A stretch of DNA of 63,814 nucleotides, the filler included, from Rozella allomycis CSF55 (lineage: Eukaryota): NCBI GenBank assembly GCA_000442015.1. It is 6 parts of 6 records of this genome, joined end to end, with 100 filler letters (N's around TTAATTAATTAA, not from the genome) between each part and the next. Parts side by side here need not be neighbours in the genome. Positions count along the whole stretch, not along the records: positions 1 to 19,690 come from KE560881.1; 5 more parts are not named here. The stretch is one strand, 5' to 3'. The position numbers and the translations under genes were made by a program. How positions within the stretch are numbered: position 1 is the first letter of the stretch; each line of letters begins with the position of its first letter. Under the pieces are notes generated by a model. That model searched no databases. It was not told the DNA's origin and saw only the letters and a program-made list of their open reading frames with translations. Shown here in pieces: positions 1 through 63,814 of the stretch.

Positions 1-358
1 AAAAAACCGACTTGAAATTGTAAAATTTATGACCCTTGTTAGAAATTTTTATTTGGGAAATTTCCTAATTCTAACTTGATCTAATTTGAAGAGACAAATG
101 TCTTTAGTGATAAAAAAGGGTACTGATAAATCCACAAATGATGTCGTGGAATCAGAGTACTACTACTGGTCTAAGGTTAGGGCTTGAGGTATGAAATGAT
201 GAGTATAACAGATACTGTAGATATGCTAGTTTACTGGTGTATATGATATCGCTTTAGTTTATATATCTGATCCCACACTTTGCTCAATTTCANTGCTCAA
301 TTTCAACCTTGGACTGAAGCCTATCTTTGTCGCAATAAATTTCAAACCGGTGAATTTT

Positions 359-2363
359 TTATTTATCCTTTTTTGCTCTAGTCCATAACTCATAATATAA
401 GCCTTGCTTTTCAAGCAATTCTTCGTGAGTACCCCTTTCAGCGATTGAGCCATCTTTCATGACAAATATACAATCTACATCTGTTATGGTCGTTAATCTA
501 TGTGCTATAATTATTGTGGTTATCTTGTTTTTAAGTTTCAACGATTCAAGAATAAAGCGTTCTGTTTGTGAATCTAAGGAACTAGTCGGTTCATCTAGAA
601 TTAGTATCTTGGAGCCTTTCAAAATCGCCCTAGCTATCGCAAGTCTTTGTTTTTCACCTCCGGAAAGCATTAAACCACGCTCTCCCACAACTGTATCATA
701 CTTTTTCGGCATCTTTTCTATCGAATCATGAAGGTGAGAAGCCTTGGAAGAATCAATAATGTTATCCATAGAAGCATCAATATCACCATACTTGATATTG
801 TATAAAATACTTTCATTGAAAAGAGTTACATCCTATACAATTCCAGGCAAAATATTACTTGAGGAACAAATCCAATAGACTTCCTTAATGACTTTAGAGT
901 TGAGAATGAGATGTCTTGACCATCAATTAAGATTTCTCCACTTTTTCTCTCATAAAAACGGAGCAATAATTTAGCTATTGTAGATTTTCCACTGCCTGAC
1001 ATTCCTACAAAGGCAACCCTTGATCCGGCTTTTATTTCAAAGTTCAAGTTATTCAAAATGGGCCTATTATTGTCATATGAAAAAGAGACATTTTTGAATT
1101 GGATGGAGCCTCCAGTGCATATTAAATCCTTGTTGCAATCCTAGAGTGATAAATTAATGTGCTAATAACCTTTATTGAAGAGTTTTCGTTTAAAAGAGTA
1201 AACATATTCTCCATGTCTACTAATGATTGTTTAAATTCTCTGTAAACGCTGCCCAGAAAGTTTAGAGGCAGAGACAGTTGAAAAACCAAACCATTTATCA
1301 AAACCAAATCTCCCACTGTCAAATGTCCTAATGATGCGATGTCCGAACATGCCATGTACATTATTCCAGTTAATGCTAAGCTAAATATCGTTTGCTGGCC
1401 AACATTTAACAGGCACAAACTGCTAGTAGTTTTTAACGAAGCTTGTTCATATTTCTCCAAATCTTTGTCGTAGCGTTTTAGCTCATATGCTTCGTTACAA
1501 AATAGCTATATTTATTCATTTTATTGTTGGTTACTTTGACATTTTCTTGGTTCACTAGCGAATCAATTACTTTTGTTGCAGCATCGTTATCTGCTTGATT
1601 CATTTGCTTTCTAAATTTTGTTCTCCATTGGGTGGTAGCAAAGGTGAAACCCGTGTACGTCGCCATCGTGCTTAGAGTAGCCAATGCGTAAGTCAAGCCG
1701 TACTTTGATGCCATTAAACCACAGACCCTATTAATAATTAAATGCTTACATACATTGAGAGCTCAACAGCTGTGGGGACGATGTGAAAAATAGCAGATGT
1801 TAGCAAAAAACTCATCCCTCTGGTACCTTTGTGTTCGGATTCACAATCATTATTACCTCTCTCCAAGTTTCGTGACAGGGCGCCAGTAGGTGTTTTTAGA
1901 TGAAACGAATGATCAAGCGAATGTAAATGGCGGAAAACATTTAATGATATATTTCGTATCGCTCGTTGTGATACTTTTGAGAATACAACATTTCTGAATT
2001 CAGAAAACAAAGATGATCCAATTCTCGCTGATCCGTCTATTGTATAATTTTTTTGTTATTACAAGCTAAAAGAAGCAATGTTGGATATGTTCCAAGTTGA
2101 ATTTTGGAATCGCTGATTGATTTTTCTTCATTCAAGTTATCTACTAGCTTTTTAAACAGTATTGGAACGTGAATGTTTAGGTACTGAAAATAAAATTAAT
2201 GAATAGTTTCTACTTTTCCTAATAATAGAAGAGAAAGGGCACCAACAACTCTGGTCTTTGTCTTGTAATCATTTTTTGGCCAAATGTGTCTTATAAAATA
2301 TTTGAAGTGTGTGCTTTGTTGAAAAGATTTTTTAAATTTGAATTGGTGAAAAAGTTTAGGCAT
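359..2363 (-). CDS. ATM1: Mitochondrial ABC half-transporter ATM1/ABCB7 (Fe-S export), multi-exon
   Basis: Spliced ORF fragments give [36 protein letters not shown], Walker [10 protein letters not shown], signature LSGGEKQR and Walker [11 protein letters not shown]; joined by 26-30 nt GT-AG introns. Start taken as MPKLF ATG. Confidence 0.93.
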
Positions 2364-2441
2364 GAATGTGAACAGCCACAATTTTTGAGTTTTCTACGTT
2401 CCGTTTTGTACCATGAATTCTTTATGATACTTCTCAAAGGC

Positions 2442-5400
2442 TTAAATAGAAGGTGTATTTATTAACGGTCTTTCTGCTTCAAAAGTGTTTAGAGATGGCT
2501 CTTGTTTCCAATTCCGACCTTTGGACTTGTTTTCTTGTTTATAAAGCGCAAAAGCGGCGATCAACAACAAAGAAAACGTGGTGATGAATGAGATTAGTAG
2601 TGATACAGTTGATTGCCAAGTTGATGCTGGGAACCCATACACTCGCACGATGAAAGATTTTCGATAATCGCAGTACGTTTGATTTAAAGAGTCTCTGTTG
2701 TATGTTGATACTTCAATTTCAAACACCAAACTAGGTGGTTGGAAAGGTGTCGGGGTTAAACCATAGCAAGGGCTGCCACTTTCGCAATGCCACCTAAATT
2801 GTTTGTTATGGATATAATTTACATTATGGAATCGTTATTTGTGAGTACACCGCCGTTTGCATGATCAGATGGAATCCATAAAGGCAACACGCCACTAACA
2901 TAAAGTTAACAGCATTGTAGTACCCGTAGTTAAAGTCTATTAATTCCTGTTCATTAAAATAATTAATTTGGCTCTTATTAAAGCCATAACCGATTATTTG
3001 AATGTTGTAACTATTGTTGTACAACGAGCGAAGATTTGAAATATTGTCCTTGATGAAAACTGACGGAGAGAAGGCTTTCTAAATACATTAATGCTTTTAC
3101 TTTCATCGTAAAAAGAACAAGGTAGATTATCAGAGAATGGGCAATTAATGTAATGAGAATCGTCAATCTCAATTTCCATTTCTCTATGCCCAGGACATCC
3201 AACATTGTAGGTGATATCAAAGCCAATGAAAGACTAATAAAATACTTTAATATTGTTACATCAAAATTTGATATCGATTGATCATTTTTACATGCCAGGG
3301 TAGAGTTTTCAATAATGAACCTAACCGTCTTCTGTAGAAAGTAGCTTCCAGGAAAATAGAGGTTATTTCCCAAAGAATTATTCTCAACGACTGAAACAAT
3401 AAACAGAACGCTTGTTAAATCATAGATTTTCTGAATTTTGATTTTTAGTGACGCATCACCTCCCATCAATGAGTACAAAAGATTCATAGATTCTGCAATT
3501 TTGCCAGTTTGTGGTGTTAATTGAATAGTGAATTTATGAATCTCAGTTTGATCAAGAAAAAGATTTGGAGCGAAATTCACATTGGAAACATAAGTGACCC
3601 TGGTCAAATCCGTAGTCAAATTCAAATCTAAAGAAAATGAAGAAAATGGACAAATATTCTAAACGAAATGAATTCATTACGCATATTACTTGAACCAGAT
3701 ACTCTTGCTCTGAGATGGCACTGTCGACGTTTAACAAACCAGTGGAGCTTTGAAGCGTAGTATTAGTATCAAAATATAGATCAAAATAATACACGAGCCC
3801 TCTAAAATCAACATAGGAATCTGCTATTGAGGTATTGGTGACTTCCTTGCTGGAGATAATTCTGGTGTATGGCAAACCGCGCTTGGTGATGTAAGATTTT
3901 CCTGTAGAATCAGTGTAAATTAATGTCATTGATGCATCTGCTAAAATATCAGTAAAAAGTATATTTGGAATAGAATGCATGATAACAAAGCCTAGTCCGT
4001 CATTAACACTATAAAGTAAGCTATTTCCACCCACAATGAGCTCATTGCTAAGTGATTGGGTATAATCCACAGAAGTTATAACTAAAGGCATAGTATTTGG
4101 TCCACTAAACGTCCTGTTGGAAAATATAGTCGTCAAAATTAGCGAATCGTTTGGTACAATTGGAATGGACTGTGGAAACGTAAAGAAATTAACCCATCGC
4201 CCAATCGTCATTGATGAAAGTCTCTGCATTAAAGGAATAAAAATTATATTTACTCTTATGGGAGTAAATTTGTAGAGGCTGTAAACACCATTAATCTTTA
4301 CAATTGCTGTTATTGCTTCACAAGAAAGAACTGATGTGGTAACATCAATCAACGTTGAATTATTACCCACATGCTCTGTGATACTAGCTCCATTTTCAGT
4401 AATCGCTTTATAGAATGTGAATGTTGTGTTCTTCATGTAATAAATGTCTGAAGTGTTTGATATCGCCGTGACAAGCGAACATCCAGATAGTAAAGATGGA
4501 TATCCCTGTGGCGGCAGCTTGAATCTTTTAATACAAACTGGTAAAACAACTTTCCATGTCTGTGTGATGCCCTTTCCCTGGAGAAATTTACCCCAAATAC
4601 GTTACATTGAAAGTACCAACAACGACACCTTTATTTGTAGCCAAGACAGCGGCAGTGTCAAGGAAAAAGCCATCATAAACTGTATTTGTATTATCATTAC
4701 ACACATTTTGAAAGTCTATTCGATCAATTCATTCCAAATTACTCTGTGGGAACGCTGAATTTGTTACATTGTAAAATATTATTGATTTCAAATGATCATA
4801 AGATACTGCTACGATAGATCCCATAGTTGGCTTCAAAAACCAAACTGGAGACACACCTTGCACCTTTTGTTTTTCCATCAAATTAACATTAAATTGATAC
4901 GGATCTATTAAAGTAGAATTATACACATTAGATCCCAATATAAACTATGGATTCACTTCTTAATATTTACCAAATAATCTCCGTTTGGTTGAAGTCTATG
5001 CAACAGCGTTACATACCCAAAATATGCAGTTTTCTTCATCAATGATACAAATTCCAAGCTACTAAAAGGGCTTAAACTTATATCATAAGCGAAAACTCCA
5101 CCTGATAGTGTTTGAAACGGGATGTACCAGTATGTCGAATATGATTTCGCTATAACTAGAGGATTCATCCAAGTATTAAGTACCAGCTGTCCATGTATCC
5201 ACCCAGTCAATCATCGTAGTATTTACTGATGAAACAACATCAAATACAATTTCCGGGTAGCCGCCAATTTGGGAAATGCTGTTGACGCATTCACCACATA
5301 ACGACTTGTCCTTAATTATTTTTTAATTGATTCTATTACGTCTCTCAATATAGATATTCTTATATAATAGTTGCTGTTTGGCAAAATGTATGAAACTGGT

Positions 5401-5536
5401 TTTGGTGGATGTGTTAAAAACGCATTCATTGGATAAGTACTTTTAACATATGATACATCCCTGTTGTTTTAACTTATTTGCTTTACCAAGTATATGCAAG
5501 AGTATAGGAGAGTAAAAGTCCAAAATGGAAAATCAT
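2442..5536 (-). CDS. CatSper auxiliary subunit gamma-like type I membrane protein, multi-exon
   Basis: Signal peptide MIFHFGLLLSYTLA, long beta-rich ectodomain, one C-terminal TM. Hand-spliced C-terminus: NCPFSDNLPCSFYDETFSPSVFIKDNISNLRSLYNNSYNIQIIGYG...EQELIDFN...SIMWHCESGSPCYGLTPTPFQPPSLVFEIEVSTYNRDSLNQTYCDYRKSFIVRVYGFP-TM, matching the recalled CATSPERG pattern WxCxxxSPCY...TYCxYxxxFxxxxxGxP. Confidence 0.75.
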
Positions 5537-5636
5537 ATAATACCCCGGAAATTAGAAATTGAGAATTGTGGCCATAACCATTGAAAACATAGAATGAGAG
5601 TCTCAGACTAATTGTCTAATTTTTATTTTAAGTTTT

Positions 5637-7565
5637 TTATGTTAGAATAGTTTGGCCTTGTTCTATTGTAGGAACATTATCTTTAGAAAAAGCAATTTGA
5701 TATTTAACATGAAATGGTTGCTATTTATCGCCAGTTTAAAGTTATACCTTGTTTGGGTTGAAAATTTGTATTCTCTGAGTAGAAAAAGAATTTGTGTTTA
5801 TACTATCGGAGCTAATAGGTTCCATTTTAAGCTGCATTGGCTAATTCATAACTAGATACAAACTTACATGTGCCACAAGTGTTTGAAAATTAACCTTTTG
5901 TAATACGGAGGTTGTATAATTCGTGAATTTAAAGGAAAAAGCTGTGATATTGCTAGTCTCCGATTCGTTTTTATCCATGCAATAAGTAACGCGCAGTCCA
6001 TGAGAATCGTACAAGATTTCTTTATAATGATGACGTATAAATATACTTACTCTCTTGAACTTGCAATGGTTGATTAAAGACGTTGGGTTGTACTTCTTTG
6101 TGAGCTACTATATAATAAATTACGAGGTTTCGCATTGCTTATTAAATCGTTTGTGAATCCTAGTCCCAACAAGTCTTCAAGATCTAATATATTCAACTAT
6201 TTCAACTCACCAGTAGATTTTTTAAAAGTATTNNNNNNNNNNNNNNNNNNNNNNNNNNNNNNNNNNNNNNNNNNNNNNNNTGACGGTGAAGGTTCGCTAT
6301 CAAAAAGATCTATCAAGGAAGCCTCTGGTTTTGTAGCTGAAGCAGATTTAGACTCTGGAATATTATGTGTACTTATGACCAAATTATATTTTCGTTACTT
6401 GTTTGCAATGTTTGTGATTCCCTTATATTTGTCGTAATTATTCAATGCCGCCTGTATGGCATCATTTGCCTGTAGCAATTTATCTATATCGGATAAGAAA
6501 CATAAATACTTGTTGTTTCTTCTTCATTTTCTTCACTTAACATTTTTTCAATTTTCGGCAACGCTATTTTACATTTGCTCAATGCCTCTTGAATTGATGG
6601 GTCGCTGGTGATGTCAAGCCCAGAAGGCCTACTTTCAATTAATGCATTCAAAACCATAGCACTATTTTGGATAGTCTCTAAATCTTTTTCGAATATTTTC
6701 CTATAGTCCTTTCTTTCTTCCATGACCTTTAACTACACAGAATAAATATTTACATAGCCTGACATCTTTTTCATAATTACATTGGCCTCTTCAAGATCTT
6801 TAGCAGTACCTCTTCTTAAAAGCTCATCAAGTTTCTACATAAAGTTCAGCTAGCTGAATTACTGCTCCCAGTATCGCTCGGTCGCCTTGTTCTATTTCAT
6901 CTTGAGTCAAGAACCCCTTCATTCGCAATAAATCCTCTTTTTACCTCTGATATTGGCATTATTGACTGAATATCATCTTGCTTTAACTCAGGGAACATGT
7001 AGCCGCGATAGCCTAGAATACGATACATTTCATTGATATTAACCAAATCGTCTTTGTATTTTGTTGAGAGGCAGAGGGTTTGTGTCCATAAATGTATCAT
7101 GTACAATATTTTTTGCAATATTTTATTCTTGGTAGTGTCCTATATTAATTATGTAACCTATGTACTGGAGTTTCTGGGAACCTTTTGCAAAGGCCGTTTA
7201 AAAACTCTTTAGATGCGATCTGAAGATGAAATGGATAGCCTAGATTTTTCACACACATTTCCAATAACTCTAGTGCAATTAGCGGTGTTTTGGGATCGAG
7301 CCTATAGTTGACGTTTCTCACAATCGCTAAAGCAGCTTCTCGAGGCCTATTTTACAATTTCCATCAAGATACCCATTTTTCCTTTGTTTGATGATGTCTA
7401 TTATTTCCAAGTTCAAGGCAAGATCCGGCTCGTGTTGATTTCTGCAAGCGTTATCTTAATCAAGTCAAAACAACGTTTGGTACCAATCATTTCATCTAAA
7501 ATTGTGGGATCGGGAGCATTTATAACGTCCTTTACTTCTCTCAGAATTGAAGTGACACTTTTCAT
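5637..7565 (-). CDS. GGA: GGA clathrin adaptor (VHS-GAT-hinge-GAE), multi-exon, internal N-gap
   Basis: VHS: ACRNQHEPDLALNLEII, PREAALAIV, CVKNLGYPFHLQIASKEFLN; GAT: KLDELLRRGTAKDLEEANVIMKKMSGY; hinge LIDLFD; C-terminal appendage ending PTIEQGQTILT*. Confidence 0.88.
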
Positions 7566-7955
7566 TTTTCGGTTTCTATGCCTTCAATTTGTCGAATGTC
7601 AATTGTCATGGCATAAAAGTCGCGCCAGTTTTTTTATCTAATTTTCATTATCTTACTATTTAGCGAAACACTTTTTGTGATCTATTTAGATTTAGTATGT
7701 CGTGAATGTAAATTTGCGCTTTTCTGAAGAATGAATACTTTTTAAACTGAGAATTGAGAACTATAGCTCGGTTTATATTATATATAAGACAATGTAATAT
7801 TGTTGTCGATCGAAATGAAAGAATGATTTATTACAAATGATGCTGGATGACCTTATCATAATTGCAACAGTCCTTTGAGCATTAGAATTTCACAGTTCAT
7901 CTTTTTATCTCGAGATCGACAAATATCAAAACCAATTACCAATTTTTCAAAATAT

Positions 7956-8732
7956 ATGAAAGTCAATTTCCCTTCCTCGGGAGACGCGTATTTAAGGCTA
8001 GAAAAACGAGAGGAAATATTCATTCTTCATCTTTGCAATAGTGACAATCGATTTAATAGGATTTCAGCCAAGGCCTGGAATGATGCGTTGGATCTAGTCG
8101 AAAAGCATTCTAGCAAGAATCCAAGAACCGCATTAATCACTATTAATGAAAATGGTAAAATATTTTCAAACGGATTGGACCTTTTCAGCTTGATTGAAAC
8201 TAATGATTCTACATTCATCGGGGAACAATACTTACCGTTACTTTACAGGTTTCTGGTCTTTCCTGTTCCAACAATTGCGGTAATTCGCGGGCATGCATTT
8301 GCCGGCGGTTGTCTTATTGCTCTTGCTCATGATTACCGTATCATGAAAAAGGAAAGGGGTTTTATGTGTATGAATGAAGTGGAGTTGCCGTCTCCATTAT
8401 CATTATTGATGTCCAGTGTAATAAGATTGAAATTTAACGGTACAAAAGAATGGAGAGGTAGTTATTTTTATTTTTCATTCTTAGAGTGTGCTTTAAGAGC
8501 TAAAAGATACAATGCAGAGGAAGGTGTACGTCACGGTATTGTGGACATTGCAACTTCCGATGATGATGTGTTGAAAGAAGCAATTAAAATGGCGAAAGAT
8601 CTTATGAATTTAGCTGAGAAAAGTGGGAAAGTATACGGACTTCTTAAACAATCGTTGTATTCTGAAGCTCGCGAAGCCCTTAACAAAGAGAAGGGGCTTG
8701 TTTTTAACATGGCGAATACCGTAAAGCTTTAG
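7956..8732 (+). CDS. Delta3,delta2-enoyl-CoA isomerase (crotonase fold), probably peroxisomal
   Basis: KIFSNGLDL, PVPTIAVIRGHAFAGGCLIALAHDYRIM, MNEVEL motifs; ends -VKL (PTS1-like); probable in-frame 27-nt intron at 8458-8484. Confidence 0.85.
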   Translation: MKVNFPSSGDAYLRLEKREEIFILHLCNSDNRFNRISAKAWNDALDLVEKHSSKNPRTALITINENGKIFSNGLDLFSLIETNDSTFIGEQYLPLLYRFLVFPVPTIAVIRGHAFAGGCLIALAHDYRIMKKERGFMCMNEVELPSPLSLLMSSVIRLKFNGTKEWRGSYFYFSFLECALRAKRYNAEEGVRHGIVDIATSDDDVLKEAIKMAKDLMNLAEKSGKVYGLLKQSLYSEAREALNKEKGLVFNMANTVKL

Positions 8733-9001
8733 TTAGTAAATTTATTTTCTTTCAATTTTGTCACATTTCGATATTTGATTTCATGTCGGGCATTGGGAAA
8801 CTCAATGGTAAACCATGTAGAATAATCAATCCTCCTAAATCCATCGAAAAAGTTTTTACAATAACATACGCCCAAATATGTAGTATTTTTCGAAGACAAA
8901 CATTATTTAGTAGCTCTTTAAAATACGCATTGATTTAGCAACAGCTAATTTTGGTCATTGATGCTAAAAATAGACCAAATAAAAGGCGTTCCCTGGGTCT
9001 G

Positions 9002-10267
9002 ATGCAGGGGAAGATGATTTTAGTTCTTGAAGATAGACTTGAAATATCAAATGAGTCTTATATAGAATCTCTTGATCACACTATAAGATATTTGCGTAAG
9101 TACGCTGATCTAGCCTTAAACATAAAGATTCTAAGTATAATTTCGACAGACATAACTGAAATCCCATTTGACTTGTTTCCTTTGCTTCCCAATCTGACCA
9201 AATTAGTTATTGAAAAAAGTGCGATACAAAGCCTTCAACTTCAAAGATGGCCACAATGGATTGCAAAGCAATTAACAAAGTTGCATATTTATGATAGTGA
9301 AATAAGCAGTCTCACGAACGAATTAGTCTCATTGTTTGAAAATTTAACTGAGCTATCACTAATTGGCAACAAAATAAGTGGTCATGTTGAAATTGAAAGT
9401 CAAACACTTTTGTTTTTGAATTTATCAGGTAACTCAATCGAAACTTTAAAATTGCAATCAAATTCGCTCAAAGCCCTCGCGGCAGAATCCAACAGGCTAA
9501 AATCTCTTGATTGCAATACAAAAGAATTGATAGCACTATCTCTAAAAGACAATCATCTGTCAAATGGATCCTTGGATTGTTTCAAAAATTGCCATTCATT
9601 GAGCTTTGTTGATTTAGAAAAGAACTTGTTCACGGACATTGACAAATTTCTTTTGTTGATGGATGATTTATCAACTCTGAATATGAGGTCGAACCCAGTT
9701 ACATTTATACCCGGAGAAGTTATATTTCAGGCAACGTTTCTAAACATTAAAGTTGATCATCGAGATTTTGCTAAAGATAAAGTTGCCATGCGAAAATTTG
9801 ATCTTGTTCCAAGTCTTAAGGAAATTTCTTATTTACAATTGAATTTGAACGTCAATCAAGTAAAATATATTCCTGAAACGGCAATCAACATGGAATGCAC
9901 TGACTGTAGTCTTTGCGCATCGAAATGTGTATTTGAAGAGTCGGTTAACAAATTATACGAGGTAGCTGATGACTGTTATTTTCCAATTCGATTTTCACTT
10001 TGTAGTCATTGTAAAAGATGGCTTACGTTGAATTCTCAGAGCAATGGCTGTGCAACCGAAAATCCAATTTTAAATTCACTGTTGTTTCAAAGAATGACCA
10101 ATAACGGTAGAATAAATTCTATCGGCAAGCTCCTATTCATGAAATCTGCGTTGAAATGGCTCCTGGGCGACAATCCAGTCATGAAAATTGAAGAATATGA
10201 AGAGTTAACTTTACAGCATTATCGACCGATCTTCGATGAATTTTTATTGCCGAATCTCGATGATTGA
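9002..10267 (+). CDS. Leucine-rich repeat protein with C-terminal BC-box-like and Cys-rich module (LRRC58/LRRC69-like layout)
   Basis: Multiple LxxLxLxxNxI repeats, then VPSLKEIS and CxxC...CxxC (CSLC, CSHC). Confidence 0.7.
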   Translation: MQGKMILVLEDRLEISNESYIESLDHTIRYLRKYADLALNIKILSIISTDITEIPFDLFPLLPNLTKLVIEKSAIQSLQLQRWPQWIAKQLTKLHIYDSEISSLTNELVSLFENLTELSLIGNKISGHVEIESQTLLFLNLSGNSIETLKLQSNSLKALAAESNRLKSLDCNTKELIALSLKDNHLSNGSLDCFKNCHSLSFVDLEKNLFTDIDKFLLLMDDLSTLNMRSNPVTFIPGEVIFQATFLNIKVDHRDFAKDKVAMRKFDLVPSLKEISYLQLNLNVNQVKYIPETAINMECTDCSLCASKCVFEESVNKLYEVADDCYFPIRFSLCSHCKRWLTLNSQSNGCATENPILNSLLFQRMTNNGRINSIGKLLFMKSALKWLLGDNPVMKIEEYEELTLQHYRPIFDEFLLPNLDD

Positions 10268-10366
10268 TAATAAATAAATTATAAATTCTACGTAATATTC
10301 CTTATCTTTTTTTTCTTATCATTTGGTATTGTTTTGGGAAAATTCACTAACTATAAAATTGCTTGT

Positions 10367-11864
10367 ATGGCTTCTGATTTAGATGATCTTCCATTATCAC
10401 AAGATCTTCTAGATTACTACAAGAAACGAGTTTGTAAAAACTATATTTTTTAATGTCAGTGGAGGCAGAAAAGGAGTATTCTTCAGCGTTGGAGCAAATG
10501 GAAGCGATTAAGGTCTCATTTTCAGAAAAGCACCATTTAGAGTGGGAAATATTTCAACGGTCTAAAGAAGTGCAGGACTTGCAGAGAGCTCTAAGTGAAT
10601 CGCAAGCCTATCTTCAAGATGAAAGAAGACAATTGCTCAAGTTAATAGCGGAAAACGACCGATTGAAAAGTAAAAATGTTTTTTGTATATGTCTAGTACA
10701 GGAGCTGAAAGATAGAAAGAAAATACGCTATTTGCTTTCTATTGCTAAGATTGACCAAGATGAAATTACTTACTTTAAAACTTTTGTGGATAAGAGGTTT
10801 GTAGAAAACAAAGAAGACGCGCAAGAAAAATTGTCTGCGAGGGCGAAATTTCTATCAGTAACTAGTCTAATGATAATGAAAAAAGGAAAAACGTTTTGCA
10901 GATATTTACGATATTGATGAATCAAAAGAAAATGATGTAGATGTGTTAAGGTTGTTAGTTAAATCATTGAAGGCTCAACTAGAAGAGCAAGTAAATTGAT
11001 GGTTTTTCAAAAAACTAAAAGGGCAAATTGAACGTGGAACAAATAAAGTGTCTAGAGGAAGACAGAATTTTAAGAGAGAAAGAATTTAAGCAACGAGAGG
11101 CAAGAGACTTTGGAAAAATTGACGAACTTCAAAAGAAGAATCAAAAGTTGGAAACTATTGTGAGAGAAAACACTCGGGGTAAGTCGATTACTTTCAAAAA
11201 ATAGAACTTTTAGAAAAGAATAAAAAGTTTCAACAATTAGAAAGAAAGATTAAAGAAGAAAAAGTGCAATTAGCTGAAAGGTTGAAATCAACAACTGAAA
11301 CTTTGAATGAGGAGAGAGCGAAAATAAATTCTACAGAAAAAGTACCAAATATTTACTTTGTTTTAAGTATAGAGGGTCGAAGAAAAGATCAAAAAACGCA
11401 CTGACACCCTGGTTAATGATTTACGAAGTATCGCCGCCAAATTTGAGAATGAAGCAAAGGATGCAAAAGTAAATTTAATTATTGCAATAAAAAAGTTAAA
11501 ATATGAACATTATAGAAATAATACTGAGAAGAAAATGGAATCGTTGGAAAGGAAAGCTCAATCTGCGTGTGCAAACTTAAATGCTTTGAAACAGAGGCGA
11601 CAAAGAGAAATAGAGGGTTTCACAAATGATATAAATTTATTAAAGAAGCAAGTCAAAATTTTAGAGGATGCATTAATTCAACAACAGAAAATGAAGACTC
11701 TTGATGACAAGGAATTATTGCTGCTAAACTTGGCTAAAGAAACTGGTATAAAGGCATCTAAAATGTCAAATGAACTTAGAAATTTGAAAGTAATTATATG
11801 AAAATTTTATTCCTAGTCCAAAATGTATAGATTAGAAAGAGATGCGCATCAATTAGCGTTTTAA
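10367..11864 (+). CDS. CCDC77: Centriolar coiled-coil protein CCDC77, multi-exon
   Basis: LPLSQDLLDYYKKR, HHLEWEIFQRSKEVQDLQRALSESQAYLQDERRQLLKLIAENDRLK, ELKDRKKIRYLL and RRQREIEGFTNDI match the CCDC77 family pattern. Confidence 0.85.
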
Positions 11865-11869
11865 TAAAA

Positions 11870-12507
11870 TCACTTAAAAAGATTCCAATCATTAATTTTG
11901 AATGATTTCAAAATTTGTTTAAAGACCTTGAGTGAATCTTCACTTTGATTTTTTGCAGAGAATTCTTCTTTATCAACGGTTCGGCTGCTACTACTTTCTT
12001 CAGCTAGAACGATCGGATTATTCATAGAAATTAAAATATCAGTCTCTATGGAAGGTATTCTTATAACAGCCAGATAGATTCGGACTACATTTGATGCTGT
12101 TTCTCGGAATTTCGATATCCTCTGTTCGCCTTCAACAAGTTTTACTTTGCAATCGACCCTCTAAACAAAAATCTGTATTATTACTCTTTCAGGAAAGGCA
12201 ATTCTGATTGAACATCAACATTATCATCACGTGAAATAAGAAAACTTTCAGCTGAACTATCTTCGGCAAGCTGTTCAAAGTGATATCAAATTAAAATAGA
12301 AAAAAAAGTTTACCTGCCAAAAGATATACTTTCTGAATCTTCTGCCATAGTGTTTAGCTCAATTATAACACTCATATCAGTTTTAACATCTGTAAACACT
12401 TCTTGGTGGTCTGGAATTTCGCGAAGAGTACTAACATCGATAAAAGCATCTGGTATAGCAAGGCTTATCGCGCCTCCGTAAAGGCTTCTTTGTTGAGCGA
12501 TAGTCAT
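11870..12507 (-). CDS. MOG1: Ran guanine nucleotide release factor Mog1
   Basis: RSLYGGAISLAIPDAFIDVSTLREIPDHQEVF; later exons give ISKFRETASNVVRIYLAVIRIPSIETDILISMNNP and end DWNLFK*. Confidence 0.9.
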
Positions 12508-12798
12508 GGTGGCTAAAACACGGAAAATCTCTTTTTTAATATTGCAAAAATGAAAATGATATCTTATATATTTTAAATCATTAATCAAGCACAAGCTGCA
12601 ATAATGTTGACATTTGGGTTCTAAAAAAGTAAAAATTCATATGAAAAAATGCATAAGATATTCGTAATGATATAATACACTGAGCATTTTTTTCTTTAAT
12701 TTATTGTTTTTAAATCACTGGCCTATATTTAGTTACTTTCGAATAGCATAGCATCTTTTTCGGTTTTACTGGGACAAGCCACTACTAAGCCGCACAAA

Positions 12799-14706
12799 AT
12801 GTTAAAGGAAAGAGTTGTTTTCATCAGTTTAGTATTAGCATTTAGTATTTTGCTGTCTATATTTTTAGTTGAATATTCCGAGGATCAAGGGGGCTTGGAA
12901 TATGCAACTCTTGCAAACGAACCTCAGACTATGAACCATTTTGAAGTTATTGAAATAAAGCCACAAGACAAATGGAAAAAGAGATTGGAGAATCCTATAA
13001 TAATAAATCGTGCAAGTAGTGAATATAGTGAATTTTGGAAAAAGCAGGAGAAACTTGACTTTGGTTCAATATTAAGGCTTGATTTTACGAAAATGGATAG
13101 AGATACAGTCAAATCTAAAATAGAAGATATAATGTTTGATAATATCAGGCGTACTTTTGGAGATCCTGGTCAATACAGAATGGTCGAGGGTGATGATTAC
13201 CTTGTTACAAGCGATGGGGCGTCAAAACATATTCAATTTGTAGATGCCTTTAGTCTTGAAAAATTTCCTGACATGTATGCTGTTATATACTCAATAATTA
13301 TACGAGTGGATAAAACTAAAGTTCCAAAGTTAATGGTATTTGATCCGCCATTGTTTGCTCGAAATGTTGCATTGCACGTTCTTACTCAAGGAGTGTTCAT
13401 ATCTGAAATTTTAATTAACGGGGTGTTTGTTAATAATAATTATAGAAAAAATGGATACCGAATATCAAATCACTATCATCAATTACGGGTACGCAAGTTC
13501 CCACTAGCTCAATTTCGAGGCGATAGAGATTCATCTAAAGCGGGTACTATAGTGAGAAAATATCCAAATTACTATATTGATATTTACAAAAACGACGCAG
13601 AAGATATTTTAAGCGCTGGAAACAAGTATTTTAGTGATGTTCATTTGAGTTACTCTGTGGCTCTAGGAAATGTTCATTTTGGAACTACTATTGGGAATGG
13701 TCCAAGAAAGTAAGCAACATTTAACATTATAATAGGCAATTTTTAACTGATTATTTTGAAATGGGATCGAAGAAATATTTCGAGATTCAAAAGGAAGGTG
13801 ACGGAACATATGATCTGAAGGCTGCACCATTGAACAAGGATTTAAGAAATCAGTATATGAGAGAACTTTCTTTGTTTGGTTATTTAATTATGGAATCTAT
13901 TTCCGAAGGTGTTCACGTCCCACTCAAGTTTCGTGATTGGGTATATAAAAAGATAATGCACAATTCAAAAGCGACATTGGATGATTATAAAACATATGAC
14001 ATTCATGGATACAATGGAATGATGGCAATGAAAAATTATAATGATGAGGAACTTCAATATGTCGATGAATCCTTGACTCGTGATAATATTGATGAATACA
14101 TCGTTAACGAAATTAACGAAAGACTTATGAGAGTTGATGAATGGGAAGCTTTTATTTCAGGGTTGTTAGTTTTTATTGATTTTGATCAAACTTTTGAAAC
14201 ATATTTTGCTCAAAATGGTAAAATTCCGCCTCTGAGTTTCCTACACGTAAAATTAGTGGGATTTTTTTCAGTTTAGGATACTTTGGAAACAAAAATATTG
14301 ATTGAAATTGATGACTGGAAAAAACACACTAGACTTTCCAATTGTGGACCCGATGATAAACAAGTGGAATATTTTTGGCAAGTAATAAGCGATGATTTTA
14401 TGAATTAGTTTTTGCAAGATGCTACCCAAGAAGAGCGACAAAAAGTGCTGTATTGGACCACTGCAATTCGATCGTTGCCTCCAAACGGGTTTTCGGGAAT
14501 CAATCAATTGTTTGTTATCGAATGCACTAACACTAGCCTTTGTCAGGATGATTCAGCTCCTCTTCCTACAACTTCCACATGGTAATTTATTAGTTGTATA
14601 AATATGCAGCTTTAATACAATCAAGTTATGCCGATACAAAAATCAAGAATTGTTAAAACGAAAATTGTTGCAAGCGGTCGAAAATACCTCCTTTGAATTA
14701 CTCTAG
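12799..14706 (+). CDS. HECT-domain E3 ubiquitin ligase with N-terminal hydrophobic signal/anchor, 5 introns
   Basis: GNGPRK|QFL, FGYLIMESI, FWQ|FLQDATQEERQKVLYWTT, LPTTSTC|FNTIKL (catalytic Cys codon TG|C split by a 28-nt intron) and KLLQAVENTSFELL*; N-terminus VVFISLVLAFSILLSIFLV. Confidence 0.85.
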
Positions 14707-15572
14707 AAAAGGGCTACCGAAAAATGTCACTTCTAAGTTATTTTTGAAGCTACTCCAATAAATCGTTTTAAATTGAAACTTAAAGTTGAAGTCCCTAAAT
14801 CAGGATACAATCCTTTAATTATTATCTTTGGTTCATCAATCAATAAAGGAAAAGCGGTGCATCTCGAATTCACCGATACCTTTCTTTGTTCGGTTAATCT
14901 ACAGGTTGATGATCAGTATCATTTCAAAATGGCTCTCGGTTAATGGGAAAATTGGCTGACATATAACATTTCGGGTAAATTCGCAATACGATTTCTTTTC
15001 TATTTTGAATCTTCAGGTGATATGAACATGAATTACCCTTAAGGCAGTCAGCTATCTTCTGCAATATCAGTGTCTTAGTCTATTTTAGTCTAAAGATGCG
15101 TTTCTTTCTTGAGATATACGAATTACCATCATCTTTGTCCCTTTAACTATTCGCCTATGTATTCATCGGCCAAATCCATCTTACTCTACGTCTTATTCCA
15201 CGTATTCGACCACAGAATTCGATCCGACCTCAAGTTACTCAATGAAATTGAACCCTCCTTTTCTACGACTACATCTAAATATGCGATTGAAAGGCCTCAA
15301 TTTCGAAAACTATAATCAATGTCTATGTCCGTGCATACCTTCAGCCTAGCGCCCGCCTCCTCGTCAAAAATGTCCATTCGGTAATCACCTTTATCCTATT
15401 CCTCTACAGGGAAGGTTTACCTCTTCAGCTGATTTTAAATGTCCCATCACTTATAATGCAAGAAGAATTTTGAGAGTTGTTTTGCCATCAATCCAGTTTC
15501 ACATTATTGTAATCACCTGTTGATTCCGTTCCACATTTGAGATTTCATGTAACAAGTAGCAACCGAGTCAAA

Positions 15573-16991
15573 ATGGAATTTTCAAATCCGGAGCCGTATT
15601 GGATCCTCAATACTAAAAAAAGCGATGTTGCAACAAATTTCAAAAATAATCGTCTCAGTCGAATGAAGAAAGATGGCAAAGACAACAGTGTCGTCGACGT
15701 TAATGGAATATGTTCTTACATCAAGACATTAGATTACAAGAAAACCATAATAGAAGATGAAGATTTGCATTTTGATTTCATGTCGCAATTAAGTTCATTT
15801 TGCCATAAAGAGCCGAAAAAGGTAGCGAAACACAAAACAAAGCCCGTCAGGTTAAAGCCTATCGATGCTGTTGTGAAAGTGAAGGAGGGGAAAGTAAATG
15901 ATGTTAAACCCCAAAACAATCAAGATCAAGTGGAGGAAGATGGGCAGAATTTTAAGAGTATTCCGTACGACCATTCGCTGGCCAAAGACTTGCTATCAAA
16001 ATTGCCTCATGCACGAACTAAACTTGAACTTAGACAGTTATACCATTTGCTGAAACAATTACCAGCATTTTCGAAGCTTTCGGCATTTGTGTTGGAGCAA
16101 CTATGTAGTGTGATGCATTTTAACTATTCAGATGCTGATCGAGTAGTATTTCTGCAGGGCGATGTAGGTACTTCATGGTATGTGATTCTCAAGGGAAAGG
16201 TCAGTGTCAGTGTGTCTAAAACTGGACAAGCGACGGATGCGGTGGTAGTGAAAATATTGGGAGAGGGCGAAGGATTTGGAGACCTTGCATTGATTAATGA
16301 TAAGCCAAGGGCGGCTACTATAATAACAATCGAGAATTGTGAATTTGCTCGGATAGAAAAGGATGACTATAATAGAATTTTAAGGTTTCTGCATGATAGG
16401 GATATTAAGCAAAGAAGTAAAATGTTGTATAATTTGAAAGAATTTGAAAAATGGACACCGGAAGCAATGAAACAAATTGCTGGATTATTTGATATTAAAA
16501 AGTATAATAAAGGACAGATTATCATACGGGAGAATGAAAAGGCAGATAATTTCTTTATCGTAAAGGGAGGATTGTGCGAAGGATCGAGATTGTATCTCGG
16601 GGAAGATAAACCAAAAAGTGTGATCGTGGAAAGATTTGATGCACGAGACTATTTTGGAGAGAGATGTTTTAATCGATCTATTGATGGATCCATTGTTACT
16701 TATGGGGTTACAATAAGGGCGATAGACGATGTAACGTTGATAGTTTTCTCGGGGTATGATGCTGTGACACGATTTAACAATACATTTATAGCTCGAAAGT
16801 ATTTGAAATGGACGCAAGATGATTTAAAGATATTGTATCAACAACAATGTGAAAACGATAGAATGAGAAGGGAGAAGAGCAAAATATTGAATGGAGTGAT
16901 TAAAGAGAGGCACAAAGATCCTGCTAGATTGTATAAAGGAAATATGACCAATGATCAATTGAAATTTCAAAAATGTGTTTGGCATTACTAA
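15573..16991 (+). CDS. Cyclic-nucleotide-binding domain protein with two CNB domains (CNBD-like)
   Basis: VVFLQGDVGTSWYVILKG, FGDLALINDKPRAATI (intact phosphate-binding cassette); second domain IIRENEKADNFFIVKGG...YFGE. Confidence 0.85.
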   Translation: MEFSNPEPYWILNTKKSDVATNFKNNRLSRMKKDGKDNSVVDVNGICSYIKTLDYKKTIIEDEDLHFDFMSQLSSFCHKEPKKVAKHKTKPVRLKPIDAVVKVKEGKVNDVKPQNNQDQVEEDGQNFKSIPYDHSLAKDLLSKLPHARTKLELRQLYHLLKQLPAFSKLSAFVLEQLCSVMHFNYSDADRVVFLQGDVGTSWYVILKGKVSVSVSKTGQATDAVVVKILGEGEGFGDLALINDKPRAATIITIENCEFARIEKDDYNRILRFLHDRDIKQRSKMLYNLKEFEKWTPEAMKQIAGLFDIKKYNKGQIIIRENEKADNFFIVKGGLCEGSRLYLGEDKPKSVIVERFDARDYFGERCFNRSIDGSIVTYGVTIRAIDDVTLIVFSGYDAVTRFNNTFIARKYLKWTQDDLKILYQQQCENDRMRREKSKILNGVIKERHKDPARLYKGNMTNDQLKFQKCVWHY

Positions 16992-17505
16992 ATAAACTAC
17001 CACATTTCCATCTAGGATCAATTCTTGTAAAGTGCCTTTTTCACTTTTCCCATTTTACAATGCGTCATCAATTAATGTGAATAGCTAGAAACCACTCAGT
17101 ATATTTTATACGCGAGATTTATATGTTTGAAAGAAGCCTTTTTAGAAAGTATTTGACGATGTGGTACCATTCCGTTCCATGCACGGTCAAGATCTGGATT
17201 TTCGTTAACCACTGAATATTGAATTACATGCTTTGGTAATTTTATTCCAGCTAATGTTGAATTCGTTAGTTTGAAAGCGTCGATGCCAATCCGTCATAAA
17301 AAAATAAAAGACTTTCATTTTTAGGCAGAAATTAGTCTCCCAAATTGCTTCAATTCGCTCATAATAAATTTCATAACTCGGTTTGTTCCGATTAAATGAG
17401 TGGTGGTTAAAGTAGGCACAGGAGCTTGGAAGGTGAAGCATTAGCAGGTGCTAGTAATCCACTGCAGTGACTGAAAACGTACCAACAAAATGCTTGGAAA
17501 ATTGT

Positions 17506-19690
17506 TTATTGCAATTCAAGAAAAAGACGATCAGCAAATGAAGGACCAAAAGCCGCACGAAGGGAATGCCTATCCAAGACTATGCAATTCTTTGGGATTT
17601 CGTTTGACATTGACACAAGACAATCATTTGTGCCTACTATTTCTTCATCAGTGGTTGCATTGCGCCTCAAGACATATACAAAGAAGACTTTATCTAAAAA
17701 TTATAACGCACAAATTCTTTACCGCTGCGATTTTCTTTCACTGCCAAACTATATCTTTTTTGAAGATTGGCAAGTCCATCCGGACTATATCTTGTCTCAT
17801 AGCAGAACACAGCCTGGAATTGATTATCCTTCATCTCTTCAAAACAAGTAGTTCTGTAAAAGAATTCAAAGCCAGGATTACTTTCCTCACAATGATAGAA
17901 CACATTGTCCGTTATTTCGTGATTTTTCGCAAGAGAAACAAATCCATATGGATCTGTACCCAAGACCAAATGCAAATCTTGAAATGTCTTTGTGCATAAG
18001 GGATAGAGATCATTTATGGATAAGACCTGTGTTCCTTGCGCTTGATGCAAGAGTCGCACAAGAGCTTCCCAAAGACCAAAAGCCTTATCAAATCCCATAA
18101 CCGGCGTCATTTTGACAGTTGTTCTGTCGCGACCACCGAGTAACAAGCTTAGAGTTCTTCCGATGGTCAACAACAATGAATCATTTGTTTCTCTACTGTA
18201 CAAACATTTGTCTGCAAATAGTGAGAGTTGTAAAGGTGAAATGACAGGAACAAATAATGGTTTGTCTGGCTCAAATGAATTGAAAAATCCACCCTGTGCA
18301 ACCAGTTCTTCACAATTGTGATCGCAACCTTCAAGAACAAGCGAGGGACAAACTTGTCGCTTGAGTAAAGCTGCAGAAACGATTGACAAAGTTATTTGCC
18401 TTGCGTATCCATAGTCTTGGAATCTAAATTTCAATAATGTCAAAAGAGTAGTGTAATCATTACACCATGCATTTTTCAACGTAATTGATAGAAGTTCAAG
18501 AGCTCGAGGACTAATAATCAGTAAATACAATATAATTACCTTCCCCCACAATCAGAAATCAAATAGTCCAAGCATGGCAGATTTTCATATTGGGGAACAA
18601 ACAAGGAACGGGCATCATTAAACTCCAATGTTTTCAACGCTAACCAGATGATCCATCTGCCAGCCCTGGTAAGACATTCAGATGTATTTATTGGTGAGAC
18701 AACAGACGAGGTGAGAATGGTGTAGCCATTGCGATGATTAAGCACAGCCCCCAACTTAGTAAGAATATTATTCAAATCATCATTAGTATTAGCGATGTTA
18801 TCCGCAAGAACAACTATTCTCTCTTTACCAGACCTCTGACGGATTATGCTACAAGCATCAGAAACGTTTAACCAAGAAAACTTGGCTTTATAACAGTTTA
18901 AGAATATGTGGAACGGAATTTGTTCCTCAATAAAATAGCTACCATCGACAAGGTATAATCGTATTTACCTGTACACTAAACGTGCGGCTACTTGAATCAT
19001 TGCACAATCATCAAAATAACTTGAGATAATTTTCTTTACTTCCTTTGGATCTCCAGAGTGTCGCAGATTTTCATCAAGGTATTGTTGATCAAAGACATGG
19101 CCCTTGTCGTAGTCTTTAAATTGAATGGGAACATAGACAGTGTTATCGTTCAAAGCTTGTCTTAAAGTGCTTACCTGTTCACCACCTTAAATTGAAAAAC
19201 AACCTTTATACATTACCCTTAACAAAGTCCATCAGATCGCCTTTGATATGGCATAAATGATCAATAATACGAGATTTTCCGCCGCCTGCATACGCGTGCA
19301 AGCAAATGTGACGACATCCCATTCGTATTTCATCAGGTCTGATGGGGTGCATCACTTCACGACGCAAAAATTCTGATGCAATTCGCCCAAGAACTTGGTC
19401 TCTGCCAACCAGATCAAATTCGTGGGATGCCAACTGATGTATTTTGGTAAAATCGGTTTTCAGCATACATCCACAGGCAGCTTTGATATCACTTTCAAAT
19501 TGTTGCACTCTCGGTTTCCAGTAATTTTTTTCAAAAGCCGCTAAATGTTACAATAAAATTGATAATAAATACTAGATACTAGCTCTACTTCCCGCTGCAC
19601 TACAATTATGCGCAAGAAATCATTGTTACCTCTCTTTTCTTTTAAAAGTATCAAGTGCTTCTTTTTCTTCACCAACAGGTTTAAATCATT
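17506..19690 (-). CDS. Crinkler-type (CR) effector: P-loop NTPase + restriction-endonuclease-like domain; 5' end lost in gap
   Basis: Hand-spliced: Walker A AYAGGGKSR, Walker B-like IVVLADN, DCGG|SPRALE, FGLWEALV, NPGFEFF...YETRYS and terminal IPKNCIVLDRHSLRAAFGPSFADRLFLELQ*, typical of CR-NTPase/CR-REase effectors; 29-nt introns. Confidence 0.72.
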
Positions 19691-19734
19691 NNNNNNNNNN
19701 NNNNNNNNNNNNNNNNNNNNNNNNNNNNNNNNNN

Positions 19735-19746
19735 TTAATTAATTAA
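19735..19746. other. Artificial six-frame stop linker TTAATTAATTAA inside N-gap (also 47950-47961, 49088-49099, 59477-59488, 62688-62699)
   Basis: Identical 12-mer embedded between N runs five times; stops in all six frames. Confidence 0.97.
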
Positions 19747-19792
19747 NNNNNNNNNNNNNNNNNNNNNNNNNNNNNNNNNNNNNNNNNNNNAG

Positions 19793-20600
19793 ATGCAATT
19801 AGAGGAGCATTATAATTCGCTGCAAGAAGAAATTGAAAAGAAGACGATAAAATTGGAAAAGATGGTGAAAAAGATCCAAACGACGAAATCTGAGATTCAT
19901 GATTTGCAAGAGGAGTTTAGGAATGAGAGAGAAGAATTGATGGAAGCGATTAGAGAGATTTCAAAAGAAATTTTATTAAAGCAGACAATTATTGATAATT
20001 TTATAACAAAAGAAGAGGTTTATAAAGTGCAGCAGAGATCGATATTTAACGAGGAAACGGAAGAGTGGGAGATAATTTCGTATGCAGAGATGAATCAGCA
20101 AAATAAGCTGGCGAGACCGAAATCAGAGTTTAGACTTCCCATGAGTTTGTTGGCAAAGGAACAAGTAGCGAATGGAAATAAGAATCCAAGATTTAGGCAT
20201 GAAAACATTCTAGTTGTTCCGTTGGATATGCCAGAGAGAATGACAAGAGATTATATTAGAAAAAATGTGANGGAAAAACTGGATCAAAAGATATAAAGAA
20301 CCAATTGCTTGTAGGAGGTGAAGGAATATGATAATTTCGTATGCAGAGATGAATCAGCAAAATAAGCTGGCGAGACCGAAATCAGAGTTTAGACTTCCCA
20401 TGAGTTTGTTGGCAAAGGAACAAGTAGCGAATGGAAATAAGAATCCAAGATTTAGGCATGAAAACATTCTAGTTGTTCCGTTGGATATGCCAGAGAGAAT
20501 GACAAGAGATTATATTAGAAAAAATGTGATTGAAAAGCCAATTAATAAAAAGAAGAGCGAAGATTTGACAATATCAGCGAGCGCTTATCAAAAATTTTGA
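19793..20600 (+). CDS. Kinesin-2 (KIF3/KIF17-type IFT motor) C-terminal stalk/tail, partial; last ~200 nt duplicated across a single-N junction
   Basis: YNSLQEEIEKKTIKL, EIHDLQEEFRNEREELMEAIR, IIDNFI, NPRFRHENILVVPLDMPERMTRDY. Confidence 0.88.
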
Positions 20601-20687
20601 ATAGATTAAATTGAAATGGTTTGAAATAGATATAAATAAAAACATTTAAAATAAAGATTTAGTTTGTTTAAAATTAACATTTATTGT

Positions 20688-23600
20688 TTAATTAGAATCC
20701 AATTTTGATCTCTTTTGCTTTTTGAATGATGCAAGGGTATTTTCATATTCTTTTAATGAGTGTATAAACGATTGAATAATGACAGTCAAGTGGGACTCTT
20801 CATCCAATTCATCAACATCGATTTCCTTGTAATCTTTGACATCTTCCAATTCCTTGAAATTCATTTCTTTGTAATCTGTGAATATGGAATGAAGAATGTT
20901 TAATAGAATCAATTTTGAATGAATGGGTAATTTAGATTTAACTAAATCCCTAAATTCCTTGTGAGTATTTGAAAAAGTCTTTTTGAATTTTATAAATTTA
21001 GGATCATCAATTGGAATATCGTCAATGATTTGCAATGTATTTTCATAACTATTTTGATAGATTGTTATTCTTGCTTTTTCAAGCCACTTCTTTAAGGAAT
21101 TTACTATTCTATTAGACAGCAACAAAGATTCAACAACATCTATTTTATTTCCACCTTCATTTACATTATCACTATTTATTTCGCTCAATAGATGAGAAAT
21201 TGAAATTGTTGGAATTATAGAATTTTCATTTGTAGATTCTAGAATGTATAGATCAGATTTATATTCAAGTAAATCTAAATCAGTTTCAAGATCAAAGTCA
21301 TCTTTAGGTAGGAGATGATTGTTCAAAGGTAAAGTATTTAAAGCAAAAATGACTTTTAATTGATTTAATCTTGAAATAAAAAAGTCTTCATCATCTAAAG
21401 AATAATTGTATTGATTAAACCACGAGCCTAATTCATCATTATGCATCAATGATAGAAATTTACAAAGTGTACCAAGTTCTCTATTTAATCCATGATCATT
21501 CTCAGATATCCCATTTAAATGTTCAAAGAATAGAACATTATAAAGGGGATAAATGTGATTAAATAAAAGAGATTTTGTTACAATAAGATCAACCAAGCCA
21601 CCCTTGTGTAGAGTTAATTGACAAAGAATCAATCTTTCTAATAAATAGATGACAGACAAAGGATCAAAATCTTCAAAATAATTATAATAAATATCTTGTA
21701 TGATGCGACTATATTGATTTGTGCAGCCAAGAACTCTGTAGAATAAGAGTTCTGGTCGAATCGTTGATTTGAGAATATCTGAAATTTTCTTGAATGAACT
21801 TTCCAAATTTTCATGAATTATTTTAAAGATGAAATAGCCGCTTTGAAAAGAATTATAAACCAACAATTGGTGGATTAAATAGAATGAAAATTTTAATGGA
21901 AAAGATTTCATTCTTAAAACAATTGAACAAGAAGAAAGAAATTCAGATAAAATAAATTTAAATTGTTTTTGATTTGAAGATTGATTTAGAACCAGGGTTG
22001 AATATTTTATCATTAGATTTGAAAAAGTTGAAATTAAATTAAAATGAAAATTATTTTCAATATCTGAAATGTCAGAAAATGTCAGAATGCAATTCTTCAA
22101 TTTTAAAAGAATTTCCATTTGATCTACAAAACATTTTTCTTTAAAGAAATTATCCAACTCTTTTGTTAAATTAGATTTGTCTTGAATTTCATTAGAAGTT
22201 TTTAAACTATCATTAGAAGCATTTACAGTAACAGTGTCACTACATGAGTCCTTTAAAGTATTAACATCACTTTGTTCATTAGACTTTGAATTGCTAATAT
22301 CCACTGGCGCACATTCATTGTTATTATTCAACGTATCTTTAACAGTAATTTCCTTACTCTCTTTATCTTCATTAACACTATTGAATTCAACAATGTCGCT
22401 GCCTTCACTAGTCACATTGGAATCATTAGCATCATTAACTAGAACTGTATCACTACATTCAACAACTGTATCACTACAATCTTTGCTATCAACACCTTCA
22501 ACAACTGTATCACTACATTCTTTAACGTCATTAGCAACATTAACAACAGTAACTTCTTCAACTTTAGCAACATTAACTTGTTTATTATCATCTTTATCCA
22601 CTTTAGCAACATTAACTTGTTTATTATCATCTTTAACAACTATATCATTAACAACTTTGGCTATTAACTCTCCATTAATCAATTCAACATTGAAATTTAT
22701 TAAAGCAAAGTATGAAATAATTTCACCGACAAATTTAGATTTAAAATTATTTGAAATTTTATTAATGCTTGTCAGAAAAGAAGATTTCTCTAAATTTTTA
22801 AAACTTTTGTTCAAATTTGAATGCCAACCATAAAGTTTAACATAATCTCCATTTTTATTAACATTCAAGAATCCAAAATTTCTGTAAAATAAAATATTCT
22901 TGTGTTCATTAAATTGATCTGTCAACATTTTATTAATAAAATCAAAATATTCAAAATTAAACAATTTAAATGATTCACAAACATTAATAAAATCTTTAAA
23001 TTTTGATTCTTTAATTAAATAGTAAATTCTTGTAAAAATAATCAATTTGAAATAAAGTGGATCTATTTTGGAAATTTCCAGATCTAACATTTTCAATAAT
23101 TCTAAAACATTCCTTTCAGTAAACAATCTACCAAAAACTTTATAATCTTTGTTTTTCAATATTTCATCAATTATCAAATTTTCATTATTTAAATCAAATT
23201 TAAATTGATAAATAGAATATGAACTAATTAAAGTCTTGAACATTAAATCTGGATAATCCTTTTTTAATTCAGAGCTTTTAGAAACAATCATTGCAGCTCT
23301 TTCAATGTTATCAGCTTTATCCACTAAAAGATCAACACACAATCGTTTATTTCCTTTTTGTTCCAAATGATCAATGTAATTGTTTATATAATCTTGGTTT
23401 TCATCCAACAATGAATAAATAAAATCTTTTTCTTTTATTTCATCAATCACTCTACCAGCTGACAAACCAGTAGTGATTTTAGCACTCCCTTCAACCTTTT
23501 CTTTAACATCTCCTTTCCCTTGAAGCTTTTCCCTTTCCACGCTTTCTCTTTGTAACCTTTCCTTGTCTCTCTTTTCCTTTTCTATTAAATAATTGGCAAT

Positions 23601-26600
23601 CTCTTTCAAAAATTGTAATTTCAATTCTTTATCAATAACTTTAAACTCATTTTGATGATTAACAATAATTTCAAAAGCTTTTTCATAACACTTAGCATTT
23701 CTAAAACAAAGAAGAGAATTGTCGTAATCTTGAATTTTCAGAAACAAATTTCCAGCCTTAACAAAATCATCAGCATTGAAGAAACATTCAGCTGCCAATT
23801 TAAATTCATCAATTTTTTCAAATTCAATAGCAGCCTTCTTCAACAATGATTGTTTTTGATTTTTAGATAAGCTTTTGGATTCCAATTCATAAATTTTAGC
23901 CTGACAATAAGAGATTTTATAGACATTATCAGTATTTTTAAAGCAATTCAAAGCTTGAACATACATTTCTTTATTAAAGAATTCATTGCCTTTTTTATTC
24001 CATTCACTGTCAGAACTTTTAACCGCCAAAGTGTAATTTTTATTTTCATATTCAGCCAATTTAAAATTTATTAATAGATTGAAAAAATACAATGAATTTT
24101 CACTTGTATCAAAAAACACTAGAAGATTTTTAGCCCTGGTTATTCCAACATACAGAAATTTTAAATCATTAAAAAAAGTTGAATTATTTGAATGCTCAAA
24201 GTTAGAATTCTTTCCTTTAAAATAAGTATTCATTTTTTCAGCAAAATTTTCATTTAAATCTTCTTGAACAATTTTATCTAAAATTGTTAAATATCGCCAT
24301 TTATTCTCCAATAAAGAACTTTTAAAGAAATCGAAAATTACAACATCAGAAAATTCTAAACCTTTGGATTCAGTAATTGTTAAAACTTGAGCCTTTTTAT
24401 TATTTTCTTCAAGAATTCTTTCCAATTCCTTCTTTTTGAATTCATCTTTAACAAGAATGACTTGATCAGCCCCAAGTGAATTAGAATCTCCATACAAATA
24501 GATCAAGAAATTCTCAATGTTTCTGTGATTTAATATTGTTGGTTTCATTGTAGAATTAATAGCTCCAACTTCATCCTCCAATTTATCAATCTCAGATGGA
24601 AAAAAGAAATGAATTAATCTAGTTACGAAATTTCCTACTTTTAAAATGTTGGCTTGAGATCTAAAATTCTTCTTCAATTGAAACAAGTGCGGCAAAATAG
24701 ACGAATTGTTGTAATCATTCTTATTATCAGCAATAAAATAATAAAACAAATCTTTAATTATTTCAAATTTAAATATATTTCCTTCAGTGATACATTGAAC
24801 TTGATCACCAGCCAATGTAAACAAGGTTTGATTATCTCTTCTCATCAATAATTTAATTAACGCCATTTGAATCGGCAATAAATCCTGGATTTCATCAATG
24901 TAAATATAATCAAACACGGCTAAATTGTCATTTTGATGCAATTGATTAAACAAATGAAAACAAATATCTGAAATATCAAAATCTCCATTTTCATTTTTAT
25001 TTTTTTCATACTTTAAATAAAGTTGATAAATTTGTTCATAATCTACCTTGTTCAATTTACTCCTCCTAGTCTCGCCCTGTTTAATATATTTTGACATTTC
25101 CAAACATCTTTTATTCTCAATTAAATTATTGAATGATCCTTTAATATAAAACATTATTTCATTAAAAATATTTAAAGCTTCTGATTTTGTCTTACCTTTG
25201 AAATATTTTCTATGAAATTTCTCAAATCCAACAAAATTGTTTTCAAATGATTTCAAGTTGTTTCTTTTTAATTTATTCACGCTACTTGCATTTCCTTTAC
25301 CAACGCTCATTCTCATTTTATACTTTTCATATTCCAATTCGTTCATCAACATTCTATCTTCACAAAATGAATCTAAATAGATCAATAACCGCTTAAAAGA
25401 TAAGAATTTCGCATCAGATTCAATATTCATTTTCTTGATTTTATTAATCTTTGATATTTGCATTTCATATTCCTCTTTTACATTTCTGCAAAGGATTTCA
25501 CTTGCAGTTAAAAATAATTGCTTTCCATTCAAGTGTGACTTGAAATTATTAAAACTGACACAAAGCAATCTCCTTGATATAACACTAGTTTTGCCCGTTC
25601 CACTTCTACCAACGATAATCAAATTCTTTTTGTATTTAACAATCTTATTTTCTGTATCTTCCAACAAGTAAGGCAACTCTTTATAATCTTCAAAGTTATT
25701 CTCCAATAGAAATTCCAACGCTTCTGAATTTAAGGAATAGATTTTGCAGCTCAGATTTGATTCTTTTGAATTAGTTAAATTGGCTTGTGCTTGATCCACA
25801 CAGTCAAACCTTTTTATCCCTGTAGTCTCTGCCAAATCAAATCTGTTTGGATAAATTATTCTATTCTCATCCAAAACTAATTCACAAAAACATAAATTCA
25901 AATATTTTATGCTAAATTTATTAATGTTCTTTTTAAAAATTTCAAATCCTTTATATATTTCAGTTCCACTGATTAAATCCAACACTTCCAGCACTTGAAT
26001 TCTTTTATTCAAATCAACACCAATCGTCCAAACTATCTTTTTATTATCTCCAATGTCCTTCGCATAAAATATATTCCCTGCTTTATATTTTTCTTTTATC
26101 ATTTCCACACTATTAATATATGGTCTGTTATTGATCCCGCCAAAATTTCCTCGTGTCAATCCAATAATGAAATTAATCGCATTTCTCTTGATCAAGACTT
26201 GTTCTTTACTAATCTTCTTTAACGCATTGTCAACACTTCTCAAACTCCAAATTCCCTTCACATTTACCACTTTATTATTAATCAATTTCATTATTTCAAA
26301 TCTGTTTTCACTCTTCTCAATCTCTTGTATCATTAACCCATTCATCTTCTTGTTCCATAATTCTCTCAAATTAGCGGGAAAGGATTCATATATTGTATTC
26401 ATAGCAAAAAACGAACTCGTTGACATTACCATTCTCATCATATCCGTCCACAAATTAGACGATGAAAATGTATTCGCATCTCCAAACACCCATAATGCTC
26501 TTCTAGCTCTCGTTATAGCTACATTCATTCTCTGCGCATCCTCAACAAACCCAATCTCTTGCTGTGGATTAGATCTTGTCAATGACAATATTATTATATC

Positions 26601-28669
26601 CCTCTCATGTCCCTGATATGCATCAACAGTCCCGACATCAATTTCCTTTTCAACGCCAATCATTCTCATTGCTTCTTTAAAATCACCCATCTTTTCTTTA
26701 AATATTTCCACTTGATAACTGTATGGGCAGATTATGCTAATGGTGTCCTTTTCTTTTGGATAACAACTCACAAAATAAGACAAAAATGCTAAAATATGGT
26801 TTGCTTCAATTAAATTCCCCTTCGATCCGCTCAATGAACTATTTTCCATAGAATTGAAATGATTTATAAACATCAAAGGCTTGAAATACTTGGAGTCATA
26901 CCACTCGCATTTATAATTCAACACCTTCTTCGAATTCTTCAATTCGTTATCATAGAATGCCTTAGATGCAAATTTCACAATGTCTTTGTGCATTCTAAAT
27001 TGCTCTTTCAACATCACTACAGATTCGAATCCACTCCTTAACAATCTTTCAAAAAAGCTTGTCGCTCTTCCACTATCACGAATATCTTGAGATTTGCACA
27101 ATCCTGGTAACTGCTTTTCATCTCCTACAAGTGTAATCGACTTGATTCCATTGCGCAATAAGCTTAGTATCTCCCATTCCAAGCATTGACTGGCTTCATC
27201 CACAATCACCCGTCCACATTTTTCATTTATTAACCTTGAAGATAATGATGAACTCAAAGTACAAACATATATGGATGCTATTTAACGCTAAATAATTGAG
27301 GTACCATATTTTATGTAGTCTTTGGATATGTCAATATAGTCCTTCTTTTTACTGATCCTTGTTAATACATGTGATATATTCCACAAGTCATACAACGATA
27401 TTTCACCGTTTTCAAACTTTGTAATCGATTTTTTTATGCCATCAAATAGAGTTTTATGCTTAGTTATCACATTTTCATATCTCAAAATCTGCATTAGATT
27501 GTCCTCCATTGCTGCATACACATCATTTAAATTTTCATAATGTACAATACTGTCACGTTGAAGTAAATTCGTTATCAAGTCTGTCGCTATCGTTATTGTT
27601 CGAAAATATTCATTTATTCTCTCTTCCAACAAATACGGTCTTGTATCAGCATTCATTAATTCGATCAAAGTATCATATCTTCCAACTAACACTATCTTGA
27701 ACGGATCAATATTAAGCTCCCGGATGATTTTATTCAATAAACACACAACTGCGACATTTGTTTTGGCGGTAACCAAAATTGTTTCACCTGGAAAAAGATT
27801 TACTAGCCCTTCAATAATACCAACAATAGTTTGCGATTTTCCTGTTCCAGGAGGTCCCTTTACAAGCGAAATAGTGTTGCTATAATTAGCAACTACGGAC
27901 ATTTTATTGCCTCACGCTGCTCTTCATTCGCATTGTCGTATATTGCAGATTTAGATAATTCATAATTAATATGGTTCCGAGGTGCAACAAAAGGACTCTT
28001 GTAATGATCAACTCCATTCAAAACAATATTGCGTATGGAAGAAGGTATCAAATTTCTCTCGAACATCAAGGATCGTAAGAATCGAAAACCCGGACAAAAA
28101 CCAGCTATTGGAAGCAAATATCCTTCCTTAAATTGGCGATAATTATCACTTTTGTACATTATTTCCAATTTAAACTGCACAATCACTTGGGCTTGGGCAT
28201 CATCATTTGGAACTTGACGCTGGCCATATCCATAATTCTCTTGATCAATGATAAGAATGCCTATTATATGATTAGAAGTATAGAAATCTTCAAATCTCGC
28301 CACCCTTTCTTCTGATAGACAAACTAAATCCATATGCATGATCTCAGGCAACTCTTCGGAAAAAACAAAGCTTATCCTGGACTCATCCTCTCGCAACGAA
28401 AATGGAAAAGATTGACGATAAGTACTAGACTTGGACAAGTTTTCAACCACTTCAGTTCTCATTTCTTCTTTCACCAGAACAGACATGTAATCACACATCC
28501 CTTTAATAGATCCATACTCATCATTCAAGATTTTCGCTCGATAGTCTTTTTTGCAAAATGCGGGTATTCCATCACGCAAAAAGTTAAAGATTTTTTCCAC
28601 AGTCATATTTTCTACCCCTGCTTTTCTCGACGCGAAAATATATAAAAGATCAGTTGAGAAATCTCGCAA
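20688..28669 (-). CDS. Giant dual SF1 helicase: Upf1/Sen1-like helicase + RelE-like linker + UvrD/TRANK1-like helicase + TPR + low-complexity C-terminus
   Basis: First helicase GPPGTGKS, VDEASQ, VGDEKQL, QFRMH, TVDAYQGHERD, RMNVAITRAR; second GRSGTGKTS, YIDEIQD, AGDQVQCI, LKKNFRS, TITESKGLEF, LYVGITRAK; then TPR-like WNKKGNEFF...AAECF. One 27-nt intron near 27268-27294; frameshift near 27900; start uncertain. Confidence 0.85.
22420..22650 (-). repeat. Coding minisatellite-like repeats inside the helicase gene
   Basis: KDDNKQVNVAKV occurs twice and CSDTV three times here (once more near 22235). Confidence 0.8.
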
Positions 28670-28896
28670 TCTACTATCTTGGATCTATGGAAATTTATCG
28701 AGCTTGATTCTCAAGTTCAGGTAGAAAGCGGAGAAAAAAATAGAATTAAAGGCATAGAATCATGATGTAGTCGTAAACTCGTAATGCTAAATTGTACGTT
28801 GGTGACACGAACCATGAATCCATGAGAAATAATGGATCGTGTTTTTAAAATAAATCATACTATATTGACTAAGATGAAAATTTTTATTTGATAACG

Positions 28897-29769
28897 CTAC
28901 AAAAATTTCTTTTTGCGTCTTGATGTATCTTCGTCGTCACTAATTTCGTCCTTAACTTCGGAATACTTTGAATCCCACTCACAAAACTCTGAATTTAACT
29001 CCAAGTTTATGTCACCCCAGTTATTCTTGCTTTCATCTGATAAATGCAGTTTCTCGAATTGATGATCAAGCCTTTTCACTTGGTAAAAAGGATCATTGGC
29101 GACCTGAAAGTTTCGCTTTAACTTTCCAAACTTGGAATGCCGCTTGAGAATGGTATATTTTTCTTTATCTGGAAATGGATTACGATTTAGAATATCAAGT
29201 TCCTTTTCTAAAATCATCAGATCAGAATTTGAAAGATTCGGAAGCTGAACAGATAAAACTCGGTTTACAGTCAACAATTTTTTGGCTATTCCTTCAATTG
29301 TACTTTAATGAGCCAACATGCATTATTGTTACTCTGCCATAATCAAAGGACTTGCAAAAGTAACAGGCTCCTTACAATGAAGAAAGGGTCGAAACATGTC
29401 TAAAAGCTTTTTCCCTTCTTTGTACTTAAACCTCCAATAGAATAAAACTATGCACTTTGCAAACCTATATTTCCGTGACTTGTGTCATTACGGTGTTTCC
29501 GCTTTTGACATTAGTTGTCGAGACTTTTTATCAGTAAGATTCTTATTTTTTAATAGCGAGTGCAATAGAACCAATGGATACAATGGCTGTTCTCTTCCAT
29601 CTGGATGGATCTTGGTGAATTCTAGGCTTGTTATAGTATCAAATTCTTCGGATATTGATTGTACCGAGTTCATTTCACTAATTAGACATTCATGGGAATA
29701 TTACACTAAACTTGAGAAAGTTGTTCCGCCCTCAATTGCTTTGACCAAGCTTAGGTTTGTGGGATACAT
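28897..29769 (-). CDS. Divergent PRP38-family (PRPF38B-like) splicing factor, multi-exon
   Basis: Hand-spliced LVLLHSLLKNKNLTDKKSRQLMSKAETP|FAKCIVLFYWRF...LLDMFRPFLHCKEPV...TIEGIAKKLLTVNRVLSVQLPNL follows the PRP38 domain layout (SPYIRALGFxYxRY...TIGE...LLT...LPRI). Confidence 0.55.
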
Positions 29770-29862
29770 ATTCAAAAGCTTGAAGTTTAAAAGTGATCTA
29801 TGTGATTAAAAGACAATTAAAATTATAATCAATAGTACGCTAAGGCAAAAATTCTTTATTTG

Positions 29863-32201
29863 TCACTGTTCCTTTATACTTGAATCGGACAAACTTATAT
29901 CGTCATCGTCGAATTTGTTCACTTTTGTCAAGTTTCTTGTTTCTTCTTTGAGAATATTTTTAAAGTCTTCGTGTCTTTTCTGAAAGTCTTTAATTTGATT
30001 TTGTGCTGCAAGATTTAGAGTATTTATGTTTTGTCTTTGTAACCTCGATTTAATTTTTTACTGTAATAGTTTTATTTCGCTATCTTGTTTTTGAATTATG
30101 TCTTTATAGTCATTAATTTGATTTTGAAATAGATTTAAGGATGACTTATACTTGGATTTGACCTAATTTTTTGAGTTACAGAAGATTGATACTTTTTTAA
30201 TTAATACGGTGAAATTTTCGAGCTCTTTTTTACTATTTGACAGCTCCTTTTCAGTTAAAGCGAGTTTGATTTCTAATTGATCCTTTTCTTTTTGGATTTG
30301 AGACTAAATATGCCAGCTATACAGTTTACTTTTAGTTTCTTTGTTGTGATTCTAAAAGCCTCTTTCTCATTTACGGCGTTTCTTTTAGAAACCCGGAGGT
30401 TTTCGTTTAGAGCATTGCATTCATTTCTGAGCAAATTAATTTGACTCTGAAGTTCAGATTCTTGAACTTTAAATTCATTAAGGATGCTTAAGTATTCGTT
30501 ATTTTGCTTTTGAAGTTCGTTCAAAGCCTCCTCCTTTTTAGTCACAGAGTCTTGAAACTCTATTAATTCATTCTTGAGTTTTTCCACTTGGAATTTAGCA
30601 TTTTGATTGTCATTTTCAACGTTTCGGAGCTGTGCCATCAAACTCTTTTCGTTTTCTTGGGCATGTTTAAGATTACTTTCCAAGACTTGCAAATCTTGCA
30701 TGCTTTTTATTTTGATTTCATCAATTTTTTTCATTAACTATTTATTGCAAATATTAGATTTTACTTGCTCCTTTTCACTAATTATTGTTTGAGTTTTCCT
30801 TGATTCGTCTTCTCTTGCCGCTCGAACTTTGGAGTACATTTCTGCTTCGGCATCTTTCAATCTCTCTTTGAGTTCAATCTCAAACAATTCACACTGCTTT
30901 AATTTTCTGATTATGTTTAGAAAAATATCACTACGATTTGAGATCCTGGATAGACCTGGTTGATTGTATCAATTTCTGCTCCCATTCTGACCTCTCCTTA
31001 CTGAAATCGATCTTAGCATTTCCCATTTGTAGACTAATCTGAAACTGAATTATTTATTACTTGGATTGATGAATTGTTTCTTCCAAACGACTCTCCATTT
31101 TGCATCGCTCTTTCTTTTCTTTGCTTAGTTCATCATTTAGCTGATCAAATTGTTTTGTTAAGCGCTGCAAATCTTCTTCCAAATTTTTCGCCTGTCAAGG
31201 TATTAATAAATTTATTACCTTTGTTATGTAGCCGTTCTTTTCATGCTCACAGTTCTTAAGACCTAGGGAAAAGTCGTCGTTTGATCTTTTAAGGGCACGC
31301 AGATCCAAAGATAAATCGTTAATTTGTTTTTCTTTAGCAGCTCTTTTTTAAATGTAGTGGATACTTTACCTAACTTCAGTTAATTCTGACTCCAATGCCC
31401 TGCACTTGGCTCTTAGCTCGTTATTTTCCATTGATATCTTATTAAATTTCTCTTCATCATTTAATTCGCCTTTTTTGCAAATATATTAGCGTTTACTAAG
31501 CGATTTTTCCAACATTTGAACTCTTGTTTCCATGAGTTTCAATTCTGTTTCATGTTGCATCGAAAGTTCTTCTATGTTAGACTCAAATTCAATTTTCTTT
31601 TTTAATCACAACTATAATTTACCTGTTTTTCTATTTCTGTTAAAGTATATTCCAGTTCCCGCTTTGTCTCAAAGAACATTCCCCGGTATTTGTCAACCTC
31701 TTGTTGCACTACTAGCCATTTCTTTTTGCCCGCTTCTTCTAGTTCATTCATAACCTGTAGTCGAAAGTTTTCAATATCTCCATTATTAATTCGTCCCAAA
31801 TTTGATGCTTCAAATTCTTGCTTTAAATTTTGCAATTTCTGCAACCATTGCTGGTCTAGTCGGCTAAGCTGGTCGTCTTTGGCGCTCTATTAGCTATAGT
31901 TTAATGCAGTTACTAATTCTTGATTCAATCTTGATATCTCATTTTCTGCCGAATCTAGGTCATGATTAAACTTTATGTTAGCTATTTTCAATTCATCAAA
32001 ATTTGATTTTAAATTTTCATTATCAGACCGGAGTTTATTCACAATATCTAATGCGATGTCCAGGTCACGTTGAGTAACCTCATTTTCTCGAGTCAACGAA
32101 TCAATTTTGTGCCTCAAAGTCTGAATATTGAAAGCATTAGTTTTCATTAGTTCAGAATTTGCTTTTTCTGGCAAAATGGCATTTTCCAATGCTGTTGACA
32201 T
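29863..32201 (-). CDS. Coiled-coil centriole distal-appendage protein, CEP83-like, multi-exon
   Basis: Long heptad coiled coil; ENFRLQVMNELEEAGKKKWLVVQQEVDKYRGMFFETKRELEY resembles the recalled CEP83 block RxQxxxELE...EVEKYR. Start uncertain. Confidence 0.6.
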
Positions 32202-32325
32202 GTGTTCAGCAATTAACAAGGTTTATAAATCAAAACAAAAAATCAATATATTTGTAACCGAAATATTTTAAAGAAATTAATTAGTTTTAATCCAATAGAA
32301 GTGGTAGGGAAGTTAAGAATTTTCG

Positions 32326-32859
32326 ATGTTCTACCGGAGTGATTTGATTCTCACAACAAGATTTTTAACTATGTCAATTCATTTTGCGTTGGCTACATCA
32401 CTATATTTTAGCAAGGTAGAACAAATTATCACATATTTCAGGGTATTAATATAAAAACGTCCTTACCAATTGTGTATTCTACTGATCAATATTCAGCTGC
32501 AAATGATGTGTAAATGGCTTAATAATATATTATACAGAGTGCTTTCTTATATCATTTTTGCGTGGGTCTCATTTTTGATATTGTTTCTTTGTTTCTTCAC
32601 AGGAATTTCCATGTTTCGATATAACTTGAGTGTACTACGTAAAAAATGCGATAAAAAGTTAAAAGACTCATTCTTCCACATTATGGGGATCATATTTCTG
32701 ACTTTGCACAATACAAAACCATGGCCTTATGAGGTGGGTTGGTATATTGTAGGTCCGACAAGGTAATGGTTTGAAAGAAATTAGAATAGCGGTATACCAG
32801 TCCTATTGGAAATATTTTATGCCTATACAACTGTTATTTGTAGAAAAGGATATATATAA
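32326..32859 (+). CDS. TMEM107: Ciliary transition-zone protein TMEM107
   Basis: Spliced: LILTTRFLTMSIHFALATSLYFSK...NIKTSLPIVYSTDQY...CFFTGISMF...FHIMGIIFL...WPYEVGWYI...IPVLLEIF, four TM segments. Confidence 0.85.
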
Positions 32860-32881
32860 AATAAACAGAATTTAATAATAT

Positions 32882-33483
32882 TTAAACAGAGGCCTCACTT
32901 GGAGAGCGGTTGCGGTTAAAACGTTCATTGGTTTCACTTGTGTTCTTTGGGCTTGCACTTCTTGAACGATCTCTTTCTTCACGTTCTGTTTTTCTCCCAG
33001 TGGATCTAGAACGAGATCTTTGAACCTCGAGCAAATTTTTTACCTTGGGCGATAGCGATCATCTCTTCTGTCATCTGTGTCTCTACGATGTCTATCCCTA
33101 TCACGTCTGGGAGACCTTGAACGACTATTATGAAATTTAAAATATATTACCCTCTAAAGCTTCTTCTTGATGATGACGGGCATTTGGCACTTACATGGCC
33201 AATACCATCACAGTTGTAGCACCTGAACTCACGTTTTCTACCCTTTGCCCATTCCACGTTTATTTTTTCTCCTTTTAGGTCAACATTATGACATTTCTTG
33301 TAAGCTTCTTCAGCATCTTCATGCTGATCATACTCGATAAATGCATATCCTGCCTAAAACGGATGTCATTCTCATACCACGCAAAAGTTTTATCTTTATA
33401 ATTTTTCCATATTTTCCAAATAACTCGTCCAAGTCTTTTTCCATTACTGAATCGTGCACACTCCCAACGAACAAAACTCTCAT
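32882..33483 (-). CDS. SR splicing factor with RRM + CCHC knuckle + RS tail (SRSF7/9G8-like)
   Basis: MRVLFVGSV...LFGKYGKI...AFIEY...INVEWAKG, CYNCDGIGHVSAKC, then RS/RD dipeptides. Confidence 0.88.
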
Positions 33484-33763
33484 TTCCGTTTTTCGAATGA
33501 AAATTCTGAAATTTCAGAGAGTTAAGGGATCGAATCTAATAAGGTACACATACTCACTACTGTATTATTGGGATAAAATAATTATAAATTGACTGGAATA
33601 AAAGCAAAAATGAAAATTAGCCAGCTTTTTAATATTAAATGAACTTGCAATCTAATCTTGAAATTTTGTTTTNGGAATAAAAGCAACAATGAAAATTAGT
33701 TAGCTTTTAATGTTAAAAGATTAAAGAACTTGCAATCTAATCTTGGAATTTCGCTTTATTTCG

Positions 33764-34779
33764 TTATAGCTTTTTAAATTTTCCCTGTAACCAAACTCTA
33801 TGCATTTGTAATTTCCGTTTTCTATTAACTAGTAGACGAGTGTCAATTTTCAGATCCAATTTTTCAAAGTCGCCAAACAACTCTGAGACTTTTTCTTGTG
33901 TGAAGTAATAGACACAAGTTCCATCGCCTCTTACGTAAAAATCTTCATCCAGCAGTCTATCCTTTTTGAATCGTAATTGAGTGAGATCATACTTCCCGTA
34001 ATCTCTGAATAGAATGACACCACCCGGTTTTAAAAGCCTAGCTAGTTTTGCAATAGCGATAGCCTGTCTATTCGGTGAAAGAGCTGATAACACAAAAATA
34101 AGAGTAATGACATCAAGTGATTCCGGCTCTATTTCATCAATCGCAGCATCCAATGACAAATCATGTACAAAAGCATGACACTTTGATGGATCATATTTTG
34201 CATTATTCTATTACAAAACAAATAAAAATATTACTTTTAAAACAGATACAGCTTGATGTGAAAAATCAAAAGCATAGAAAAAGTTGTCATGCCCATCTTG
34301 TTTCATTTCGACTAACGGGAACAGGGTATTGCCAANGCCCATCTTGTTTCATGTCAATCAACGGGAACAGGGTATTTCCAACACCGCAACCGGCTTCAAG
34401 AATTCTGCATGGTTTCTAATATTAAATAAATTGTATTGATACATTTTGAAACAGTTCTGGAAACTCTCTGGTTAGCCATTTTCTGTCTTTGAAAAATCTG
34501 TTTTCATGAACACTGTAAAATGCATCCCAAAAAGACGCAGATTTTTGTATAAAATCCACTTTTAATGTTTGAATAATTATTTTACATTTTTTCTCGTCGT
34601 TTACCGGATTTTCTTTTTGTTTGATGATGATTCTGTTCGCCTCTTCTATTTCTTCTTGTTTAAAGGTTACATTGTCCCTGAATGATGGAGATTGTAAGAA
34701 TATACCAAACGTTGTGATCGAAAACGTTTTCTAAATTTTCGAGTATTCTGTTTCCAAAAGGTTTTTCTTGTGGGACCAT
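33764..34779 (-). CDS. TRM140: tRNA m3C32 methyltransferase (TRM140/METTL2 family)
   Basis: FGNRIL..VFDHNVW, FWDAFY..HENRFFKDRKWLTREFPEL, ILEAGCGVGNTLFP, FRDYGKYDLTQLRF, YVRGDGT, VNRKRKLQMHRVWLQGKF. Confidence 0.93.
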
Positions 34780-34910
34780 TTTTGCGCTAGCCACCGCGAT
34801 TACTTAATGTACAAAGTTAATGATAAAATGCGTTGATTACAGAATTATTTAATTACAATATTAAAATATTTCAACAAATTATTTACTTCAAAAATATTGA
34901 AACACTTTTA

Positions 34911-37900
34911 TTAAAATCTGCGCGAATTGTTGTAAATAGCCAACGCATCATTAATCTGCAAACAAAACCACTATTTAAAAAGAATAAAAATAAATACATT
35001 AGCAGTGCTATGATCAGAGCAAGAAATAAATCTCTGCGCAAATTCAGGATGCCTAATTAACAAAACAATGCCATCAAACGTAGTTTTAACAGCAATAAAT
35101 ACTAGAGGAGAAATTAAAAATAGTTTATACTGTCAAAAGGAATTTCCCATATTAATTTCAAGTTTCTTTCGGCCAAATAGATGATTCTTTGATTTGAAAC
35201 AATAGCAATTGAATTATCTTCAGGAACATTAATATGAGCAACGTAAAAATCATTAATGTATTTTGAATGGGCGCATTCTTTCAGGAATGACTGACCAATA
35301 GCGTCTCTTTCTGAAAAGGGTCTTAGAATTCTATCGTAAGCGATGAATCTTGGGAGTCTGATTCTTGACACTTCAAATTCATCGAATGCAATAGTTGTAT
35401 TTTTGATTCCCTCTGAAACATTACTAGCGAGATCAAAGACACCGACTATTGGTTTGGAAACTGCGCCCACTAGACCCTTGCCGATTCCTTTGAAGAAACC
35501 GCCAACGCCATCTTTGATTGCGCCCTGAGTTGGTTTTTCAATTAATCCAGTGACACCGCTTTTAATTGAAGAAGCGAATGATTTAGCACCCAGAGCAACA
35601 CCATTGAAGACGTGTTTTGGTTTATTTCTTGATTTTGATTGTCTTCTTTTTTCTTGAAATTTAGAATCCAGAGTGACTACAGATAAACCTATTAGGGTTA
35701 GTGATATGAAAATACCTTTTCCAACAGAGCCAGTAAACTTTGAGAATGCATCAGAGAGGCCATAAACAGTTTTATTTAAAAAGCTAGCACCACCTACTTA
35801 ATGGTTAAAAGTATTGAATACCTAGAATAATAATTTAAAAGCATTGAATACCTATAATCATCATTTAAAAGTAAGTATTACCTAGAATCATATTTTATAA
35901 AAGTTGTAACCTTTAGCTAGACCAATACCAAAATCTTGAGGATTGTCAGAAACCAAACCTAGATAAGGTTCGTAAAAAGCGTNGATTATCAGAAACCAAA
36001 CCAAGATAAGGTTCGTAAAAAGCGTCTTTAACAGCTGAAGAAAAAGTGTTGAATAAACCAACAGGATTACCTAATGAGAATAAAAGAATAATTTGAATAC
36101 CGAGAATGTCAGCAGAGCCTAAAAGTTTGTGAAACTGTAGAGTTAATTTAAGAGAATAGTATTCGAGGATTAGTTTGTAGAGTAAATCTTTTTGAATGAT
36201 TGGATGTTCCATTATTAGAGCATTTAAAGTAATTGGAGCATTGTGAACATTCCCTTGTGAATAAGTTTAACTATATTTACCAATGGCCATTGTTAGAGAA
36301 TCTAGAATGAGAGAGAAAGGATTTCCTTTTTTAATCTTGTTTCCAGATCTAGAGAAAGAAAAGTTAATTTTGAGTGGATGTAATTGGAATACTTCAAAGT
36401 AGATTAATTGATTTGAAATATTTGAATTATTTTGAGTTGGAATTTTCAAATCTTTATTGAAGGGATTTTCAGTAGAAATTTTAGATTGAAAAGAAATAAA
36501 ATCAAATAATTCATAAAGAAATCTACAGATTAAAAAAGAAAAAAAGATNAAAGAAATCTACAGATCAAAAAAGAAAAAAAGATTTACTTTTCATCTAATT
36601 CAATTGACATTTCTTGGAATAGAATACTGAAATATTTGAAATAATCAACACCGTGATTTTTATCTTTTGATTTAAAGATTGAACAAGAAAAGAAATTGAG
36701 TTCATCGTTTAAGTTTAAGCTTGTGGGATAAAAGATGATTGGTTGATCAAATCCATACAATTGATTATCAAATTGCAACCATTTTATTAATAATTTTAAA
36801 TTTAAATCAAAATCTGAATCTGAATATTCTAGAAATAAATCTTTTGCTGAAATTAAACCAATTTCAATTGAATTATTTATTAAAGAAACCAACAAATTAA
36901 ATCTCAAAGTTAAAAGATGATTCACAACATAAGAAGAAAAGTTGGAAGAATTTGATTGAGAATGAGAAAGTGAAAGAGATTTAGATTTTGATTTGGAAAG
37001 TGAAAATGGTTGAGCCAACGACAATGATTTACTAGACACATTCTGATTAAGAGTAGGTGTATTAGTTGTATAAGTTGTATTCTGATTAGATACACTCTCT
37101 CTTCTCTCCCCCTTAACTTCCCCTCTTCTCTCTTTGATGGTGACTAGAGTGGTCTNCACCCCTTTCTTTGATGGTGACTAGAGTGGTCTCATTTTGAGCT
37201 ATAATGTCGGCATAAATTAAACAATCATTAAAATTGAAAGATTCAGTTAAACCAATTTCAGAAATATTTAATTCAAAATTCTTGTTGTTTCTTTTTAAAA
37301 TTAATTTCTTTTCAATTGTTGAATTTTCCCAAATGTAATTTTCTTGTTGATTTTCATTCAAAGTAAAAATATTTGAACAATTCTTTTGAAAATATTTAAA
37401 TTGAAATTTTGTTTGATTTATTAATTTAAATGGCCAATTAATAGAATGATTTATATTAACAAATAGAATGTTTGATTCACTCACTATATCTATTCTTATC
37501 AATTCATTATTCAAACTTAGAAATGTTTTTCCCAGATTTCTAAAATTAAACAACAATTGAGAGTGAGATGATTGAGAGAGAGAAGTAGTTGGTTGAGATG
37601 AAGTAGTAGTTGTTTGAGATGAAGTAGATGATGAAGTAGTTGAACTATCAGTGTTCATCCCTTCACCCTTACTTCTACCCCCTTCACCCTTCCCTTCATC
37701 ACCTTTTAGTTCAATGATTGAATTGTTCACTTTCAGGTCAGAATGAAATGGAATTTGCTGATTCATTTTCAATTCATAAATGTTTTCATTTAAAGAACCA
37801 AATTGTTTAAATTTAATAGTCTTGTTTAATTGATTCACAATAATTATTTTTGGTGTCAATGTAACAATTGTAGATTTAAAATACTAGAATAATCTATTAA

Positions 37901-40900
37901 ACTATTTTACTTTGGTTATAGAGATTCCAATTGAATATTCAATTTGTTTATTTCTGTTTGGAATTAAAACATGATTTTCAATTGAATCAAAGTTTATTAA
38001 TCTGCTCCAATCAGAGTCCATCACTTTTAAATAAACCTTATTAAAACTAGCCAACGTTATCTTTGAATTATTAAAGTTTGAATTATTAAAGTTTGAAGTG
38101 TATTGATAACTTCTTTCACCACTCTCATCATCTACTTCAGAGTCATACCAGTTGATGTTCTCTTCCTTGTATTTAATTAATAAACCAGTTTTATTCAAAA
38201 TAACAAAAGGAGATGAAATGGAAACTCTTTTTGAAATCCCAAATTGATTTAAATTTTCATATTCAATTTTCAACTTTAAATTCTTGTTTCTAAAAGATAA
38301 ATTATAATCAACTTCATTTCCATTTATTATAGCTTGACCTTGTTTAAATTCAGTTTCTAGAATATCAACCAAGATTGAAATTGTCTTTTTAATGTCAATT
38401 TGATTCATTGCATATTCTTCAACACTTTTAATAATCCCTCCAAATGCAAATGATTTTTCTTCTTCATAAATTTTATAATAAATATCAAATGGTAAACAAT
38501 TCTGAATTATTAAACAATTATAAATAGTAATAGTTAAACATGGGTATCTTTATAAATCATCAAATCTAATTTTACTCGAAATTTTCTACTTTGATTTCTA
38601 ATTCAAATTTCAAATTTAATTTTTCATCTTTTAAATTTCTACATTCAATCAACATTGCACAATCTTTATTAAATTCTCTCCAATTGATTATTTCATTGCA
38701 ATATTCAATCCCTTCAATGTTTGGTCTCACTTTAATCACATTGTCATACAACAACATTGGATCAAACCCTCCACCATCTTCTGTTGCTATTTTAGGGATA
38801 AAAGTAGAAATTACCAATTAATATTTTAGATTTTAAAAGTAAAGAAGCATCAAGTAACGTAGCTTCAAATGGAAGATTAGTTTTATTTCTTATTTGAATT
38901 GTTGATTCAAAGCAAACATTCTATTCAACTAGAAAATTTAAACTTTTACTTTGATATTCCCATCCACAAACACATTCACACACACCAAATGTTTAGGGTT
39001 AGGGTTTAATAGGTTTGAAGTGTTTAAAGGGTTTAAAGGGGTTGAACTAGTGAATGAACTAGATGGACTTGTGGGCTCTCTTAATTCATTCCCCCTACTT
39101 ATTGGCTCTCTCAATTCATTCATCTTTTCCTTTTCAACGTCTCGCTTCAAGGGATAGTATTTGGTTCCTTCCTTGTCAATTGGAATTTCATTAATCTTTT
39201 TAAAATTATCCAATTTGATTGAAATCAACAATAATTGAATATTTCCCATTCTAGTTGAATCATTTAAATCTTTAAAATTAAATGGAATCTTTTCTCCATT
39301 TTTAATTAATCTCTTTTCATCTTTATTAAATAATTCAATTAAACAACCAGTCTTATTTATTATAACACATGGATACCCTTGTTTTCTCTTGTTTGGTTTC
39401 TTTTCTATTTGTTCAAAAATGTTTTTTATATTCTTCATGAATTGTTTATTAAGATTAACCATTAAATCATTCAATCCATTCAACTCATAATTCATTGTTC
39501 CCTTGTTGTCTTTATTCACCTTGATTTGAGTCTTAAATGATTCAACCAATGGTTCCCAATGGGAATTGCTAGAATTGAAATAGTTCACATTCATTTCAAT
39601 CTCACTCTTCAACTTTAAATTCAAATTCCAATCTTTCACTTCCATTTGATGTTTATCAATCTTTATATCCAATATTGGCAACTGACATTCACTAACATCA
39701 TCAATCAACAGAAACTTTATTCCCTGACTATTCCATGTCAACAATTCACTCATCACAATCAATTCACTTGAATCCATCCAAGTAACATTAACGTTCAAAG
39801 TATCACTATTAAGGTTTAAAGTAGTATTATTCAAAGTAGTAGTATCACTACTTGCACAAATTACTTCACCTTCACTACTTCTACCCCCATCAACTTCAAC
39901 TCCCCCTTCAATAAAGTTTGTTATAATTTTGTAAACCAATAAAATATCATGATAAGAAATTCTAAATACAATTGGCTTTGTATTCAACCAATAATTAACA
40001 CATTGATTCATTTGATCATTTTCTATCGTTAAAGATGCATCAAATTCATCAACAAATTTAAATAATTCTTTTTCATTCATATTCAACAAAAATAATCCAA
40101 AATTCTCAAAACTCAAACTTGAATTTCCTTTGGTTGAATACACAAACTGTTTCATCTTGATCAATATCGCTTCTGTCTCTTTATTCTTTAAATCTTCCAA
40201 AATAAACAATTCAAAGTTCACTACATTAACCAGAAAATAGAAAACAGAATTTGTATTGTTTTTTGACTGTGATTTAGAATTTGATTTAACATTTGATTTA
40301 AAAGTATTCCTTTGGGCTCCATTAGAACCTTTCAAATTCATTTCTACTTTATTATCTTTTTGGGGATAATTGTCAAGAAAAAATGATTTAATTGAATAAA
40401 TGTTATTTAAACTTGTAATCATTTTGGGACTATCAAGAGTTACTTTAACCATCCCATTCCCATTCTCTACCATTGTATACTGAATAAACAATTGTCCATC
40501 TGAATATTCACTCTCTGGTATTATTTGTGTATAATATTGTTTAATACTTCTAGTATCATCCAACGAAAATGAATCAACCCAAACATCAACCTGCATTTCT
40601 CCCCTGTCTCTCTTGAAATTCAAAACACTCTTGTTAATCTTAAACAAACAAAAATTCAAACATTTTCCATCTCTCAAATTGAACAATTCCAATTCTATCC
40701 CTTGCAATTCCACAACAATTTCATTAATCACTTTATCAGGTGTATTAAGATTTTGAAGAGCAAGAGTATTAAGAGTATTAGTTAAAGCACTCCCCATCAC
40801 TTGATCAGTCACTCCAGCAGTCACTTTACTATTCAATTCATCACTCCATTCACCCTCTACTCTCCCTTCTCCTTTCTCTCCAACTTCATCACTAAATATC

Positions 40901-43900
40901 TCACTCGTTGAATCTATTAGATAAAAAACATTCTTCAACAACATTTCATACAAAAATTCATCCAATTCTACCTTCACTCGACTCACATTCCCCTTGACAT
41001 ACATTCTTGGTTCTTTATCATACTCAATTCCCAATTCAACATCAAAATCTTTCATAATCTTCTTTTTCCCATAAAATGTTTCTGCTTCCACTTTAGCTGA
41101 CTGAATCAAAATATTCAATTTCTTTTCATTCTCTTTAATCAACTTTAAATTTCCAAGATACGAAATTATTTTCCCATTTTCATCTTCAATATCTCTCACT
41201 TGCACTATTGGCGTTGACAAGTTGATTTCATAATTCATTTCACTCTCACTCTTTTCATTCTCAAGTGGAAATGATTTTATAAATTTCATCAATCGCTTTA
41301 AATCTTCATGACAATAAAATAAATGCAAAGAGCCTCCATTCAACTTTAGAAAATTATCAAAATATTCAAAACTCAACACATTCTTTCCCTTTAGAAATAA
41401 ACCTTCATCTTTAGAATCATAAAGTTCATGTTCATTATATACTTTTTTTAAATTTGAATTAATACGCTTGATTTTGATCTCTTTTAGATTTCCAATAATT
41501 CCTTTATCAATTTGTAAATTTCCTTGTTCCAATTCAACACAAGAAAAACACTCTTCTCCATCAAACAACATAAACTTTATTCCCTCAAGCGATATCCACA
41601 CATCCAATTCACTCTTATTATCACTTTTAACTGATTTTTTATTAATAAACGTCAAATTCAAATATTCCTGAAATTTCTTAATTACTCTGGGATCAACAGT
41701 CAAAGTAACTTTGGAAATAAACAGTTTTGCTTGTGGCTTTAAACCCATCAAATACTGCAAATTCATAAATTCATGCCGGCCTTTTTCTGATTCAAAAACA
41801 TTTTCTTCTTCTTTAATGTAAAATGAACCAAACTTTATTTCAACTTGAGACTCCATTTCTTTTTTAGAAAAATCAACGGAAAATGACTCTACTCCAGTTT
41901 CACCTACATATAACAGAAATGGTGCATTTGATTCATTTAATTTTATCAATCTTTCATCGTCTTCTTCCTTATAAATGATGGCTTTCAATTTCTGAATTTT
42001 CAAAGTGAATTTCAAAATTTCCTTATCAATTACAGGGGTTTCTTCTGCATCATAAAAGACTTCTTCTTCTTTTTGATCATCCATTGATTCATTCAAAGGA
42101 AAATAAATATCAAATAATTTTAACAATTTATTATATTTAACATTAGAAAATAAAAGATTAATTTCATCTGTGAAGGAGTCTATTAATATTCTAGTAACGG
42201 ATGGAACGATTCCAATCTGAAGAATCATTTTTAAATTAACATTTGGAATAAACTGAAATTCTTTTCTATTAAAGTTATTTTCAAGATAAAATTTGTTGAA
42301 TGGAATGTAAAGCATTTCAAGTTTTGATAAATTTAAAATAAACTTGTCGTACATTAGTTTATTCAAATCTTCTTCATTCATTTCATTTTTATTAATTAAG
42401 TCGCTTTTAACATTCAATCTTCCCAAGTCTGCTATAAACAATGAACTCTTTAAATCAGAAACATCAAATGGAAGAATTAAAAGTGGAGCATTCAAATTCA
42501 ATTTTAAATCAAAACTTTTATGTTCTTCCAATGCAAATTGCAAACCAGCCCTGGTCATCTTTATTATACCCTTGTTGGCGGCATTCACAATTGCATCCAA
42601 CGTTTCATTCGTTCCAATTCTTTTAAAAAAGTTTTGTAAAACATTTATTAATTTATAATTATAAACCAGCTTTAATGGCTCCATATCAATCTGTAATGAT
42701 TCATCCGCCTCTCCATGCAGCGGTTTATGTTGGTAATTCAACACAACAAATGGTTTATTCAACTCGGCAATATTTATAACATTTGATTCTAATCTCTTTG
42801 AATCAACGATAGTAGTCTTGCCTGAATGCCCATCAAATTTCCTTTCACATAAGCCGAAATCAAATTACTTTTCAACAATCAAAGGAAATAAAGTTCCAAT
42901 CGTTCCATCTCTTATTGAAATATCTTCTAGCTTCATTAAAACATCAAATGAAGTTTGTCTTTAACAATTAAACCCAATTTTCTTACCTGGTCGAATATTT
43001 CATTTCAAGACCCTCAAATCTCGCATTTAAAAATTCTAATTTATTATTAATTAAACATAATGATCCACTCTTCAGATTAAATCTCAAATTTAGTAATACA
43101 GCATCTTTCGAAATTTCCCAATTCAATTCATTTTCATTAAATCCAATTGTTTCATACAAATTCTTCAAATCTTTATCAGCCTCTTCTTTTCTACTGGAAT
43201 AAAAATATGAAAACCATCCACCGCTTACCTCTGGCTTCTTTTCCTTCTTTTCTCTCTCTCGTTGCTCTTTCCCTGCAATGCTCCTGTACAGTCTAATGTC
43301 TTCAATACTTAATATTCTTTCAAGTAACTCAATCTCCTGTTTATCCAAATCACTCATTTTATTATCCAACTTTTTATTAAACAAGGAAACATATTTTCTT
43401 CTTTCTTCTCTTCTCTTTTCAAAATACTTCCAACTCCACTTTTCATTTCTTTCTCTTATAGACTTTTTCACACAAGAAATAGCAAATCTCCACCACTCTT
43501 TAGCATTTGTTTTCACTATGGAATTCATCGGTCTCATTGATTGAAATCTCTCTCTTCTTTTCAATCGATCAAATAAATCCATCAATAATTGAAAATCAAC
43601 NNNNNNNNNNNNNNNNNNNNNNNNNNNNNNNNNNNNNNNNNNNNNNNNNNNNNNNNNNNNNNNNNNNNCTCGTCTTTGCCTCATGTTCAGCTGGTGCCCT
43701 TCGCAAAGTAATCATCCCCTTTCCACAAATTGGTTCAATCAAATATCTATTTGTATTTGAATTCGTTTCAACTCTCTTAAACTCTTCAATCATTGTGGAA
43801 ACATCATCGCCTGATATTCCCACATATTCATTCTCCCAATAAACGGAAAAGCAATCCATCTTTAATAATTTGTAGACGACTTGCGCTATATTCTCAACAA

Positions 43901-44592
43901 AAATCTCTTCAAATCGCTCATTAGTCGACACAGCTGATATCTCTGTCAGATTTATTCCACAACTAAACGGTTTCTATAACATATCAACAAATATTCCTTA
44001 CTTTTGGATTAGATATTCGATCTTCATATCTTACATGTATATCCTTGATAACTACTTGTACATTGTCAACAATTTTCGTTATCAGCTGCGACACAAATGA
44101 TTCATTCCTTTTCTTCTCTTCTTCTGTTTGGCTTTTCTGTTGCAATGGACTAATCATTTCAAATTCCTCCAACATTTGCATCTTCAACCTATACTCTCTC
44201 TCTTTCGCCTCATTTTCATCATACTTGTTAATTTACTTTAAAAAACATACCTTATTCTCTTCCTTTGATCCAACAAGTAAATATACTCCATTAATAAACA
44301 CTTTGACACTCTGAGACTTTAGGTTTTGCCATGGAATCTTCAAAATCAACTCCTCAACACACCCTATCTTTAATTCAAAAACAAAAATACCTTCATACAC
44401 ATTAATAGGCAACTTGAATTTATCTAGCGCATCCTTTCTCAACTTTAAATTTTTCAATTTCACATCCCCTATTCTCCTTACCAAAATTACTGTACCATTC
44501 CAAATTGCTATATTTAATTGTTGCTTTTCTAGATTTGAAATATATTCGCCAAGAAATTTGTTAACAAAACCTGTAACTACTGCCTCAAACAT
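34911..44592 (-). CDS. VPS13: VPS13 bulk lipid transfer protein, multi-exon, with N-gaps and low-complexity inserts
   Basis: Chorein N-terminus MFEAVVTGFVNKFLGEYISNL...LKIPWQNL, KIVDNVQVVIKDIHVRYED, NSHWEPLVE, LQFDNQL, FYEPY, GAVSKPIVGVFDLAS, RIRLPRFI. Confidence 0.96.
35794..35910 (-). other. Compound intron of four contiguous GT...AG units (29, 30, 30, 28 nt) in VPS13
   Basis: Minus strand: AAAG|gttacaacttttataaaatatgattctag|gtaatacttacttttaaatgatgattatag|gtattcaatgcttttaaattattattctag|gtattcaatacttttaaccattaagtag|GTGGT; removing all four restores GIGLAKGGASFLNKTV. Confidence 0.8.
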
Positions 44593-44863
44593 GTATTAAC
44601 TAGTGGCTTGAGCCTTGACCTAACGTAAACTTTCAAGATTAAAGATGTCACCAATATGGAAAACACATTTTCATTACTTTAAACTATTCATTAATGCTTT
44701 TATTAGAATAATATATAATATATAAACATATATCATAATATGTTAATAATCAACATCAATGGAAACATATTTTATTTACGACAGCCTGTTGAAATATGTT
44801 ATATTCGCACTCATTGTCTTATGCTTAATGCTTAATGCTTCATTCTGTAAATACGTAGCGGCT

Positions 44864-47800
44864 ATGGCGCAGTATAATCAGATGGTGGCAAAAACACCGT
44901 GTACATTCTTTTTACAAAACAAATGCACAAAAGGAACTACATGCGAATATTCCCACGATGAAAAGTTTAAGCCATGCCCATACCTTCTAACTGGGTCTTG
45001 CAAATTCGGGAACAAGTGTAAACACTCGCACGATATTCCTATCTGTCTTTACTACAATCTAGGGAAATGCACAAAAGGCGATAAATGCCCTTTCAGACAC
45101 GTCAAAGAAACAAAAGAGGATTTTAAAGGCGAGTTTTCGAAGAAAGAGATTCCTGTTTGCTCATTCTTTATTAAAGGAACTTGTGTCCATTCAGGCATGA
45201 GAAAGAAGAAGGAAAACAGAGTCCAATTTGCTCATTCTTTGTTAAAGGAACTTGTACTAAAGGGGATAAATGTCCATTCACACATGAACTAGGGATGTCC
45301 CCAACAATGAACCAACCAGAGAATGATGGTGTAGTAAAGTTGGTTGAAAATATTAAGATTGCAGATACTATCGATCAGACAATGGGTGGAAGTATGAAGT
45401 GCACATTCAAACAAGGCGCTGAGGTGAAAAGTATCAAACTTGGATTCTTTGAAGGTGACATGATCAAAGTATCAAATGCCAAAGCTGGCCTTACTTTTGA
45501 AAATGTATTTACTGAATTTGAACAATTTGGACAAGTCTTATCTTTCAATTGTAGGGAAAATGATTATTTTATTGAAATCAAATTTAAAAGTGCAGAATCT
45601 AAAACTGGATTTTTGTCGAAATTTAATGGAAATTATAATGAAGCTTTGTCAATTGACGAGGATTTACCTATTTATATATCTTTTATTGGTAACGAAGGAC
45701 ATGCAACAATTAAATGTACAAGCACTGTCACTTGGTTCATCCCTTCTAAAATGTGCTTTGTATATATATTTAATAGGCTAAATGAATCCAAAATCAGTAA
45801 AATAAATACAAAAGAGTCACATGGTTATAAAGTTAAGTGCGAGAGATTATCTGGTGGGTTCATGGGTGGATTGGTATTCAAATCTGTTCCAATTTACTTT
45901 AAAGAAGGCTGGCTTTACTCTATTATGGAATCAGTTGGTATTTCCTTTTCATCCGTGGAAAGTCTCAAATTTAATATAGAAGAGGTTCGTTCTGAACAGG
46001 AAATTGCTTTACTTATTAAGAATAGTCTTTATCCAATTCCAAACTTTGTCGTTAATAAACCCAAAGAAAATAGTCCCATCAGGACAGCTTCTCTTACATC
46101 ACTCAGAGACACTGTAACCTTAAAGTTAAATGCATCAAATGAAGAATTCAATCCTTCTCTCAAGAATATTTACAGTTCCAAAGTTAAAGTACTTCCATTG
46201 GAATGTTTGAAAGTATACTTAAAAGAGAGAAAGGTTGAAATGCATTTGTGGGAAGGCCCCAANAAAAATCAGTAAATTAAATACAAAAGAGGCGCATGGC
46301 TATAAAGTTAAGTGCGAGAGATTATCTGGTGGGTTCATGGGTGGATTGGTATTCAAATCTGTTCCAATTTACTTTAAAGAAGGCTGGCTTTACTCTATTA
46401 TGGAATCAGTTGGTATTTCCTTTTCATCCGTGGAAAGTCTCAAATTTAATATAGAAGAGGTTCGTTCTGAACAGGAAATTGCTTTACTTATTAAGAATAG
46501 TCTTTATCCAATTCCAAACTTTGTCGTTAATAAACCCAAAGAAAATAGTCCCATCAGGACAGCTTCTCTTACATCACTCAGAGACACTGTAACCTTAAAG
46601 TTAAATGCATCAAATGAAGAATTCAATCCTTCTCTCAAGAATATTTACAGTTCCAAAGTTAAAGTTCTTCCATTGGTCTACAAAATAAACAAAGAGGAAC
46701 TGGAATGTTTGAAGGTATACTTAAAAGAGAGAAAGGTTGAAATGCATTTGTGGGAAGGCCCCAAAGTTATGACTGTTGGAATCTTGGGTGAAGACAAGAA
46801 AATGATTGAACATGGCTTAAGATTGCTTCAAGGGATACTTAAAGGGAAACTGGTTAATGTAAATAAAACTGGAGTGCCGTTATGGGATGATCACTTTCTT
46901 TCTAAACAAGGTGAAATTTTCTTGAGGGAACTGGGTACAATGAACCACGTATTTATTTACAGAGACTCTAGAAATAAGTGTCTTCTTTTGTATGGCATTG
47001 ATTACAACTTTGACGTTGTCTACACCGGCTTAACTGACAAACTTGAGGAAATTAAAAAGAGCACTTTTACATTTAAACTAAACCAACAGAAATTTGCGTT
47101 GGTTGTTAAACATAATTTACTTGAAAGATTATCTAATCTGATTAAAGGAGACATTCATCTTGACATTACGAAAAAGAGTATCGTTGTTTCAAACTGTAAA
47201 TCTGAGAGAGTACTCATACAAAGGCAAATCGAAGAATGCATGAAAAATTCAATTACAAATACGAAATCTTCTCATGAAGAATTATGTCCTATTTGTTTCT
47301 GTGGCGTCGAGGATGATCTGATCATCTTGGCCTGTGATCACAAGTATTGTAGAGAATGCTTCTGTGCCTACATCAAATCTGCTGAAGTATTTCCAATAAA
47401 GTGCCTATCTGAAAATTGCAATAACCCCTTACTTTTAAATGATATCAAATCATACGTCCAGGAATACGAATTCAACAATCTTTTACAGAAATCATTCAAT
47501 CTTTACATATCTCAACACCCGGAACTTTATTTTTATTGCAAGACACCAGATTGTACCCAGATATTCAACAAGTGTCCATCATCAAAAGATATGCTATGCA
47601 CACAATGCTTTTCTTCGATATGTGTTAGTTGTGCAGAATTTGCACATGAAGGTCAAACATGCGCTGAATATCAACGAACAAAAAATATGACTATGGAAGA
47701 CAAAGAATTTGAGAAATGGAAAAATGCAAACAAGGTCAAATTATGTAAAAACTGTGGAGCTTCAATACAAAAAGGTGAAGGATGCCAGCATGTCACTTGT

Positions 47801-47902
47801 GCTGTTTGTAAAAGTCATATTTGCTGGTTTTGTTTGAATATTTTTGATAAAAATGTTATTTACCAACACATGAGATCAATGCATGGCGGTATTCATGATT
47901 AA
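44864..47902 (+). CDS. CCCH zinc-finger array + RRM + possible KH-like region + RBR (RING1-IBR-RING2) E3 ligase; frameshift near 45184, ~470-nt overlap duplication at N 46263
   Basis: Five CCCH fingers (C-x7-C-x5-C-x3-H, fourth broken), RRM-like FEQFGQV, RING1 CPICFC...CDHKYCREC, IBR CKTPDC...CTQC...CVSC...H, RING2 CKNC...KGEGCQHVTC...C. Confidence 0.85.
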
Positions 47903-48005
47903 TAANNNNNNNNNNNNNNNNNNNNNNNNNNNNNNNNNNNNNNNNNNNNTTAATTAATTAANNNNNNNNNNNNNNNNNNNNNNNNNNNNNNNNNNNNNNN
48001 NNNNN

Positions 48006-49043
48006 CTTCCTCTTGCGTTTACGCGGGGAGATGAAGAGGAGAATCCATCGATATACAGATAATGGTGTATGAGTGGTTTTCACAATTAGCTCAGAGCGTA
48101 GTCGAGGTATTTCCTCGGTAAATTTCCTTTGTTTGGGTCTTTGTCCCCCACGAGGGGGTGGTGGTTGTTTGGCAGGTGGTGTTGATAGTGGCTGTTTACT
48201 ATGTTGCGAGGATGCCATATTGTTTTATATTTGATGGATATGATAATGCGCGGGATGGCGAACGGTTGAAATACTTCAATGAGTTGTGACGTTATGATGG
48301 CCTCCCCGGTTGGGGTATAAAGGAGGTTGTTGTCATAGAATAGAAGCCGGGTGTCGTGAGGACGTTCTGGATGGGGAGTAAGTCTGGAAGTTCTGCCGTG
48401 GCTAGTGAGTGTTCTATTGCGAGGAGCATATCATCGAGGCGCTAAAGGTTAGAAAGGCATTCGATAAGATGTTGGGTTGTTTCGGATGGGTAGTGACATC
48501 TAGCGCAAGGCCTTGGTATTCTTTGTCTTCAGTTTTATGGTAGTGCGTTGGAGTTCGGAAGGCCGTTTCAGTTGTTGATAAAAAATAAATGTTATGCTTG
48601 GTTGGTTGAATAAGTGTGAGTGTGAGTTTTAATTCAATTGTATATGGTGCAGTGTTAAAGTGCTTGGAGAGTGCCGCGTAAATAGTGTGGGAGTAGTTAC
48701 TGTTATATAAGAGGCCAATGACCTTCTGGGGTTTGAACTCATATCGGTGATTGTTGTGGTGAATGTATGTTAGCTTATATGAATCTTTACGATTGTAGTG
48801 GTAGAGGCGTCTCTGTTTTCGTGTTGTGTATGCATATTTGGCGAGTGCGTCTGCGTTTTCATTCCATTTAAGTCCAATGTGAGCCTTAACTCTGACGAGG
48901 TTGTTGTCGCGGNGTTTTCATTCCATTTAAGTCCAATGTGAGCCTTAACTCTGACGAGGTTGTTGTCGCGGTTCGCTGAAGTAATAAGTGATGAAAAAGA
49001 TAAATGATAGTTTGGTTTTTGTACCGAAGGCGGTCAGATTCTG
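48006..49043 (-). mobile_element. Degenerate non-LTR retrotransposon 3' part (RNase H + CCHC knuckle)
   Basis: Minus strand LVRVKAHIGLKWNENADALAK (RNase H motif) followed by RPCARCHYPSETTQHLIEC; interrupted reading frames; higher GC. Confidence 0.75.
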
Positions 49044-49143
49044 NNNNNNNNNNNNNNNNNNNNNNNNNNNNNNNNNNNNNNNNNNNNTTAATTAATTAAN
49101 NNNNNNNNNNNNNNNNNNNNNNNNNNNNNNNNNNNNNNNNNNN

Positions 49144-50676
49144 TTATATTTCTCCAATCTAATCTCCAAAACTTTTTCTTTAATTCTCAATCTCCACTTT
49201 TTAAACAAAATGTTTCTTTTGTTTATCAAAAATGTAAAAATTGTTTTCTCTTGTTGCAATTCTCTTCTAATCCCTCTAATAGCCTTTTTATACAAATTTC
49301 CTTTCATCTTTAAACAACAAATTTACTTGAATGAAATCTATCTGCTACCAAATGTCGCTTTATTAATTTCTCTCTTCTTTGGAATATTCTTTTAAAATAT
49401 TTTCTTTCTTTTCTTTACAAACAATTTTACCTTTTTAAATAAATCTCACAAATCTTCTTCTCGCTATTCTTCTTTTCAATTCTCTTCAACCACACCCTCA
49501 AACCCTTTCTCTTATTCAACAATATCAACCTCCCCTTTAAATTTTCAATCTCTTCATCTGTCTTTTTCTTTTCATTTAATATTTCAATCCATTCTTTCAT
49601 TAAATTATATTCAATTTACTTTGATAATATCTTCTCTTTATCCTCCTCTCTATCTGATTGTACAACACCCCTTTCACTCTATTTCTCCATCTTTGCATTA
49701 TAGTTCTCTTCCGAAAACCCAAAATACTCCTTTCTCTTCTTTCAACTCTTCTATTCAAACAAATCAACCACAAATTCAAAAATACTCTTTTATTCCATTC
49801 TCGTCGAAATTTCATCGCTTTCAATCCCATTTCTCTATTCCATCTTCTTTTCATTTTCCTTTTAACAACATTTTCTTTCAATCTATTCAAATACCGACTC
49901 AATATCTTATTCTCTTGGAATGGATTCACATCCCGCTTTCTAACCTTAGACATTACCGACTCTTTATGAAACGACTGGTACATTTGATTTCTCTTAAACG
50001 AATCATCAAAATACTCTGCATCTCTACCATTCTCTAAATCATCAACAGTCAATGGTCTCTGATCTTCCACTGTCCTAAAACTCATCGATCTATTAAACCT
50101 TTCACTGCTCCTTTTTATTTCATTATTCCTTTTGAGATCATTACTTCTAATTTCACTATTCCTTTTGATTTCACTATTCTTTTTCATAGAAATAATTCCT
50201 TTATCTTCATTGTTTCTTCTATATTCACTGTTCCTTTTATCTTCACTCTTCGTCCAATTATTCTTAAATCTGATCCTCCATTCCCTAAAATACATTCTCA
50301 ATTGATCAATTCTCTTCGACTTGGAAAATGGCTTCCTTCGCTCCTTTAAATCCTATTTATTTTACACAATACTTTTCTACTCTATGCAACTTTTCATACT
50401 TCTCTGCCCACATCCCCTCCTCATTCCTCATACGCTCCAACAACGGATAAAACAGCACTTCCTCTGCTGGATTCATATTGTGACTATACAGTGTAATACA
50501 ATATGATTTATATATATCTAATCGACTCGGCTCCTCTTGGCCCAAAAACTCGCCACGCTTGATGGCCCCATAAATTATCTTTCTCAAAATTTCAAGATCT
50601 TTCACACATCTTTAATCTTTTTACCAAGTGGCGTTAAAAGTTCAAAACTGGTTCTCTGCGGTGTGTTTATCGTCAT
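49144..50676 (-). CDS. Sfi1-like centrin-binding protein, 3' end lost in gap
   Basis: N-terminal YKSYCITLYSHNMNPAEEVLFYPLL...WAEKY, then basic helical repeats with F/L-x-x-W-R (YFREWR, FLNLWL, MQRWR, FKKWR). Confidence 0.6.
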
Positions 50677-50786
50677 CGGATTGGTGGCTTACTGTGCGTT
50701 TCCCGCCTTTACGTCAACTCAAAATTTAGACAGCTTTGCATTAATGAAATACAATTTATATTAAAAATATAATAGTTATCATTTAT

Positions 50787-51901
50787 TTATAGCTTATTAT
50801 ACCTGACATACGAATAAAAGGCAGATCCGAGCAACGTGATAAATATACCAACGCCATTCACAAATGTTATTTCATTTCGGAATATTATCCATGCAAGAAA
50901 TGTTTGCGCACATGCCTTTTATCAAAATTTTTTTACTCTATACCTTTGCTGTTCCAGAAATTGTATTCGTGAGAGGAGATGTGACTTTGATCTGTAAAAA
51001 CACAGATATGTTTATAAGGAAACCAGTAACTCCGGCAAGTGTCATGATCATCCAAAAGGTTTTGTCACGAATAAAATACACATTAAATAGATCTGGTATT
51101 TCATTAAACATATAAGAAACTGGCGGCAAGAATATAAATGCAAGAACAGTGTTATAGTGTAACAATTTCCTATATCATACTTTGAAATACCTTACCATTC
51201 ATCATTGTCTAAAACCGCTAACCCTTTTTTCACATAGACACCATATAATGCCACAAAAGCACTGCTCGTTATTCCATACATTAGGCCTGAAATTGAAAAG
51301 TTGGCTTCACCTATTGATCCTGCAACAAATCCGAGGAATACAATTCCACACGCTATTAGTGCCATAAAGCTAGTTTTTTGACCTAAAAATGTATAGGTAA
51401 ACAAAATTTGAAACAAAATCGTCAAAGATCTTGCCACCTAAATCTTACATTAAATACTGACTCTACTTGATAAAATGTAACTTCAACATCTCGAAGACAC
51501 AAATTATTTGCACTTAACATACCAACATATATTAAGGTAAGAGGTGCTATCTTCGTCGCTGTTTTCATTTCAAATTGAAAGCGCGGTATAAATGATATTA
51601 CTCGAATTCTATTCTACTAATCAATAACTTAATACCTTCGTCCCAATTCCCCAAGAACAACCAGTAGCACCAATGCCACTAAAATTTGAAACCAAGTAAC
51701 AAATATAGGATAGGGAAATGGAAATTCAGAAGAAGAGAGAATGAACTTGTTCAAAAAGACTACTGACAATGACGTGGCCCAATAAAAGCTTATTACATAG
51801 AAAACAGTTTTAGCGGAAGTATCTTGCTCATTTTTAGTTGATGCTGGAAAAGGGAGGCCGTCTTTCTTGTTATCCTCAAGCTTGTCATATGCATAACTCA
51901 T
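50787..51901 (-). CDS. GDP-fucose transporter (SLC35C1-like)
   Basis: YWATSLSVVFLNKFIL, PIFVTWFQ, YQVARSLT, LQIKVTSPLTNTISGTAK|ACAQT. Confidence 0.85.
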
Positions 51902-52584
51902 TTTGACAAAAAGTAAATAAACAAACAAGTTTTTGCGTGCCTGAAATTTCAATATTTAAGAGTATTTATTTCATAGTTATTGAGAATAAATTGCCGGGAC
52001 TTGCCTTTTCAGAGCGACGAATTTTTCGTACAATGAGAGATCTACCTCATATCGACTTATTAATATTACTGGTTGTTGTCGACAAGCATTGGAGTGAGCT
52101 GGCTTGAATGTGATCAGCAGACACTACTTGACCCTCAACAAGGCAAGAATCATCTAGATTCATAGGGAACCCCTATTAATGTCTAGTCATAGAAAATTAC
52201 GCTAGAAAAATGAACAACAACACGTCCGTCGCTAGTTTCTACTAAAATCGACTGAGGCCCTTCCACTGCTATCTATATTTGCAACATAAAAAAGCTTACT
52301 TGAATAATTTTTCCAAGGATTTTCACGTCAGAATTTATATAGTTTTGTAAATCTTTTCGTGTAACATACGGGGTTGGGTTAAAAGATGTCATTTTTTGGT
52401 CTTGGAAAATTGGAGAATTAATTCAAGGATTCCTAAAAAAGTTTTTATTGATATTCTCATTAATATTTTTCGAATAGACAAAAACAAATCGCAAAAAAAC
52501 TCCAAATTTTTATTAGTCTTTCCTAAAACAAGTTAAAAAAGGTTAAAATAATCTTTTGGCTTATGCCATTTAGAGAAATTTCCT

Positions 52585-54319
52585 ATGCTTTCTGGAGAAA
52601 CTGTAATATGTGAAACCCTTAAAGAACTTTCCATTAATCAAGCGTTTGGAGTGCCTGGACACCCCATTGTTCAACTTTGTAATAGACTTTCTTCTTATGG
52701 AATCAAATACATATCAATGCGAAATGAACAATCAGCATCATATGCAGCTTCAGTGGTTGGATATATTACCAATAATCCTGGTGTATGTATCACTGTCGCA
52801 GGTACGCTTTACTTGCCATCTTGTTAGTAGGCCCTGGTTTATTGCACGCGCTTCCCGGTATCGGCAATTCAAAAGCAAATAAATGGCCAATGATTATATT
52901 ATCTGTGGGGGTCGCTACAAGCCAAGCATCTCTTGGAGCCTTTCAAGATGAGAATCAGATAGCTTTGGTTTCACCCATTGTGAAATGGGCTGTTCGTTGT
53001 GAAAATGTAAATAGTTGGAGAAGGTTGTTGCATCAAGCTCATTATGTTGCTACGAAAGGTACACCTGGTCCAGTTTACTTGGAATTTCCAGCTGATATTA
53101 TTCAAGAGAATGTTACAGTTCATAATGGTCGACTGGATTATTTGACAAGAGAAAATATTGAAAATGAATTGAGCTTAGGAGCCTTACAAAGCTTACATAA
53201 TTTAGTGGAAACATTAATTAAGTCTGATGGCAAACTTTTGGTTATAATCGGAAAGGGTGCTGCTTATTCGAGAAGTGAAGTAGTATTAACCGAATTTATA
53301 ACTCGACATAAAATTCCATTTATTTCAATGCCTATGGGAAAAGGTGTTGTTAGTGAGTTTAATGAATTGAATATGAATGCCGCAAGAAACTTTGCGATGA
53401 GGTCTGCCAGTGTAATATTGATAGTCGGGGCGAGGTTGAATTGGATGCTTAACTATGGCAAAAAATTCAACCTTAAATCCAAAATAATTCACTTTGAAAT
53501 CGATAGTAATGAATTTGGTAATGTAGATATGAGAATTGGTGGAGACATAAAAGAAAACTTTGAGCTAATTAACAAATTTCTTGACAACAAAAGAATAACA
53601 ATTAATGAAGTCTGGTTATCTGAACTGAAAAATAATTGTCTGGCAAATGCGAAAAATGTTGCGAAAATCATGACACGAGTTGAGGAATCCGGATTAATGA
53701 ACTATCATCAAGCATTTAATATTCTTAATAAAATTGTTAATAATAATTCTGTTGTGATATGTGAAGGTTCAAACACAATGGATATAAGTAGACTTTTCAT
53801 TAAACATTCAAAACCACGAAAAAGACTCGACGCTGGTACCAATGGTGCAGTAATTAGGTTTGTGAAAAATTATAGATGGGCGTGGGTCTTGGATATGCGA
53901 TAGCTGCAGCACTAAGTGCTCCATCAGAGGCGGAACCAGTAATATGCATTCAAGGAGACAGTGCATTTGGATTCAGTGCCATGGAGCTTGAAACTATTTC
54001 ACGCTATAATTTGAAAATTATTGCTATTGTCTTAAATAATAGTGGAATCTATACCGGAAGAAGATTAAATCTAGCCGGTGATCAACCAGTAACTACTTTG
54101 TCGAAAAACTGTCGATATGAGCTAATCGCAAAAGCTTTCAAAGGGTAAAATTCATAGTTCGCTAATTATTGAACGGGATTTTACTGTGTCACTGAAGATG
54201 AACTATCAAATTTTGTAAACACTTTTAAAAGTGGGAAAATCACTCTGTATCCAATTGTTCTGAACGTAATTATCGATCCTCTTTGTGGAAAAATTCCGTT
54301 TAATAGTTCAAAATTATGA
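52585..54319 (+). CDS. HACL1: 2-hydroxyacyl-CoA lyase (TPP-dependent, HACL1/oxalyl-CoA decarboxylase family), peroxisomal
   Basis: MRNEQSASYAA, GKGAAYS, PMGKGVV, GARLNWMLNYG, RLDAGT, GDSAFGFSAMELET, LNNSGIY; ends -SKL*. Confidence 0.9.
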
Positions 54320-55099
54320 ATAAAAAGTTTATCTCGTTGTCCTTTATTAGAATTTGAAATTGAGTCTCTTAATATAGTTATTACTTATTTCTTCTAATAA
54401 TATGACCAACCCATGTTTCCGAATTTTCTGGGGTTTTAGGGTGAGGCAGGGTTCGACTACTTTGTGAATTTGTGGTTAGGGTTACTGATTTGCAATCTTC
54501 TATGAACTCTTAGGGGACTCTATTTTTGAGTTAGGCCTGAAAGAGTTTTTGTTAGCAAGTTAACTTCTAGCGCACGAAATGCTTGGTTATGCGGTTTCAA
54601 ATCGCAGAAACTCAAGGCGAATTGCTTCGTCTCGTTTGTAAAAGGTTTAACCTTTTATACGACTGTATTTTTCTACATTACGTGAATTTCTCTGCGATAG
54701 CTTTATGAATTTCGCGTAGGTATCAAACCAGGTGCCGACATTCTTTTCGATATTTCTAAAAAGAGGGTTTAAATTCAGTTCACATATCCTAATTTCGATT
54801 TTTCCGAAAGAAAATTTAGGTAAACATCGGTTCCAAAATTACCTAGAAAATTTACCAAAAACCGGATGAAAGTCCTGAACAAGGTCACCGAGAAAAAAAC
54901 GAATGTCTGAAATCCCAAATCTCTTATAAGCCCCAGTGATACGAACCAGAATTTTTACGTAAACAACGACATGAGCGAGACTTCCGCTGATTCAACGTTC
55001 ACAATCAAGGCTCAGATAGAGTATTGAATGTAGTTTTCTGTGGATTAATTGTTTCTTATTATTCTTATACTTATCTAATTAAAAAAAACTTAATTAAAC

Positions 55100-58000
55100 T
55101 TAAAAAGAGTTGCCTCATACACATGGATTTCCCCTCCTTCTAATGATATTCCTAATGCGCCCATGCAACTATCCCTCCATAAAGCCTCTTCCAATTCGCT
55201 TGATAGCGCCATATATTCCATTTAACTGTTAATGAGGCCACTGTTGCGTCATGCGTGGCTTTAATTTTTCCATGATACTAGGTTTCGATTCATCCTGTAA
55301 AGATATCCCGTCACACTTCTTCTCTATTCAACATCAGCTGCACAATCGGCATCAACATATACTTGGCAAATATGTTTAGCCCCGTATATTCCATTCTTTA
55401 CCACATTCTATTTCTTTGTATATTTCAAATATCTGAGCATTAGTTTCACCAATAACGAGTGTTCTGTCACTGGATGCGAGAACAACCTGCTGGCAATACT
55501 TTCGAAATATGTCATGTCTGGTCGTGTACACTTTGCTAAAAATCAAACTTTCCACCGCTAGTCTATATGGTACTTCTTCCAATTCTTGTTACTCCGGACT
55601 TTCTGTCACCGGACGGTAACATTTCGATTCAAGGTATTGGACAACGTCATCTACACTTACGTTTGTGTCTCCGGCTATTAAGCTAAAATCGACATATACT
55701 GTTAAGATAACCAGGTCCAAGCCACGACTCACTACATAAAGTCCCTAGTCATTCTCGCATTCCTTGAATCCGGATTATTATAAACCTTGGTGTAATTTTG
55801 TGTTCCAACTTCTACCACTTTACGTTGATCCATAAAGGCTGTTTAACAATATACATACTTTGTGCCGATGTGCCTTATCGATAATCCTTTTGGTTGGGTC
55901 ATATATAAAGCGATATCTACTGATACATCATGTTAAGCTGTCAACATTTTTTTCGGAACTATGATTGACATAAAAAATTATCATAATTGTCATTCTTATC
56001 ACTTCAACATTATCAATGCCGCCTTGTTTATTATATCCGTTTGATCCATAACTATGTCTCTTCTTCCTGCACACACATCGAGATTGTACTACTTTTTGTC
56101 CTTTTGGTAGGTCGACTAGACTCATATTTCATTTTAAGTTAATGAATAGTACTGAGCCGTCATTGTGTTTTCCCATGCTATCGTCTCAATACTATTTATT
56201 GCTAGTTTATAATTGTCGGGCTCAGTGATTTCTGCCACCGGGGCAATTTTGCCATTACATAATAAATTTTCTTCACCATTTATAATATTGTCTTTCCTCG
56301 ATAAATCATTTAAATTTGTTTCGTAATAATCATATAATTTACAGATTTCCCCAAGTGTTCTTCTAGCACCGTGGTACCAAAACATTTCTGAAAATTTATG
56401 TCACTTGCTTCTGCAACTTCCGCATATGATTTATTCATTGTTTGTGATTCGCGTGGTTGTTGTACTCTCCCAGGTTTGCGTGACTGTCTTGTTGTTCCTT
56501 CGGTTCTAACGTGTTTAGATGTGAAAAATTCGTTTTGTGTGACCTTACTTTTGATTGGAGTGCTAGTGCCTGGTTCCGATTGTTCAATTGATATTTTCTT
56601 TGTTTGATGTGATACTGGATTGTTTCTAGGGACGTCAATTTCAATATATTCTTTTGCAACTTCATTGAACACTGCGTGACAAGTAAGAATTACTTTTATC
56701 GCAACTATCGGTAAAACTCGCAATCCCTTTGAATATTCATTATATCCAACCATCTTGCATTTAATTGAATGATAGTCAAGCTTCGTCTTAGTTGCTTTGG
56801 TATTTGTGAAAAAGCTTTAGACCCGTATGTTCTAAAGTTCGATATGTCTGCTTTCTACCATAATCTAGTTCCAATGGAGTTTTAAAATCTTAGTATTGGT
56901 TTCCAGTTCCACTTTGAATGTAATTTGCCGCATTGATTGCTTCCCCCCACATCGATGATGGCAAATTCGCAAAATGAAGCATTGAAAATGTAGGTTCAAA
57001 AAAATTTCGATTCTTTCTTTAAGCTTTTCCAGAGGTTGATTTATTGTTCATTTCGTGATGGATTGATTCCTTGTTCGTCTAAACTATCTGCACACTTCCA
57101 TTAACGTATTCTCCACCTTGGTCCGATCGCACAGTTCTAAATCTAAATAAGTGTTCTGATTGCTGATCATGCTTTTGAGGACTTCAATGACGTCTGATTT
57201 CTTTTCAATGACTAGTAAGTAGGTTTAAGCCGAGAAGTGTGATGCCATATCATTTCGCAGAAGGTTTTCAAGTTTGTACCGGGCCAAATTGATATGTGTG
57301 TCATATTTCACCGATATAAGTAACGCGATTGCTTTTTGGGGGAACTTTGACCGGGTCAATTTGTTGTTTCCATTGTTCGCAGCTTTGATCATTATGGAAT
57401 TTCATTCTGGATCAACGAAATGGCACTCTCTTTTAATGAAGTGAATGGACAATCTTTTGACGTAAGGATGAATCTCTTGTTATTTTGGTACATACAATAA
57501 TGTTCTGAGAAGAAATTTTGATAGTGCCTTCGGGGAAGAGAATTTGAAGTGATGCTTGTAGGAGACCTTCTGCGTTCATGACGCCTCCTTTTTGCTATTC
57601 TTATTTTGTAGTCGTTGCGTGGAGTGAAATTCTTGAAGACTGAGCGATCATTGGTCATGTGTGAGGTGCAACCTGTATCAATGATCCATTCGTTACCTGT
57701 CGTTAAAGCATTGAGAGGTTCCAAGTTGGTAAAGGTTTCGTGACTGGATACATGATAGCCATCGGTTCTCTTAGGTGTCGAGGTCACTGTAAATGCAACT
57801 GACAAAAAGGTCCAGCGTAAAATGGGCGTCGGTTTCAACATGATTCCTTTCTGGGATTTGTTTCTGCAATCGTGTAATTGGTTGTTGTTGTTGATTATTG
57901 TAGTTGTTGAATATTCGTTGATATGAAAAGTTGTAGGAATGGTCGCGGGGATATGTGAGGCCAGGTCTTGGTCGCGGACTGGTAGGGCAATGAAGAATGT

Positions 58001-58300
58001 ATCGATCATCTGTTTCACAAATATTGCGGACACGGAACTTGGATTTGCCGGGAATATACCAATCTGTCGCGATTCGTTGTAAATCCATCAAGAATTGTTC
58101 AATTCTCTTCACAAACTAGGCAAACTTTCTGATGATAATAAACTAAGGTCATTTGTTGTCGTCTCGCGTGATTCTAGGTGATGATGTTGCTAGGAGCCAA
58201 TTTTTCGTGAAGGAGATGTTGCACGTTGTAAGCTGACATTATGACATGATGACTACGTTCTTCAGACCAGGTAAGTGAGTTTGTTTAGAATTAAAAAGGA
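55100..58300 (-). mobile_element. Degenerate Ty1/copia LTR retrotransposon (gag-PR-IN-RT-RNase H), many stops/frameshifts
   Basis: WIIDTGCTSHMT (PR), TVRSDQGGEY and WGEAINAANY (IN), MVGYNEYSKG, EPDNYKLAI, LVDLPKGQKVV, VPYRLAV (RT), YVDADCAAD (RH), in copia order. Boundaries approximate; LTRs not resolved. Confidence 0.88.
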
Positions 58301-59532
58301 ATTTTCAGAGCAATAAAAATTTTCTACGAGAGGTCCATATTGATCCTCTGAATCTACCGGGTACTCAAAATAAGATTATTGTTAATATTGAGATTTTATA
58401 TATTGTAAATGAGTAGTACAGTTTTCAACTTTTGCTTTGTAGTATTCTCTGATGCGTAATTGTTTCTTGGCAAAAGCTTTCTTGTTGGAGGTGAGGTATT
58501 AGTCCAGGTCGAGGTCTTCCAGCAATGCCTGGTAGTCCCACCTGCATGAATAATAATTGGCAGCGCCATTAAGCGTTTCTATCTTGGAGGAAGAGCTTCC
58601 GGAAATCACGGCACTATACTCTGATAAAATTAAAAATTGTAGTTCTCTTTGGATTGATTGTTTCTTAAACACTCAATAAAACTTCAAAATAGTTGATGTT
58701 TGTAACAATTGTCTATTTAGTCTTCCGATCGCTACTTATACACTGTTTTTCCCTGCATACCATTAGCGAAGCTTTTTTACACTTTAATTTCACACTTGTA
58801 AACCCAAAAGGGCGAAAAAAATCGGAGTGTGCATAAACATTAAGCGGGGTTTTAAAAGTTTGGAGACCTTGTAAGATGCTTTCCGAATAAATTTTCTTCA
58901 TTTAAATCAATGTTTCCTTTATCATTTTCTTCATTATTTCTTTTCTTTTCATTTATTGTAGTCATTTTAACAGGTTCCGGTAGAATCCGTACCTCTAAAA
59001 ANAGGTTCCGGTAGAATCCGTACCTCTAAAAACGAACCAAACCATTCTGTTGCCGACGACGCCATGCCTTTAGATGCAGAAGCCTATGATGACGATATCA
59101 GGGAAACCATGCCCGACCATTGACCCCCAAAAAAGTACTCGCCGCTCTCATAACGTCCATGACGAAGCTCAAAACAACGCTTGCTACTTTTTTGGCTATC
59201 CCCATGGCAGAAGGAACGTCAAAGTCTTTGGACAAAGACATTTCCAAGACACAACAGGAGATTGCTTAAAACATGAAGGGAGGCCGGTGCTCCGGAATCC
59301 AACGACCAAACGAGTTTCATATTCTACCAGCACCTACAGTGTAAAGTCTGACTCAACAGCAGATGGATCAGATTAAAGTATACACTGTCAAGTATTAAAT
59401 TAATTGCCAATTTATTTAATTAATTAAATGGANNNNNNNNNNNNNNNNNNNNNNNNNNNNNNNNNNNNNNNNNNNNTTAATTAATTAANNNNNNNNNNNN
59501 NNNNNNNNNNNNNNNNNNNNNNNNNNNNNNNN

Positions 59533-60152
59533 AATCCAGCCAAATCTTCAATGTCTGCTAGATAAATTGTAATGTCGACAAGATGTTCCATTTTAGCACC
59601 CAAATTTTTTAAGGTTTCTTCGATTCTTTTCTACAGCAAGTTTAATTTTTACCCCTTTAAGGCTGCTTCAGATTGTTTTTCAATATCCAATTTGTAAGAC
59701 CCATCCTTTTGTAATTCAGCCTATATAAAGAAGAAATTAGTATTTACGCCTGCATAAGTTCCATCCAATTGTCTAGCAGATGTGCTGCTAAGATAAATAA
59801 GATCCCCAAACACACGAGCATGTGGATAGGCGGTTACAGGGACCGGCCTGTTTTCAAAAATGTAGCCAACTCCATTAGGGTCATTTTCCTTTTCTTTTCT
59901 ACCGGATTTATTTTTTTCTTCCTCCAATCTTACAATCTTTTGCCTGTGCTCATGTCTCCCTTTAACTTGTGGTTCATCACTTCTCTTTCCATAATAATGA
60001 TATTTATTTCCGTATGATTCATAATCATCACTATCGCTATATTTAGGTGAAGTATTTTACTAATGATATGGGGAATAATCATAGTCATATCGGTAATAAC
60101 GGTAACCGTGAGCCATGACAGCTGTTAATGCAGCAAAAAGCAAGAACTTCAT
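59533..60152 (-). CDS. RidA/YjgF-family protein with signal peptide and Tyr/Asp-rich leader; 3' end lost in gap
   Basis: MKFLLFAALTAVMAHG...; after one short intron reads in frame into AYPHARVFGDLIYLSSTSARQ...DIEKQSEAAL...LKNLGAKMEHLVDITIYL. Confidence 0.75.
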
Positions 60153-60280
60153 TTATACATTGCCACTAAAGGTAAATTATTCATATAAAAACATGACAGC
60201 CATGCCAAATAATCGATGAAATTGAATGACAGATGATTAATGCCTGTTGTCAATACTGCCAAAAAATATATATTTATTAT

Positions 60281-62017
60281 TTATATCCTTTGAAAAAAGG
60301 TATCAGAAAGATTCCTTTTGCTTCTATCAGCAGTCAGTCTAGATCTACTATTAGACATATCGCTCAAGATATTATTGACTCTTCGTCTTGTTCGCTTTCT
60401 TCTCCTTCTTTGAATTGAAAGGGCAGCAACTAGTGTTAATATTACAAATGCTGCTCCAATCAAACCTCCGATCAATGCCCATATTGGAAATGTCGAGTCA
60501 TCTGAAGTTTGGCCATTTGAATTCATATTTGTAGAGGAAGATAGCTGAATGATATTTGTGCTTGGCGCTGGCACCGTTAGCGAAATGGAAATGCCAAAAT
60601 TGGACAGTGTTTTTGAACTTGCAGTAACGTACACATTATTGAGTGGGAGGGTTTTAGATGAAGAAGTTGTTCCTATCGATGATATCAATGATCTTGGAGA
60701 CATAGTTGTGCTTGTAAAGTGCCAGGTAGTTGTTGATTTTCCTGTTAAATTTGGTTGTACGGTAGTTGCAATTGTTATATCAACACCGGATTTTGAAATC
60801 CCACTTAAACTTAGACTTAATCGTGAATTCACTTGTGGCACACTAGAGCTTAAAGTTCCTTTGTCAATTGTATTGTTTGATGAAGATGAAAAAGTCGATT
60901 GATTATTTTGGACCGTTGCAATAGAACTCATTGATGATATTGTAATCGTAGTAGCTTCAGGCGTCAATGTTGCTGAAGCACTCTTCAAATCGTTTTCTGT
61001 GATAATATCATATGTAGAATTCTGACCTAAATAGGTGCTTGTACTTGCCGAAGAACATGTTGTCGAGACCAGCCCCCCAATATTGCCTGTCTCTTCTGAT
61101 ATTGAATTATAAGTGGTGGTAGTTTCAAATGATAAAGACTGAATAGTTGTTGACGAATCTGATAGCGCACTGGTACTACTGGTTGCAATAAGAAACGTCT
61201 GTGTATTGATTGAGTTTTCTTCTGATATTGTGGTAGTTTCAAAAGAAAATGTCTGTATTGATAACAATGTTTCTTCAGATTTTGGAGAACTAGCGGTTTC
61301 AATAATAAATGTACTTGAGTTTACTTCTGGCATTGAGTTTTTAGTGGTTTCAAATGATATTGTCTGAATAGTGTTTGATTTTTCTTCCGATATTGGCTTT
61401 ATTGAGCTGGAAAAGGTGGATTCAAATGACATGGTCAAAGTGGGGCTCAAAATATTACCTCTACTTGTTGTAACGGTCGGATTGCTTCTGTTTGATTGCA
61501 AATTCAAGTAGTTAATCAAAAACAGAGAAAATTGAGGATAGAACTGAGAAAAGCTTATACTCCAGACATTTTTCCAATTAATGCCCTGTATTGATTTTAA
61601 ATCAAGAGAAACCGCCTGAAATTGTGCAGACATCGAGCTATCAGTAAATGAGCTCGAACTTGTCGAAAATCCGCGTCCTTTACCAGTGCAATCAATGTTG
61701 CCTTCATAAAAGGTAAGAAAAAAATATGCCGACGGAATGGGAATAAAGACATTAAAGTTCAGAGAATCAAAGGGTGATATGTCGTAACAACCGTTTGCCG
61801 ATAGTTTAATTTCTAATGTACCGCTGTAACCTACGATTTGGAGATAGTTTGAGTATATTCGTGCATCCATGCCATCTAAAGGTTGAACATCCCCGCCAAT
61901 GTAACTGGGGCTTAGTGGATCACTTGTAAAATTGTGGATTGAAAGAAAGTTCCTAGCTGATACACCATAAGAAAAGTTAACTATTGAGTACACCAAAGTC
62001 CAATTCAATAAATTCAT
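60281..62017 (-). CDS. Type I surface membrane protein: signal peptide, putative beta-sandwich (carbohydrate-binding-like) domain, Ser/Thr mucin stalk, TM, basic tail
   Basis: Hydrophobic N-terminus; ~170-aa globular part; >300 aa S/T-rich with repeated IQTxSFETT; TM WALIGGLIGAAFVILTLVAAL; RRRRKRTRRR. Confidence 0.75.
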   Translation of the reverse strand: MNLLNWTLVYSIVNFSYGVSARNFLSIHNFTSDPLSPSYIGGDVQPLDGMDARIYSNYLQIVGYSGTLEIKLSANGCYDISPFDSLNFNVFIPIPSAYFFLTFYEGNIDCTGKGRGFSTSSSSFTDSSMSAQFQAVSLDLKSIQGINWKNVWSISFSQFYPQFSLFLINYLNLQSNRSNPTVTTSRGNILSPTLTMSFESTFSSSIKPISEEKSNTIQTISFETTKNSMPEVNSSTFIIETASSPKSEETLLSIQTFSFETTTISEENSINTQTFLIATSSTSALSDSSTTIQSLSFETTTTYNSISEETGNIGGLVSTTCSSASTSTYLGQNSTYDIITENDLKSASATLTPEATTITISSMSSIATVQNNQSTFSSSSNNTIDKGTLSSSVPQVNSRLSLSLSGISKSGVDITIATTVQPNLTGKSTTTWHFTSTTMSPRSLISSIGTTSSSKTLPLNNVYVTASSKTLSNFGISISLTVPAPSTNIIQLSSSTNMNSNGQTSDDSTFPIWALIGGLIGAAFVILTLVAALSIQRRRRKRTRRRVNNILSDMSNSRSRLTADRSKRNLSDTFFQRI

Positions 62018-62125
62018 CGCTTGGATACACAAACATTGAAATTCCCTTCCGCAACACTATTTAAGAATACCTATAGCGAAATGAACATTTATTTATTCAA
62101 TAATAAATCTGAAATCTGATATAAT

Positions 62126-62643
62126 TTATAAATTTCGACCAATATCATTCGTAATTCTTCGTCCACTGAATAGCTGGCTCCCACTTTGCCCCACAGTCAA
62201 TTTAACTCTGCTATTGGCAATTTGTCCCATTGCATCTACCAGTCTTTTCCTTTGATCTTTATTCCTTTTTCTTTTCACAACAAATATTCCAGCAGCCACA
62301 ACCAGAATGAAGCCCGCTCCTGATGTAATCCCAGCGATTAAAACTGTTTCAAAAACCGAATCTTGAGATTGATTTGGCGCCTCAGTATATGCAGATGATG
62401 ATGTTATGCTTGATAAAGTAGCAGATGAATTTATGCTTGATAAAGTCGATAAAGTAACATTCTCCAATGCAGTCGTATTCTGAACGACACTTGGGATTAT
62501 TCTCGGATAAGTACAGTTTGCATTTTGTGAATTGTAAAAGTTCATGTAATTAAACAAAAAGGGCGATTCCTGTGGCAGGAATCCTGAAAACGTCACACTC
62601 CACAATTTCCTAACATCGAAATTGTACGCGCTCTTGACACTTA
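62126..62643 (-). CDS. Partial paralog of the adjacent surface protein (5' end in gap)
   Basis: WSVTFSGF vs WSISFSQF, FLFNYMNF vs FLINYLNL, S/T stalk, TM, basic tail with NSRVKLT vs NSRSRLT. Confidence 0.7.
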
Positions 62644-62743
62644 NNNNNNNNNNNNNNNNNNNNNNNNNNNNNNNNNNNNNNNNNNNNTTAATTAATTAAN
62701 NNNNNNNNNNNNNNNNNNNNNNNNNNNNNNNNNNNNNNNNNNN

Positions 62744-63814
62744 AAATGTCACGAGATAGAGTCCATAATGGATTTGTGAAATATCGAAATCAGAAAGGCG
62801 GATGCTTTCAATAAGTTTTAGACTCTCCAAGATATTTTCTTTGGATTCCAAAGCGACTGTGAGAGCGAAATCATAAGCATTTTCAGCAAAAGAAGACACC
62901 AAGGCTGAGTATTGAGAGAAAGAGAATTCGATAAAACTGTAAGCGACAACAAGAAAAAACATCAAAGGAAGAAGAAGAAAAAGATTCTTATAATTGAAAG
63001 ATTTTTTCAGAGGCTGCGTGTTGTCAGCATTTTGGATTTCAAAAGCTTTTATCAAGATTCCATTGTCTTTAAGTTTGCCGGGGGCGGAATAAATAGGCAA
63101 ATCAATATTGCCTGTTCTTGAATTCAATACATTGGTATTATACAACCTTTCCTTTTCAATAGAATCGAGTTTCTTGACAATGGACACTTTCAATAGTTGC
63201 AAGTAGAGAAAATATATGATTAAATAGATATAGTAAATTAGATCCTTTACTTGTCTTGATACTTTTATCATTGAATATTTATTTTCTTCGACCCAGACTT
63301 TATCCTTTTTGCTTTGTTGATCAGCATCAATTATTTTGTCCATTTGCTCATTAATTTTCGAAGATTGGGCCCCCAGATAATTTTCTTGTTCNACTCCATA
63401 GTTGCCAGTAAACAAAATCAATGATTAAAGCGATATAGTAAATTAGTTCCGTTACTTGCCTTAATACTTTTCTCATTGAAGATTTATTTTGTTCGCCCCA
63501 GACTTTATCCTTTTTGCTTTTTTGATCAGCATCAATTATTTTGTCTATTTGTTCATTAATTTTCGATGGAGCCCCCAGATAATTTTCTTGTTCTCTCTTC
63601 AATTCTTTCAATTCTACATTTATATTATCAACGCTTAAACTATGACTATGTGGAGTGGCAGGTGACATCGACAAACCATTTTCTTGTCTTGATACTTTTA
63701 TCATTGAATATTCATTTTCTTCGACCCAGACTTTATCCTTTTTGCTTTTTTCATCATCATCAACTATTTTGTCTATTTGCTCATTAATTTTCGAAGATTG
63801 GGCCCCCAGATAAT
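62744..63814 (-). CDS. Uncharacterised membrane protein fragment with ~40-aa repeats
   Basis: Repeated SKINEQxDKIxDxDxKSKKDKVW unit (3 copies, one across N 63392); TM LFLLLPLMFFLVVAYSFI. Confidence 0.4.

Follow-up and report, generated by a model that had tools for sequence, protein, structure and literature searches.

Rozella allomycis CSF55 carries a CATSPERG gene on the minus strand at positions 2442..5536 of the window, by which we mean the whole 63,814-nucleotide stretch of DNA that was analyzed. The gene is a true CATSPERG ortholog, closer to gamma than to beta, delta, or epsilon, and we assign a probability of about 0.78 to the reading that its product serves as a canopy subunit of the CatSper flagellar Ca2+ channel, a function proposed by analogy with the mouse complex. 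CatSper has long been regarded as a sperm channel, in which four large single-pass subunits of the canopy, namely beta, gamma, delta, and epsilon, stand over the CatSper1-4 pore. The place of gamma among these canopy subunits is described in PMC13484710. The CATSPERG family is already known in zoosporic fungi, and what is new here is a corrected Rozella member that fills an annotation gap.

Gene model and public annotation

A reading of this DNA made from the sequence alone (the sequence-only reading) had proposed that a zoosporic, fungus-like organism encodes a CatSper gamma-like protein of roughly 900 aa here, in a gene interrupted by introns of 26-31 nt. The host is indeed a zoosporic fungus, and frame-tracking and a splice model agree on the span and intron sizes and place the gene on the minus strand; the spliced product comes to ~919 aa. 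The features of the gene are as follows.

2442..5536, minus strand: whole coding span of the CATSPERG-like gene, ATG at 5536-5534 and TAA at 2444-2442; 13 exons, ~919 aa (frame-tracking and splice model)
5487..5536, minus strand: exon 1, start codon and hydrophobic, signal-like N-terminal 17 aa (translation)
3690..5460, minus strand: exons 2-7, ectodomain portion with the N-terminal domain and the beta-propeller region (AlphaFold model, fold match, family profile)
5339-5311, 5183-5156, 4970-4945, 4742-4716, 4605-4578, and an optional in-frame 4253-4224, minus strand: introns in the region of exons 2-7
3260..3658, minus strand: exon 8 (133 aa), Ig-like domain region (weak Pfam match and domains of relatives)
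2823..3233, minus strand: exons 9-11, stem (CATSPERG C-terminal) domain, first half, including Cys/Pro motifs and YNIQIIGYG (profile of relatives)
3259-3234, 3100-3075, 2923-2895, and 2822-2794, minus strand: introns around exons 9-11
2562..2792, minus strand: last exon, residues 1-77, second half of CATSPERG_C (WHCESGSPCY ... TYCDY ... YGFP) (Pfam PF22846, phmmer)
2541..2609, minus strand: predicted single transmembrane (TM) helix, then a ~35-aa cytoplasmic tail up to the stop at 2442 (hydropathy, alignment)

One reading frame is restored by 11 obligatory introns of 26, 29, 28, 26, 27, 28, 31, 26, 26, 29, and 29 nt. A twelfth (4253-4224, 30 nt) is in frame and optional, giving 919 aa if spliced out and 929 aa if retained. 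All 12 introns of the model are 26-31 nt long with GTA..AG boundaries, and they are predicted from frame, homology, and polymorphism rather than from cDNA. Two other splice paths were dropped: the one with the fewest introns needed implausible introns of 37-55 nt, and one with introns of 20-36 nt mis-threaded exons 8-10. Residues spanning the exon 1/2 junction (..AYTW before it, DV.. after it) match conserved columns in the profile of relatives. When scored against a Rozella-free profile of 14 full-length relatives, the spliced model reached 404 bits over residues 14 to 893 (880 residues), compared with 267 bits for the public Rozella model, and the collinear alignment of the spliced product with its relatives includes segments across splice junctions.

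The translation contains the CATSPERG motifs that the sequence-only reading had listed, in the order given there: C..PC..F.P..I.D, YNIQIIGYG, ELIDFN, WHCESGSPCY, TYCDYRKSFIVRVYGFP, and then the TM helix. A single such helix is also what hydropathy predicts, as the only 19-residue window above a Kyte-Doolittle value of 1.9 in the whole protein lies near the C terminus (aa 864-887), and mouse CATSPERG2 has its TM helix at the aligned place. The first 17 aa are hydrophobic by translation and represent a putative signal peptide. The ectodomain holds 20 N-x-S/T sites and is all-beta in an AlphaFold model of the public 753-aa product, where residues 260-500 have pLDDT values mostly of 70-94. Overall, the protein has the plan of the gamma family: a signal-like N terminus, an ectodomain that is all-beta and consists of an N-terminal domain, a beta-propeller, and an Ig-like domain, a Cys-rich stem, one predicted TM helix, and a short tail.

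Two public models of this gene, EPZ35082.1 and RKP19808.1, are without a Pfam match; both miss the first exon and the final three. The public model begins at an internal Met (5429), mis-splices in the region of exons 9-11, and ends at 2824. Because exon 1 and the last three exons were dropped, the gamma gene stayed hidden in the public models. A word-indexed search of longer proteins, Rozella models included, gave no match to the last exon, which is consistent with this exon being absent from any model of 204-2000 aa. A 2026 atlas of the fungal flagellum covering 184 fungal proteomes (PMC13358043) places no Rozella protein under CATSPERG. The expectation that automated annotation would miss the gene was thus right in the main: its family domain was missed and the gene is absent from the 2026 survey, but a model truncated at both ends does exist. 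The corrected model adds the gamma subunit missing for Rozella in the 184-proteome survey, with which the canopy set (beta, gamma, and delta/epsilon) looks complete. It is also an example of how diagnostic terminal exons get lost in the automated annotation of tiny-intron genomes. The practical yield is a re-annotation and a candidate for the study of zoospore steering rather than a new kind of system.

Family assignment by sequence, profile, and fold

Pfam was run on the separate exons and the public products. The last exon alone passed CATSPERG_C (PF22846) with an E value of 7.6e-12 and 45.9 bits against a cutoff of 27.6, covering profile positions 104-178 of 202. Since this single exon exceeds the curated Pfam cutoff, the CATSPERG-like signal goes beyond chance, and the search against profiles of CatSper auxiliary families that had been proposed as a check came out positive. 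A phmmer search of the PDB with the last exon returned mouse CATSPERG2 (7EEB_F and 9UBW_F, E ~7e-12) at chain residues 1004-1083, in the region of the stem and TM helix. Exons 9-11, which encode the first half of CATSPERG_C, line up with a conserved stretch in the profile of relatives, ..C..PC..F.P.F..D...Y.L..VGGG... Exon 8 matched the Pfam CATSPERG_Ig-like family weakly and under the cutoff (E 0.072, 13.5 bits). Short single exons and the public products P0001 and P0025 had no Pfam match, nor did the beta-propeller, and the N-terminal two thirds alone gave no direct sequence match in Pfam or the PDB. The sole phmmer match of P0001 in the PDB, a herpesvirus gH at E 0.13, was taken as chance.

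Comparisons at the level of profile and fold cover more of the protein. Family profile A1, searched against PDB chains, matched residues 98-1083 of CATSPERG2 at E 6e-86. The same profile matched beta, named in that search as 7EEB chain E, over ~90 residues only (E 1.3e-4), and no other canopy chain was among the matches listed at E <= 1. The AlphaFold model (pLDDT 70.4, pTM 0.64) was built on the mis-spliced public 753-aa product, and the final 42 residues of the model are disordered. Comparing a predicted structure with the CatSpermasome had also been suggested, and the best Foldseek match of this model in the PDB was the CATSPERG2 chain 7EEB_F (E 4.5e-26, TMq 0.59). Ranks 2-5 were other canopy chains, with 7EEB_H, E, and G at E 1.6e-19 to 1.2e-13, and the next different fold followed at E 3e-9. 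Chains H and G are those that we take to be epsilon and delta. The gamma-like identity put forward from the sequence therefore has the agreement of Pfam, of PDB sequence and profile searches, of the fold search, and of the relatives.

Mouse CATSPERG2 (7EEB chain F; 9UBW chain F) and the Rozella protein belong to one family by Pfam, profile, and fold, with direct alignment over the stem and TM helix. Like its mouse counterpart, the Rozella protein has an ectodomain that is large and all-beta, one predicted TM helix, and a short tail. They differ in that identity is 12% over the Foldseek-aligned columns, the mouse chain has 1145 aa compared with ~919 aa, and the N-terminal two thirds of the Rozella protein lie beyond single-sequence search. 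Their bearers differ as well, Rozella being a unicellular fungal parasite and not an animal with sperm.

Relatives, tree, and allelic variation

A search of 1.84 billion representatives with the public 753-aa product, which lacks the last exon, retrieved 23 relatives (E <= 1e-3). CATSPERG_C was above its cutoff in 18 of the 23, CATSPERG_Ig-like was found at its 27-bit cutoff and at the aligned place in 12, and none matched the CATSPERB or CATSPERD Pfam families at E <= 0.01. They come from Allomyces, Blastocladiella, Sorochytrium, Paraphysoderma, seven chytrids, Gonapodya, Pigoraptor, Chromosphaera, Rhodelphis, and Nonionella; the family has members in zoosporic fungi, in unicellular holozoans, and in a small number of other flagellates. 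Direct relatives (E 4.8e-14 for P0005) include the homologues from Allomyces macrogynus (KNE71993 and KNE61002) and from other zoosporic fungi; these are similar in length (910-1018 aa) and show CATSPERG_C and Ig-like matches, whereas only the public model of Rozella is without the diagnostic domain. The UniRef name of the Allomyces proteins is "CATSPERG C-terminal domain-containing protein". According to bioRxiv 10.1101/230292 and eLife PMC5362262, CatSper genes had earlier been reported in Allomyces, and the presence of CatSper in zoosporic fungi is described in the latter as placing its origin before the animal-fungus split.

Identity between Rozella and its relatives is 17-24%. In a quick tree, the Rozella branch (2.82, against a median of 1.04) is the longest among the fungal copies, which may reflect some functional drift. 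Because the Rozella copy does not group within the clade of its host genus Allomyces in this tree, it was not recently transferred from that host. Among flagellated fungal lineages with a genome, Rozella branches deepest, and it is a strongly reduced endoparasite; for this reason the subunits that it retains help define the conserved CatSper core.

Public DNA runs were used for allelic differences, of which 40 of 73 are listed. Of the listed differences, 39 fall within the gene; 7 of these are intronic, and the coding ones comprise 23 synonymous and 9 non-synonymous changes. All three listed indels lie inside predicted introns. The differences behave as expected of coding sequence, and the gene is intact and under purifying selection. 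Among public runs, none of RNA was listed as containing the locus. Apparent RNA support from one run came to two pieces (18-21 nt) that belong to a single contig and have unlike flanks, and was taken as spurious.

Proposed role and alternative readings

By analogy with the mouse complex, Rozella gamma would be made in the secretory pathway, the canopy would form through pairing of its ectodomain with the homologues of beta and delta/epsilon, and its TM helix would anchor beside the voltage sensor of a pore subunit. The same analogy suggests that gamma may be needed for a Ca2+ channel in the flagellar membrane of the zoospore to assemble and be stable, and that this channel may steer swimming.

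Fly and worm, to our knowledge, lack CatSper. Accessions from both are included in the published CATSPER1-4 orthogroups (PMC13358043), and because of these the groups may be broad voltage-gated-channel groups. The supplement of the same study has Rozella entries under CATSPER1 (EPZ35127), CATSPER2 (EPZ34913), CATSPER3 (EPZ36251), CATSPERB (EPZ35838), CATSPERD/E (EPZ32421), and EFCB9 (EFCAB9; EPZ34868) and, in its orthogroup table, none under CATSPER4 or CATSPERT, where the subunit columns of the membership table were assigned by counting and the partners are known from accession listings rather than from their sequences. CatSper components are not universally retained by flagellated fungi in that study. 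This published table is the only source of the partner evidence, and zoospores may use a CatSper-type complex, as the sequence-only reading had supposed.

In this reduced parasite, a gamma-fold protein could instead have been decoupled from the CatSper pore after partial loss of the channel and kept as a receptor that recognizes the host, or as a protein for adhesion or on the zoospore surface. The long Rozella branch, the empty CATSPER4 and CATSPERT groups, and the uneven retention of CatSper components by flagellated fungi all speak for this, but conservation with mouse gamma is best in the stem and TM helix. In the mouse complex, the gamma TM helix has the same anchoring role as that of beta. 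The latter is described in PMC13484710 as anchoring to CATSPER4. With Rozella entries also present under CATSPER1-3, B, D/E, and EFCAB9, we regard decoupling as unlikely. The gene might also encode another canopy paralog, since the propeller, Ig-like, stem, and TM plan is common to all four subunits, and CATSPERB, CATSPERD, and CATSPERE share its overall fold and topology, with 7EEB_H, E, and G as strong fold matches. Their profile similarity is negligible, however (gamma E 6e-86 compared with beta E 1e-4). Pfam matches of the gene and its relatives are restricted to CATSPERG families, none being to families of the other three; the E value of the gamma fold match is 6 to 7 orders of magnitude better than any other; and the B and D/E orthogroups are already filled by other Rozella proteins. 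Such a misassigned paralog retains hardly any probability.

It is similarly hard to credit that the locus holds a pseudogene, either decaying or unexpressed, which an over-fitted splice model makes look like a gene. The GT..AG pairs in AT-rich DNA are numerous enough to force a frame, the full frame was not recovered by public pipelines, and there is no usable RNA signal in the one run with its two short pieces. Forced splicing does not fit with 12 introns that all have 26-31 nt and a GTA start, with an 880-residue collinear alignment to relatives that takes in the splice junctions, or with 23 synonymous against 9 non-synonymous differences and indels confined to introns (40 of 73 differences listed). 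The CATSPERG ortholog acting in a CatSper canopy is the reading that we prefer. A more far-reaching version of it, which we consider very improbable, is that Rozella keeps a near-complete CatSper (at least three pore paralogs, beta, gamma, delta/epsilon, and EFCAB9), that its zoospores might home on the host Allomyces with this channel, and that the fast-evolving gamma ectodomain might be tuned to host cues. Gametes of Allomyces are described as signaling through sirenin, a reported activator of human CatSper (bioRxiv 10.1101/230292).

The sequence-only reading had also pointed to neighbors on the same scaffold. Shared scaffold carries no weight in a eukaryote. The proposed CCDC77 had no Pfam match among the open reading frames of the window, while the CNB-domain gene does exist, at 15513-16988 on the plus strand, and looks Epac-like.

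Gene model and allelic variation

Stop-to-stop frames in the coding region at 2442-5536 (minus strand) are interrupted every 50 to 900 nt, with the frame changing each time. The ATG at 5536 begins a 17-residue hydrophobic N terminus, and excising short GT..AG segments yields a single frame as far as the TAA at 2444-2442. All 12 introns are 26 to 31 nt long with GTA at the 5' end.

Introns in the splice model of the CATSPERG-like gene
5486-5461, minus strand, intron
5339-5311, minus strand, intron
5183-5156, minus strand, intron
4970-4945, minus strand, intron
4742-4716, minus strand, intron
4605-4578, minus strand, intron
4253-4224, minus strand, in-frame, optional intron
3689-3659, minus strand, intron
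3259-3234, minus strand, intron
3100-3075, minus strand, intron
2923-2895, minus strand, intron
2822-2794, minus strand, intron

The predicted product is 919 aa (929 aa with the in-frame intron kept) and contains 20 N-x-S/T sites and 14 cysteines. Its sole hydropathy peak lies at aa 864-887 and is followed by a tail of approximately 35 residues. Every C-terminal motif listed in the sequence-only reading was found in the translation, in the same order.

A hypothetical protein of Rozella allomycis CSF55 matches the 296-aa exon at 96% identity, and a cluster look-up identified two public models of the locus, EPZ35082.1 (O9G_004829) and its allele RKP19808.1, each 753 aa. Both share four deviations from our spliced model: translation begins at an internal Met (5429), a longer intron replaces 4605-4578, exon 10 is mis-spliced, and the frame reads through to end at the stop at 2824. 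Consequently, the signal-like exon, the TM helix and the second half of the C-terminal domain are missing from both products. Pfam gave no match for either, and P0025, our handle for one of them, had none even at E <= 10. When the last exon was used as the query in a word-indexed search, no protein of 204 to 2000 aa contained it. Against a profile of 14 full-length relatives, with Rozella excluded, the spliced model scored 404 bits (residues 14-893) vs 267 bits for the public model. The stretch that we kept and the public model skips matched conserved profile columns, exon 1 was backed by the alignment across its splice junction, and removing the in-frame intron added 2.6 bits.

EPZ35082.1 and RKP19808.1 represent two alleles. 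Among the 40 of 73 allelic differences listed from public DNA runs, 39 fall within the gene, 23 of them synonymous, 9 non-synonymous and 7 intronic (in 335 nt of intron), and all three listed indels lie inside predicted introns. This is the pattern of constrained coding sequence, and it backs the intron calls. A second haplotype over 2300-5700 was seen in public DNA runs bearing the same organism labels, where one contig has 25 differences over 3401 bases, and short alternative ones have as many as 16 over 171 bases.

Family assignment and origin

The last exon alone matched Pfam CATSPERG_C (E 7.6e-12, 45.9 bits, cutoff 27.6) and aligned with the stem and TM helix of mouse CATSPERG2 in the CatSpermasome (residues 1004-1083, E 7e-12). 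The public 753-aa product, which excludes that exon, retrieved 23 relatives at E <= 1e-3 from 1.84 billion representative proteins. CATSPERG_C was above cutoff in 18 of these, the remaining five being short fragments or without a match, CATSPERG_Ig-like was above cutoff in 12, and sub-threshold CATSPERG beta-propeller matches occurred in 3; none matched the CATSPERB or CATSPERD families in Pfam. An alignment of P0025 with the 23 relatives (A1), from which P0012, P0019 and P0023 (short) and P0001 (the other allele) were excluded, gave a profile whose match to CATSPERG2 spanned residues 98-1083 (E 6e-86), vs just E 1.3e-4 over approximately 90 residues for the beta subunit; no other canopy chain appeared at E <= 1. 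Together, the last-exon and A1 matches bear out the CatSper gamma-like identity proposed from the sequence alone.

A comparison with the CatSpermasome structure, also proposed there, agreed. The AlphaFold2 model of P0025 built with A1 (mean pLDDT 70.4, pTM 0.64; poor at residues 1-6, 63-73, 144-164, 236-256 and 712-753) had as its best PDB match in Foldseek 7EEB_F, which is mouse CATSPERG2 (E 4.5e-26, TMq 0.59), followed by 7EEB_H, 7EEB_E, 9UBW_E and 7EEB_G. The first unrelated fold was a sialidase (3e-9).

The relatives came from Blastocladiomycota (three Allomyces species, Blastocladiella, Sorochytrium, Paraphysoderma), chytrids (Zopfochytrium, Polyrhizophydium, Entophlyctis, Rhizoclosmatium, Physocladia, Chytridium, Dinochytrium), Gonapodya, the holozoans Pigoraptor and Chromosphaera, Rhodelphis, and the foraminiferan Nonionella. 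In a quick tree of 18 rows, with fragments and several hits left out, the Rozella protein lies with the fungal rows, which are separated from the non-fungal ones (SH-aLRT 95), and outside the Blastocladiomycota group containing its host genus (support 86), on a long branch (2.82 vs a median of 1.04). Given this placement, recent acquisition from the host is unlikely; the simplest reading would be a vertically inherited, rapidly evolving gene.

CatSper, including its β and γ subunits, had already been traced back to a shared ancestor of animals, fungi and apusozoans and found in Allomyces (eLife PMC5362262, Phil Trans PMC7935092, bioRxiv 10.1101/230292, citing Cai et al. 2014). No report of a Rozella γ subunit was found among the papers retrieved by CatSper literature searches covering Rozella, Allomyces, chytrid and sirenin. 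It is therefore an added member of a known family, with a corrected gene model, in a system of a type already known.

Partner subunits and proposed role

In the mouse complex, the γ TM helix pairs with the CATSPER1 voltage sensor. In mouse, an extracellular canopy of four single-pass subunits sits above the CatSper1-4 tetramer, and it forms before the pore and stabilises it; β makes roof contacts with δ and γ and anchors to CATSPER4 through its TM helix, and γ supplies inter-dimer contacts (PMC13484710). Since conservation in the Rozella protein is highest in the stem and TM helix, it would most likely have the same canopy role as mouse γ. As a glycosylated canopy subunit from the secretory pathway, it would assemble with β and δ/ε homologues and hold a pore subunit in the zoospore flagellar membrane, and the resulting channel could drive Ca2+-dependent zoospore steering.

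Rozella entries in the orthogroup membership table, supplement of the 2026 fungal flagellar protein atlas PMC13358043 (columns assigned by counting)
CATSPER1: EPZ35127
CATSPER2: EPZ34913
CATSPER3: EPZ36251
CATSPER4: no accession
CATSPERB: EPZ35838
CATSPERD/E: EPZ32421
CATSPERG: no accession
CATSPERT: no accession
EFCB9: EPZ34868

All Rozella members in this table are known by accession, and the pore orthogroups include fly and worm accessions and so may be broad. The CATSPERG column runs from reference proteins through KAG4107671, KAI9144836, KNE61002, KNE71993, KXS18988 and ORX47838 (PMC13358043); KAI9144836, KNE61002, KNE71993 and KXS18988 are also among our relatives. The atlas's main text states that CatSper components are not universally kept among flagellated fungi (PMC13358043). 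A term search found neither EPZ35082 nor RKP19808 anywhere in the supplement file. The simplest explanation for the Rozella γ gap in that table is the truncation of the public gene model.

Other features of the window

A Pfam scan of window ORFs found no other CatSper-related genes. The window also encodes an enoyl-CoA hydratase, an LRR protein, Mog1, a HECT ligase, a CCCH zinc-finger protein and a TPP enzyme, and contains copia-like remnants.

15513-16988, plus strand, 492-aa open frame bearing a pair of cyclic-nucleotide-binding domains (Pfam E 1.7e-27)
362-2055, minus strand, ABC transporter (ABC_membrane + ABC_tran) divided among five overlapping frames
20691-27911, minus strand, very long open frame (2197 aa, plus a 207-aa piece upstream) with AAA_11/AAA_12 and UvrD-type SF1 helicase domains
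32455-32763, plus strand, sub-threshold TMEM107 match (E 1.8e-4, 22.3 bits, cutoff 26)
35117-44595, minus strand, VPS13 lipid-transfer protein gene across several frames (N-terminal, middle, VAB and C-terminal domains)
56313-58087, minus strand, retrotransposon remnants (retroviral-type SH3-like and Pol beta-barrel domains)

The frame at 15513-16988 is the cyclic-nucleotide-binding gene that the sequence-only reading had tied to a CatSper-type complex. The gene is present; its position on the scaffold is uninformative about CatSper. The top PDB match is the Epac2/RAPGEF4 regulatory region (E 1e-47), with PKA regulatory subunits at E ~1e-20, and the frame may encode an Epac-like cAMP sensor of a zoosporic fungus. 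The frames of the ABC transporter suggest a tiny-intron structure like that of the CATSPERG-like gene. TMEM107, a ciliary transition-zone protein, is plausible at 32455-32763 in a flagellated fungus. Five identical gap patterns (19691-19790, 47906-48005, 49044-49143, 59433-59532 and 62644-62743), each of two 44-N runs with 12 bases between, appear to be artefacts of assembly or masking, not a biological feature. GC content is at its lowest in the window (25-29%) around the long helicase frame, where GC skew is also strongly negative.

Follow-up and report, generated by a model that had tools for sequence, protein, structure and literature searches.

The plus strand of Rozella allomycis, a parasite of water moulds, between positions 12799 and 14706 of the window, by which the whole stretch of 63,814 nucleotides analysed here is meant, very probably carries one five-exon gene for a membrane-anchored HECT ubiquitin ligase, a judgement made jointly on the gene model and the architecture of the predicted protein. 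After removal of four mini-introns of 26, 30, 27 and 28 nt, each with GTAA..AG borders and each restoring the reading frame, the product is 598 amino acids long. The coordinates given for this gene in a first-pass annotation of the DNA proved exact, with the ATG at 12799 and the TAG stop at 14704-14706.

Exon 1 (12799-13709) is an open frame of 303 residues plus two bases of codon 304. The probability of a 304-codon open frame at the local base composition is about 5.5e-11, which excludes chance. Upstream ATGs are confined to 12550-12667 and the following 131 nt (12668-12798), a putative 5′ UTR with a presumed transcription start, contain none. The start codon at 12799, in the context CACAAAATGTT with an A at -3, is the first ATG behind this leader. 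The next ATG in frame is codon 45, which is preceded by an out-of-frame ATG. A true start 3′ of the hydrophobic segment, named in the first-pass annotation as a finding that would undo its reading, is thus disfavoured by both the position and the context of the ATG at 12799.

Intron 1 (13710-13735, 26 nt, GTAAG..TAG) is predicted from the frame shift between exon 1 and exon 2 and is absent from the public models. Exon 2 (13736-14246) is followed by intron 2 (14247-14276, 30 nt, GTAAA..TAG), for which the public model P0004 uses the identical splice; versions of 59 nt and 39 nt were tried and rejected, since they either break the frame or lead it into a stop. Exon 3 (14277-14381) covers the end of the N-lobe or hinge and the start of the C-lobe. 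Predicted intron 3 (14382-14408, 27 nt, GTAAT..TAG) contains an in-frame stop, and the Pfam HECT profile positions are contiguous across it (221 to 223). Exon 4 (14409-14581), unannotated in the public models, extends the C-lobe as far as the second base of the codon for the catalytic Cys. Predicted intron 4 (14582-14609, 28 nt, GTAAT..CAG) is likewise spanned by contiguous profile positions (273 to 275); because it splits the codon of Cys567, an unspliced reading gives a W and then a stop at the catalytic site. Exon 5 (14610-14706) holds the last base of this codon, the FN motif, the tail and the TAG. An AATAAA at 14757-14762, 51 nt past the stop, is a possible polyadenylation signal by motif match only.

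The Pfam scan was run exon by exon and not on the spliced protein. The HECT profile PF00632 (length 306, cut-off 23.9 bits) was found colinear on exons 2, 3, 4 and 5, at profile positions 12-112, 193-221, 223-273 and 275-305, with E-values of 2.2e-9, 0.021, 2e-6 and 2.8e-4 respectively. Exons 2 (37.8 bits) and 4 (28.1 bits) exceed the cut-off, while exons 3 and 5 alone fall below it. Against the PDB, 21 of 22 matches of P0004 were HECT chains, with WWP2 the best (E 1.4e-4 over 190 residues); residues 12-201 of P0004, whose residue 12 is residue 324 of our model, align to 91-294 of the 374-residue WWP2 HECT chain, and exon 2 aligns to the N-lobes of WWP2, ITCH and WWP1. All 25 matches of exon 3 were HECT chains (best SMURF2, E 1.8e-4), as were all ten of exon 5, which hit the HECT C-termini of ITCH, WWP1 and others at E 0.8-1.5. 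Exon 4 matched AREL1 as its sole HECT chains (two of seven matches, E 0.07). Searched by itself with phmmer, exon 2 matched no HECT chain, even with E allowed up to 10, and the tail of exon 1 by itself matched none either.

The start of P0004 aligns about 80 residues inside the HECT fold by comparison with WWP2. Only eight of these residues lie in exon 2, therefore the remainder must come from exon 1. We infer that the fold starts within exon 1, between residue ~233 and residue 260, and that its first ~45-70 N-lobe residues are encoded by the exon 1 tail (13495-13709). From I260 to F306 there are 47 residues by an unscored count; in a printed alignment of the Rsp5 type, the F of ‘REF’ lies equally far from the first residue. 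Continuity of the fold between exons 1 and 2 rests on alignment offsets, as phmmer gave the tail of exon 1 no scored match. With the P0004-aligned part, about 90 residues in exons 4 and 5 and, by offsets only, the ~45-70 residues in exon 1, the length of a full bilobed HECT domain is reached.

The first-pass annotation had reported that the catalytic Cys and the near-terminal Phe are retained, and both were recovered in the spliced model. Cys567 stands in a T-C-F-N context about 30 residues before the C-terminus, Phe595 occupies position -4 in ..SFELL, and the tail from FN onwards aligns to the C-termini of ITCH and WWP1. The Phe at -4 is important in HECT ligases. The printed Rsp5-type alignment has a His two positions ahead of the Cys and an LPxY behind it; in the Rozella protein both are replaced. 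The earlier description as a ‘compact, divergent HECT’ holds for divergence, the best relative being WWP2 at the E-value given above, but not for compactness, since the domain is of normal size (~340-366 residues). The subfamily signal among the PDB matches comes from WWP2, ITCH, WWP1, SMURF and Rsp5, and also from TOM1, at E 1e-4 to 0.2. As judged from these alignments, the catalytic domain (from residue ~233-260 to 598) appears NEDD4/Rsp5-like and is very divergent and complete. An AlphaFold2 model of P0004 made without an alignment reached a mean pLDDT of 52.5 and a pTM of 0.42; a Foldseek search of the PDB with this model returned no match at E <= 0.001, the model being too poor for this to carry meaning.

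In the public annotation the gene is split into two hypothetical proteins, P0003 (304 aa) and P0004 (205 aa), and the catalytic lobe is omitted. P0003 is the exon 1 open frame read through to a TAA that is made by the GTAA of intron 1, because the first base of this intron is the last one of AAG, the final sense codon in that frame. P0004 is spliced at intron 2, then reads into intron 3 and stops there. It is very improbable that these models are right in spirit, that is, that there are separate products, a start at Met45 or later or a decaying gene, and no anchored HECT ligase. In favour of this view, the two proteins are annotated apart, introns 1, 3 and 4 are predictions from sequence and no scored HECT match was obtained with the exon 1 tail by itself. 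A word-index search of the protein collection for longer proteins also gave nothing: no protein of 299-2000 aa contained exon 2 and none of 532-2000 aa contained exon 1. Against it, P0004 could not be a working HECT domain, as it starts ~80 residues too late in the fold and has nothing of the catalytic lobe, and its own end is derived from intron 3. The Pfam match continues colinearly into exons 4 and 5, which can be reached only through the canonical introns of 27 and 28 nt. Moreover, the placement of intron 1 accounts for the TAA of P0003, intron 1 ends 10 nt past the stop from which the frame of exon 2 opens, there are only 47 nt between the end of the P0003 frame at its stop and the ATG of P0004, and the ATG at 12799 is the first one behind an ATG-free leader. 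The locus tags O9G_004835, O9G_004836 and O9G_004837 were not mentioned anywhere in a full-text literature search.

At the N-terminus, the MLKER followed by 19 hydrophobic residues that had been noted earlier is present as residues 6-24 (12814-12870), with a mean Kyte-Doolittle value of 3.0, the maximum of the protein for a 19-residue stretch. The summed value on an insertion scale is -4.1. The only confident part of an AlphaFold2 model of exon 1 is a helix of residues 2-31 (mean pLDDT 86, 90 and 61 for the first three blocks of ten residues). Since the next most hydrophobic stretch is not hydrophobic enough, the protein is predicted to have a single membrane-spanning segment. That stretch, residues 190-212, was considered as a second span and rejected (Kyte-Doolittle 1.45, sum on the insertion scale about +7); a real span there would return the HECT domain to the cytosol. 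The flanks of the anchor carry charges of +2 on the N-terminal side (K3, R5 and the amino end, less E4) and of -4 over the 15 residues on the C-terminal side, where an acidic stretch follows. By the charge-difference (positive-inside) rule, an orientation with the N-terminus in and the C-terminus out is therefore predicted, which would place the HECT part, translocated, outside the parasite cytosol; the rule is a statistical one. Counting against an outward-facing ligase, two N-x-S/T sequons, N550 and N592, lie near the catalytic Cys and the Phe at -4; their number is like that in shuffled sequences (2 observed versus 3.6 +/- 1.75, P 0.28). Also against it, by what Sharpe, Stevens and Munro reportedly described in 2010, an anchor of 19 residues is short for a fungal plasma-membrane span.

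Between anchor and catalytic domain lies a lineage-specific region (12874-13494, residues 26 to ~232), devoid of Cys and of detectable relatives or domains. The first-pass annotation had spoken of an unrecognised domain of ~270 residues; unrecognised it is, but its length shrinks to ~207-234 residues (26 to ~232-259), because the HECT fold begins inside exon 1. As had also been noted, WW, C2, RCC1 and IQ motifs were absent from the 303 residues of exon 1. Pfam gave nothing above threshold for this exon and no C2 or WW at E up to 1, its sole row being H2O2_YaaD (E 0.059, 13.3 bits versus a cut-off of 29.6). Among 1.84 billion representative proteins the region had no relative, the two matches being its own cluster and a spurious repeat match. 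The latter (P0002, 819 aa, HMMER E 9.9e-8) was rejected as a relative of exon 1, for the match covers 36 residues at 33% identity and recurs on six repeats arranged in tandem in a protein of bacterial type. The ESM Atlas gave no usable match to exon 1 (best score for residues 26-250 of 0.76, below lead level), and none of the pattern matches from two metagenome scans (116 for P0004, 122 for P0003) was confirmed. The mean pLDDT of exon 1, modelled with AlphaFold2 without an alignment, was 35.5, with the orphan region below 50.

A search for a paralog family sharing the signal and HECT layout, as proposed in the first-pass annotation, found none in the window or in the protein collection. There is no second copy of the gene within the window, no other protein of the collection shares words with exon 2, and the 50% cluster has two members, both the same Rozella sequence. 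A single-copy ortholog of a conserved housekeeping HECT, which would have spoken against an effector, was not encountered either: the N-terminal region has no relative and the HECT domain has WWP2 as its best match, at E 1.4e-4. No Cys occurs in the first 496 residues, compared with a Cys content of 1.6% across 24 long open frames in the window. This is weak evidence for an effector-like trait, and such a run is not unique, another open frame of the window having one of 432 residues.

To our knowledge, E1, E2, ubiquitin and ATP are present only in a cytosol. Together with the predicted translocation of the HECT part, this therefore leads to a host-directed ligase as the working model, which is narrowly preferred and tentative, with a tether facing the parasite's own cytosol almost as likely. 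Sequence by itself cannot tell a parasite-internal tether from an enzyme aimed at the host. In the host-directed model the N-terminus would stay in the parasite cytosol and everything past the anchor would enter the secretory pathway; the wall-less parasite would expose the ligase on its surface or release it, and host E2 enzymes would load it. As in HECT enzymology generally, ubiquitin would be transferred from an E2 to Cys567, with formation of a thioester, and then passed on at the membrane surface to substrates picked by the orphan region. That the domain is in fact sent out, whether exposed on the naked surface of the parasite or on the membrane around it, or released, and tags Allomyces proteins by means of host E2s, is possible but on balance doubtful. 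Allomyces targets chosen by the orphan domain could serve, for instance, remodelling of the interface or recruitment of host mitochondria; Rozella is described as engulfing host cytoplasm and recruiting host mitochondria (PMC10953367).

Rozella sits in a compartment in the host cytoplasm, with a host-derived membrane around the parasite. Because of this compartment a ligase that is merely anchored would miss the host cytosol, and a further step would be needed to reach host E2s. We know of no translocation system for such a step in Rozella. Host-exposed proteins of the related microsporidia show, in the available text of Reinke et al. (2017, PMC5423893), an enrichment of signal peptides or transmembrane domains, of clade-specific proteins and of large families, with 35 of those identified falling into four such families. 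Set beside these traits, the Rozella protein has a signal or transmembrane segment and is clade-specific, and no large paralogous family was found for it in the window or the protein collection; since microsporidian host-exposed proteins favour such families, their absence counts against the host-directed reading. Orphan status and strong divergence, as seen in the searches, fit it. The secreted effector suggested in the first-pass annotation is thus backed in part, by flank charges of +2/-4 that favour translocation of the HECT domain, and weakened in part, by the lack of a paralog family, the compartment barrier and the precedent of AREL1.

This precedent underlies the strongest rival, which has a substantial chance of being correct and still less than an even one. 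According to it the segment would be a reverse signal-anchor, with the N-terminus lumenal, in the ER or another endomembrane; the orphan region and the HECT domain would face the Rozella cytosol and use parasite E1 and E2 on parasite proteins at the membrane, its likeness to AREL1 being due to convergence and not to orthology. HECT catalysis requires cytosolic E2~Ub by established enzymology, and the host-derived membrane around the parasite makes the supply of E2 to an outward ligase hard. Translocation of the N-terminus is feasible with just five residues before the anchor, and a 19-residue span suits early secretory membranes more than the plasma membrane. As far as the searches went the gene is single-copy, they turned up no paralog family, and the AREL1 chains were the sole HECT matches of exon 4. 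The flank charges are, however, the reverse of those expected for such a tether, and the rest of the HECT domain is nearer to WWP2, SMURF2 and Rsp5, AREL1 being absent from the 22 matches of P0004 and the 25 of exon 3. A housekeeping tether should also have fungal or microsporidian relatives, and none was found among the 1.84 billion representatives.

Both of these readings suppose an active enzyme. A third possibility is a translocated pseudo-enzyme or binding module that resides at the parasite surface or in the secretory pathway, with Cys and Phe kept by descent and not by selection. The charge rule, which assigns the domain to a compartment lacking E1 and E2, fits this reading. It would agree with the extreme divergence, with the failure of exon 2 alone to find a HECT chain by phmmer and with the replaced His and LPxY, and no orthologs were found by which constraint could be gauged. 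We consider it improbable, as the five exons are open, the four splice sites intact and the HECT length fully kept, and as Cys567 and the Phe at -4, the residues most tied to catalysis and normally lost together with activity, are both present.

Human AREL1 is an ER protein whose transmembrane segment lies at the extreme N-terminal end, with everything else cytosolic (PMC12864862). It is the only HECT ligase with such a very N-terminal segment known to have been studied experimentally, and from the ER it faces its own cytosol. The alternative raised in the first-pass annotation, an AREL1-like membrane-tethered ligase, thus has an experimental precedent. The two proteins share one very N-terminal anchor, a non-catalytic region and a C-terminal HECT domain. 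They differ in that the anchor charges of the Rozella protein predict the opposite orientation and that its N-lobe and the start of its C-lobe are nearer to WWP2 and SMURF2. AREL1 furthermore carries a filamin-type repeat between anchor and HECT domain, whereas residues 1-303 of the Rozella protein are without a Pfam domain and so without such a repeat or any other domain past the anchor, which also speaks against an AREL1-like tether. With the NEDD4/Rsp5 group (WWP2, ITCH, WWP1, SMURF1/2, Rsp5) the protein shares its best sequence matches, an equal overall HECT length, the catalytic Cys and the Phe at -4; in contrast to that group it has no C2 or WW domains, an N-terminal anchor takes their place, and similarity is very low.

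Secreted or anchored HECT ligases as candidate effectors are already in print for Pythium ultimum, of whose 56 HECT proteins 16 have predicted signal peptides and 10 signal anchors (PMC2926784). The likeness lies in a pathogen HECT domain behind a predicted signal or anchor with possible host targets, by prediction only in both organisms. The Pythium proteins form an expanded family, said in the available text to be related to plant UPL1/UPL2, in a necrotroph and not in a wall-less endoparasite, whereas the Rozella gene appears NEDD4/Rsp5-like, has an orphan N-terminal region and is without a second copy in our searches. For R. allomycis itself, Marin (2018, PMC5913265) counted six HECT genes, namely RSP5, TOM1, HUL5, UFD4, HUL4A and one unassignable, highly divergent ‘Other’. 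The gene described here may be this ‘Other’ HECT, which was read there as HUL4-related, with no N-terminal anchor mentioned in the available text.

Examples of pathogen E3 ligases from further afield differ in fold or origin. SopA and NleL are bacterial HECT-like effectors delivered by type III secretion, and PbE3-2 of Plasmodiophora brassicae is RING-type. PbE3-2 has been described as a secreted E3 ligase (bioRxiv 10.1101/2022.10.26.513834). The concept of a pathogen-made E3 that uses host E1 and E2 inside the host cell is common to these three and to the host-directed model, but their folds or origins are others, and none is known to combine a eukaryotic HECT domain with a signal-anchor at the N-terminus.

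Whichever reading holds, the Cryptomycota reference proteome is without the whole enzyme. It is reduced to two hypothetical fragments because three of the four introns of 26-30 nt were missed, and surveys of ubiquitin ligases, secretomes or effectors that build on the public proteome therefore miss the gene as a whole. An N-terminally anchored HECT protein is now seen outside animals, with a catalytic domain apparently of another subfamily, which suggests that the layout arose more than once. Should the predicted outward orientation be wrong, the protein would usefully illustrate that the charge rule can fail for very N-terminal anchors. Should it be true, the protein would be a testable candidate for manipulation of host ubiquitin by a wall-less endoparasite related to the microsporidia. 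Were the ligase in fact sent out to tag Allomyces proteins, it would represent a fungus-against-fungus HECT effector in the lineage leading to the microsporidia that had been masked by a mis-split gene model.

At 12799-14706 (+), the HECT gene opens with a frame of 304 codons, after which shorter open frames follow in different phases. A frame of 304 codons would arise at this base composition with P ~5.5e-11 and is thus not due to chance. Joining the frames requires four very short introns on the same strand, located at 13710-13735 (26 nt), 14247-14276 (30 nt), 14382-14408 (27 nt) and 14582-14609 (28 nt), all of which start with GTAA and end with AG. After splicing, an unbroken coding sequence of 1797 nt is obtained (598 codons and a stop). 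The junctions of introns 3 and 4 are fixed, since the Pfam profile PF00632 continues without gaps across both. The first base of intron 1 is also the third base of the last sense codon in the 304-aa frame, whose stop is formed by GTAA; the intron ends 10 nt past the stop codon at which the exon 2 frame opens. Together with a gap of only 47 nt between the two public protein models at this locus, P0003 (304 aa) and P0004 (205 aa), these positions argue for one gene and not two. Judged from these features, the five-exon single-gene model is very probably correct.

Both public models are fragments of this gene. P0003 is exon 1 read through to the TAA made by the GTAA of intron 1. P0004, named ‘HECT domain-containing protein’ in UniRef, begins with the ATG at 13761, is spliced at intron 2 identically to the five-exon model, then runs into intron 3 and stops. 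Exons 4 and 5, with the catalytic cysteine, are missing from both; the codon of this cysteine, Cys567, is divided by intron 4 and the unspliced frame reads Trp and then stop. The public protein ‘hypothetical protein O9G_004836 [Rozella allomycis CSF55]’ is 100% identical to exon 2. A search of the protein collection for longer products gave none, neither at 532-2000 aa with exon 1 nor at 299-2000 aa with exon 2. The exon 1 product (12799-13701, +) recurs in a further public record, P0001 (301 aa, contig of 2912 nt), where it is cut three residues earlier than in P0003; this record probably stems from a separate assembly of the locus. A full-text literature search for three neighbouring locus tags retrieved no paper.

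Exons 2 to 5 match PF00632 (306 positions) in colinear order on the forward strand, at profile positions 12-112 (E 2.2e-9), 193-221 (E 0.021), 223-273 (E 2e-6) and 275-305 (E 2.8e-4), respectively. Against solved structures, all 25 matches of exon 3 were HECT chains (best SMURF2, 1.8e-4), as were all ten of exon 5, to HECT C-termini with E ~1. Two of the seven matches of exon 4 were AREL1 chains (E 0.07), the other five being leucine-rich-repeat proteins, and for exon 2 by itself a cut-off as loose as E 10 still retrieved no HECT chain. P0004, covering most of exon 2 and exon 3, gave HECT chains in 21 of 22 matches, with WWP2 as the best (1.4e-4) followed by ITCH, WWP1, SMURF1/2, Rsp5 and TOM1. 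The predicted HECT domain is read as complete and very divergent. Best similarity points weakly to NEDD4/Rsp5 as the nearest family, but the C2 and WW domains of that family were not found by Pfam in the Rozella protein. Cys567 is flanked as T-C-F-N, and Phe595 occupies the fourth position from the C-terminus. The supplement of Marin 2018 (PMC5913265) prints an Rsp5-type alignment in which a His stands two residues before the Cys and LPxY follows it; both are replaced here. The same study counts six R. allomycis HECT genes and leaves one of them unassigned; this one, described as highly divergent, may be the present gene.

According to alignment offsets, the HECT fold begins within exon 1. Residue 12 of P0004 (residue 324 of the full model) aligned to residue 91 of the 374-aa WWP2 HECT chain, so about 80 residues of the fold would lie upstream of the P0004 start, Met313, only eight of them in exon 2. 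By our own unscored count, the printed Rsp5-type alignment has 47 residues from its first residue to the F of the ‘REF’ motif, and the same spacing runs here from I260 to F306, with codon 304 holding the junction of exons 1 and 2. Continuity of the fold rests on these offsets, as phmmer, run with the tail of exon 1 by itself, retrieved no HECT chain.

The region between anchor and HECT domain, from residue 26 to about 232-259, has no Pfam match. When 1.84 billion representative proteins were scanned in full with HMMER, just two matches reached E ≤ 0.001, one of which was the protein's own cluster. The other, an 819-aa bacterial-type repeat protein (P0002), was rejected as a relative: one 36-residue match at 33% identity recurs on all six of its tandem repeats and is read as a repeat artefact. 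The ESM Atlas search returned nothing usable for this region, no relative was confirmed in two metagenome scans and no second copy of the gene was found within the window. The region contains no cysteine and the whole protein none before residue 497, compared with 1.6% Cys across 24 long open frames of the window; this is weak evidence, because another frame of the window has a 432-residue cysteine-free run.

That run belongs to a 1308-codon open frame (38938-42864, −) in one of two window blocks, 22-28 kb and 38-44 kb, with low G+C (0.25-0.29) and strongly negative GC skew; the first block holds a 2197-codon open frame (20688-27281, −) with AAA_11/AAA_12 and UvrD-type helicase domains. Closer to the HECT gene, a divergently oriented Mog1 (Ran-binding) gene (12310-12507, −) starts 291 nt upstream. 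Its first open frame covers just profile positions 1-52 of 139, so the remainder must lie behind further mini-introns. Downstream, a 472-codon open frame (15573-16991, +) encodes two cyclic-nucleotide-binding domains. The other neighbours, an enoyl-CoA hydratase (7851-8729) and a leucine-rich-repeat protein (8939-10264), look like ordinary cellular genes.

The protein starts with MLKER, followed by 19 unbroken hydrophobic residues (6-24) with a Kyte-Doolittle mean of 3.0 and a summed insertion scale of −4.1. In the AlphaFold model of exon 1, a helix at 2-31 is the sole confident element, the first two ten-residue blocks having mean pLDDT values of 86 and 90 against 35.5 for the whole model. 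The next most hydrophobic stretch, 190-212, was rejected as a second membrane span (about +7 on the same scale). The start codon at 12799 is the first ATG past a 131-nt ATG-free leader and has an A at −3, whereas the next in-frame ATG, codon 45, lies behind an out-of-frame ATG, which makes translation from a point beyond the anchor unlikely. With the five-exon frame, residues 6-24, PF00632, Cys567 and Phe595, the HECT gene with an N-terminal anchor described in the first-pass annotation stands after small corrections. The effector reading proposed with it is not contradicted by the position of the start or by the lack of a detected relative of the middle region.

This proposal, that the ligase may be a host effector, keeps its premises and is partly supported; it turns on orientation and exposure to the host. 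The flanks of the anchor carry +2 on the N side (amino end counted) and −4 in the 15 residues after the span. Under the charge-difference rule for signal-anchors, such flanks predict N-in/C-out or a cleaved signal, and the orphan region and HECT domain would be translocated. Small residues possibly usable by signal peptidase occur after positions 14, 16 and 20, all inside the hydrophobic run. A HECT domain needs E1, E2, ubiquitin and ATP at its site of action, so an outward-facing ligase would be sensible only on meeting host cytosol. Counted for a host-directed ligase are the clade-specific, fast-evolving character and targeting signal of the protein, traits shared by proteins of the related microsporidia shown to be host-exposed by proximity labelling (PMC5423893), and the lifestyle of Rozella, which grows without a wall as a plasmodium, engulfing cytoplasm of the host and gathering the host's mitochondria (PMC6317583, PMC10953367). 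Against it, with a host-derived membrane around the parasite, an anchored ligase would face a gap and not cytosol, unless released and able to cross, or insert into, that membrane. No paralog family was found, and two sequons lie near catalytic residues, in a count no different from shuffles. A host-directed ligase is put at somewhat under an even chance.

Human AREL1, reported as experimentally an ER protein with a transmembrane segment at its very amino terminus and the rest cytosolic (PMC12864862), also counts against export. It has the same anchor-spacer-HECT layout, but carries a filamin-type repeat behind the anchor, where Pfam finds no domain in the Rozella protein. Among the pieces compared with solved structures, exon 4 matched AREL1 chains, whereas exons 3 and 5 and P0004 did not. 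A tether holding the ligase in the parasite's own cytosol, the alternative named at first pass, runs against the charge rule and is held almost as likely as the host-directed ligase. A translocated, non-catalytic protein and an error in gene model or start both appear very unlikely; unlisted alternatives take up the remainder.

HECT ligases with secretion signals as effectors are an idea already in print: signal peptides are predicted for 16 and signal anchors for 10 of the 56 HECTs reported for Pythium ultimum, and they are listed among candidate effectors (PMC2926784). Like the Rozella HECT, these are predictions too. As read from its sequence, the Rozella gene encodes a predicted N-terminally anchored or secretion-signal-bearing HECT ligase whose substrate-side region is an orphan and whose public model is wrongly split.

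Follow-up and report, generated by a model that had tools for sequence, protein, structure and literature searches.

In the fungal parasite Rozella allomycis CSF55, the VPS13 gene contains an intervening sequence that is very probably an array of complete spliceosomal micro-introns in tandem, joined to one another through zero-length exons. We propose that this array arose by duplication of a single intron and that it would be removed stepwise, one unit after another, and for this whole statement, the array together with its stepwise removal, we estimate a probability of roughly 0.55. The locus lies in a window of 63.8 kb, by which we mean the whole stretch of DNA that was analysed.

The array and its host gene

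Read directly from the DNA, every unit of the interruption starts with GT and ends in AG, and the three internal joints are all AG|GT (Table 1). The exact division of the 117 nt into four such units, of 29, 30, 30 and 28 nt, which the original prediction had put forward, is borne out. On the minus strand, the exon context reads ...GGT CTA GCT AAA G before the array and GT GGT GCT AGC... after it; there is no unique sequence at either flank, the array consisting of an integer number of whole introns. Fungal VPS13 and human VPS13A/C are continuous across the site (...AKG-GAS...), and the alignment to them has a 39-residue gap exactly at the array. Since the homologues are ungapped at this point, all 117 nt are non-coding, in agreement with the earlier claim and with the reading frame, which is open after their removal, while translation straight through the array meets 7 stops. 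By its borders and by the restored colinearity with the homologues, the array as a whole is a U2-type GT-AG spliceosomal intron.

It had also been claimed that each unit carries its own in-frame stop, and in phase 1 after the exon G all four do, TTT TAA in U2, U3 and U4 and ATA TGA in U1. These stops are not independent events, however, as they are largely inherited with the CTTTTAA core that is common to the units. The suggested link to NMD gains no support from these data. The public gene model for this locus, P0138, places here one intron of 114 nt, with the AAG acceptor and the protein ...AK V GGAS; the TAG acceptor gives the better fit to the homologues, with a removal of 117 nt and the protein ...AKG GAS. 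The same model retains the 27-nt neighbour intron as coding (GIFISLTLI), and because it keeps a true intron in this way it is not RNA-based.

Table 1. Features of the VPS13 locus of Rozella allomycis, in positions of the window
Feature	Position	Strand	Remarks
VPS13 gene	34911..44592	-	ATG at 44592, stop codon 34913-34911; ~3030 codons
Whole array	35794..35910	-	117 nt non-coding, phase 1 within a Gly codon (G|GT) of VPS13
Unit 1 (U1)	35882..35910	-	29 nt; donor GTTACA, atypical T at +3; acceptor CTAG
Unit 2 (U2)	35852..35881	-	30 nt; donor GTAATA, acceptor ATAG
Unit 3 (U3)	35822..35851	-	30 nt; donor GTATTC, acceptor CTAG
Unit 4 (U4)	35794..35821	-	28 nt; donor GTATTC; tandem AAG|TAG acceptor (NAGNAG) at 35799-35794
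Exon downstream of the array (GASFLNKTVYGLSDAFSKFTGSVGKG)	35716..35793	-	homology to VPS13
Upstream exon, 3' part (...AFYEPYLGLVSDNPQDFGIGLAKG), as far as the N junction	35911..35982	-	homology to fungal VPS13
Neighbour intron, 27 nt	35689..35715	-	in frame, stop-free; 9-residue gap against all homologues
Neighbour intron, normal, 30 nt	36071..36100	-	first 8 nt GTATTCAA, as at the starts of units 3 and 4; removed in P0138
Assembly artefact	35941..36025	.	unmerged 42-43-nt overlap around the N at 35983; TRF period 43, 2.0 copies, 95%

The identification of the host gene as VPS13, which encodes a lipid-transfer protein, holds. The Pfam matches to VPS13_N (Chorein-N), VPS13_M, VPS13_VAB and VPS13_C come in this order, PDB entries for VPS13A/C match at E 1e-33 to 1e-36, and a public protein matches as well. 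In addition to the array, the gene has 14 introns of 27-30 nt; it is interrupted by N junctions, and its pieces are all open once the introns are removed. Past the array, the C-terminal region shares 44-48% identity with fungal VPS13. A ciliate reading of the sequence was considered and ruled out: ORFs of 2197 and 1308 codons are obtained with the standard code, and P0138 names the species. The organism is thus a fungus that uses the standard code.

The units are diverged tandem copies

Several measures support the earlier view that the units are related yet diverged, as tandem copies of one whole intron would be. Tandem Repeats Finder (TRF) reports a period of 30 over the array, with 3.1 copies and 80% matches, and self-identity is 0.64 at period 30, as compared with 0.26-0.39 across periods 24-35. 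The pair scores of U2 with U3 and of U3 with U4 are both 10, a value that is equalled by only one of the 1128 pairs formed by the 48 other introns of the window. Similarly, the best scores of the units are 9-10 among themselves and 5-8 against those 48 introns, a comparison made within the window that bears on a possible kinship with introner-like elements, whose many near-identical copies are dispersed over unrelated genes. The units differ from one another at about 25-30% of positions. Moreover, a chain of at least four GT..AG units, each 24-32 nt long, occurs once in the window, while 100 Markov simulations gave on average 0.01 such chains per window. In the alignment of the four units, the GT and AG columns are invariant (4/4) and the other columns are so in 8/26 cases (hypergeometric p ~0.02), although this test is a weak one, with four sequences, an alignment anchored at the ends, and an outermost GT and AG that any model requires.

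We also considered a special kinship between the units and the normal 30-nt neighbour intron, and rejected it: the overall score is 5, which 43/1128 of the background pairs equal. A second intron-like array was not found in the 63.8-kb window, where chains of at least three units number 7 against 1.2 expected. Six of these are three-unit chains that lack the tandem unit similarity of the array, four lying in long ORFs and two over one known intron of 26 nt. Likewise, none of the 53 candidates of 33-134 nt in the window, not each of which was checked by homology, equals two intron-like units. The ancestral number of units was sought in 80 metagenomic relatives, and the site is intron-free in 78 of them and uncovered in the other 2. 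Judged from the DNA, the tandem copies, together with the difference in copy number between alleles described below, fit the multiplication of an intron by tandem duplication or repeat expansion.

Intron size and splice signals in the window

A histogram of ORF junctions, which is unbiased with respect to length, gives one peak of intron size in the window, at 26-30 nt. The range of 24-31 nt given in the original prediction for the other introns was therefore about right, and each unit has the normal intron size of the organism. Apart from the array, the ~48 introns of the window include no supported one longer than 31 nt. The suggestion that the spliceosome is limited to introns of ~30 nt is thus consistent with the 63.8 kb analysed, and its scope is that of the window. 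For comparison, a median intron of 29 bp is given for one fungus in the cited extract (PMC8042348).

Splice sites were scored against 41 seed introns, a set chosen by construction at 25-31 nt, and all unit sites fall inside the range of this set, with three donors at its lower edge. The 5' splice site of U1 scores 3.45, just above the lowest seed intron, and its 3' splice site scores 5.66 (rank 16/41); the donors of U3 and U4 are likewise just above the lowest, while U2 ranks 6/41 at its 5' site and 32/41 at its 3' site. Given these donor scores, the internal units may be poor substrates. Similar donors occur elsewhere, the GTT donor in one case supported by homology (intron 1169-1141) and the donor start GTATTCAA in the bona fide intron 36100-36071. 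A strong or usable branch-point consensus was not found in the 48 window introns. About one third of them have a TTAA[ACT]-like motif 9-14 nt from the 3' end; this motif lies 11-13 nt from the 3' end in U2, U3 and U4 and is absent from U1.

The array in other contigs and a second allele

The array is genuine DNA. The single N at 35983 was confirmed as an unmerged overlap of 42 nt with 2 mismatches, and an independent contig passes over it. This contig (X5, 5994 nt) comes from another study; it covers the array and omits only the 43-nt duplicate at the N, going from 35942 to 35986. The array sequence is also present in shorter contigs from two further studies (X1 and X3), and both alleles are carried there. 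Expansion of the array by the assembler, which the original prediction had named as a result that would speak against it, is not upheld, as contigs of three other studies carry the array.

These contigs also differ from the window. The piece of X5 that corresponds to 34340-35942 covers 1603 nt in the window but 1629 nt in the record, and its alignment contains 34 gap letters, which means that 30 nt are inserted and 4 deleted, for a net gain of 26. The 'from_end' values place 30 extra columns between 35825 and 35812. In X1 and X3, one contig each ends at 35871 with 17 loose letters, which read as the 5' half of U3 fused to the 3' half of U2, after an end of the U2 type, and depth over the array is ~1.5x that of the flanks. 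The 4-nt deletion lies at 35869 in all three (X5, X1 and X3), leaving a U2 of 26 nt. From the contig coordinates and the loose ends, the letters of the insert itself being unseen, we infer another allele whose array has five units, 143 nt and four internal AG|GT joints. If the number of units is indeed polymorphic, four in one allele and five in the other, this would be direct support for intron multiplication.

Of the exon differences listed between the two alleles, 11/12 are synonymous, from which it follows that each of the two arrays has to be spliced out. The host gene is under purifying selection in both alleles, and the array must therefore be completely removed from the mRNA. The seven substitutions listed between the alleles avoid the splice dinucleotides, an observation that carries no weight, as ~1 hit is expected by chance.

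Discussion

We propose that the array began as one phase-1 intron of ~30 nt, bordered on both sides by the four letters AG|GT, and that this ancestral intron would have been duplicated in register through replication slippage or unequal crossing-over. The outcome would be the four units (117 nt) of the window allele and the five (143 nt) of the other. Removal would proceed in steps of one unit, sometimes larger, with an intact AG|GT joint left each time, and the units would likely leave in 5' to 3' order, co-transcriptionally. Stepwise removal appears most likely because no unit lacks a GT or an AG of its own and all belong to the one length class found locally (26-31 nt), and it would obey the same principle as recursive splicing at zero-length exons. 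The structure that recursive splicing needs is present, with three internal AG|GT joints and a donor regenerated after the first step, and this makes recursive unit-by-unit splicing plausible from the sequence. It is tempting to go further and to speculate that the Rozella spliceosome has a hard upper limit near 31 nt, that a 117-nt or 143-nt interruption could be cleared only recursively, and that in-register duplication of introns at AG|GT microhomology is a general and ongoing route of intron multiplication, with zero-length exons as a first stage that is later separated or lost. This extended version is improbable, in our judgement.

A different reading would make the array one long intron (117 or 143 nt) with a 30-nt minisatellite inside it, removed in a single step in which the U1 donor works with the branch point and acceptor that the last unit supplies, while the joints within the array are silent relics of its duplication. 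An ordinary intronic minisatellite would indeed share with the array a tandem repeat of period 30 whose copy number differs between alleles, a change that is typical of such repeats; here, in contrast, the repeats keep exact register with the exon borders on either side, and every one of them has full splice dinucleotides at normal intron length. The missing unique flank and the integer count of whole introns speak against single-step removal, as does the fact that all internal GT and AG are intact despite a unit divergence of ~25-30%. The size of the known introns does so too, both in the window, with no other supported case above 31 nt, and in VPS13 itself, where the other 14 are 27-30 nt long. 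In addition, the only donor usable at the start has its first competent acceptor 29 nt away, which is the preferred distance, and this acceptor is transcribed first, and no RNA structure joins the outer sites (z -1.83; 14/200 shuffles fold equally well). The reading is nevertheless helped by the donors of U3 and U4, which are weak for this organism, and by a public gene predictor that accepts a single intron of 114 nt; a 117-nt intron is not chemically forbidden, and the microsporidian relative E. cuniculi, according to the cited extract, splices a relatively long intron well (PMC6349667). On balance, we consider removal in one step less likely than stepwise removal, but a serious rival to it.

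It would be less likely still that any donor pairs with any downstream acceptor and that transcripts retaining units, being non-productive, damp the output of VPS13. Human UBC is reported to yield ladders of isoforms from AGGT sites in tandem repeats (PMC10809524, in the part cited), donor strengths in the array are unequal, and each retained unit adds a stop in the reading phase; but productive mRNA must arise, since both alleles are kept and their flanking exons are under purifying selection. The two remaining readings have very little chance of being correct. One is that an assembler expanded a single intron beside a scaffold junction: the unmerged single-N overlap is only 73 nt away, in a rough draft with many such junctions, but units that differ at ~25-30% of positions are not collapsed or expanded identical repeats, and the 5994-nt contig crosses the array, whose sequence two more studies carry. 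The other, a pseudogene or a gene truncated at this point, from which the array would never be removed, is at odds with a frame of ~3030 codons that is open after intron removal and has all VPS13 domains, with the largely synonymous exon differences (11/12 of those listed), and with the conservation of the C-terminal region past the array (44-48% identity to fungal VPS13).

Stepwise removal of the array would have clear relatives. Both of the processes involved, recursive splicing with exons of zero length and the gain of introns through repeat expansion, are already known kinds; an array of whole introns with zero-length exons was not found described in the literature collection searched. Ratchet-point recursive splicing is described, in the cited extracts, for long introns of Drosophila and vertebrates (bioRxiv 10.1101/226894; PMC8605326; PMC5126111), and one of these sources reports zero-length exons in use in a fungus, S. 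pombe, in two cases (bioRxiv 10.1101/226894). As in the array, the intervening sequence contains an acceptor that abuts a donor (AG|GT), and splicing at this point regenerates the donor. However, the ratchet cases in these extracts are long introns, of hundreds of nt to >100 kb, cut into unrelated segments, whereas the Rozella array is 117-143 nt long in all and made up solely of three or four putative joints of this kind between homologous copies of a micro-intron. Similarly, the dual-specific AGGT sites of human UBC and VCX3A occur once per repeat unit (PMC10809524); according to the portion cited, intron length therefore becomes a multiple of the repeat, and each site is a potential donor or acceptor. 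In UBC, as described there, each repeat encodes a ubiquitin monomer (228 nt) and it is coding units that splicing drops, while the Rozella units are purely intronic.

The repeat expansion reported in Cryptococcus (PMC2395259) shares with our proposal the multiplication of introns by unequal crossing-over or slippage and a polymorphism of intron number in the population. In the extract cited, a repetitive DNA region of the gene is involved and the gained introns are counted separately; in Rozella, by contrast, the repeat unit is the intron alone and the exons between units have zero length. The stwintrons of filamentous fungi (PMC8469720) are also complex intervening sequences that need more than one splicing reaction, and their order is obligatory, as the cited part explains, because the donor, the branch point or the acceptor of an external intron is split by an internal one. 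The Rozella units do not belong to this class, as they stand end to end with every GT and AG intact, and no step preconditions another.

If the units do leave singly, recursive splicing would here operate on its smallest scale, and its driver would be intron duplication, in an organism with introns that are nearly all ~28 nt long, and not extreme intron length. An intron number that differs between two alleles of one strain would be a rarely caught and directly observable step of intron gain. The locus also addresses the question of whether spliceosomes adapted to short introns measure intron length, and is a naturally occurring case in which to ask whether tiny introns are removed singly. Even if removal occurs in one step, an organism of micro-introns would be seen to tolerate an intron 4-5x its norm.

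The array and its host gene

The gene hosting the array is VPS13, since it carries VPS13_N, VPS13_M, VPS13_VAB and VPS13_C in that order (Pfam) and matches human VPS13A/C at E 1e-33 to 1e-36. On the minus strand, its frame reads ...GIGLAKG, then 117 nt, then GASFLNK.... The original prediction of an array of GT..AG micro-introns is borne out by the sequence and can be extended, as the DNA is real and the number of units polymorphic: four units (U1-U4, numbered 5' to 3') account for all 117 nt exactly and, because every unit begins with GT and finishes with AG, the three internal joints read AG/GT. The two exon borders are likewise AG/GT, with AAAG closing the upstream exon and GTGG opening the downstream one. 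Each unit also contains the stop attributed to it, reading in phase from the exon's G.

Features of the window discussed in the text
Feature	Position	Strand	Description
U1	35910-35882	minus	29 nt, GT..AG
U2	35881-35852	minus	30 nt, GT..AG
U3	35851-35822	minus	30 nt, GT..AG
U4	35821-35794	minus	28 nt, GT..AG
Stop-free VPS13 intron	35715-35689	minus	27 nt, in frame
ABC-transporter intron	1169-1141	minus	29 nt, GTT donor
Helicase gene	20691-28684	minus	very large; AAA_11/AAA_12 and UvrD-type domains
Copia-like retroelement fragments	56313-58087	minus	SH3_retrovirus and Pol_BBD domains

Comparison with homologues shows that the array is non-coding. In alignments with stops rendered as X, the gap is exactly the 39 array codons against both a fungal VPS13 (P0018, 48% identity) and a chytrid one (P0077, 44% identity), and human VPS13A is uninterrupted at this position. 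Excising the 117 nt gives ...AKG GAS..., the same as in P0018. The public Rozella protein P0138 (ROZALSC1DRAFT_17209, Rozella allomycis CSF55), identical to the window's exons at 245/245 aligned residues and so identifying the species, uses instead an AAG acceptor three bases upstream (NAGNAG), giving a 114-nt intron and an extra residue V. P0138 also retains the stop-free intron as nine coding residues that are missing from every homologue, so the model reflects a gene predictor and cannot serve as RNA evidence; stop-free introns of 3n length may be systematically mis-annotated in the Rozella genome. The standard genetic code applies in the window (ORFs of 2197 and 1308 codons), which rejects a ciliate origin. 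Once 14 introns of 27-30 nt and the array are excised, each VPS13 piece between N junctions is one open frame (289 + 2092 + 191 + 169 + 289 codons).

A length-unbiased search for GT..AG segments of 15-400 nt linking two ORFs gave a single peak in the window at 26-30 nt (12, 11, 7, 6 and 12 candidates, above a background that is mostly 1-5 for each length). Our working set of 48 introns (41 seeds and 7 added by hand) spans 25-31 nt, a range partly built in, as the seeds were picked at 25-31 nt. Among the window's candidates of 33-134 nt, surveyed in bulk, none resembled a second array or a well-supported long intron. Tiny introns in the Rozella lineage are consistent with published figures of ~30 nt for R. 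allomycis S23 introns (PMC6349667) and a median of 29 bp for one fungus of a set that includes R. allomycis (PMC8042348). The ORF-junction filter missed the intron in the mitochondrial-type ABC transporter gene, which is backed by protein continuity; the census thus undercounts non-GTA donors.

Tandem duplication and allelic variation

That the units are tandem duplicates of a whole intron, as first proposed, is well supported. TRF reports a period of 30 with 3.1 copies and 80% matches, and self-identity is 0.64 at period 30 vs 0.26-0.39 at neighbouring periods. U2-U3 and U3-U4 score 10, equalled by 1 of 1128 pairs of other window introns, and U1-U3 scores 9 (2 of 1128). Simulated windows yield GT..AG chains of at least four units at a mean of 0.01 each. 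Twelve of 30 alignment columns are invariant, including all four GT/AG columns and a common CTTTTA core; invariance of the splice columns (hypergeometric p ~0.02, in an end-anchored alignment whose outermost GT/AG are required under any model) hints weakly that the internal joints may be under constraint.

Four sequencing runs, all as DNA contigs, were aligned to the window. A 5994-nt contig of run X5 spans 34340-38900; the only stretches it passes over are the 43-nt duplication by the N (35942->35986) and a comparable one at 36549. The single-N sites are therefore unmerged overlaps, and the array, present on this contig, is not an assembly expansion. Its array differs by a 4-nt deletion in U2 and by seven listed substitutions, all of which spare the GT and AG dinucleotides. 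The piece 34340-35942 measures 1603 nt in the window vs 1629 nt in the contig with 34 gap letters, so 30 nt are inserted and 4 omitted; the 30 extra alignment columns fall between 35825 and 35812, placing the insertion within the array. Runs X1 and X3 contain both alleles: each has a contig stopping at 35871 with 17 loose letters, which match the U3 5' half plus the U2 3' half after a U2-type end, and in both runs array depth is ~1.5x that of the flanks. Taken together, these data indicate a second allele, which we infer from coordinates, with five units (29/26/30/30/28 = 143 nt), the form that an unequal exchange involving U2 and U3 would produce. Eleven of 12 listed exon differences near the array are synonymous, and VPS13 is functional in both alleles. 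Because 117 is divisible by three and 143 is not, the entire array has to be excised from the mRNA of either allele.

The X1 and X3 contigs over U1 at 35876-35900 fall into three types, similar in depth (the reference, one with four variants, and one with just two of these four, 35889 and 35900), a pattern suggestive of a third haplotype or another form of the array.

The duplication origin of the array is well supported, and slippage or unequal exchange by one intron length is favoured because the intron bears identical AG/GT at both ends; the four/five-unit polymorphism shows the multiplication process to be still active. No intron was found at this site in the 78 metagenomic fungal relatives covering it (80 fetched), meaning that the intron is either restricted to this lineage or has been lost widely, with no outgroup for the single-unit state.

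Removal of the array

Every route of removal would have to cut at the U1 donor, GTTACA. Its T at +3 is locally unusual, among seeds themselves chosen to begin with GTA, and one homology-supported GTT donor occurs elsewhere, in the ABC-transporter gene. The acceptor closest to this donor is that of U1, 29 nt away, the organism's preferred distance, and transcribed first; its use would join the exon to the good U2 donor, and removal could proceed unit by unit, with internal units leaving in any order because each excision leaves an AG/GT joint. We put the probability that stepwise removal is the main route at about 0.55. Counting against it, the U1, U3 and U4 donors score barely above the lowest of the 41 seeds and the U2 donor ranks 6 of 41; the acceptors of U1-U4 rank 16, 32, 33 and 4 of 41. 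In addition, no branch-point consensus was definable in the 48 window introns, whose splice signals are information-poor. The weak-donor objection is softened by the U3/U4 donor, GTATTCAA, which is the same as in a bona fide intron (36100-36071).

Removal of the whole array in one step is a tentative alternative that we consider less probable; no RNA structure uniting the outer sites was found (z -1.83; 14/200 shuffles fold equally well). It is improbable that the sites pair promiscuously, yielding non-productive products. Recursive splicing of the array is plausible and cheaply testable.

Zero-length exons with recursive splicing have been described in animals and in two S. pombe cases (bioRxiv 10.1101/226894), human UBC uses AGGT sites recurring once per tandem repeat (PMC10809524), and repeat expansion produced an intron-number polymorphism in Cryptococcus (PMC2395259). 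Stwintrons differ from the array in that a signal of the external intron is split by an internal one (PMC8469720). No array built solely of whole micro-introns was found in the limited collection of literature searched.

Other features of the window

Single-N junctions at 293, 35983, 36549, 37156, 48913 and 59002 are bordered by duplications, mostly of 12-58 nt, and a ~475-nt duplication of 99% identity lies around 46263 (45790-46089 vs 46265-46564). These junctions look like unmerged allelic overlaps; the breaks they make in the VPS13 frame are artificial, and those at 35983 and 36549 are missing from independent contigs. Linkers of the form N44-TTAATTAATTAA-N44 occupy 19691-19790, 47906-48005, 49044-49143, 59433-59532 and 62644-62743; the window strings together six or more distinct scaffolds, and features across a linker are therefore not genomic neighbours. 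The window also holds the copia-like fragments and the helicase gene, in which the exons before the 2197-codon domain-bearing exon are linked by candidate introns of 27 and 23 nt, the latter beginning GTGAGG. Over the long minus-strand exons at 38000-44000 and 22000-28000, GC skew on the plus strand is strongly negative (-0.29 to -0.44), which means a marked excess of G over C on the coding strands.
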